A DNA stretch of 35,681 nt from Caldisericaceae bacterium (GTDB lineage Bacteria; Calditrichota; Calditrichia; Calditrichales; Calditrichaceae). A program made the translations under genes and the position numbers. The DNA lies in contig JAGHBR010000181.1 of assembly GCA_021160885.1 (NCBI GenBank), forward strand, positions 1 through 35,681, given 5' to 3'. A model generated the notes under the pieces. The model was not told the DNA's origin and did not search any database. It saw only the letters and a list, made by a program, of their open reading frames with translations. Below are positions 1 to 35,681 of this stretch, piece by piece. Within the stretch, counting starts at the first letter, position 1; each line of letters starts with the position of its first letter.

Positions 1-69
1 GTATCGACGGCTGGAACAATTCGACAAAGCCGATTCTATTTTCCATGCCTTATTAAAGCGAGCATTACC
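1..69 (+). repeat. 69-bp exact direct copy of 491-559, probably a chimeric contig end
   Basis: gtatcgacgg...gagcattacc at 1-69 is identical to 491-559. The copies diverge at base 70 (t) versus 560 (g), and the first copy is out of frame with the ORF that follows. Confidence 0.95.
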
Positions 70-74
70 TGAAC

Positions 75-2120
75 ATGGTAATCAAAGCCGATGAAAACAA
101 TATTGAAGCCCATTATCAAATGGCTATTGCCGACCGGCAGGATGCTATTGGACGCGATCAGATATGGAAACGCATTATGTGGCGCAATTCCAAAAAGCAT
201 TTCTTAAAAGTTATTGAATTAGATTCAACGTACAAAGAAGTGTTTAACGAATTCGCTCATCTCAAACTTCAGCAGGAAGAATATGAAGACGCCATCAACC
301 TGTGCCTGAGACAATTGCGCATTAAGCCCAAAGCGCCCAATGCCCGTTATGACATTTTCCAGTTTTACGATTCCTTTCTCTACCATGGAGGCGAAACAGC
401 CATCATTCAAACACGTAACAAAGATAAATATCAGCTTAAATGGCTGAAACAAAGAAATGGCCCATACGATCAATATTTTTTAGGCGAAAAGTATCGACGG
501 CTGGAACAATTCGACAAAGCCGATTCTATTTTCCATGCCTTATTAAAGCGAGCATTACCGTTTCCCAAAGCGCCCATTTACCTGTCGCTGGTGCGCCTTT
601 ACTACCAGACGAATCAACCCGAAATTGCTGAAAAAACGTACTGGCAAGCAATTGACCAGTTAAAACAATTCTGGGAAATGCGTTTTGTGTTTGATGATAT
701 CAAATACATCATGACAGATCGCGATTTGCGTCAGCGTTTCAAATCGTTAAAAGCCGTCAAAGATTTTTACAGACGCTTTTGGAATAAACACAATCCCTTA
801 GGCAGTTTGCCTTACAATCCGCGCCTGGCTGAACACTATCGGCGTCTGATTAAAGCTGAAAAAGATTTCGTTTATGACCGTATCAGGCTGGAAATCAACA
901 ATCCCGACCGTCTTGGTGTTTTGAAACTGCCCCAGATTGTTTTACGAAACACTAAGTTCAATGACAAAGGTCTTGTTTACATTCGTTACGGCGAACCGGA
1001 TGACCGCGCCGTGGCTTTAAACGATGGTATGGCGTCTAATGAATCCTGGCTTTATTACCCAACAGCTTACAATCCTAAACTGATCTTCCATTTTGAAATT
1101 TCGGAGCATGCACCGCCCGGAGACTGGCGACTGGTACCAGTACCTTCGGATCGTAATATGCTTGAATCCAGACTGGGGTGGGATCCCACTTTAGACCGTT
1201 ATCTGTTTGCCAACAATGAACTGGAGGCTCGATCGGTACTACATGAACTGCGCATGAAGGCCGAAAATACCATTCCGGCTGCCATGGAAAGAGAACGCCC
1301 CACCTGGAGCGACACATTAAAACCGATTAACCTCAATCTTACCTCGGCTCGCTTTCGCTCGCAAAATTTAAAAAACGACTACCTGATTTGGGTGAGCATC
1401 GACCTGAACTCTGTAGACAATTTAACCAGCAATGAAGACACTATTTACATGGAAACCGGACTGGCTGTTTTCGATTCTACCTGGCAGCAATTAAAACGCT
1501 TTTTAAACGTTACTCCTGTCTTTTTAAAAGACACGGTTCATATTTTTCACAACCACTACATTTTGCCCTACACCTTTGAATCAGATCAGGACAAGCTCTA
1601 CCTTTCTACTCACGTTCGTAGCACCAAAGGGAAACAATTAGGTGGTTTCCGTTTTGCGCTTGACTCGCAACCTTTTGATCCCAAAGCCCTGAACATCAGT
1701 GATCTGGTTCTGGGACGTAAAATTGAGCCCTCTACCCAAAAGTCACCATATGTTTTTCACAACATGTTTATCGAGCCCAATCTCACTTTTAAATTTGACC
1801 GTGATCAACTGGTCTATTTGTATTTTGAGCTTTACAATTTAACGCTGAAAAATGGCCAAACGGAATATGAAATTACGCAAATTGTGCGTCCGGTTAAAAC
1901 AAAGAATTTATTTACTAACTTTAAACGATTACTTGGCATTGGCACAAAGGAGATTTTGATTACTCGTAATCAGGTAGGGGCATCACCTACAGCAGCCGAA
2001 TATTCAGCCTTTGATTTTTCAGCTTTGCCAACCGGCAAGAAGGAATTGGTAATTATGGTGAAGGATTTGAATAGCGGGCAAAAGGTGAGTAATAAAATAG
2101 AATTTGAGCTGGTAGATTGA
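75..2120 (+). CDS. TPR-containing GWxTD-domain protein, probably 5'-truncated
   Basis: 681-aa ORF with TPR-like helical segments in the N-terminal half. FYRRFWNKHNP...NPRLAEHYRRL...NDKGLVYIRYGEPD...ESWLYY matches the GWxTD family core, with the GW itself degenerate. There is no signal peptide, and the ORF begins inside a TPR-like motif (HYLN-MVIKADENNIEAHYQMA). Confidence 0.8.
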   Translation: MVIKADENNIEAHYQMAIADRQDAIGRDQIWKRIMWRNSKKHFLKVIELDSTYKEVFNEFAHLKLQQEEYEDAINLCLRQLRIKPKAPNARYDIFQFYDSFLYHGGETAIIQTRNKDKYQLKWLKQRNGPYDQYFLGEKYRRLEQFDKADSIFHALLKRALPFPKAPIYLSLVRLYYQTNQPEIAEKTYWQAIDQLKQFWEMRFVFDDIKYIMTDRDLRQRFKSLKAVKDFYRRFWNKHNPLGSLPYNPRLAEHYRRLIKAEKDFVYDRIRLEINNPDRLGVLKLPQIVLRNTKFNDKGLVYIRYGEPDDRAVALNDGMASNESWLYYPTAYNPKLIFHFEISEHAPPGDWRLVPVPSDRNMLESRLGWDPTLDRYLFANNELEARSVLHELRMKAENTIPAAMERERPTWSDTLKPINLNLTSARFRSQNLKNDYLIWVSIDLNSVDNLTSNEDTIYMETGLAVFDSTWQQLKRFLNVTPVFLKDTVHIFHNHYILPYTFESDQDKLYLSTHVRSTKGKQLGGFRFALDSQPFDPKALNISDLVLGRKIEPSTQKSPYVFHNMFIEPNLTFKFDRDQLVYLYFELYNLTLKNGQTEYEITQIVRPVKTKNLFTNFKRLLGIGTKEILITRNQVGASPTAAEYSAFDFSALPTGKKELVIMVKDLNSGQKVSNKIEFELVD

Positions 2121-2124
2121 ACAA

Positions 2125-2182
2125 TAAGAGTGTAAGGGTATAAGGGTGTAAGGGTTAAGGGTAAGTAAGTAAGTAAGTAAGT
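2125..2182 (+). repeat. Degenerate 8-mer (TAAGGGTR) repeats grading into a (TAAG)n tetramer run
   Basis: taagagtg taagggta taagggtg taagggt taaggg followed by five taag units, starting 4 nt after the GWxTD stop codon. Confidence 0.85.
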
Positions 2183-2283
2183 GCTGAATTGGAATGGTTG
2201 TATATTGGACATATCCAAAGTGAGACAATGTTAAAAAGGCAACTTGAATCACAAAAGCTGAGGGATGTGCTTGTTTCGTGAAA

Positions 2284-2334
2284 ATCCCCCCTTCAGTTCC
2301 CCCCTTAGTAGGGGGGGAAACTAAAAAGGGGGAT
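2284..2334. repeat. GC-rich imperfect palindrome (REP-like element or possible terminator)
   Basis: ATCCCCCCTT-CAGTT-CCCCCCT-tagt-AGGGGGGG-AAACT-AAAAAGGGGGAT forms a long stem-loop between convergent genes. Confidence 0.7.
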
Positions 2335-2603
2335 AAAAAAGGTTCATAAATATATTTCATACTAAATTCTTAAAAAATGAGCATCAATTGCAAAGGGAAG
2401 GGAGAACCGCAGTGCTGGCTGGTAAGAATTAACCTTAAAGTGTGGAACCCTTCCCTGCGGGCAGGGGAGAGTGACCGAGACGCAGGCAAAGGTTGCTTTA
2501 GGGTAATTTAACAGAGTTTAAAACAAAAATTATTCAACATCATATTTATTTTTACATCTGAGTCCCCCATTAATTTCCTCCGATCCAGAACGGTGAAAAG
2601 GTA

Positions 2604-2631
2604 TTTCGGATTTCGAAATTCGAGTTTCGAA
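2604..2631. repeat. 7-mer WTTCGRR repeats forming a near-perfect palindrome
   Basis: tttcgga tttcgaa attcgag tttcgaa. Bases 2612-2631 (ttcgaaattcgagtttcgaa) are almost self-complementary and are followed by a T run. Confidence 0.7.
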
Positions 2632-2680
2632 TTTTTTAATCTTTGGGATGGTCGATGCAACAAACAAAGCAAAAAAACTC

Positions 2681-2715
2681 ATTCAAAGCTCAACATTCAA
2701 AATTTAAAATTTCTT
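2681..2715. repeat. Degenerate ATTCAAA heptamer array, similar to 14198-14231
   Basis: attcaaa gctcaac attcaaa atttaaa atttctt, lying just downstream (minus sense) of the stop at 2742. Confidence 0.65.
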
Positions 2716-2741
2716 AAGTCCTGGATTTTTTAAAAAAAGTT

Positions 2742-4058
2742 CTAAAATCGATTGATGAGATCAACTGGACTGAAATTCTGCTGTAAATCCAATAATTCGT
2801 CACTAATTTTTTGCAGGCGTTTGTACAAAGCCTGTTCATAAATTTGATCAACCATGCCGATTATTTTTTCTGCATCCAGGTTCAGGTCAAATCCGGCCAT
2901 CATGGAATAAACGCCAAAGGGCCAGGAAAAAATCAATTCTTTCATCTTTCCCTTAAATGGCAATACAAGATCGCCAATTTGAAGTTCCTGTAACCGTCTG
3001 CCATTCCCCTCCTGTTCAGAATGAAAGGGAATGACAATTGATGGTTTACCAGTTAGCAAAACCTCCATCATGGAGCCATAACCACCGTGGTGAATCACCA
3101 GATCGCTTTTACGAATGGCTGAAAGACCATCTACCCAATCCACAAAAAGAACATTGGTTGACCGACCGTTTAGACTTTTAGCCGGTACTAGACCACCAGT
3201 AGAAACCAGTACTCTGAAATCACGCCTGTCAAAAACATTCAGGATGGCTTCAAAAAACTGTTGCTGTCCAAAACGATTAGCCCCACCGCCTGCTGTTACA
3301 TAAATGTTTGGAACATCAGCCGGATGCTCAAAAAATGGAATTCGATGATCAACTACGGAATTTTCAGTCAAAGGGCCACAATGGAGAACATATTTTTTAT
3401 CATTGTCCAATGGTTCAATTTTTTGAGAAGCAGGAATTAAATAAAGATCGCCGCGCAACAAGTCTTCCGCTTTTTGCACATCGCTAATAGCCAGTTTTTC
3501 CAACAGATGTTCAAATGGTTCCACAGCGTGGGGTTCCACCATTTTGGGCGGTTGTTCCATCCACCAGAAAAACTGCGGATCAGGTGGGAATCCGGCCAAT
3601 CGTGTAATTTGCACAACGGGCAATGAAAATTTTTTGCCGAGCAAATAGGTTAAAAAATGCGTATCCCCAATTAAAAGATCGGGTTTAAATTGTTCTACAA
3701 TTTTATTTAATTTTTTAAAACGGCGGTTTACAATAGATCTGGATAGGTATTGATCGCGCGGCACCTGATAAGCAAGTCCGGAAAACATGAGAAAAACCGG
3801 CATTTTTTCCGGAGGATCAATCATTTTAATGCGCGGCCAAAAGGGCTTTTTAAACTGGAATTTAAAAAACTTTTCCTTTCTGGTATCCAGTAAAAAAGTA
3901 TTAATACCGGCTTCAATACCTTCCTGATAATGTTTGTTTTCTAATACAAGTGCAACCTGAGCTCCGGCTGCTCTCAATTTTTTAGCCAGATAAATGCAGC
4001 GGCTCACGTGTCCGCGTCCGCCACCATGATCGCTGGGAAGTAGCAAAATACGTTTCAT
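2742..4058 (-). CDS. GT-B glycosyltransferase, GT1/GT28 (MGT/UDP-glycosyltransferase-like)
   Basis: N-terminal GGGRGHVSRCIYLAKKL and C-terminal DWVD...DLVIHHGGYGSMMEVLLTGKPSIVIPFHSEQEGNG (UDP-sugar binding signature). The ATG at 4058 is preferred to the TTG at 4070 because it follows the upstream stop and a GAGG. Confidence 0.85.
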   Translation of the reverse strand: MKRILLLPSDHGGGRGHVSRCIYLAKKLRAAGAQVALVLENKHYQEGIEAGINTFLLDTRKEKFFKFQFKKPFWPRIKMIDPPEKMPVFLMFSGLAYQVPRDQYLSRSIVNRRFKKLNKIVEQFKPDLLIGDTHFLTYLLGKKFSLPVVQITRLAGFPPDPQFFWWMEQPPKMVEPHAVEPFEHLLEKLAISDVQKAEDLLRGDLYLIPASQKIEPLDNDKKYVLHCGPLTENSVVDHRIPFFEHPADVPNIYVTAGGGANRFGQQQFFEAILNVFDRRDFRVLVSTGGLVPAKSLNGRSTNVLFVDWVDGLSAIRKSDLVIHHGGYGSMMEVLLTGKPSIVIPFHSEQEGNGRRLQELQIGDLVLPFKGKMKELIFSWPFGVYSMMAGFDLNLDAEKIIGMVDQIYEQALYKRLQKISDELLDLQQNFSPVDLINRF

Positions 4059-4059
4059 G

Positions 4060-6540
4060 CTACTGTACAACCTCTTTCAATATCTCAACTGTACCCGTTT
4101 GACCGTTCACTTTAATCCATTGTCCTGTTCTAATTTTTAACGTGGCATCCTTTACAGCCGCAACCATGGGAATGCTAAATTCTCTGGCAATAATGGCCCC
4201 ATGCGAAAGCGCGCCACCGATTTCAGTTACAATTCCTCCGGCCATAGCCATTAATGGCGTCCAGCCTGGATTGGTTGCCCTGGTAATTAAAATGTCGCCA
4301 GGCATGAATTGATTGCTCTGCGTTTGTGCGTCTAAAACTACACAGGCCCGGCCTTCGGCAATTCCGGCGCTGCAGGGTAACCCAACCAATGCATGGCCAC
4401 TTTTTTCTTCCTCAAAAACAGGCAGCCATTTCTGTCCAATTTGCTTAATTCTAAATGGCTGGGGCTCTCGTAAATATTTTTCTCGTTCTGCTTTTCTTTG
4501 TTTAACTAAAAACAAAACATCCTCTTTTTGCAACTTATTGGCAAAAATTTGTCGTAGTTCTTCAATCCGAACAAAGAAGATATCTTCTTTGTTATCAAGA
4601 TATTGGAAGCTGATTAAAATTAATTGCTGTCTTAAAAAATCCAGCCACTTAAGAATTTTTTGTTTAAGAGATTCACGGTAAAAACTAAAATATTCTGCTT
4701 TATTAAGCAAGTGATTAAACAAAAATTTTCTAACTTTTTTACCATCTTTTTCTAATTCTTGTTGAAAAATTTTGATCATCTTTCGGCGGTCAGCCTCTGT
4801 TTGCTTGTATTGTTTATTCATCGAATAATAACCATCTGCAGCGGAAACGTAGCTTTTTAAAGTATTAAAGATGTAATTCAAATCTTCGCGCCAACGCGGA
4901 TAGCTTATCTCGAACTCATGTAAAGCAGCATAACCAAACCCTTCTATGAACAAGTTGAGTTCTTTTTTCAAAACATCAGTCTCTGGTAAATTCTGCCACC
5001 AGGTCATCAACTCGTCTGCTTCTTTAGTAATAAAAATGTTTCGGTAACGTTCATTCTCGCTAATCCAATGGGCAATTTCCCACAGAGCCAGAGTTGGTTT
5101 TACGCTTTCTACCTGTCCAATGCCCTGCAGTAACTTACTGGCATCAACTTCTTTGTTTTTGAAAGTTTCATGGCAAAATTTATCTAATAACTGATAGTAA
5201 AGTTCAGCCAGAATAGTTGCGCTCACATGAATTTTCATAAGTGTGTTTAATATTTTAATGATCTGTCTCAAACTTTGGCCGGGTTTTAATGACTTTTGTG
5301 TTTGTCTGAACTCTCTAAATTTTTTTTCTTGCCAGTTTAAAACCTTTTGAATTTTCCCTGGTAATTGGCGGCTAAAATTAAGCAGGCGCGCCAGCAGCCA
5401 GCCAAATTTTAAAGCACTTAGCCCGTTTTGCCATTTGCTTCGTCCTTTAATCAGGTAATTGCTCAGGTAAAAACTGTTAATCAGCTTTTGATAAGCATTA
5501 TGGTTAAAATAAACCAAACCATGATAAACTGTAAAAAGCCGTTTTTCCGCTAATCGAATACCTGCTCTTTTTAAAAAGAAATGATAAGCGTTGTTGGTCA
5601 TTGGTTCCAGAATGCTCCAGCTAAAAGGCGTTACAACGTCCGGAATGACCTCACCCACATTTTCACGAGTCCAGAGAATGGTGTTTTTTAAGGTTGTCAC
5701 CGGTCTGAATTGCAGAAAATAAAATTGCTGATTAGCATAAGCCCACTCCACATCCACCGCCTCACCGGCCAGCTTTTCCAGGCGTAGTATTTCTTCAACA
5801 AAACCATTTAAATTTTTTACAGAAAAGTTCTCTGGCAAAAAGTCATCCCTCTTAAGCGGGTCAATTTTTAATTGCTGAGGCGTAACCTGACCGCTGACTA
5901 ACTGTTCGCCCAGGCCCTGGACATACTCAATAATCAATTCATTATTGCCCGTAGGCTCCGGATTTCCGGAAAAGGCTACGCCGGCAAATTCTGCCGCCAA
6001 CATTTCCTGCAAAATGACAGCCATCCCCAATTCAGGAAAGTTCAGCTGGTGTTTTAAGATGTACTGCCAGCCGCCCGGTTCAAATATTGAAGCCCATACT
6101 TTTTTAATGGCCGTCCAGATTGCCGTAACTTCAATTGGAACGTTTAAAACCGTGCTAAATTGACCGGCGTAGGAGTGTGTCTGGCTATCTTCACTGAGAG
6201 CAGAAGAACGCACTGCAAGATAACTGATTCCTCTTGCCTGCCATTGCTCAATTAGTCCTTCGAGTTCAGCTTTTAAATCAAACTCCAATTCCAAGGTAAG
6301 AATATGGTTCTGAATTTTTTGCAGTAATTCTTGTAAGTCTGCGCTCTTATTTAACCAATTAGCTTTAAGTGTTTTCAGTTCGGGCAGCCGGACAATTTTT
6401 CGTTCAAAAGCAGAAGCACACAAAACTTTGGTAAGCGGTACATTAAATCCCCAGTTTAATAAACGGTTTAGATTCACCGCTTTAGCGCCAAATTCCCGTA
6501 CCGATTTGACTTGCTTAAGGTCAAAAATTTTTCTACTCAT
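4060..6540 (-). CDS. PEP-utilizing family enzyme with RPH/PigC architecture: PPDK-type ATP-grasp, central substrate domain, C-terminal phospho-His swivel domain
   Basis: GAKAVNL, AVRSSALSEDSQTHSYAGQFSTVLNV, MAVILQEM, GLGEQLVSG and DVEWA...LQFRPVT mark the ATP-grasp. The central region has WTRENVGEVIPDVVTP and PRWRED. The C-terminus has TNPGWTPLM...EIGGALSHGAIIAREFSIP with the phosphorylatable His. There is no pyruvate-binding TIM barrel. Confidence 0.9.
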   Translation of the reverse strand: MSRKIFDLKQVKSVREFGAKAVNLNRLLNWGFNVPLTKVLCASAFERKIVRLPELKTLKANWLNKSADLQELLQKIQNHILTLELEFDLKAELEGLIEQWQARGISYLAVRSSALSEDSQTHSYAGQFSTVLNVPIEVTAIWTAIKKVWASIFEPGGWQYILKHQLNFPELGMAVILQEMLAAEFAGVAFSGNPEPTGNNELIIEYVQGLGEQLVSGQVTPQQLKIDPLKRDDFLPENFSVKNLNGFVEEILRLEKLAGEAVDVEWAYANQQFYFLQFRPVTTLKNTILWTRENVGEVIPDVVTPFSWSILEPMTNNAYHFFLKRAGIRLAEKRLFTVYHGLVYFNHNAYQKLINSFYLSNYLIKGRSKWQNGLSALKFGWLLARLLNFSRQLPGKIQKVLNWQEKKFREFRQTQKSLKPGQSLRQIIKILNTLMKIHVSATILAELYYQLLDKFCHETFKNKEVDASKLLQGIGQVESVKPTLALWEIAHWISENERYRNIFITKEADELMTWWQNLPETDVLKKELNLFIEGFGYAALHEFEISYPRWREDLNYIFNTLKSYVSAADGYYSMNKQYKQTEADRRKMIKIFQQELEKDGKKVRKFLFNHLLNKAEYFSFYRESLKQKILKWLDFLRQQLILISFQYLDNKEDIFFVRIEELRQIFANKLQKEDVLFLVKQRKAEREKYLREPQPFRIKQIGQKWLPVFEEEKSGHALVGLPCSAGIAEGRACVVLDAQTQSNQFMPGDILITRATNPGWTPLMAMAGGIVTEIGGALSHGAIIAREFSIPMVAAVKDATLKIRTGQWIKVNGQTGTVEILKEVVQ

Positions 6541-7492
6541 TTAAGAACATCTCTTCGCCAAAAATTTCTACTTTTTCTCTGGTTTTAGTAGTAGCTAACC
6601 AGCGTTTACGGAAATATTGTCCATTGGTTAGCCATCCAGCAAGCCATTTCAATGATTTCTTTTGCACGGCAATTCCAGCCATCACTTCAATGATCTTCAT
6701 CGGTAAAGAAAAGATTCCAGGTGCAGTTGACACCATAAAACGTAAATCATCGATGATTTTTACTTCATTTAGAAAAAAATCAAATTGTCCCAAAACGCCG
6801 TTAATAGATATGTTCTGAGAACTAAAATCAATCTTTGCTTTTTCATCCACAGCGATGCTTTCTTTCCCGCATTTGACTAAAATATTGGAAAACCTTCCTT
6901 TCGCATCTTTAACTTTTCCAGCAATGATTAATTCATCATGCCATTTGATTTTAGCCCACAACCAGTAAGCCAGCTCCTTTTTCAAATTAATATTGCCACT
7001 GTTTGAATCCAGATATCCCATTCCATCGATGGTCGTATGATTAATTTCCTTTTCACCAGTTCCGGAATAGGTCATTTTTCCTGCGGCTCTGGCCAACGGC
7101 ATGAACAATTTCCATTGAAACGATTTGTTTGATTCTTCTTTAAATAATTCCAGATTTAATGGCAAACCTTCAACTTTTGGATGCTTTAACTCCAGTTGAA
7201 TCTGCACCTGCCCGGAAACAAATTCAAGAAATGCTTGCTGATCTTTAATTTCAAATCTTAATCTCAGATTAGTTTGTACTTCAATCAGAAAAGGGCTCGG
7301 GCGTTGAATGGCATCTTGCGGAATCACAAAAAAACGATGAAAAACTGGTTGATTCTGATAATAAACAAAGACATCAAAAATACAGATTTTAAATTGAGAC
7401 ATGAAAGGATGGGTGTGTAAGCTGAGAACAAGATCATAACCATCTCTTTGGTGCACATCAATGTAAAACCATTCGAAAAATAGCTGATTCAT
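6533..7492 (-). CDS. CrtC/AttH-fold protein (carotenoid 1,2-hydratase / tocopherol cyclase / kievitone hydratase-like)
   Basis: N-terminal FEWFYIDV (EWWYxD motif), FQWKLFMPLARA (compare HxW...P.ARV in CrtC), GMGYLDSNSG (compare G.aYLDSNxG) and a downstream WLW. Assignment is from remembered motifs only. Confidence 0.7.
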   Translation of the reverse strand: MNQLFFEWFYIDVHQRDGYDLVLSLHTHPFMSQFKICIFDVFVYYQNQPVFHRFFVIPQDAIQRPSPFLIEVQTNLRLRFEIKDQQAFLEFVSGQVQIQLELKHPKVEGLPLNLELFKEESNKSFQWKLFMPLARAAGKMTYSGTGEKEINHTTIDGMGYLDSNSGNINLKKELAYWLWAKIKWHDELIIAGKVKDAKGRFSNILVKCGKESIAVDEKAKIDFSSQNISINGVLGQFDFFLNEVKIIDDLRFMVSTAPGIFSLPMKIIEVMAGIAVQKKSLKWLAGWLTNGQYFRKRWLATTKTREKVEIFGEEMFLNE

Positions 7493-7513
7493 TGCAATCC
7501 TTTTAAAATTAAT

Positions 7514-7924
7514 TTACCTAGAAACAGGAATTTTGGTTTTGATTTTTTTCAGCCACCACCAGCCCAGCCAGGCTCCCAGAACATAGTAAATAAAATCACT
7601 CCAGACAAACGTTGTGCCCAGCACAACCTTTCCCAAATAAAAAGAACGCAACCAGGTCAAAAAGGGCGGATGCCAGAGCTGTGCAAATTCCAGCAAACTG
7701 GTAATCAGGAGAACTGTAACGGCGATGGATTTTTCTGACCACTGTAGATTAATAAAGGCGGCTATCATGCACCAGAAGGTAACATAAAGCAGGCCGCCCA
7801 GGGAATCATTTACCCAATGGGCCAGCGGGCCCTGGTAGGCTTTGGTTAAAAATCCAATGGGCGTAATAACCAAAACAGATAGACCCAGGGCAAATCGAAT
7901 TTTTAAAAGTGAATTACTCAACAT
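7514..7924 (-). CDS. DUF2809-type small membrane protein
   Basis: Hydrophobic helices with WVNDSLGGLLY, LEFAQLWHPPFLTWLR and GKVVLGTTFVWSDFIYY. The ATG at 7924 overlaps the upstream stop and is preferred to 7954. Confidence 0.75.
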   Translation of the reverse strand: MLSNSLLKIRFALGLSVLVITPIGFLTKAYQGPLAHWVNDSLGGLLYVTFWCMIAAFINLQWSEKSIAVTVLLITSLLEFAQLWHPPFLTWLRSFYLGKVVLGTTFVWSDFIYYVLGAWLGWWWLKKIKTKIPVSR

Positions 7925-8639
7925 TCTGAAAAAATTCAAAATATTTTTGTGCAATAGAATGAAATGGGCTACGCAGAACTAACATTTTGGCGTTTTCTTT
8001 GTACTTTTTGCGCATCTCATCCGGATACATGCTTTTTTGCCATTGACCTTTAAAAAACTGATCGTTAACCTGATTAAGCCGAGCAAAAATTTCGGCTTCT
8101 TTTTCGGCCTGGTTTCCTAAACAATTGAATTCAGCGCCAAATTTGCGGTTCACTTTTTGTATCAACACATCAAACTGCTGCACAATGGTTTCAAATGGCA
8201 CCACCACCAGAGACGTATGTACCTTTTTTAAAACTTTGTAAAAACGAATGTAAGCTTTTAAGTACAGGTCTGCATTCTGGGAACTTTGAAACACCATGAA
8301 AGAGGAAACGGCTTCAAGAGGAGCTCTGATTAAAAAAACGGCCGGGATATTCCATTTAACCGCTTGTAAAAGTTGAGCTGGTACATGTAAGTGGTGCGCA
8401 ATCTTCACATCGGGATTGGCCAGGCGAAAGGCAACAACCGCGTAAGAATTTGCAGAACGCGGAAACCCCTCAATGCAAATACCGGAATCCGGTTCAATTT
8501 TCATCCGATTAAACGGGTATCTTCGGGCAAAAAGTTTAAAATAGAAGGATGGAAATTGTCCTGCAAGACTTTGTAAATAGTAGAAAAAATCATTTCGGTT
8601 CAAGAGCGTTGATTCCTTTTTAAACAGCATCCTACCCAT
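7914..8639 (-). CDS. Sulfotransferase-like (PAPS-binding P-loop) protein
   Basis: ICIEGFPRSANSY resembles the 5'-PSB loop, FLIRAPLEAVSSF resembles the 3'-PB motif, and VVVPFET follows. The 35 extra N-terminal codons in the ORF track come from a MITE, so the start is placed at ATG 8639 (or 8630). Confidence 0.65.
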   Translation of the reverse strand: MGRMLFKKESTLLNRNDFFYYLQSLAGQFPSFYFKLFARRYPFNRMKIEPDSGICIEGFPRSANSYAVVAFRLANPDVKIAHHLHVPAQLLQAVKWNIPAVFLIRAPLEAVSSFMVFQSSQNADLYLKAYIRFYKVLKKVHTSLVVVPFETIVQQFDVLIQKVNRKFGAEFNCLGNQAEKEAEIFARLNQVNDQFFKGQWQKSMYPDEMRKKYKENAKMLVLRSPFHSIAQKYFEFFQNVE

Positions 8640-8645
8640 TAATTT

Positions 8646-8742
8646 GAAACCTTTGAAAAAATCGGGGGCTCTCCAAACCTGGCAACTTAGGGATTCCCGC
8701 TTGCGCGGGAATGACATTCTTAGTGATTTTTTCAAAGGTTTC
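8646..8742. mobile_element. 97-bp MITE with 18-bp perfect TIRs, 5-bp target duplication and an internal ATTCCC-N8-GGGAAT palindrome
   Basis: GAAACCTTTGAAAAAATC (8646-8663) and GATTTTTTCAAAGGTTTC (8725-8742) are exact reverse complements. AATTT is directly repeated at 8641-8645 and 8743-8747. The core attccc-gcttgcgc-gggaat is at 8693-8712. Confidence 0.85.
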
Positions 8743-8790
8743 AATTTATCAATTGTGCAATTGACTCTTTTTCAGGTTCATAAAACAGAG

Positions 8791-11004
8791 TTAGCGTAAT
8801 AAGGTCATTTTTCCTATCAGCTGATGTTTCCCGGCTTTAATTCGGTAAAAATAGATTCCGGAGCTTTGCAATTTACCATGCGCATCCCGGGCATCCCAGG
8901 TCAAAGTTTGCATGCCTTGTGCTAACTTCCCACGTAAAAGAGTCCGAATTTTTTTGCCGTTTAGATTAAATATTTCAACCGTAACTTGCTGTGGCCTGGC
9001 CAAAAAGAATTTGATTGTTGTATTTGGATTGAATGGATTTGGATAATTGGTTAATAGTTTAATATCCGTTACTGTTTTTGTGCTCGGATTTTGAACAGTT
9101 GTTGTTTTTAATAACTCAACCGTTCCATCCAAACTGACCAGGTACAATCGGTACCATAAATACGCCTCTTGTGTTGTAAGCGTGTCTGTATAAAAATATT
9201 CATGAAAAGCCGGACTGCTTCCGGCGGCTGAAATTAAGCTTTTGTTTATCTTTTTAAATTCAGAATTGACCGGCAAAATACTGTCCTCACCTTCTGCGCG
9301 GAACAAATTAAAACCAAGTGTGTTGACTTCGCTTTCCGTTTTCCAGCTTAAATTTACCCTGTTTTTTTCGCTTCTGGCGGTAAAACTAGCCAGAGTGACT
9401 GGCAACGAGTAATCGCCGTTCTCTGCAAAAACCAACACACGGTAAACCGTGGGCGTTTCGTTGGCATAAAGTTTAAGCGTGTGGCCACCACCCGCAACCG
9501 TATCTTTAATGAGTACTGTTTTTACATCACCATGCAAGGCATTGCCTACAAAGCCTTTATCGCTCCCCCAACCAAAATCCGTATTATCTAATTCAATTCG
9601 CAATTCATCGTCATCAGTACTGTCAATATTGGCATTTTTGTGATCCCAGCCAGGTTCATGATCTGCACTGGCGCTAACGTAAATAGCTATGGGACCAGCA
9701 TCACAATTGAATGAAAATTGTTTCCACAAATAATTATCGCTTCCGGAAGGCGCTGTTTCGTTCAGCGTTTGGTCCAAAACCAGCGATCCCTCAAAAGAGT
9801 TTAAAACATTCACGTCGTAAAGGATCGGCGTGGTCTGGCTGTACAGCTTAATGGTATGATTGCCGGCCGCAAGAAGAGGCGTAAATACAAGCGTTTTTGG
9901 CAATCCATCATCCACATCACCGTTCCAGCTATTTAGATTGTCGTAACCATAATCCGTGGCATCAACCACCACTTTCAGATCATCGTCTCCGTCATAACCG
10001 TCATAGGTTTCTGCTTTAGCCGTAATTATAACAAAAGTATTCCCGGTGTTGGTGTCAAAGGAATAGGTTTTCCACAAGCCATCGCTCACGCCATCATCTA
10101 TTTCGCTTTCATAATTTCGTAAACGCAAAAAATCAGAAGCATCTACCGGAGATACCGAATAACTGGGGTCATAGCCATCTTTACGAATTTCCACAAAATC
10201 CACGATAAAACTACTCGTTCCCAGCCAGCCGTTGTAAAACACTTCAATGGTATCTGGCAAACTTTGCGGTGTACGATCAATAAAGTGATAAACCAAATTG
10301 TCATTCCAGCAATGGAATTCATAATCTCTGGTAATGATACTCGCTGGTGTAAAATCAGAAGGGGTAATTCTTTGAATCAAAGTACCATCCACGTAATGTT
10401 CATAATAACCAGTGCTGGTTCCACCTGAATATCTAACCACCCGATACGTATGCCACTGAGTATTGTCAATTGTTGACAAATTCGTGTACTTATCATTTTG
10501 ATCGTTCACACCGTTTACGGTTCGGGCCCGCCACCAGGTTTCATCGGCAGCCCACGAAGAATCATGATAGGCCGTTTGTTCAATAAACCAGACACTTTGA
10601 TTTATGGTAATCGGCAATTTTTCAGAACGCCAGGTGCCCCATCCTCTACTACCAACTGGCAAACTATTTAATGTTTTAATTCTTATTTTAGCTTCCAGAA
10701 CCATTGATTTATCATAAATCTGGTATGTGGTTGAGGCAAACCCGATATTCTCCATACCATCACTACCCACCAATCTTCCACCAGGTTGGCCGTCTAAAGG
10801 ATCAACTAAATCGGCCTTTAGATAGCCGTTATTAATTGTTAATTGATGTTGTGAACCGGAACTGGGAGAAATATTAATCTTCCACCAACTATTAAGAGAG
10901 GTTCCTGTAAAATCATCGCGCTGTAAATCCGGGACAATGTAAGTTTGTCCCAAAACAGCTTGCAGCAATAAAAAGAGGATTAGGCCCAATCTCTTAATAA
11001 ACAT
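8791..11004 (-). CDS. Secreted protein: ConA/GH16-like beta-sandwich, two Asp-rich repeats, LPVTL domain and T9SS-type/FlgD-Ig C-terminal sorting domain (paralog A)
   Basis: Signal peptide MFIKRLGLILFLLLQAVLG|Q. Motifs GSRGWGTW, WHTYR and FHCWNDN. DYSLPVTLASFTAR...LSWKTESEVNTLGFNLFR, then NYPNPFNPNTTIKF...SSGIYFYRI...KMTLLR. Confidence 0.85.
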   Translation of the reverse strand: MFIKRLGLILFLLLQAVLGQTYIVPDLQRDDFTGTSLNSWWKINISPSSGSQHQLTINNGYLKADLVDPLDGQPGGRLVGSDGMENIGFASTTYQIYDKSMVLEAKIRIKTLNSLPVGSRGWGTWRSEKLPITINQSVWFIEQTAYHDSSWAADETWWRARTVNGVNDQNDKYTNLSTIDNTQWHTYRVVRYSGGTSTGYYEHYVDGTLIQRITPSDFTPASIITRDYEFHCWNDNLVYHFIDRTPQSLPDTIEVFYNGWLGTSSFIVDFVEIRKDGYDPSYSVSPVDASDFLRLRNYESEIDDGVSDGLWKTYSFDTNTGNTFVIITAKAETYDGYDGDDDLKVVVDATDYGYDNLNSWNGDVDDGLPKTLVFTPLLAAGNHTIKLYSQTTPILYDVNVLNSFEGSLVLDQTLNETAPSGSDNYLWKQFSFNCDAGPIAIYVSASADHEPGWDHKNANIDSTDDDELRIELDNTDFGWGSDKGFVGNALHGDVKTVLIKDTVAGGGHTLKLYANETPTVYRVLVFAENGDYSLPVTLASFTARSEKNRVNLSWKTESEVNTLGFNLFRAEGEDSILPVNSEFKKINKSLISAAGSSPAFHEYFYTDTLTTQEAYLWYRLYLVSLDGTVELLKTTTVQNPSTKTVTDIKLLTNYPNPFNPNTTIKFFLARPQQVTVEIFNLNGKKIRTLLRGKLAQGMQTLTWDARDAHGKLQSSGIYFYRIKAGKHQLIGKMTLLR

Positions 11005-11016
11005 GCCTGCTACTCT

Positions 11017-12876
11017 CTATTTTAATAAGATAATCTTTCGTATTTTTTCTTGATTTTTGAATTTTAATCTACAGAAATAAATGCCTGAGGCAAGCCGACT
11101 ATCGGCGTTCCATTTTACTTTATAACTGCCGGCTGCTAACTGTTTATTAAGCAAATTTTCTACCAGTCGACCATTCACATCCAGAATTTGCAATACAACC
11201 TGGCCGGAATGAGGAATTTCAAAGGGAATGGTCGTTGAAGGATTAAATGGATTGGGATAATTAGCCGCCAGCTGGAATTGCTTAACAGGATTGTTCTTAA
11301 CCACCTTAATAGTACTGGCATTTTCTTTATTTTCTACATAAACCACCACATTGTAAACCGTTGGCGTCTCATTGGCATACAATTTTAGTGTGTGTGTTCC
11401 AGCCGGTAAATCTTGCATGATTAAAATCGTCTTGCTGTCACCAAAGAGTCGGTTTCCCATCATGGCGCTATCGGCGCCCCAGCCATAATCGAAATCATCA
11501 ATCATGATGCGCAGTTCATCATCATCGGTACTGTCAATGTTGAAATTCAGGTAATCCCAACCTGATTCTTCATCTGCGCTGCCACTGAGGTAAACGGCAA
11601 CCATACCGGAATCACAGTTAAAAGTAAAAGTCTTCCATAAATAATTATTACTGCCCGAGGGCGCTGTTTCATTCAGTTGTTGGTTAATTACCAATTCACC
11701 ATTGGCAGATTCTAAAACCGTGGCGTCGTAAAGAACGGGCGTGGATTCACTGTAAAAACTTAACTGATGGCTACCAGCGGTTAGAACAGTGTCAATAATA
11801 ATTGTTTTCGGGGAACCATTGTCGGTGTCGCCATCCCAGCTACGCGTTGTGTTGTAGCCAAAATCTTTGCTATCCAGAACCATTTTCAAATCATCGTCAT
11901 CATCGTAACTACCCAGATTCTCCGCTTTAGCTGTTGCCAAAATCACGCATCGACCGCCACTAACCGTAAAATTAAAAGGACCTTTCCACAGGCCGTCTGT
12001 CACGCCATTATCAATTTCGTTAATGACTTCACGCAGCCGAACCGGCCCCTGAGGTGTTACAGAATGACCATAATGGTACTTGCCTTTCATTATCTCCACA
12101 AAATCCACAATGAATGTACAGGTACCAAGCCAGCCATTGTAATAAACCTCAATGGTGTCCTGACCGGAATAGGCATTTTGCGTATGGTGGTAAACCAGGT
12201 TATCATTCCAGCAATTAAAGCCATAATCTTCATTTAAAATATCACCTAAATCATCTGGCGTGGCATGAACCAGCGGTGTCGGATCATCATCAACATACAA
12301 TTCGTAAAATTCTCTACCCTGCCGATAAATGCGATAATAATGCCATTCTTGAGGCGAAACAGGAGGCACAACCTTTACTTCATTAGACTCCGAAACTCCG
12401 CGTGATATTCTGCCGTACCACCAGTTTTCTGAATCGGCCCAGGGGTAAGACGTATCGGTCACCTGTTCCATGAACCATGAAGCCTGATTAATCTTAATTG
12501 GCACGGCCTCGGAATGCCATAAGCCATAGCCTCTGCTACCGGGCAACAATGGTGTTAAATACTTGATCCGGATGCGCACATCAATCGTATCATCTTTACT
12601 GTACACCATCATGGTGTAAGCGGTACTGAAGCCAATATTCTCCATGCCTGTTCCATCAAATTGTAAAGATCCGCCTGCCCCGCCATTCAAGGCATTTGAT
12701 AAATTGGCTAAAAAGTAACCATTAGAAAGCTCCCAGGAATGATTAATGCCCCAGATATTAATCGACCACCAGCTCTTTAAATTTTTAAAATCATCCCGTT
12801 GCAGATTCGGCACAATATAGGTCTGACCATGTAAAAATGAAATAATACTGATTAAAATTAACCACTTGCGCATCAT
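11017..12876 (-). CDS. Secreted protein: beta-sandwich, two Asp-rich repeats and T9SS-type C-terminal sorting domain (paralog B)
   Basis: Signal peptide followed by QTYIVPNLQRDDF (paralog A has QTYIVPDLQRDDF). Shares GMENIGF, GSRG[WY]G.W, CWNDNLVYH, DTIEV.YNGWLGT, NIDSTDDDELRI and HTLKLYANETPTVY with A. Ends NYPNPFNPSTTIPF...ASGIYFCRL...KIILLK. Confidence 0.85.
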   Translation of the reverse strand: MMRKWLILISIISFLHGQTYIVPNLQRDDFKNLKSWWSINIWGINHSWELSNGYFLANLSNALNGGAGGSLQFDGTGMENIGFSTAYTMMVYSKDDTIDVRIRIKYLTPLLPGSRGYGLWHSEAVPIKINQASWFMEQVTDTSYPWADSENWWYGRISRGVSESNEVKVVPPVSPQEWHYYRIYRQGREFYELYVDDDPTPLVHATPDDLGDILNEDYGFNCWNDNLVYHHTQNAYSGQDTIEVYYNGWLGTCTFIVDFVEIMKGKYHYGHSVTPQGPVRLREVINEIDNGVTDGLWKGPFNFTVSGGRCVILATAKAENLGSYDDDDDLKMVLDSKDFGYNTTRSWDGDTDNGSPKTIIIDTVLTAGSHQLSFYSESTPVLYDATVLESANGELVINQQLNETAPSGSNNYLWKTFTFNCDSGMVAVYLSGSADEESGWDYLNFNIDSTDDDELRIMIDDFDYGWGADSAMMGNRLFGDSKTILIMQDLPAGTHTLKLYANETPTVYNVVVYVENKENASTIKVVKNNPVKQFQLAANYPNPFNPSTTIPFEIPHSGQVVLQILDVNGRLVENLLNKQLAAGSYKVKWNADSRLASGIYFCRLKFKNQEKIRKIILLK

Positions 12877-13913
12877 TAACTCCTAAGTTTTTGCAATAAA
12901 AATTTCATTGCAAAATTTTCAGTTAAAATTTTAACCGAATATAAACGTCGGATTAAGATTTGAAAAAGCAAAAGTATTGCAAATGGTAAATAGTAAAAAA
13001 CTAATATCAAATTTAAAAATATTGGCAACCCAACTGAAGGATAAGCATGATGCAGAAATTGATTAAGGCTTCTCTCTTCAGCATGAAACGGATTTACACG
13101 CCATTGACGTTTGTCAACTAAAAACCAGCCAAGCCCCACAAAGTAAATAGCAGCCGTAATCCAACACAACCATTTTGCGATAAATCGATCAAAATTTACA
13201 CTAAACAAAATCTGTAGCAGAACAACAGCCAGTAATAATTTTTCAAGTTGTAAACTGATAAAAAATAAATTTTGCACATGCCGAAAGCCCTTACTTACCG
13301 CAAATGTTTGTGTACCTGTTTTTAAATCGTTCTCATAATCTTCCAACTGGTGATTGACATCCGAAGAGAGACCACGTAAAAACACATAAGCCAAAAGGCT
13401 AATAAGGAAAGGCACATGCCAAAAATTAAAAACGGAAAAAAGAATCAAAACGGGTAATAAGCGTTGAGCCAGCACCACAAAAATAATATTGGCTGTGCCA
13501 CGCTCTTTTAAGCGAATGGGAGGTAAACTGTAAAAGCTTGTGATTAAAAACCAGAGCAAAGTCAACCCTACAAAATATGGACGATCCCAAAAGGGAAGGC
13601 TGGTTAATAAAGCTAAAAGAAAGATCAACGCCACAACCAATACAGCTTTGGTCTTTGAATCTTTTTCAAACGTATTGGATTTACCATGTTGCCGATCGAG
13701 TTCCATGTCCGAGTAATCATTAACTAAATAACCGTAAGTTGTGGCAAATATGCTGAACAAAATAAAAAGCAAACTGTCTTTTAAAAATACTAAATCCCTT
13801 TTCTGGTCCACCAGCGCAATCAAAAACAAAATAAAGAAATTTTCAAAAACCGAATTGTAGCGGAAAACGGCCCAATTACGCCAGCCCATGTATTTGTTAA
13901 TCCAATGAAACAT
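12876..13913 (-). CDS. UbiA-superfamily intramembrane prenyltransferase
   Basis: Multi-pass membrane protein. First Asp motif YGYLVNDYSDMELDRQHGK (NDxxDxxxD), YSLPPIRLKERG loop, second motif NHQLEDYENDLKTGTQTFAV. Confidence 0.88.
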   Translation of the reverse strand: MFHWINKYMGWRNWAVFRYNSVFENFFILFLIALVDQKRDLVFLKDSLLFILFSIFATTYGYLVNDYSDMELDRQHGKSNTFEKDSKTKAVLVVALIFLLALLTSLPFWDRPYFVGLTLLWFLITSFYSLPPIRLKERGTANIIFVVLAQRLLPVLILFSVFNFWHVPFLISLLAYVFLRGLSSDVNHQLEDYENDLKTGTQTFAVSKGFRHVQNLFFISLQLEKLLLAVVLLQILFSVNFDRFIAKWLCWITAAIYFVGLGWFLVDKRQWRVNPFHAEERSLNQFLHHAYPSVGLPIFLNLILVFYYLPFAILLLFQILIRRLYSVKILTENFAMKFLLQKLRS

Positions 13914-14126
13914 CTGAAGCCCTGCTAATATATTTTTCCTTTTCTAAAATAATGTGGCTAACAAAGAAAGACTTTGCTTTTTATCACGAGTTTAAAAAAA
14001 TTTTAATTTGCAACTCAAAGTAATGCTTTAAAAGCTCAACATGCTTAAGTTTGCAAAGGTTTAGAATTTGAGTTCTGAATTACATGTTTTGAACTTAAAA
14101 TATAAATAAACATGATAGGCCTTTGG

Positions 14127-14231
14127 TAAATAGTTGAATAGTTGAATGGTTAAATGGTTGAATGGACTCATGATATTAATAATTTCTGAGTAAGTTCATT
14201 CAACATTTAACATTCAAAATTCAAAATTCTT
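14127..14231. repeat. 8-mer (TGAATRGT) array facing a 7-mer (ATTCAAM) array, together forming a long imperfect palindrome
   Basis: taaatagt tgaatagt tgaatggt taaatggt tgaatgga, then attcaac atttaac attcaaa attcaaa. The reverse complement of ttgaatggttaaatggttgaatg (cattcaaccatttaaccattcaa) matches cattcaac-atttaac-attcaa, and there is an inner actca/tgagt stem. Confidence 0.75.
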
Positions 14232-14267
14232 TGATAGAGCTGCGGCCTGGTTATATTGGAATTTTAT

Positions 14268-15764
14268 CTATTTAAACCGGAAGAGTATTAAACGATGTAA
14301 AAGTGGTTTTCCTTCACTCTTCAACTTGAGCTGAAGGCGCCTGGCATTTGTTTCGAACTCAAATAATTTTGTGTGCGCCTGCCCAAAGATGCGATTCCCA
14401 CAAAACTCCAGCGTTTTAATCTGATTCCCTGATTGGTCACTTAATACAAGCTGCAAATCATCATCTTCATCTGCAAGAACCGAAATTGGCGTTATTTGAT
14501 TAAATCGGGGCGCTTCTTTAAGCGTGGCTGCCAGGTAAAGCAGAAACTTGCCTTTCTGTTCTAAATCGATTTGATATTCAACCATTTTGTCCACAAGTAG
14601 AATGTTTTGTTTGTCAAGCAAAATCTCACTTTCATCGCCATTGATTAAAAGGATATCATTTACTACCGGACTCGTTTGCCCTCTTACGGTTAATTGGTGT
14701 TTGCCTGGTGCAAGCTCCAGAGAAAACAAACTCGTCTTGCTTAAATTGTGCGTGTCATTTCCTTTTAAAACAATCTCCTCTGCAGCATTGTCATCAAAAT
14801 AAAAGAACAATGCATCCTGTTCATCGTAGTTACTGTAATTTTCAAGGCATGTTGTTAGTATAGCGTAAACCTTTTGTCCTTTTAAATTAAAAGGGATTTG
14901 AGCAATCGTAAATTTCCCCTGTCCATAAAAAACATCATTCCATGTACGATAAGCCAAAATGGCCTGATTTTTACTTTGAAAAATCTCCGCTTTTGCTAAG
15001 GCGCTTGTATTGATTTTGACGTAATCAACCAGCATGGCGCTTTCCCCTGTCCAGGCCATACGTAAAATGCCATTTTTTGAATAGACCTGGTTGTCAATCC
15101 ACAGGTGAAAAGACAATCTTCCAGCAGGCGTCAGTCCAGGAGTTTTTAAAATCAACTGGTCGTCAACCCAAAAAAAAGTAATTTTATTAACCAAATCGCG
15201 TTCAATGCGGTACACATGCCAGCGATTTAAATCGGGTTGCCACTTAACGGTTTGACGTCGATTTTTTACAACGGTGCCTGCCAATTGCCAGGAAAATTGT
15301 GGTGCATTTGGAGCCAACTGTTCCATGAACCAGGCCAGAGAATGAATTTTAGCCTTTTTCCTGCTTTTCCACAATCCCCAGCCTCTGCTGCCGGCCTGCA
15401 TGGGATTTAGTAATTTAATTCTTGCTTCGGTGACCAGCTTTTTAACTGATTTTCCGTAAATATTCTGAAATTCAGAAATACCAACATTACACTCCAGATT
15501 TTGCACTGGATTTTTCAGAGAAATACGTAAATAACCTTTTCCATTTACAATGGCCAGTTCATCCTGCGCGGCAGTTCCGTCACGATGGTAATCCCACCAA
15601 CCGTGAATTTGGTTAAAGTCGTCGAATTTTACAGATAAAATCTGAGACTGGCTTTTAAGAGAGGCAAAACCGCAAGCAACTAAAAAAGCGCCTAAAACTA
15701 AAACAGACCTGCAGTTTACAGGCCCATTTAAATTAAAATGCAATTTGTAGAACCTACCGAACAC
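14268..15764 (-). CDS. Exported, possibly lipoprotein, divergent paralog C of the beta-sandwich plus duplicated Asp-rich module family, lacking the C-terminal sorting domain
   Basis: GSRGWGLW, AWFMEQ, WHVYRI, FHLWIDNQVY, VDYVKI, ENYSNYDEQDAL, GKHQLTV...SPV and DEDDDLQL...GNRIFG...T all align by eye with paralogs A and B. A hydrophobic stretch ends in LVAC. The GTG start at 15764 is uncertain. Confidence 0.8.
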   Translation of the reverse strand: MFGRFYKLHFNLNGPVNCRSVLVLGAFLVACGFASLKSQSQILSVKFDDFNQIHGWWDYHRDGTAAQDELAIVNGKGYLRISLKNPVQNLECNVGISEFQNIYGKSVKKLVTEARIKLLNPMQAGSRGWGLWKSRKKAKIHSLAWFMEQLAPNAPQFSWQLAGTVVKNRRQTVKWQPDLNRWHVYRIERDLVNKITFFWVDDQLILKTPGLTPAGRLSFHLWIDNQVYSKNGILRMAWTGESAMLVDYVKINTSALAKAEIFQSKNQAILAYRTWNDVFYGQGKFTIAQIPFNLKGQKVYAILTTCLENYSNYDEQDALFFYFDDNAAEEIVLKGNDTHNLSKTSLFSLELAPGKHQLTVRGQTSPVVNDILLINGDESEILLDKQNILLVDKMVEYQIDLEQKGKFLLYLAATLKEAPRFNQITPISVLADEDDDLQLVLSDQSGNQIKTLEFCGNRIFGQAHTKLFEFETNARRLQLKLKSEGKPLLHRLILFRFK

Positions 15765-16614
15765 GTTGAATCAGATATTCGCTTAATTCTCTTAAACCGG
15801 CGGCCCTTTCGCCAAAAATATTGAGAGCTTTTTCCGCTTTCTGGTGGTATTCCTGCAAATATTTTTTGGCTTCTTCCATTCCTACCAACTTGACAAAGTT
15901 CATGCGGTCATGTTCAAGATTTTTACCAACAACTTTTTCCTCGCCAATCATATCCAACATATCATCCACAATCTGGAAAGCAAAACCAATGTCGTCCGAA
16001 AAATCCTGAATGGCTTTGGTTTGCTTTTCATCGGCATGACCAATGATGGCCGCAATTTTACCGGCGGCAGAAAAAAGAGCGGCTGTTTTCTTTTGATTGA
16101 TGAATTCAATGATTTCAAAATTAACGTGTTTGTCTTTGATTTTAAGATCCACAAACTGCCCGGCGGCCAATCCATTAAAGCCAAAAGAAGCGCTAAGCAC
16201 CTGCCCCACTTTCAATCGTTCTTCAGGAGTCAAATTTTCGTCAGACAGAACCAGTTGCATACCTTCAGAGATCAATCCGATACTGGCCAAAAGGGCTACA
16301 TCCTGCCCAAAAACTACATGGTTGGCCGGTTTTCCGCGACGTAATTGCGAATCATCCATGTAAGGCAGGTCATCCATTATCAACGAAGCAGCATGAATCA
16401 GTTCAATAGCGCAAGCTGGCTGAATCAAGCGTTCTTCCGGCACATCAAATAATTCACCCGTAAAAAACACAAAAATAGCCCGTATTCGTTTACCACCTGC
16501 TGCCGAATAAGCGGCCGATTTATAAAGCGCTTCAATAAGCGGGTTGTCATTCTGTAATCGCTTATCAATTTCATCATCGATTAAGCGCTTAATATGTTGC
16601 ATTTTCTCTTTCAT
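15754..16614 (-). CDS. crtE: Short-chain trans-isoprenyl diphosphate synthase, CrtE/type II GGPP synthase-like
   Basis: GGKRIR, FARM HAASLIMDDLPYMDDSQLRRGKP, GQFVD, KT and SARM FQIVDDMLD. Ala and Ser at -5/-4 before the FARM, plus the two-residue insertion, fit a GGPP synthase better than IspA (HAYSLIHDD). Confidence 0.88.
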   Translation of the reverse strand: MKEKMQHIKRLIDDEIDKRLQNDNPLIEALYKSAAYSAAGGKRIRAIFVFFTGELFDVPEERLIQPACAIELIHAASLIMDDLPYMDDSQLRRGKPANHVVFGQDVALLASIGLISEGMQLVLSDENLTPEERLKVGQVLSASFGFNGLAAGQFVDLKIKDKHVNFEIIEFINQKKTAALFSAAGKIAAIIGHADEKQTKAIQDFSDDIGFAFQIVDDMLDMIGEEKVVGKNLEHDRMNFVKLVGMEEAKKYLQEYHQKAEKALNIFGERAAGLRELSEYLIQRVR

Positions 16615-16617
16615 GAG

Positions 16618-18255
16618 CTACTCCTTTTTTACACGCAAAAGAAACATTGTTTGATTATTAAATCTTTTAACAGCAACTAATTCCAGGAACGCTGGCCACT
16701 GATTTTTTTCTAACTGCCAGGGCCTGCGTAACCGGTCTTTTAATTCAATTAAAATAAAATTAACTTGTTTTCTAAGCAAATATAATTGTAAAGAATCCAG
16801 AGGGGCAAATGGTAAAACAACAAATCTACGTTTGGCAAAGTAGATCGGTTGAGGAACCGTAGCCGCAATGGTAGCCTGATGATCCACGATTTGGTTAAGC
16901 CAATGGCCGGCCGAATAATAGTACTCGTTTTTCAACATAGTACGAAAGGTTTGAGCGTAATTAGGAACAGAAGTCAAGAACACAAAAATTACAGCTATTA
17001 GCGCTATCGTTTTTTCGCTTTTCAATTTTTTAATGTAAATCGAAAATTGTTCATTAAACTTTAAAATGCCATAAGCAGCCATGGGCATCATAATTAGCCC
17101 GGGAAAATACAAGAAACGCTGTTCCACATTGGCCATTATAACCAGAAAAGTAGGCAATAGAAAAAAAGCGCAATAAAGCACCAGCCCCCTGTTTTTATTC
17201 CAGGGGAATTTTAAAATCCCGATAAGCAGAAATAACAAATATCCAGGAGGTAGTATTTGCCCCCATAAAAACTTTTTAATCGCTTTAAACGTATTGCCAA
17301 TCGTAAAGACCAAAAATTTCTTTATTTTTTTGTCGGCCGGGCGCTTTTCCGAAACCATTGAGGGCAGTGTTTCCTGCCCTGCAAAAACAGCATTTGTCAG
17401 CAATTCGTCTGCTGAAGAATTTAAAGAATACCGTACCCGATTCAAATGAAATTTAAAATCCGTTTTCTTATGCTGCTTTTCATCTTCGTTTAAAAAATGT
17501 CTGGAAACTTGCGAATGCACGCAAACAAAGCTGATTTTGGGATAAACTTTAATATCACCAGAAACTGAAAACACAAATAGACCGTAAGAAAGCACAAAAA
17601 AAACAGTAATTCCAGTAAAAATTAGCATCCCTTTCACCTTTTTACGCCAAATAATTAAAATGATCAGCATCATCAACAGATAGCTTACCGTTTCAGGTCT
17701 GGTCAGGTAGGCCAGGCCAATGGCAAAAGCAGCGCAACTTACTAATTTTTGACTACCGTTCTCCTTTAAATAAAACAATAAACAGGCAAAGCTGACAAAA
17801 AGCAGCAGAAAATAGACGGCTTCGGTAGCCACGCGGGCCGAAACATAAATAAGGGCCGGGTTAAAACTGACTAGTAGAGCAGAAACTTCCGCTAAAAATG
17901 TTTTTTGTGAAAGGCGCTTTACAAAAAGATAAACAGCAACAATCAAACTCATGCCGGCTAAAAAAGAAATTAATTTACCGGCTAACACCGGTTCAAAAAC
18001 AAACGAAAACACACCCAAAAGAAAGGGATAAAATGGTGGTTGAACAATATCCGGGAATTGACTACCATTACTTACATATTGCCCGGCATGAAGCAAATGG
18101 TAACCTAAGGAAACATAGTGCACTCCATCCGGAGATAAATCGTGATTCGTAAAAATAAAAATCAGGCGGAATATTGCTCCTGCAGTAAGCGCCAAATACA
18201 ATAACTCTCGCTGGTTATTTCTTTGATAAACCGTTTTTAGCAATTTTGTTCTCAT
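16618..18255 (-). CDS. GT-C fold membrane glycosyltransferase (ArnT/PMT-like; uses a polyprenyl-phosphate sugar donor)
   Basis: Many transmembrane helices. PDGVHY after the first helix, QPPFYPFLL, TEA, LAYLTRPE and EQRFLY, with a soluble C-terminal domain. Confidence 0.82.
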   Translation of the reverse strand: MRTKLLKTVYQRNNQRELLYLALTAGAIFRLIFIFTNHDLSPDGVHYVSLGYHLLHAGQYVSNGSQFPDIVQPPFYPFLLGVFSFVFEPVLAGKLISFLAGMSLIVAVYLFVKRLSQKTFLAEVSALLVSFNPALIYVSARVATEAVYFLLLFVSFACLLFYLKENGSQKLVSCAAFAIGLAYLTRPETVSYLLMMLIILIIWRKKVKGMLIFTGITVFFVLSYGLFVFSVSGDIKVYPKISFVCVHSQVSRHFLNEDEKQHKKTDFKFHLNRVRYSLNSSADELLTNAVFAGQETLPSMVSEKRPADKKIKKFLVFTIGNTFKAIKKFLWGQILPPGYLLFLLIGILKFPWNKNRGLVLYCAFFLLPTFLVIMANVEQRFLYFPGLIMMPMAAYGILKFNEQFSIYIKKLKSEKTIALIAVIFVFLTSVPNYAQTFRTMLKNEYYYSAGHWLNQIVDHQATIAATVPQPIYFAKRRFVVLPFAPLDSLQLYLLRKQVNFILIELKDRLRRPWQLEKNQWPAFLELVAVKRFNNQTMFLLRVKKE

Positions 18256-19966
18256 CTAAAATATGTACTTCCTTGGTCGTAACAGAAATATCCCAGATAA
18301 ATGGATTTTTATCTCTCAGATAAAAATCGAGCATACCTAAAAAGCGCGCCAGTGCTTCAAAGGCCATTAGCATCATCATAAAAAAAGTTTCTTTTGGCGT
18401 CCAACGATGTAATTTCAAAACCATTTTTAGAATTTTAGAAGATTTAAGGGTGGTCACTTCATAGCCGATTAGCGCTTTAAGATGACGATGCCCCGAAGCA
18501 ATGCGCCTGCGTTGTTTAAAGAAATCGACTAATGTTTCAGGTCCTTTATTGCTTACCAGGGCATCATTGGCATAGGCCAGTTTTAAGCCTGCCTTGGAGA
18601 TAATGGCTTCGATGGCTGCTTCATCCACTGCAGTGTATTTTGGAATGCGTGAAACAATGTTGCGGAATGCCACCATTTCGCCGCATTTAGGTGATTGCAG
18701 GGCCATGTGATGATGGAGTTGCCAAAGTTTGTGTACACAAAAGCCGACAAAACGTTTTGGATCATTTACCGGTATCGGGTGCACGCCTACCATGCCGATA
18801 TCGGCTTGTTTAAATGGCTTAACCAATTCTTCAACGGTTCCCGGATGAGCAATAGTATCGGCGCTTTCAATAACTACAATGTCTCCCCTTGCTAATTTTA
18901 AGAATTCGTTGATGGCGCTGGCTTTGCCCAATCTTTTGGGTTGTCTGATTAAACGAATGCGTTCATCCTTTTGCTGGAATTGTTCCACTATTTCATCGGT
19001 CCGATCTGTAGAACCTGAAGAAATAACCAGAATTTCCAGAATCCGTCCGCTTTGTACTTTTTGATTATGTAAGGCTTGCAAGCAATGGGCAATATTTTTT
19101 TCTTCATTGTAAGCCATTACTCCTATGCTGATATCATAGAAGTCTTTTACTTCAAAATGGCCGTTATTCTTTAATTCCGGAGGGTTAACAAATTCCTCAT
19201 ACTCATCCACAAATCGTTCGTACTCGCGTTTTAAATAGACCAGATGTCTGATGATCTCCCACCAGGGCGCCCGAAACTTAAACACATAGCGAAACGTTTT
19301 ACGTCTGGTGTGTTTACTCACCTTGGAAACAGCGTCAGGAGTGCCCTGATAAATAAACGGTATTTCTTTTACTCTAAAATGGTGTTGGTAGGCCAGATGG
19401 AGTAACTGTATTTGCACAATATAGGCCTCGTTAAACAGAGCATTAAGATCAATACTTTCCAAAAATCTGCGCCGGTAACAACGAAAACCTGAGGTAAAGT
19501 CCCAGATTGGTTTTACCAGAATGTAAGAAACGAACATGTTGGCCATTTTACTGACCAGCAATTTCCGGAAGCGCCATCCTTCGACACGCACTCCGTCAAT
19601 GTAGCGACTGCCAATAACAAGATCGTATTTTTCTGAGGTCTTAAGAAAATCTTTAATGTATCTCGGCGAATGAGACTGGTCGCCATCCATGGTAATTACC
19701 GGGTCGTAATTATATCGCAGGGCATAATCAAAGCCCATGCGTAAGGCTTCACCAAACTTACCTGGATTATCCTGGTAAATGATCTTAATTCTAAAATTTT
19801 TCTGGGCCAGTTCTTCTACCAGTGGTCCGGTTCCGTCTGTGGACCTGGCATCCACCACCAGCACATCCAGATTGGGATATTGTGTGGTAATTTCCTCTAA
19901 AATTGTTTTAATATGGTCTGCTTCATTCCAAGTCGGAATAATTACCAGAGCACGGGGATCACTCAT
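18215..19966 (-). CDS. Tandem GT2 fusion: polyprenol-phosphate glycosyl synthase (DPM1/Ppm1-like) plus a second GT2 domain
   Basis: N-domain IIPTWNEA, STDGTG, TMDGDQSHSP, DLVIGSRYIDG, DFTSGFRCYRR, EIPF. Second domain IGVMAYNEE, SGSTDRT, GKASAIN, ESAD, QRRRIASG, followed by a C-terminal hydrophobic helix. Confidence 0.88.
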   Translation of the reverse strand: MSDPRALVIIPTWNEADHIKTILEEITTQYPNLDVLVVDARSTDGTGPLVEELAQKNFRIKIIYQDNPGKFGEALRMGFDYALRYNYDPVITMDGDQSHSPRYIKDFLKTSEKYDLVIGSRYIDGVRVEGWRFRKLLVSKMANMFVSYILVKPIWDFTSGFRCYRRRFLESIDLNALFNEAYIVQIQLLHLAYQHHFRVKEIPFIYQGTPDAVSKVSKHTRRKTFRYVFKFRAPWWEIIRHLVYLKREYERFVDEYEEFVNPPELKNNGHFEVKDFYDISIGVMAYNEEKNIAHCLQALHNQKVQSGRILEILVISSGSTDRTDEIVEQFQQKDERIRLIRQPKRLGKASAINEFLKLARGDIVVIESADTIAHPGTVEELVKPFKQADIGMVGVHPIPVNDPKRFVGFCVHKLWQLHHHMALQSPKCGEMVAFRNIVSRIPKYTAVDEAAIEAIISKAGLKLAYANDALVSNKGPETLVDFFKQRRRIASGHRHLKALIGYEVTTLKSSKILKMVLKLHRWTPKETFFMMMLMAFEALARFLGMLDFYLRDKNPFIWDISVTTKEVHILDENKIAKNGLSKK

Positions 19967-20855
19967 CTATTTTCTCCCAGGCTCCCTGTAAAAATCCGAC
20001 AGCCCAGGGTACCAGCCCCAGGGCCAGAATGCCGGTTGCCATCACATGTTGATTAATAATTTCTGACCTCCATTTCAGAAAGACGATAACAGTTCGCCAC
20101 CATTTTACTAAAGGTAAGATAGGAATTGTTATGGTTGCAAGCAATTTATTTCGGGCAATAGTTGCTCCTTCCAGTGGAAGAATTTTTAACATTTTTGCTG
20201 TAACCCGGCCCACACGCTTTTGATGTTGCAAATAGGATTTTAACATGCTACGATGATTATGGTAAATTTTAGCTGAAGGAATAAAAAAGATTCGGCCCCC
20301 GCTTTGACGTAATCTGTAATTAAATTCAAGGTCTTCTTGGGGATAGTAGTGAGGATTAAAAAAACCGATTTTGTCAAAGACCTGACGTTTGTAAGAAATA
20401 TTGCATGTGGGGATATGCTCTCGTTCGCTTGGCGGATACTGAGGCAAAAATTCTCTAAACTCAGCCATGTAACCGGCCCAGGCTACATTGTTAAACTGAT
20501 CGTTAGCATTTTCCACCGATCCCCCGATTGCTTCGTAATCGTAATGACGATGAACCGAAACAAGTTGTTCCAACCAGTCTGGAGCCGCCTCACAGTCTGA
20601 ATCAATTAAGCAAATGATATCGCCGCGGCTGGCTTTTATACCTGCATTTCGGGCGCTTCCCGGATCTGTTTTTTGGTCAAAACGGATCAATTTTACATCA
20701 GAAAATTCTTTCTTGATGATTTCAGGCGTTTTGTCCTGCGAACTATCCGCTACAATCACTTCAAAAGGCTCGGAAAAAGTCTGCGCTCTTAGCGACCTTA
20801 AACAACGGGCGATCGTTTTTTCTGAATTGTAAGATGGAATAATCACCGAAACCAT
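19959..20855 (-). CDS. GT2 glycosyltransferase
   Basis: VSVIIPSYN, ARNAG, LIDSDC (DxD), TCNISY and EDLEF, with C-terminal hydrophobic helices. Confidence 0.9.
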   Translation of the reverse strand: MVSVIIPSYNSEKTIARCLRSLRAQTFSEPFEVIVADSSQDKTPEIIKKEFSDVKLIRFDQKTDPGSARNAGIKASRGDIICLIDSDCEAAPDWLEQLVSVHRHYDYEAIGGSVENANDQFNNVAWAGYMAEFREFLPQYPPSEREHIPTCNISYKRQVFDKIGFFNPHYYPQEDLEFNYRLRQSGGRIFFIPSAKIYHNHRSMLKSYLQHQKRVGRVTAKMLKILPLEGATIARNKLLATITIPILPLVKWWRTVIVFLKWRSEIINQHVMATGILALGLVPWAVGFLQGAWEKIDE

Positions 20856-20856
20856 T

Positions 20857-21732
20857 TTAATCCTTTACAAAAATCAAATATTGATGGTGTGCCCATAATT
20901 GACGAATAGGGAACGGAGCTTTTTCCAAAAATTTAAATTTGAAGACCTCCTGTTCTAAATCCGGCCGCTGATTTGAAAAATAATCCAAAATGGTCATTCG
21001 TTCCCCTGTAGCCGACAGCTTTTTTTGTTTGCTAAAAAGTTTTAGTAAAAAGCCCACTTTTAACTTATCGAACAAAACTTCTTTTTTTAAAGGAAAATCT
21101 GGCCAGGGTGGTACATCAAAGTAACCTTTTTCGGCCAGCCGCCAGTTCAAACGTTCCAATTCCTTTCGGATGTTGCTGGTTCCAATATTCTGGTATTGCA
21201 ATTCTGGTTTAGTACCGCCTGGCCAGCGCAAACGGATTTGGTACCCAACACCATAACGATTGGGAACGCAAATAAAGATTACCTGACGTGTTAATCGGCT
21301 GAGTTCAACACAAAAAGCAGGCAAGTCTTTAACAAACCAAAGACTGGCAAAATTCCAGCTTAAATCAAAGCTCTGATCTGCAAAAGGTAATTTTTCGAAA
21401 CGTTCCGTTAAACAGAAACTGGCCTGCAATTGCAATTGTTGCCAGATTTTTTGAATTTTGGTCAACCTTTCCAAATGATCATCAACAACCGTAACCTGCT
21501 TTTGTTTTTTGGCCCACCAAAGGCTATTAATGCCGCTTATGCCGGTCATGCCAAAGCTGGGCGCTTCCAGAACCTGTTCAATGTTAAACTGTTGATCAAG
21601 CCGCTGGAAAAACCCGTGCAGTAAAAACCGTTCGTAAGTGGTTCCTAATCCTTCATGGGGATTTTCAAAATATTCTGGCCAGGTATCGATGATAGGAAAA
21701 AAGAAGTTCGCTTTTTTAGTTTCAGTAGACAT
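20857..21732 (-). CDS. Class I SAM-dependent methyltransferase-like protein
   Basis: VLEAPSFGMTG (atypical motif I), VTVVD, KLPFADQSFDLSWN (motif II/III) and IFICVPN. Confidence 0.7.
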   Translation of the reverse strand: MSTETKKANFFFPIIDTWPEYFENPHEGLGTTYERFLLHGFFQRLDQQFNIEQVLEAPSFGMTGISGINSLWWAKKQKQVTVVDDHLERLTKIQKIWQQLQLQASFCLTERFEKLPFADQSFDLSWNFASLWFVKDLPAFCVELSRLTRQVIFICVPNRYGVGYQIRLRWPGGTKPELQYQNIGTSNIRKELERLNWRLAEKGYFDVPPWPDFPLKKEVLFDKLKVGFLLKLFSKQKKLSATGERMTILDYFSNQRPDLEQEVFKFKFLEKAPFPIRQLWAHHQYLIFVKD

Positions 21733-22672
21733 TGTCTTTTAAATATTCCTTTATTTGTTGTTCGGTATCAGCCGGAATGTAGTCCATATCTTGTAATGCG
21801 GGTGTGATGTCGTAATACCAGGATTCGCTGATTAGTTGCAGACTTGTCCTCAGGGCATCCATTTTTAACAACTGGGTTGTCTTTTTAGCAAGGGAGAAGA
21901 CGAAATCCGGAACCTGCCATAAGCGGCCACCACGGGCTGCTTTTATTAAATTAGCTAATTTTTTGAATGAGACAGGCTGCTGATCTGCAATTAAATAAAT
22001 GTTATTGTTAAACAAATCTTTTTTAATTATCCGATTTATCAATTCGGAAAATGCTTGTACGTCCAGAAGATGGATTAAAATATCACTTTTAGCAAGCATC
22101 ATCTTATTAGTCTGGATTAAAGCGACCATTTTTTTCAGGAAGCCATCATCTTCCGGCCCATAGGTAATGGTGGGGCGTAAAATTAAAAATTTAATACTGG
22201 TGTTTGAAATTTGTAAAATTCTTTTTTCGGCCTGAGCTTTGCTTTGATGATAGATACCATCCGCCGCAAAAGGCGAATTTACACGGGCCGGAAGTTCAGA
22301 AGGGATGCTCCCCAAAACGCCTACCGTGCTGATGTACAAAAAACGGGTAATTTCCCGCTTACGGGCCCAATTCAACAAGTTCTGCGTTCCGTCAACGTTG
22401 ACCAGCTGGTATTTCTCGACAGGGGCTTTACCCGCGCCGCGAATGGAAGCCAGATGCACGATGGCATCGATGGGTGATTTAATGGAATTTAAAACAGCCG
22501 AATCGTAAAATGCCCCTTTGATTATTTTTAAATTGGGATACTGCTGTAAAACGTTTATTTTATTTAACGATTCGGCACGCACAGGCGCAAAAAGCTGATG
22601 CCCTTCGTTTAGTAATTTTTTCGCCACATGACGTCCCATAAAGCCGGACATGCCGGTCAAAAAAATATTCAT
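21722..22672 (-). CDS. NAD-dependent epimerase/dehydratase (extended SDR)
   Basis: TGMSGFMG Rossmann motif, HLAS, NVDGT, YIST, catalytic YHQSK, and LRPTITYGP. Confidence 0.9.
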   Translation of the reverse strand: MNIFLTGMSGFMGRHVAKKLLNEGHQLFAPVRAESLNKINVLQQYPNLKIIKGAFYDSAVLNSIKSPIDAIVHLASIRGAGKAPVEKYQLVNVDGTQNLLNWARKREITRFLYISTVGVLGSIPSELPARVNSPFAADGIYHQSKAQAEKRILQISNTSIKFLILRPTITYGPEDDGFLKKMVALIQTNKMMLAKSDILIHLLDVQAFSELINRIIKKDLFNNNIYLIADQQPVSFKKLANLIKAARGGRLWQVPDFVFSLAKKTTQLLKMDALRTSLQLISESWYYDITPALQDMDYIPADTEQQIKEYLKDNVY

Positions 22673-23643
22673 CTTGCCGGGTAAAGCTGGTTCATTTCTC
22701 TTAGTTGCATATACTGTATTTTGTACTGCTGATTTAAATAACTAAAATAATCATCAAGCCTTTTTAGATATTGATCAACATCATCCTGTGTGAGACAATA
22801 TTTGGATCCACCGGGCATCAATTCATTGGAATGAAACATCATGTTTAAAAATGTAACGCCCGAATTAATCAGATTATCGCTCAATTGAATCATTTGCTTC
22901 AAGGTGGAATAGGAAGGTCTTAGCCAGTAGAGGTCTATGTCAAACGCTTTTTTTAACAGTCGACGCAAGCCAACATTGGGCAAATAGATATAACGTTTAG
23001 CCAGAAATTGAGGTACCTTTTTGTTAAAATGAACCGTCAGCGGCACTTCTAAAATGGGAGAATTTCCTGCTTGCCGCACATTGTTCCGGTTCAGCCGGTA
23101 AGGTTCAATGGAATTAAGATAGCCAAAGTTTGGTTCAAACGGCTTTTTAGCCAGACGAAAAGGCACCACACTGCTATCGACCGTCACGCCAATCTCTTCC
23201 AGCACCGGCACCGAGCTCTCGTTAAATCCGTAACGCCCGGCCCGGTAAGTAAGCGGTTTTTCTCCTACTTGATTGGCAATTAAGTCAGAAAGGAGTTTAA
23301 GTTTCTTGAATTGTAATTCAGGTGGCAGGTTCATTGGGAATGAATTAGCCACAGTACGCTCTTCTTCGTAAGGCGGATTTACCCAGGGGTGCAAATGCAG
23401 GCCTATTTCAGCCAGATGATTTTGCTGAAAGTCCATTAAAATTTTCATGGCCGTTTTATTAGCTGCCACCGGATAATCAATTAAGTAAGTTGCCTTAACC
23501 CCATGTCGATCGAACAGCTCTTGCAGGGGCCTGAGGAACTTTATGTTTTCGACGGTGTAATGAGTATGGTCGTTGTAAGCAGTTCCCCATTCCCGCTCTT
23601 CTTCGGTGTCGATGGTTACAAGGAAGTAAATCATTGTTAGCAT
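22669..23643 (-). CDS. Polysaccharide deacetylase-family protein (WalW-like)
   Basis: TIDTEEE, EIGLHLHPW, YRAGRYG, DSSV, LEVPLT and MFHSNELMPG. The start may be 23634. Confidence 0.85.
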   Translation of the reverse strand: MLTMIYFLVTIDTEEEREWGTAYNDHTHYTVENIKFLRPLQELFDRHGVKATYLIDYPVAANKTAMKILMDFQQNHLAEIGLHLHPWVNPPYEEERTVANSFPMNLPPELQFKKLKLLSDLIANQVGEKPLTYRAGRYGFNESSVPVLEEIGVTVDSSVVPFRLAKKPFEPNFGYLNSIEPYRLNRNNVRQAGNSPILEVPLTVHFNKKVPQFLAKRYIYLPNVGLRRLLKKAFDIDLYWLRPSYSTLKQMIQLSDNLINSGVTFLNMMFHSNELMPGGSKYCLTQDDVDQYLKRLDDYFSYLNQQYKIQYMQLREMNQLYPAR

Positions 23644-23867
23644 TTACCTTTTACTTGAGTTGATTGGTTGAGTAGTCAAATATTTAAATGTAGGTTGGAA
23701 GGCGGCAATTTTTTACTGTAAAAACAATATCCATAGATTTAGAAATCAAGAGTAATAGCGTCTGTAAAGCCTGCTCACTTTCCAAGGCTCTTCAAGCCAA
23801 ATAGATCGCGGTCATTTTTTACTAATCAATTAAAAGTCAAAAACTTAATATCCGCTATATTTTGAGT

Positions 23868-23885
23868 GTAATTAAATTTAATTAC
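23868..23885. promoter_or_regulatory. Perfect 18-bp AT-rich palindrome (possible operator or weak hairpin)
   Basis: GTAATTAAATTTAATTAC is its own reverse complement and lies in the 264-bp intra-cluster gap. Confidence 0.4.
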
Positions 23886-23907
23886 GTTCAGGCGGTTTTA
23901 TGTTTTT

Positions 23908-26424
23908 CTATTTGATTTTCAAGCCTTTCGGTGCAGAGGGCGGCTCATAATCTCTGTTGCCCAGTGGATTAATCATGTAAGTTTCCTGGCCATTAAGGTC
24001 GGTTTCAAAATAGAGTACCCCTTCTCTGATCAACTGATCCTGACCTTTGTAATCCCAGGTTTGCATTGATCGTTCGCCTCTGGCCAAAAAAGATTCCGTA
24101 TTGCCTCCGGAAATTCTTTTGACCTCATAAATCAGGTCTGGCAGAACTCCGGTAATCACATGATGGGTTTTCCCCTGGCCGCTAATATTGTAGGTAAAAG
24201 CCCCGGTGTTCAGGCTGTCGTTCTGATAAAAAAGAACCAGATAATTCAGTTTTCCTGTTGCTTCTTTTTCAATAAATACACCCTGCATGGCGGTTCCGCT
24301 TCGAACGGGTTGAACGCTCGTCATTTGCTGCACCTTGTTGGCATCTGCCATCTGAAACACATTTAAAAAGAGTTGATTTTCTTTGAAATTCACCGGCTTT
24401 ACAGAGACCTGCCAGCGCCCTGTTTTAATAGCCAGGTGATGCTGACGTTTCATTACATCGCTGTCAAAGCTGGCCACGCGAGTTACTTCAACACGTGATT
24501 GTTCGGGCAAAATCGTTTGGCCGAACAAAACGCCGTGCGCCCCGGCCCCGCCAACGTAATCGCCATTACCGGCATCGCCGTCCCTTTCACCGCCCAATCC
24601 ATTAAATTCTTTAATAATCACATTTTCCCCAATATAGGCATTGCCAATGCGATCGGCGGTGCCGGAACCAGTGGTTAAATCTTCTGTTGAGGAATAATTA
24701 AAAGCTTCAGGTTTCCACGGCACATGATAAACCCATTCCGCTTTACTGGGCGCCTGAGCTTTGTCGAAGACAACTAAAAAATCAGAATCGTTTTCAGGAT
24801 TTTGCCCTGGCAACCAAACATATTCACGAATATGGGAAACACCATCCTCAAACATTCGGGTACGATTGACACGCACATGGTAAAAAATACCGTCTCTTAT
24901 AGTAACCTGCTCAATACCGCCCCAATCGTAATCACCGCTTCCATTTGCGGCTGCTTCCAAATCCGATGGATTTTCCATACTCTTATGTTCGATCTGGTGC
25001 CCGCCTTCAAAATAAATAATATTATTTTTACGGGCGCCTGGGTAGTCATCTAAATTACCATAGCCGCGGTGTGCCACGTTACGGGTATTGAGCAATTCAC
25101 CGAACTTTGCCAGGGCAAAACCAGGGGTGTCGTCTGCTCCACGATGTCCTTCAAAGCGAAAATGGCCGTCAATGACCATAAACACGCCATCAGCCGGATT
25201 ATCAAACCCAGTACGAGCTGCAAAAATCCCTAAATTCTTGGCCCAGAGGGAATGCGGTAAGCCAACCTGCTGCGGCGTTTTCTCGGCAACTGAACGATGC
25301 AAGCCCAGGAATCCCCAAAGATAATGGTGTTCATAGCTTCCCCACTCCACATCATAGGTTTCAATTAAATGTCTGAGCAACCCTGCCATATCACTCAACC
25401 CGACCTGGTCTAATATTCTTGGTAATACGTACATTTGTTCACGCATGGAGCGATGCTCAAATGAGGGATCAGTTGCTTCCGCAATACCTGTTCGAATAAA
25501 CGAATAATGTTCATCAAAATATTTGTGCGGATCGAGCATGTAGTACATAAACTTCGGATAATTGGCAATGGCATTACCGTTAACAGTGGAGGGATTTGAA
25601 ATGTAATCCTCACCGGTGGCGGTGTACCAGGCATCAATATTTAAAAAATGCGTTCTGGGATGCCAGCTGGAATAGCCAATCCATTCTGACCAGCCGCCTG
25701 TATTGCCGGCTACAAAATTGTGAGCGTCCAGATAACCGTAGTTCAGCATTACCTGTTGAAATGAATCCAGCGCCTGATCGGCCTCAGCATCAATCAGCCC
25801 ATCGCCCCAGAAGGCCAGTCCGATGTACCAGGCGTAACAACCTTCATAATACTTACTGCTGAACATCTGCTCAGGAGTAAATGTAGGATTACTCAAACTG
25901 TGGTTAAACACCTTGTGCGTGACAGTCCGGTCTTTTACTATTTCAGCAATTTGCTGACGTTGACTGGAAGTCATGTAATTGTATGTCCAATCATAAGTCA
26001 GGGCGGCCACATAGGCCAGATCATCACCAGCATTCAAACGACGGATTAAACTGTTAATTGCTCTTTCCGCATATTTTTCCAGAGGAATGGGATAAGAAAT
26101 TCCATCTACTTTACCGATTGCCGCAATAAAGGCCTGATGCACCATCACAGCACGTAACGGATCGTGACCGGCTTCATCCAGAACATTATAATCATCATTA
26201 TCTGACATTTCAGCCGCCCAATCCACGTAATCCTGGTACTCTTCTCGGTAACTTGTCGATAATGTCTGACGCCAGAAAGGCAGCTTATCTACTGTGATGT
26301 GCATGCGCGGATGTTCATGTTTAGCCAGCGGCGAACCGGATTTGGGGGTAAAGGCTAAAATAGAAGTGGCCAATAGAAAGATTAATGTAAAAATTAGACA
26401 CAAATTTACAGATTTTTGTTTCAT
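23908..26424 (-). CDS. Secreted heparinase II/III-like polysaccharide lyase-fold protein (divergent)
   Basis: Signal peptide ending ...ATSILA|F. HEHPRMHIT (HPRL-type start), a helical N-half, GGWSEWIGY, FAARTGFD, GHRGADD, and a beta-rich C-half with LVVFDKA. Ends DYEPPSAPKGLKIK. Confidence 0.6.
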   Translation of the reverse strand: MKQKSVNLCLIFTLIFLLATSILAFTPKSGSPLAKHEHPRMHITVDKLPFWRQTLSTSYREEYQDYVDWAAEMSDNDDYNVLDEAGHDPLRAVMVHQAFIAAIGKVDGISYPIPLEKYAERAINSLIRRLNAGDDLAYVAALTYDWTYNYMTSSQRQQIAEIVKDRTVTHKVFNHSLSNPTFTPEQMFSSKYYEGCYAWYIGLAFWGDGLIDAEADQALDSFQQVMLNYGYLDAHNFVAGNTGGWSEWIGYSSWHPRTHFLNIDAWYTATGEDYISNPSTVNGNAIANYPKFMYYMLDPHKYFDEHYSFIRTGIAEATDPSFEHRSMREQMYVLPRILDQVGLSDMAGLLRHLIETYDVEWGSYEHHYLWGFLGLHRSVAEKTPQQVGLPHSLWAKNLGIFAARTGFDNPADGVFMVIDGHFRFEGHRGADDTPGFALAKFGELLNTRNVAHRGYGNLDDYPGARKNNIIYFEGGHQIEHKSMENPSDLEAAANGSGDYDWGGIEQVTIRDGIFYHVRVNRTRMFEDGVSHIREYVWLPGQNPENDSDFLVVFDKAQAPSKAEWVYHVPWKPEAFNYSSTEDLTTGSGTADRIGNAYIGENVIIKEFNGLGGERDGDAGNGDYVGGAGAHGVLFGQTILPEQSRVEVTRVASFDSDVMKRQHHLAIKTGRWQVSVKPVNFKENQLFLNVFQMADANKVQQMTSVQPVRSGTAMQGVFIEKEATGKLNYLVLFYQNDSLNTGAFTYNISGQGKTHHVITGVLPDLIYEVKRISGGNTESFLARGERSMQTWDYKGQDQLIREGVLYFETDLNGQETYMINPLGNRDYEPPSAPKGLKIK

Positions 26425-26504
26425 AAGTTTCTGCGATTCCTGATTTTATTAACTTCTGCCAACCATTCCCTTACTTAAAAGCAATTGTAATGCCAGAGTT
26501 CCTT

Positions 26505-27673
26505 TTATTTATGGTTGGCAACAAGTTTGGCCGCTATTTCCGCCGTTTTTCGGGCATTGCCTAACCAGGTAAATTTTGCAATGACGTCCTGCCGCGCATT
26601 TTTACCAAGTTGCTGCCGCAGGTCAGGATTATTGATTAATTTCAACAATTTTTCTTTTAATGATTGGGCGTCGTCTGGTTTAAACAAAAGAGCAGTACGT
26701 CCGTCCTCCAGAATGTCGCGAATATTTTCCATGTCTGGCGCTAAAATAGCTTTTTCCATTGCCATGTATTCTAAAATCTTCATAGGTGATGAATAAGGCG
26801 TGGCATGTGGACTGATGGCAACATCCATCATGGCAATGTACTGTTGAATTTGGGCATGAGGAATCCTGCCTAAAAAGCGAATCCACTCTTCATTACCTTT
26901 TTGCTGGTTGAACTCTACCAACTCCTGGTAACTCGGTCCATCTCCGAGAAACAGCATTACGGCATTCAACTGTGGTAATTTAGTTCTTCAAGCACCTCAA
27001 TCAACTTGTCAATATTATGCCAGCGCCTTAAAATGCCAACAAATCCCAGAACTATTTTGCCGGTCAATCCAAGTTTTTCTCTCAAGGTATGGTCGTCAAT
27101 ATTCGGATTAAAGCGTTCAGGATCGGTACCATTGGGCAGAACGGTAATACGTTCAGACGGTACACCATAATCTATTACTATTTTTTTCAAAGGGCTGGAA
27201 ACCACAATAATATGAGGCGCCGCATTAAAAATTTTACGTTCACCATATTCCGATAATTTTGGGAAGTAAACTTTTTCCCACAACCTTTTCTGAATGGAAT
27301 AGGGGGAGTTAACTTCCAGAATCAAAGGTAAGCGATTCTTTTTTGCCGCCCACAAGGCAGCAAAGCTGAAGTGGGCATAGCGGTCGTAAATTAAGTCCGG
27401 TTTAAATTCCTCGATAGCCTTTTGTAACATGCGTTTGCCTTTAACATTGTAAGCAATTTCGGCTAATTCGTAAATCGGCCCGGGAATTTTATTTTTGATC
27501 AAATCCCATTTGGATTCCTTAGCATCCTGAGCTTTGCGGAACTGGGTTTTTTCGCCTACCAGAGAGACCACTTTAACCGTATGCCCTAACTGCTGAAGCC
27601 CGTTAACAATTGACTGAATATGAATCCCCTCTGCTCCATCGCCCAACGTGCGGTGGTGGTACAAAATTCTCAT
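26505..27673 (-). pseudogene. GT4 glycosyltransferase split by a 1-nt frameshift (real lesion or sequencing error)
   Basis: ORF 26966-27673 is the GT4 N-half (HHRT...GIHI...LPNG...GFVG) and ORF 26505-26969 is the C-half (GDGP...SPMKILEYMAM). Adding one A to CTAAATTA at 26979-26981 gives a continuous ...EELKLPQLNAVMLFLGDGP... protein of 389 aa. Confidence 0.85.
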
Positions 27674-28752
27674 AAGCCCAATACCTTAATTTCATCCGCA
27701 ATAGTATCTTTGATTTCCGGCGGTTTAATTTGCTGAACTACCTGCTCATGATTTTCTAAAACATAGCGAATTTTTTCAACCATATCATCAATATTTCTAT
27801 TTTCATAGGTTATGGCGCCCGCCGGTCGGCTACCATTATCACAGGCAACGACCGGTACTTTTAAGGCCAGCGCCTCGAGCACTGAGGAAGCTACCCCGTC
27901 TTTAAAGGGCGTACGCAAATAGAGCCGGGAGCGCGTCATGATAGTTAAAAAGGCATCATGGTCCTGATCACCGGCCAAGATAACATGGTTTTCGAGTTTC
28001 AGCTCTTTAATTAATTGTTGAATATCCTCTGAACCAAGGTCTGAGCCCATGATTATCAAACCAAATTTTGGGTAGATTTTTACTAATTTGGCCACGGCAT
28101 GAATCATATCTTCAATAAAAAATTCAGGGCGGAAAAAGACATAGCTGTAAATTACCGGTTCATGTTCATCAAAAAATTGTTCAACCTGCGGTTTAAGCTG
28201 TACTTTTTCAAAATTAAGATATTGTTTACTAAAGGCCTGAATGGGAATGATTTTATCAGGATTTATTCCATAACCGGCAATGGCTTGCTTTACGGCCTCG
28301 TTATTACAAATAATATGACGCGGCGCGCTGAAAATAAATTTGTACAACGGAGTTAAAAGCGGCGCCTTGGATTGTGGAAAATATTTTTGTACTGGCCCTG
28401 CATGAAAGGTAATGACCGGTCGCCGAAAAGTCAGTAGTGAAATTAACAAAGCCAGCGTGGTTAAAATAAATCCTTTAGGCGAATCGCCATTCAAATGCAT
28501 GTGGATTAAATAGCCTTTCATTCTGTATTTAAAAACCTTTTTAACATAATCCAGACCGCTAAAGACCGGGATAAAATCTCTATCGGTTAAAAACCTTCCT
28601 TTGCCCGTATTTAAAACCTCACAAATGTGTCCCTGTTTTTCCATTTCCTGCTTCAGGAAATAAATGCGCATTCCCCAGCCAGCACGCGGCGGCGGATAAG
28701 AAGAAATTTCCAGAACTTTAATTTGCTTTTTAGGCTGGCTATTATCTTTCAA
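27670..28752 (-). CDS. GT4 glycosyltransferase
   Basis: SSYPPPRAGW, VITFHAG and DGVASSVLEALALKVPVVA. TTG start after AAAGGG. Confidence 0.85.
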   Translation of the reverse strand: MKDNSQPKKQIKVLEISSYPPPRAGWGMRIYFLKQEMEKQGHICEVLNTGKGRFLTDRDFIPVFSGLDYVKKVFKYRMKGYLIHMHLNGDSPKGFILTTLALLISLLTFRRPVITFHAGPVQKYFPQSKAPLLTPLYKFIFSAPRHIICNNEAVKQAIAGYGINPDKIIPIQAFSKQYLNFEKVQLKPQVEQFFDEHEPVIYSYVFFRPEFFIEDMIHAVAKLVKIYPKFGLIIMGSDLGSEDIQQLIKELKLENHVILAGDQDHDAFLTIMTRSRLYLRTPFKDGVASSVLEALALKVPVVACDNGSRPAGAITYENRNIDDMVEKIRYVLENHEQVVQQIKPPEIKDTIADEIKVLGL

Positions 28753-28773
28753 GACGATATCCCTTTCTGTTTA

Positions 28774-31044
28774 TTAAACCACCTGAAAAAACGGCTTACT
28801 TTTTAACAATTTTAGTTGTGTTCCATTAATTGTAATGGTTAATAGAATTTCAGAATTGTTCTGCTGGTGATAATCAATTTCAAAAGAAATTTGAGCACAT
28901 GTTAAACGAAGAGCGGTCTGATGTTTTTCTACCTGCCATTGAATGGTCTCGTTGTGTGGCAAGAATACAAAAGGTACTGTCATTGGAAGATTTGTTTGCA
29001 AAGTCTGACTTAAAACAAAGGCTGGTTGACGATTGCGGTAAGTGGGAGAAATCCAACCTTGCTCAGGCCCCTGGCCGCCTTTGGCCAGATATTGATTAAA
29101 GCGTTTTTCTTCTGGCAGAAGCCAGTGCATCTGCAAACTAACATCATCCTGGTTCGCTTTAAGTGCGTTTTGTTCTGCAAAACTATCAACTTCTGTAGCC
29201 TTATTAAAATGCCAGTTCCACTGCAGTTCAAAAGAAGCATCCTGGCGAGCGAACAAATAATCTAAAACAAGCCAGAATTTTCCCTGGACAAAAACAAAGT
29301 ACCGCCGATGAGTGGGCTGACCTTCGAGCCGATGGTAGCCATAATGTTCACCACAAATAGCGACCATTCCACTTTGATCAAGAGTTGCTAACAGCTTAAA
29401 TTCTGGTGCAAAACTCCATTTTAGAATGCCCACCTGCTCGGCCTGCGATTTGCCATTGATGGTAACCGTGTTGTGAGCGGCCGTGCTTCTAAAATATTTA
29501 TGCCATTCGTATTCACCACGATAGTTTGAAAAACCCGGATCAATTAAGAGTGATTTACCAAAAGGAGAAATTTCAATGGCCAGTAAATCCGCATGGCCGT
29601 GAGCTGCCGAAGGCGTTTCATCGTGGTAAACTCCGTGCGCTAAAGGGCCACAATCCATAAATGAAAAATGGGCGTTTGAATCATACCCGGAACGGAAAAC
29701 ATAATAACCGGATTCCTTCAAAAACAAATATTTTTGTTCGGGAGCTTTTGAAGGCAATTTTTCCCAAACAGTTAACTCCTGAGGCAAAAACATCCAAAAA
29801 GCCTCTTCTTGCAATCTTTCGGCAGCAAACTTCATATCTGGTCTGTTAAACCAGGCAGCCCCAAAACATTGAAATGCTTTAAAATTCCAGTTCGTGGGAT
29901 CGGAAAAATAGATTGAGCGGGCATCGTCAATATCGCCAATATAAGGGAATGTGCCGTCCGGACGCATCATGTACATGGAAAATTCCAGCGCCTTTTCTAC
30001 CCTTTGCAAAATATTTACTGGAATGGTTTGCTTGTTGTGTTTTAATAATGAAATGGTTTGCAGGTAGAAACCCAGTGTAAAATGGTGGTAAAAGGTAGCC
30101 TGTTCAACGCTGCCTCCGTCTTCATGAAATTGCTTTTCCACCTGATCGGATAAAATTTTCAAAGCTTTTTTTTGCCAAAGATTGGCCTTCTTAAAACAAG
30201 GAAACAAAAAACCTACGGCAAACAAAGCGGCGGTTTCGCCAATTAAGTGATTGTAAGGGCTAAAATAAATGGATAGATGGTTACTTAAAAAAAGCCCACT
30301 CCAGTATAAAATCTTTAAAATGGTTCTAATTGTTTGCGGTTCTGGAGAGAGCGAAGCCTGATAAAAATGCAGCGTCCAGATTAAGGCCAGAGCCCGAACA
30401 CCAACTTCCAGAGCACTGGCCCAGGCAATGCCAGTTTGGTAGGGATTTTTATTGTACCAGTCAAGCACCAGCTGGTCAATTTTTACTTTGTATTTTTTTT
30501 CACCGGTTAAAAAATAGGCTTTTGCCAATTCGATTAAGAACTGGAGCCTGTTCACTTCCCAAACATGTTTTACATCACCCGGATTTTGATTAGTAAAAAT
30601 ATCGACATCATTGTAAAAGCCACCGGGAAATGGCTTTAAAGAAACTGGATCAGCATCCCAGGGAATCGGATTAGGTAATTGAAAAGAAACGCCTAAAAAA
30701 CGGAATTTATTCTGTAAAAACTCGTCAGCTCTTTTCAAACTCTGCTCAAACCTATCTGGCAGCAGCTCTTTAAATTGCTCTTTCTTCGATTGATCGGGTA
30801 AATGAGCTAACAAGCGCGTGTATTTTCTATCCTGTAAAAGTTTGTGAATCTGATCTGACTGAAAAAAAGCAATGGCTTCAGGAAACTGGTCTTCGAAAAA
30901 ATTGTAATCATCAGCAAAGTAGTTTTTTACATTTTGCTGGTGGTTTTTCTTTTCAATTAAAATGTGTAACTTTTCTTGTAACCGATATTGAATTTCCGCC
31001 GGAGAAGTTCTGGAAAGTCGTTTAATTTTTGCTTTAATATTCAT
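28774..31044 (-). CDS. Heparinase II/III family protein (alginate-lyase-like N-domain plus Hepar_II_III C-domain)
   Basis: DVKHVWEVNRLQFL, NHLIGE, DGGSVEQATFYHHF, PYIGDID, SGYYVFR, AHGHADLL, LIDPG and RSTAAHNTV. No signal peptide. Confidence 0.9.
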   Translation of the reverse strand: MNIKAKIKRLSRTSPAEIQYRLQEKLHILIEKKNHQQNVKNYFADDYNFFEDQFPEAIAFFQSDQIHKLLQDRKYTRLLAHLPDQSKKEQFKELLPDRFEQSLKRADEFLQNKFRFLGVSFQLPNPIPWDADPVSLKPFPGGFYNDVDIFTNQNPGDVKHVWEVNRLQFLIELAKAYFLTGEKKYKVKIDQLVLDWYNKNPYQTGIAWASALEVGVRALALIWTLHFYQASLSPEPQTIRTILKILYWSGLFLSNHLSIYFSPYNHLIGETAALFAVGFLFPCFKKANLWQKKALKILSDQVEKQFHEDGGSVEQATFYHHFTLGFYLQTISLLKHNKQTIPVNILQRVEKALEFSMYMMRPDGTFPYIGDIDDARSIYFSDPTNWNFKAFQCFGAAWFNRPDMKFAAERLQEEAFWMFLPQELTVWEKLPSKAPEQKYLFLKESGYYVFRSGYDSNAHFSFMDCGPLAHGVYHDETPSAAHGHADLLAIEISPFGKSLLIDPGFSNYRGEYEWHKYFRSTAAHNTVTINGKSQAEQVGILKWSFAPEFKLLATLDQSGMVAICGEHYGYHRLEGQPTHRRYFVFVQGKFWLVLDYLFARQDASFELQWNWHFNKATEVDSFAEQNALKANQDDVSLQMHWLLPEEKRFNQYLAKGGQGPEQGWISPTYRNRQPAFVLSQTLQTNLPMTVPFVFLPHNETIQWQVEKHQTALRLTCAQISFEIDYHQQNNSEILLTITINGTQLKLLKSKPFFQVV

Positions 31045-32123
31045 TGCAACACCGTTGTTTTTAAATCCTTTAATACTTTTTTAACCAAGAATCGATTGTA
31101 AATATTTTCCACAGCTCCACGTTCCCAAAATCTTGAAATTTTCCCCAAATGTGTTACCTGATGAATGAGGAAGAAAATTTTGAACAAAGGTCTTTGATCT
31201 GCTTGTGGATTACCATATCCCTGTAAAAAAGCAGTTTGCATCTGGCGCACCAACTCTATACGAAAAGACGGCTTAAGACTCAGTAAATATAGCTGGTGGT
31301 AAAAACGAGCTAAATCTTTAAAACGGAAATTGATCTCACACTTACCAAAATCCAGTACGGTAATATTTTGCTGAGAAACTAACACATTAGATAAAGAAAA
31401 ATCAGTATGAGCAAAAGACAATTGTTTACTCTGCTCATCCGTCTGTTGCCATAAATGCATTAAATAGTCCAGAATAGACTTTTGCCAGTTTTGATCAAAA
31501 TTTAAATGTGGATTTTTGACCATCTTTTCCATACGAATTACTAAATATTGTTGCAAAAAATTCAAGTCCAAGTTTACCGGATCTTCCAGGAAAGGCACTT
31601 TTTCCTCAGTTGAGAAAGATTGAAATTTTTTCAACCATGCACCAGCGTTAGACAAAATGTCCAGATGTTTCTTTACAAGGTTGTGGTTTGGGAAAAAACC
31701 TAATTGGTTGGTCAATTTCAGCATATTGATACCGGGACTTTTACGTGTGGTTATTACTAAATACTGGTTGTCCATCCACACAGGTTCAATCACCCGAAAT
31801 TGTGAATGATTGCCAAATTTATCAAACCAGAAGCGACTAATTGCAAACTCTTTTTCAATATTTTTTTGTTGCTTCTCAATATTTTCTACTTTGTACAATT
31901 TGACGAAGTAGGAATGGTGTCTTTCCGGCCCGATGGCCACGTTTAATAAGAAAGAAAACGGCCGTTCTAAAAACTGTTTTAAACGAAACTGCTCAGCGGA
32001 AACCGAAAAACGGTCGCTTAACATGTTTAGTAGTTGATTATAATTAAGCAATAATTTTTGTTGCTTAAAATATTTGTCAATGGTGTACTTTGCTTTAAAA
32101 GATAAGAACATTCTTCTTTGCAA
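31041..32123 (-). CDS. APH/choline kinase-family phosphotransferase
   Basis: YFVKLY, EKEF, Brenner-type HTDFSLSNV, VLDFG and DLARF. The start (TTG 32123 or a later ATG) is uncertain. Confidence 0.8.
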   Translation of the reverse strand: MQRRMFLSFKAKYTIDKYFKQQKLLLNYNQLLNMLSDRFSVSAEQFRLKQFLERPFSFLLNVAIGPERHHSYFVKLYKVENIEKQQKNIEKEFAISRFWFDKFGNHSQFRVIEPVWMDNQYLVITTRKSPGINMLKLTNQLGFFPNHNLVKKHLDILSNAGAWLKKFQSFSTEEKVPFLEDPVNLDLNFLQQYLVIRMEKMVKNPHLNFDQNWQKSILDYLMHLWQQTDEQSKQLSFAHTDFSLSNVLVSQQNITVLDFGKCEINFRFKDLARFYHQLYLLSLKPSFRIELVRQMQTAFLQGYGNPQADQRPLFKIFFLIHQVTHLGKISRFWERGAVENIYNRFLVKKVLKDLKTTVLQ

Positions 32124-32129
32124 TTTCCT

Positions 32130-33164
32130 TCAATATTCTTCAAGATATTTGCTTTTACGGCTGCCACAAACATAAGCCTTAAAAACCGGTAAATACATTT
32201 TATTGGTAATATTGATTCTTTTTAATCTGAACAAATCGGAGCCTGGTGGATTAAAGCCTGGAATTTGCGTCAGGGCTAATTTAAAACCCATTTTTTTTAG
32301 TAATCCAATGTGAACATCCTTAAAATCTCTTAGTTGTCCATTGGGGTAAGTAAAAAATTGGCAAGTTCGACCTGTGTGTTCCTCAATAAGCCGTTTGGAT
32401 GTTGTTAATTCTTCTTCAACTTGTTCATTGCTCAACATAATCAAAAGAGAATGAGAATGCGTATGTGAGCCTATTTCCATCCCCTGCTCAGCCAGTTCTT
32501 TAACCTGATTCCAATTCATGAAGGCGTAACGTTGTGCATCTTCTTCAACCGGATGTGTGTCAACTTTTGTTTGAACTTTAAGTTGTTCTAATATTCGATC
32601 TGCTTTTTCACTCGACAAAGATTTCATCCATTTTCTTAATCTTTCGGATGCCTTAATGCGATCGTCAACCGTCTGTAGGTAAAAGTCAAAATTTTGCTCA
32701 ACATCGGTAATAATGACTTTCTGTTGCCGTGTCTTTAAAAACAAATAGGTAACCCAATCCGTCCAGAGGCAGTCTTTAGTCTCAATTAATGAAGTGGTAA
32801 TAAAAAAAGCAGCGCTAACTTCATGTTTCTTTAAAATAGGAAGAGCGTAATCATAATTATTTTTATAGCCGTCATCAAAAGTGATCACCGCGTAATTCTC
32901 CGTCATATTTCCTGATGTTAGAAGATTAAACGCTTGATCCAAAGAAATCACTTTAAATATTTTTTTTAAGAGACTAACCTGGTTTTCAAATTCAGAAACC
33001 GACACCGCATTCCGATATTCATAAGATTCAACAGGCACCTGATCAGGTACAACCGAATGGTAGGTCAAAATGGTAATCGAAGGCTTTTTCCTGTGCAAAG
33101 CCGTTTTATTTTCTCCTATAAAATCTAAAAATTTAAAATATGAAATCTTGATTAAATCACGCAT
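32130..33164 (-). CDS. Polysaccharide deacetylase (CE4, IcaB/PgaB-like)
   Basis: ILTYHSV, ITFDDGY, EIGSHTHSH, FTYPNG and LKRI. Confidence 0.92.
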   Translation of the reverse strand: MRDLIKISYFKFLDFIGENKTALHRKKPSITILTYHSVVPDQVPVESYEYRNAVSVSEFENQVSLLKKIFKVISLDQAFNLLTSGNMTENYAVITFDDGYKNNYDYALPILKKHEVSAAFFITTSLIETKDCLWTDWVTYLFLKTRQQKVIITDVEQNFDFYLQTVDDRIKASERLRKWMKSLSSEKADRILEQLKVQTKVDTHPVEEDAQRYAFMNWNQVKELAEQGMEIGSHTHSHSLLIMLSNEQVEEELTTSKRLIEEHTGRTCQFFTYPNGQLRDFKDVHIGLLKKMGFKLALTQIPGFNPPGSDLFRLKRINITNKMYLPVFKAYVCGSRKSKYLEEY

Positions 33165-33173
33165 CCTGCTTAC

Positions 33174-34298
33174 CTATTGTTGAATCCATTTCAAATAAAT
33201 ATTTTCATAATTTTGAATCATTACCGGTAAAGAAAATTTAGTTCTTGCTTTGCGCAAGGCATTTTGCCCCAGTTTTTTGGCCTGTTCCGGATTTTCGATT
33301 AAATACTTTAAAGCTTCTGTTAATGCTTCAACCGAATTGGAGGTAAATAGCAAGCCATCTTTTCCATGTTCAATAAGTTCAGGATTGCCCCCTACATTGC
33401 TGGCCACAATAGGCAAGCCAGTGGCCATGGCCTCTTGAATTACATTGGAACATCCTTCACTTAAGGAAGATAAAACAAAAATATCAAAGGCATTCAAATA
33501 GCCAGGAATATCCTGCTGATAACTTAAAAATTGGACATCGTCATTTAAATTTAAAGAGCCGGTCAAAGTTTTTAAATCGTCAATCAAAGAATATTTTGGC
33601 GTATCACCAATAATCACAAATTTTGCTTTAATGTTTCTTTTTTTCAATTCAGCTAGCGCCCGAATCATCAGCTGATGGTTCTTTACTTTCATTGGCCGAC
33701 CGACAGTACCAATTAGCACGGTTTGATTGTTGGTTAATAATTGGGATCTGTATTTTGCTCTTTTTTCTAAATCAGGCTTAAATTTTGAAACATCCACACC
33801 GTTCAAAATAGCTACGATTTTTTCACGTTTAACACCAATCGTGCGGCTAATATCATCTGCTAACAAGTCCGAAACTGAAAGCAATTGATCGGTTAAATTG
33901 AATAAGATTCGTTGGACCAGTATCCTTTTACGATCTTTATGAAACGTCCCGTGTTCACCATGAATAATTACCGGCACCCGGGCCAATTTAGCGCCTAAAA
34001 CACCTTCCACTAAAGTGCCCCAGGAATGACTATGCAAAATATCAATCTGTTTTTGCCTTAATATTTTCGCCAGTTTAAAAATTAATAGAGGGTCGTTACC
34101 TTCTTTTTTATTTAATTCAATCACTTCTGTTTTACTGGTATTTAAATTCAAAGAATCAAAAACACGATCAAAAACAATCAAAAAGGGCTCAAACAAATTT
34201 TCATTTAAACCGTTTAATAACTTTACAATACCAACTTCTTTACCTGCCGGGGAAAGATAATTAACCAGATGGGCTACCTTAATTTTTTTAGAGCTCAT
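33174..34298 (-). CDS. GT4 glycosyltransferase
   Basis: AGKE, IHGEHG, NGVD, TVGRPMKVKNH and DIFVLSSLSEGCSNVIQEAMATGLPIVASNVGGNPEL. The ATG at 34298 (MSSKKIKVAHL) overlaps the upstream stop and is preferred to 34385. Confidence 0.92.
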   Translation of the reverse strand: MSSKKIKVAHLVNYLSPAGKEVGIVKLLNGLNENLFEPFLIVFDRVFDSLNLNTSKTEVIELNKKEGNDPLLIFKLAKILRQKQIDILHSHSWGTLVEGVLGAKLARVPVIIHGEHGTFHKDRKRILVQRILFNLTDQLLSVSDLLADDISRTIGVKREKIVAILNGVDVSKFKPDLEKRAKYRSQLLTNNQTVLIGTVGRPMKVKNHQLMIRALAELKKRNIKAKFVIIGDTPKYSLIDDLKTLTGSLNLNDDVQFLSYQQDIPGYLNAFDIFVLSSLSEGCSNVIQEAMATGLPIVASNVGGNPELIEHGKDGLLFTSNSVEALTEALKYLIENPEQAKKLGQNALRKARTKFSLPVMIQNYENIYLKWIQQ

Positions 34299-35664
34299 AT
34301 AAAACCTTTTCAAATTTCTTGGCATATTTTTGATAATTGAATTGATCAACGTAGTCCGGGGCTGGTTTAAATTTAAACTGACCATTCAATATATTCAGCA
34401 CAGCTTGTTCAATGGCATCGATATTTTTAGATGGCGCTAAAATACCTAAATTGCCTTCTGCCAGAACCTGGTGAGTAGCGCTGTTTTCTTCGGCTATGGC
34501 TAAAATTGGCTTGCCAGTGTAAATGTATTCAAATAGTTTTGCCGGAATCTGCAAATCGGTATCAGGTTGTATTAATAATAAAGCGTCAGCCTGAAACATA
34601 GTGGCAATACTCTCATTAAAGCTTACCGGCGGTTTAAAAACCACATAATCTTCTACCTGTAATTCTTTCACTTTTTGATAAATAAATTTTAATTCTGTAA
34701 CCACACTTCCAATAAATTCAAAAACCACCTGCCCAGGAGCAATTAAATCTTTTTGAGCTAAATTTTTAATGGCAATTACTAAAGGTTCGGGATTCCTCCT
34801 TTTGTAAAGGGTGCCCAGGTGTACAAAACGGAAAGCAAGATGTTTTTTTTCGGGCTGTTGAGCTTCCTGATCAACAATAAAATCATCGGGATCGAATCCA
34901 TTGAAAAAGAGGTTGAATTTTTCCGCAGGTAAGTCTTTGTACAATTTTAAATATTCATCGCGCATTTTAGGAGTTACAAAGAACAAATGATCAGCGCTTT
35001 TAACACAAATTTTTTCCACTGTTCTTTCAGTCCAATATCTAAAAATATTTCCCTTGTCCCAGCGCGAAATAGTCCACGGATCGCGAAAATCGAGTACCAA
35101 TTTTTTGTGCATCAATTTTTTCAGCAGCATGGCAATAATAAATGCCGAATGTGGCGGCGCTGTTGTAAGAATTATGTCTATTTTTTCATGACGAATGATA
35201 CGCACGCCTTCAGCAAGGGCATGCGGCAACCAGCCGATGTATTTATCAGGGAATTCGAAAAAAGCGAAGAAGAAGCTACGTAAAGAATTAATTATCTGGT
35301 CTTTCCAGCCTGGGTTTGTTAGTTTTGAAGACTTGTTTAATTTTTTATTTTCTGTTGACTTATTCGATTTCGCAGAAGCTTTATTTCTTTTAAAAATAAG
35401 CCCAATACCCTTTTTTAAATATGTAAAAATATGGGTCAAATCACTTTTGTGCGTACGAAAAACCTTAACGGTTGAAGGGATTTTATCCTGATTGCCCATC
35501 AATTGGCCAAGTTCCTGATTATAATATTTTTCTTTTAAGGTTAAAACTGAAAAATTAAATTTGGAATGATCGATATATTTTAAAATTTTTGCTACTCTTT
35601 TTGTGCCTACCGAAGGATTAGGCGGAAAATTAATTGTTAAAAAAAGGATGTTTTTCTTTGTCAT
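34288..35664 (-). CDS. GT4-like (GT-B) glycosyltransferase
   Basis: NFPP...VGTKR, TTAPPHS, LDFRDPW, NGFD, HLGTLY and IPAKLFEYIYTGKPILA. Confidence 0.88.
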   Translation of the reverse strand: MTKKNILFLTINFPPNPSVGTKRVAKILKYIDHSKFNFSVLTLKEKYYNQELGQLMGNQDKIPSTVKVFRTHKSDLTHIFTYLKKGIGLIFKRNKASAKSNKSTENKKLNKSSKLTNPGWKDQIINSLRSFFFAFFEFPDKYIGWLPHALAEGVRIIRHEKIDIILTTAPPHSAFIIAMLLKKLMHKKLVLDFRDPWTISRWDKGNIFRYWTERTVEKICVKSADHLFFVTPKMRDEYLKLYKDLPAEKFNLFFNGFDPDDFIVDQEAQQPEKKHLAFRFVHLGTLYKRRNPEPLVIAIKNLAQKDLIAPGQVVFEFIGSVVTELKFIYQKVKELQVEDYVVFKPPVSFNESIATMFQADALLLIQPDTDLQIPAKLFEYIYTGKPILAIAEENSATHQVLAEGNLGILAPSKNIDAIEQAVLNILNGQFKFKPAPDYVDQFNYQKYAKKFEKVLYEL

Positions 35665-35681
35665 ATTAAAACCTTTAATAC

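What the first reader, a model, noticed from the sequence alone, without database searches (positions are those of the whole stretch)
2742..16614. Candidate undescribed isoprenoid (phospho)glycolipid or meroterpenoid pathway embedded in a surface-glycan operon
Seen in the sequence: one co-oriented block encodes a CrtE-type GGPP synthase (15754-16614), a UbiA prenyltransferase (12876-13913), a CrtC/AttH-fold protein (6533-7492), an RPH/PigC-type phospho-His enzyme (4060-6540), a GT1/GT28 glycosyltransferase (2742-4058) and a sulfotransferase-like protein. The hydratase, kinase and GT genes are translationally coupled, and the GGPP synthase starts 3 nt after a GT-C stop. Established: these families respectively make a C20 prenyl donor, transfer prenyl groups to an acceptor in the membrane, hydrate or cyclise prenyl groups, activate or phosphorylate small molecules with ATP, and glycosylate lipophilic acceptors. 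Carotenoid synthesis would also need CrtB/CrtI and archaeal-type ether lipids would need GGGP synthase; neither is in the window. Inference: the set reads as a prenylate, hydrate/cyclise, phosphorylate, glycosylate route to an unknown geranylgeranyl glycoconjugate. This could be the lipid anchor or primer of the glycan made by the upstream genes. I do not recognise this combination from any described pathway.
Basis: partly seen in the sequence, partly recalled or inferred. Interest (0 to 1): 0.88.

Follow-up and report, generated by a model that had tools for sequence, protein, structure and literature searches.

The report
Conserved isoprenoid glycolipid cassette in Calditrichota
This is a conserved, co-inherited block of genes inside a surface-sugar operon of Calditrichota and a few other bacteria that likely builds an undescribed cell-surface glycolipid on a 20-carbon isoprenoid tail, which would be a membrane anchor chemistry we did not find described for bacteria.

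Summary
All five occur in 27 of 41 Calditrichia genomes (same order on one contig in 16). UbiA, kinase and AttH genes are all missing from 11. The cassette recurs in Syntrophorhabdus, another Desulfobacterota genome and metagenomes, often with IDI, DXS or geranylgeranyl-reductase-family genes. It is larger than reported: SDR, methyltransferase, GT2s, GT-C, secreted GH16/GH26-like proteins and Wzx travel with it. The UbiA passes no characterised-family cut-off and has its own HQxxDxxxD motif. The AttH-fold protein keeps CrtC's acid Tyr-x-Asp but lacks its essential His; outside Calditrichia its slot often holds a lycopene-cyclase/GGR-like flavoprotein instead. The kinase keeps RPH's catalytic residues. 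A carotenoid glycoside is rejected: no crtI in 24 of 30 carriers. An archaeal-type ether lipid is disfavoured but open: the genome has an unlinked GGGP synthase, not found in four non-Calditrichia carriers. Best reading: prenylate, protonate (cyclise or hydrate), phosphorylate, glycosylate, flip, giving a C20-isoprenoid surface glycolipid. The acceptor and product are inferred, not shown.

The parts
15754..16614 (-). Short-chain trans-prenyl diphosphate synthase, likely GGPP (C20); first Asp-rich motif HAASLIMDDLPYMD
   Evidence: PF00348 E=1e-47; FPPsyn 244/275 bits, CrtE 205/460; Ala76/Ser77 invariant in 13 of 13; C20 rule recalled
12876..13913 (-). UbiA-family prenyltransferase of an uncharacterised clade; motifs NDxxDxxxD and HQxxDxxxD
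   Evidence: PF01040; no NCBIfam cut-off reached, best PRK12875 48/205 bits; motifs
6533..7492 (-). AttH/CrtC-fold acid catalyst (Trp127, Tyr160, Asp162 kept; Phe125 in place of CrtC His239)
   Evidence: PMC4717167 passages
4060..6540 (-). RPH/PigC-type small-molecule dikinase (Lys20, Arg111, Arg622, Glu623, Lys626, His780)
   Evidence: PMC4844700 passages
2742..4058 (-). GT1 (MGT/YjiC-like) glycosyltransferase for a lipophilic acceptor
7514..7954 (-). DUF2809 membrane protein (optional member, 7 of 21 loci; start uncertain)
7914..8636 (-). Sulfotransferase-like protein (optional member; start uncertain, ORF open to 8744)
   Evidence: weak
8791..11004 (-). Secreted GH16/ConA-fold protein with FlgD/T9SS-type C-terminal domain
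11017..12876 (-). Second secreted GH16/ConA-fold paralogue with FlgD/T9SS-type domain
14268..15764 (-). Third GH16/ConA-fold paralogue, without sorting domain
   Evidence: model pLDDT 87.8; Foldseek best hits GH16 glucanases
16618..18255 (-). GT-C (PMT_2-like) membrane glycosyltransferase
   Evidence: in 16 of 21 loci
18215..19966 (-). Two-domain GT2; N-terminal domain resembles polyprenol-phosphate sugar synthases
   Evidence: AglJ, ArnC, PpgS-type hits below cut-off
19959..20855 (-). GT2 (MftF-like), core member across phyla
20857..21732 (-). Class I SAM methyltransferase, core member (42-53% identity across phyla)
21722..22672 (-). Extended SDR (NDP-sugar epimerase/reductase-like), core member
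22669..23643 (-). Polysaccharide-deacetylase-like protein at the upstream edge in Calditrichia
   Evidence: orthologue hits PF01522 weakly
23908..35664 (-). Upstream glycan block (heparinase-like x2, GT4s, APH-like kinase, deacetylase); continues into Wzx/Wzy in relatives

Best explanation
The cassette is a co-inherited pathway that likely makes a cell-surface glycolipid with a C20 isoprenoid tail: its prenyl synthase is predicted to supply GGPP, its UbiA likely transfers the chain to a small polar acceptor, and the AttH-fold enzyme, the dikinase and the glycosyltransferases would then modify, phosphorylate and glycosylate it for export. Step 1 (family shown, chain length inferred): GGPP. Step 2 (family shown, acceptor inferred): the HQxxDxxxD-clade UbiA ionises GGPP and links it to a hydroxyl, most likely of a sugar or polyol, because the cassette carries sugar-tailoring genes and no recognisable aromatic-precursor genes. 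Step 3 (fold and acid residue shown, outcome inferred): Asp162 of the AttH protein protonates an isolated prenyl double bond; I put ring closure slightly ahead of hydration (about 50:35, rest phosphate elimination). GGR-family flavoproteins, where present, would saturate the chain. Step 4 (catalytic residues shown, substrate inferred): the dikinase moves the ATP beta-phosphate via His780 to a hydroxyl of this lipid. Step 5 (inferred): GT1 adds the first sugar, two GT2s extend, SDR/methyltransferase/radical-SAM/sulfotransferase-like enzymes tailor the sugars, Wzx flips the product, GT-C adds sugars outside from a polyprenyl-phosphate donor made by the DPM-like GT2 domain, and secreted GH16- or GH26-like proteins trim or transfer the glycan.
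For: All five genes in 27 of 41 Calditrichia genomes, UbiA+kinase+AttH all missing in 11, partial in 3 drafts; same order on one contig in 16 of 27; AttH directly before the kinase in 27 of 29. Same cassette in Syntrophorhabdus, another Desulfobacterota genome and metagenome contigs, with IDI (TIGR02150 above cut-off), a DXS-like gene and GGR-like genes added. Two GGR-family genes follow the cassette in several Calditrichia and exist on C217 of this genome. AttH fold and Tyr-x-Asp kept in 49 of 50 close homologues. RPH catalytic set invariant in 16 of 16. Wzx, GT-C and GT2s persist across phyla although GT-C and hydrolase subfamilies are swapped. Four of four distant HQ-motif UbiAs on plasmids lie among glycosyltransferases, three with Wzm/Wzt exporters, one with a polyprenyl synthase.
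Against: No biochemical or expression data. No gene identifies the acceptor. The flavoprotein that replaces AttH is ambiguous: best Pfam hit lycopene cyclase in the member tabulated, matched by 9 of 9, but NCBIfam prefers the GGR superfamily (84 vs 62 bits, both under cut-off) and PDB hits are GGRs and halogenases, so it may be an alternative, not an equivalent. Syntrophorhabdus aromaticivorans (G042) has the UbiA and glycan genes but no orthologous kinase, AttH or flavoprotein, so steps 3-4 are separable. Of three further distant UbiAs, one lies by a GT4 and two by radical-SAM genes; none is a clear glycan-export locus. GGGP synthase is present in 37 of 41 Calditrichia. Kin are not independent.
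Confidence: 0.55

Rival explanations
1. The cassette makes a private short lipid carrier, a dolichol-phosphate analogue: UbiA releases or builds a C20 alcohol, AttH or a flavoprotein removes the allylic double bond, the dikinase phosphorylates it, the DPM-like GT2 loads a sugar and GT-C uses it as donor. The lipid is recycled, not a final anchor.
For: DPM-like GT2 domain and GT-C flank the GGPPS. AttH and the flavoprotein alternate next to the kinase. PMC2443190 proposes, untested there, that the swivel-domain protein Rv2047c phosphorylates a lipid that Ppm1 then mannosylates (one passage).
Against: GT1 enzymes of this type glycosylate free hydroxyls of lipophilic acceptors (nearest structures YjiC, CalG2, OleI), which a carrier phosphate does not need. 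A UbiA acting as a plain hydrolase has no precedent that I tested.
Confidence: 0.15
2. Meroterpenoid route: UbiA C-prenylates a phenol or hydroquinone, the AttH protein closes a chromanol ring as tocopherol cyclase does, the methyltransferase methylates, and the free phenol is phosphorylated or glycosylated.
For: Closest folds to the AttH model are ring-forming pericyclases (Z 22.6-23.5). RPH-family kinases phosphorylate phenols (PMC12167813 passages). UbiA shows weak HPT similarity (30 bits). A distant clade member in Novosphingobium has a neighbour with a DxDD motif.
Against: No aromatic-precursor gene was recognised in any cassette examined. HPT cut-off 226 is far from met. The Novosphingobium ORF has no Pfam, NCBIfam or PDB hit.
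Confidence: 0.15
3. Archaeal-type ether lipid: the UbiA adds a second geranylgeranyl chain to GGGP from the unlinked GGGP synthase, and the cassette hydrates, reduces and glycosylates the diether.
For: GGGP synthase above cut-off (TIGR01769 210/162 bits) and GGR-family genes in this genome. FCB-group bacteria can make archaeol (PMC7852524 passages).
Against: The UbiA scores 18-22 bits against DGGGPS models (cut-offs 296, 353), while another UbiA of the genome (C499, partial) scores 107. GGGPS occurs in Calditrichia with and without the cassette and was not found in 4 of 4 non-Calditrichia carriers (completeness not given).
Confidence: 0.1
4. Ordinary carotenoid glycoside (C40/C50): CrtE, a LyeJ/CrtEb-type elongase, a CrtC hydratase and a CrtX-type GT acting with crtB/crtI elsewhere.
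For: Best NCBIfam hit of the UbiA is PRK12875, which I recall as LyeJ-like. CrtI-like and lycopene-cyclase-like flavoproteins occur in non-Calditrichia cassettes.
Against: crtI above cut-off in only 6 of 30 carriers, against 9 of 11 non-carriers; not found in this genome or in the closed genome G004. The only SQS/PSY gene here is squalene-synthase-like (152 bits vs 58 for CrtB). PRK12875 score 48 of 205.
Confidence: 0.03

Closest known systems
Carotenoid glycoside pathways (CrtE, CrtC, CrtX, LyeJ/CrtEb)
   Same: GGPP synthase, AttH-fold acid catalyst with Tyr-x-Asp, GT1, a UbiA, nearby idi/dxs
   Different: No crtB/crtI in most carriers; CrtC His239 replaced; adds a dikinase, Wzx, GT-C and secreted hydrolases
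Merosterol pathway (MstD prenyltransferase recalled; MstE cyclase, PMC12324236 passages)
   Same: Prenylate with C20, then protonation-started ring closure
   Different: No class II cyclase or aromatic-precursor gene in the cassette; glycan export machinery present
Archaeal-type ether lipid genes of FCB bacteria (PMC7852524)
   Same: GGPP, UbiA-family O-prenylation, GGR tailoring; GGGPS in the genome
   Different: This UbiA is not DGGGPS-like by profile score; GGGPS unlinked and not found in non-Calditrichia carriers
RPH/PigC/HpeHI small-molecule dikinases (PMC4844700, PMC12167813)
   Same: Domain order and all catalytic residues tested
   Different: Below every equivalog cut-off; embedded in an isoprenoid-glycan cassette, not resistance or catabolism
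25-hydroxysteroid kinase / 25-phosphosteroid lyase (PMC8449060; PDB 9FZN)
   Same: A kinase working with an AttH-fold enzyme on an isoprenoid side chain (Z 17.1)
   Different: 25-HSK is a 40-kDa phosphotransferase, not RPH-type; catabolic; genes not adjacent there
Mycobacterial mannosyl-phosphomycoketide locus (Rv2047c-pks12-ppm1, PMC2443190)
   Same: Lipid-chain synthase, swivel-domain protein and polyprenol-P-sugar synthase in one locus
   Different: Polyketide, not isoprenoid; Rv2047c role only proposed in the passage read
Bacteriohopanepolyol tailoring cassette (HpnA, B, H, I, J, K; roles recalled)
   Same: SDR, GT2, radical SAM, B12 radical SAM and deacetylase around a terpenoid core (weak HpnA, HpnH, HpnJ hits)
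   Different: No squalene-hopene cyclase found in the genome; all hits under cut-off

Membership tests
CrtE-type GGPP synthase | Two Asp-rich motifs; small residues 4-5 positions before the first (rule recalled) | tested here: met
   HAASLIMDD with Ala76/Ser77 invariant in 13 of 13
CrtE-type GGPP synthase | NCBIfam cut-off NF045685 (460) or FPPsyn (275) | tested here: not met
   205 and 244 bits
CrtE-type GGPP synthase | C20 product | not testable with these tools
   needs assay
UbiA superfamily | PF01040 gathering score; NDxxDxxxD motif | tested here: met
   65.9 vs 34.2 bits; motif
DGGGP synthase | Profile score NF009521/NF009522 | tested here: not met
   18 of 296 and 22 of 353 bits
DGGGP synthase | GGGP synthase in the same genome | tested here: inconclusive
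   present here and in 37 of 41 Calditrichia; not found in 4 of 4 other carriers
LyeJ/CrtEb lycopene elongase (PRK12875, PRK13595; identity of models recalled) | Profile cut-off | tested here: not met
   48 of 205 and 22 of 248 bits
Carotenoid glycoside pathway | crtI and crtB in the genome | tested here: not met
   no crtI above cut-off here or in 24 of 30 carriers; SQS/PSY gene is squalene-synthase-like
UbiA-type terpene cyclases (EriG, Fma-TC) | NxxxG/AxxxD and QDxxDxxxD motifs (PMC9835599) | tested here: not met
   NDxxDxxxD and HQxxDxxxD in 19 of 19 clade members
ChlG, HPT, DPPR synthase | Profile cut-offs | tested here: not met
   18-30 bits against 207-474; nearest PDB is ChlG at E=2.6e-7 only
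CrtC carotenoid 1,2-hydratase | AttH double-barrel fold | tested here: met
   Z 18.7 to AttH 2ICH, 18.2 to kievitone hydratase
CrtC carotenoid 1,2-hydratase | Trp241, Tyr266, Asp268 equivalents | tested here: met
   Trp127, Tyr160, Asp162 each in 49 of 50 close homologues; mapped by motif spacing from PMC4717167, not by superposition
CrtC carotenoid 1,2-hydratase | His239 equivalent; NF045922 cut-off | tested here: not met
   Phe in 49 of 50, His in none; 21 of 400 bits
RPH-type dikinase (works like) | ATP-grasp, substrate domain, C-terminal swivel; Lys22, Arg117, Arg666, Glu667, Lys670, His825 equivalents | tested here: met
   Lys20, Arg111, Arg622, Glu623, Lys626, His780 invariant in 16 of 16
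RPH or PigC/RedH equivalogs | Profile cut-offs | tested here: not met
   262 of 999, 307 of 1300, 274 of 1350 bits
25-HSK/25-PSL dehydration pair | Kinase of the 40-kDa phosphotransferase type | tested here: not met
   826-aa RPH type here; PMC8449060 section 4
25-HSK/25-PSL dehydration pair | Lyase active-site residues | not tested
   only fold similarity seen
Hopanoid pathway | Squalene-hopene cyclase | tested here: not met
   0 matches in the 93%-complete genome
Lycopene cyclase (for the substituting flavoprotein) | Family assignment over GGR | tested here: inconclusive
   PF05834 matched by 9 of 9; NCBIfam and PDB lean GGR, no NCBIfam cut-off met

The most novel reading that the evidence does not exclude
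An unrecognised UbiA clade (HQxxDxxxD) builds isoprenoid lipid anchors for bacterial surface glycans. In Calditrichota it works with an acid cyclase and an RPH-type dikinase to make a cyclised, phosphorylated diterpenoid glycolipid that stands in for carotenoids or hopanoids in the membrane and primes a Wzx-exported glycan. Distant members would anchor Wzm/Wzt-exported glycans whose lipid anchor is unknown. This would be a new class of glycan anchor beside lipid A, diacylglycerol and undecaprenol, and a possible source of orphan diterpenoid biomarkers.
Probability: 0.3. Interest if true: 0.88.

Novelty: new variant of a known kind. Interest (0 to 1): 0.68.

Why it matters
It points to a specific, findable envelope lipid in a widespread but poorly studied phylum, with a cultured carrier candidate (the AttH homologue Calab_2328 of Caldithrix abyssi DSM 13497). 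It supplies three enzyme clades with no assigned reaction: a UbiA with its own motif, an AttH-fold acid catalyst lacking CrtC's His, and an RPH-type dikinase in a biosynthetic setting. The natural AttH/flavoprotein swap gives a ready experiment. If the lipid anchors the glycan, it bears on what holds many Wzx- and ABC-exported bacterial glycans in the membrane. The partial anticorrelation with crtI suggests a carotenoid-replacing role and a new isoprenoid biomarker.

Tried and rejected
Ten literature searches returned no paper describing this gene combination or a Calditrichota isoprenoid glycolipid; the library lacks most subscription papers, no supplements were read, and the MstE paper PMC7613056 was not held. 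My recalled idea that 25-HSK is RPH-type was wrong. The UbiA-type diterpene cyclase idea failed the motif test. The claim that the substituting flavoprotein is a lycopene cyclase was downgraded. The UbiA tree (22 rows) has 5 of 19 supported branches and long-branch joins, and holds no characterised reference enzymes; it is not used to place the clade, and one of the five own-genome UbiAs (C423:15297) dropped out of it. Promoter scan was at chance level (34 vs 39.7). No RNA holder listed. Four look-ups of earlier findings returned nothing. The Atlas gave only generic UbiA clusters and did not answer for the sulfotransferase-like protein. The AttH profile found no significant PDB sequence hit. 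The genome contigs and metagenome scans used two strict motifs, so divergent carriers are missed. No complex prediction was run.

Full report
Observation. The window is G000:C248; its nearest named homologues are Calditrichota. The junctions are as claimed: 3 nt between GT-C and GGPPS, an 8-nt overlap of the AttH and kinase genes, 1 nt between kinase and GT1. The sulfotransferase label is weak (3 of 12 orthologues, best E=7.5e-4).

Co-conservation. Each of the five proteins was searched in the same 41 genomes, G000 included. Matches: UbiA 28, kinase 29, AttH 29, GGPPS 31, GT1 30 (one of these a 28% hit). All five occur in 27 of 41. UbiA, kinase and AttH are all missing in 11 (three of these keep a GGPPS hit). 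Three drafts of 72-88% completeness are partial. In 16 of the 27 the five lie on one contig in the order GGPPS-UbiA-AttH-kinase-GT1; the others are split over contigs and G017 is rearranged. AttH is directly upstream of the kinase in 27 of 29. ORF clustering of 21 loci gives the full unit: deacetylase, SDR, methyltransferase, GT2, two-domain GT2, GT-C, GGPPS, secreted protein, UbiA, secreted protein(s), optional DUF2809, AttH, kinase, GT1, optional sulfotransferase-like gene and second methyltransferase, Wzx. Flanks show the upstream GT4/heparinase block adjacent in G004, G006, G018, G022, G025, G030, G035, G036 and G040, reaching Wzy in six of them, and replaced by other genes in G015. Downstream, Wzx, GGR-family flavoproteins, an FG-GAP protein and a radical SAM/SPASM gene follow in G022, G025, G030, G031, G033 and G036. 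This genome holds the two GGR genes on C217 and the upstream Wzx on C251. These genomes are kin, so no statistic is offered.

Beyond Calditrichia. A motif scan of GTDB contigs gave 31 loci, four outside Calditrichota: two Syntrophorhabdus, one other Desulfobacterota, one Aminicenantes. A metagenome scan gave 46 loci. These keep GT2s, SDR, methyltransferase, GT-C, GGPPS, UbiA, a secreted GH26-like or GH16-like protein, kinase, Wzx and GT1, and add radical SAM/SPASM, B12 radical SAM, CrtI-like and GGR-like flavoproteins, IDI and a DXS-like gene (the DXS label is my reading of the sequence). The clade is rare there: 2 of 401 Desulfobacterota genomes and 1 close plus 3 distant of 401 in the phylum of G044. 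Among 12 distinct loci from these scans in which the kinase is visible and which are not the standard Calditrichia type, the cassette holds an AttH orthologue in 4 (L102, L111, L118, L130), a 400-aa flavoprotein in 7 (L064, L075, L097, L103, L113, L124, L138), both in none and neither in 1 (L090, contig ends) (identical duplicates L104, L114, L115 dropped). At genome level the flavoprotein orthologue (over 600 bits) was not found in 41 Calditrichia (best 98 bits) and AttH was not found in G041 or G043. G042 and G044 have the UbiA but no orthologous kinase or flavoprotein; the G044 locus is frameshifted and keeps a short AttH-like fragment.

The enzymes. GGPPS: Ala/Ser before the first Asp motif fits C20 (rule recalled); it scores between FPP and CrtE models. 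UbiA: no characterised model is approached, the nearest solved structure is chlorophyll synthase at E=2.6e-7, and the second motif HQxxDxxxD is shared by 15 cassette members and 4 distant plasmid proteins but not by the two own-genome paralogues long enough to show it. It does not match the cyclase motifs given in PMC9835599 (passages). AttH protein: the model matches pericyclases Fsa2/CghA (Z 23), AttH (18.7), kievitone hydratase (18.2) and 25-phosphosteroid lyase (17.1). PMC4717167 (passages) shows His239, Trp241, Tyr266 and Asp268 are each needed by CrtC, with Asp268 proposed as the acid; PMC12402844 (passages) adds two Trp. Here Trp127, Tyr160, Asp162, Trp177 and Trp179 are kept in 49 of 50 close homologues, while the His position is Phe in 49 of 50. 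So it likely protonates a prenyl alkene but is not a CrtC. Kinase: RPH domain order, with the residues that PMC4844700 (passages) shows to be catalytic all invariant; relatives phosphorylate secondary alcohols and phenols (PMC12167813 passages). GT1: nearest structures are YjiC, CalG2 and OleI.

Mechanism. The cassette carries its own C20 donor, one prenyltransferase, one alkene-acting enzyme coupled to a hydroxyl kinase, a GT for a lipophilic acceptor, and a build-flip-decorate glycan set. The simplest reading is one product, an isoprenoid glycolipid exported to the surface (0.55). Families, catalytic residues and linkage are shown; acceptor, order and product are inferred. I favour a sugar or polyol acceptor because no aromatic-precursor gene was recognised in any locus, and because distant clade members lie among glycosyltransferases in 4 of 4 plasmid hits, three with Wzm/Wzt and one with a polyprenyl synthase. 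Against that generalisation, three distant genome hits were not clear glycan-export loci. Rivals: a private dolichol-phosphate-like carrier (0.15; analogy in one passage of PMC2443190), a chromanol-type meroterpenoid (0.15), an archaeal-type diether (0.10), a carotenoid glycoside (0.03).

crtI was not found in this genome and reaches cut-off in 6 of 30 carriers against 9 of 11 non-carriers. The one SQS/PSY gene is squalene-synthase-like and such genes occur in 40 of 41 genomes regardless of the cassette. No squalene-hopene cyclase was found. GGGP synthase is present and occurs in 37 of 41 Calditrichia, unlinked, but was not found in the four other carriers; a separate, partial DGGGPS-like UbiA exists on C499. 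PMC7852524 (passages) establishes that route in FCB bacteria and does not name Calditrichota in its main text.

Novelty and verdict. Ten literature searches found no description of the combination; for most hits I saw only listings and abstract starts, I read passages of ten papers and one full section, no supplements, and subscription papers are largely outside the library. Each enzyme type has precedent in terpenoid or glycolipid synthesis, so I file it as a new variant of a known kind. The bolder case, a new class of isoprenoid glycan anchor, has probability 0.3. Interest 0.68: real, conserved across phyla, undescribed as far as searched and directly testable, but the product is unknown.

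Noticed in passing
window 26505-27673 (-): A GT4 gene is in two overlapping ORFs (235 + 154 aa); it is a single ORF of about 390 aa in relatives (L045:13102-14274, L175:12107-13282). Frameshift or assembly error.
   Followed up: partly
G000:C204:2171-2920, C499:5637-6064, C217:5622-6824 (L011, L003, L148): The genome encodes a GGGP synthase above cut-off, a partial DGGGPS-like UbiA and GGR-family proteins; GGGPS is in 37 of 41 Calditrichia. Calditrichota may make archaeal-type ether lipids independently of this cassette.
   Followed up: partly
G000:C218:629-1666 (L001): A stand-alone squalene-synthase-like gene, apparently near-universal in Calditrichia, with no squalene-hopene cyclase found in this genome; fate of the product unexplained.
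   Followed up: partly
L144:11765-12895 (-), Novosphingobium plasmid: 376-aa ORF beside the distant UbiA, a sulfotransferase and Wzm/Wzt, with a DVDDT motif and QW-like repeats (motif meaning recalled), no Pfam, NCBIfam or PDB hit; candidate monodomain class II terpene cyclase.
   Followed up: partly
L145:11122-14448, L146:11032-14688: Cyanobacterial plasmid fusions methyltransferase-UbiA-PhyH and PhyH-UbiA-TPR in glycosyltransferase/sulfotransferase loci.
   Followed up: partly
window 7514-7954 (-): DUF2809 is classed as a Lipocone-superfamily enzyme predicted to act on isoprenoid lipid head groups (bioRxiv 10.1101/2025.01.14.632903, passage); optional in the cassette.
   Followed up: no
L106:2497-3630, L081:5134-6300: A second, longer AttH/CrtC-type gene directly follows the UbiA in two loci; L081 has both types.
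   Followed up: partly
L064:17461-18933 and orthologues: A B12-dependent radical SAM protein (weak HpnJ and ladderane-type hits) sits beside the kinase in several non-Calditrichia cassettes; could methylate the lipid or contract a sugar ring.
   Followed up: no
41 Calditrichia genomes: crtI is in 9 of 11 cassette-negative but only 6 of 30 cassette-positive genomes; kin not independent.
   Followed up: partly
window 75-2120 (+): TPR plus GWxTD-domain protein, convergent with the cassette end; same position in G004.
   Followed up: no
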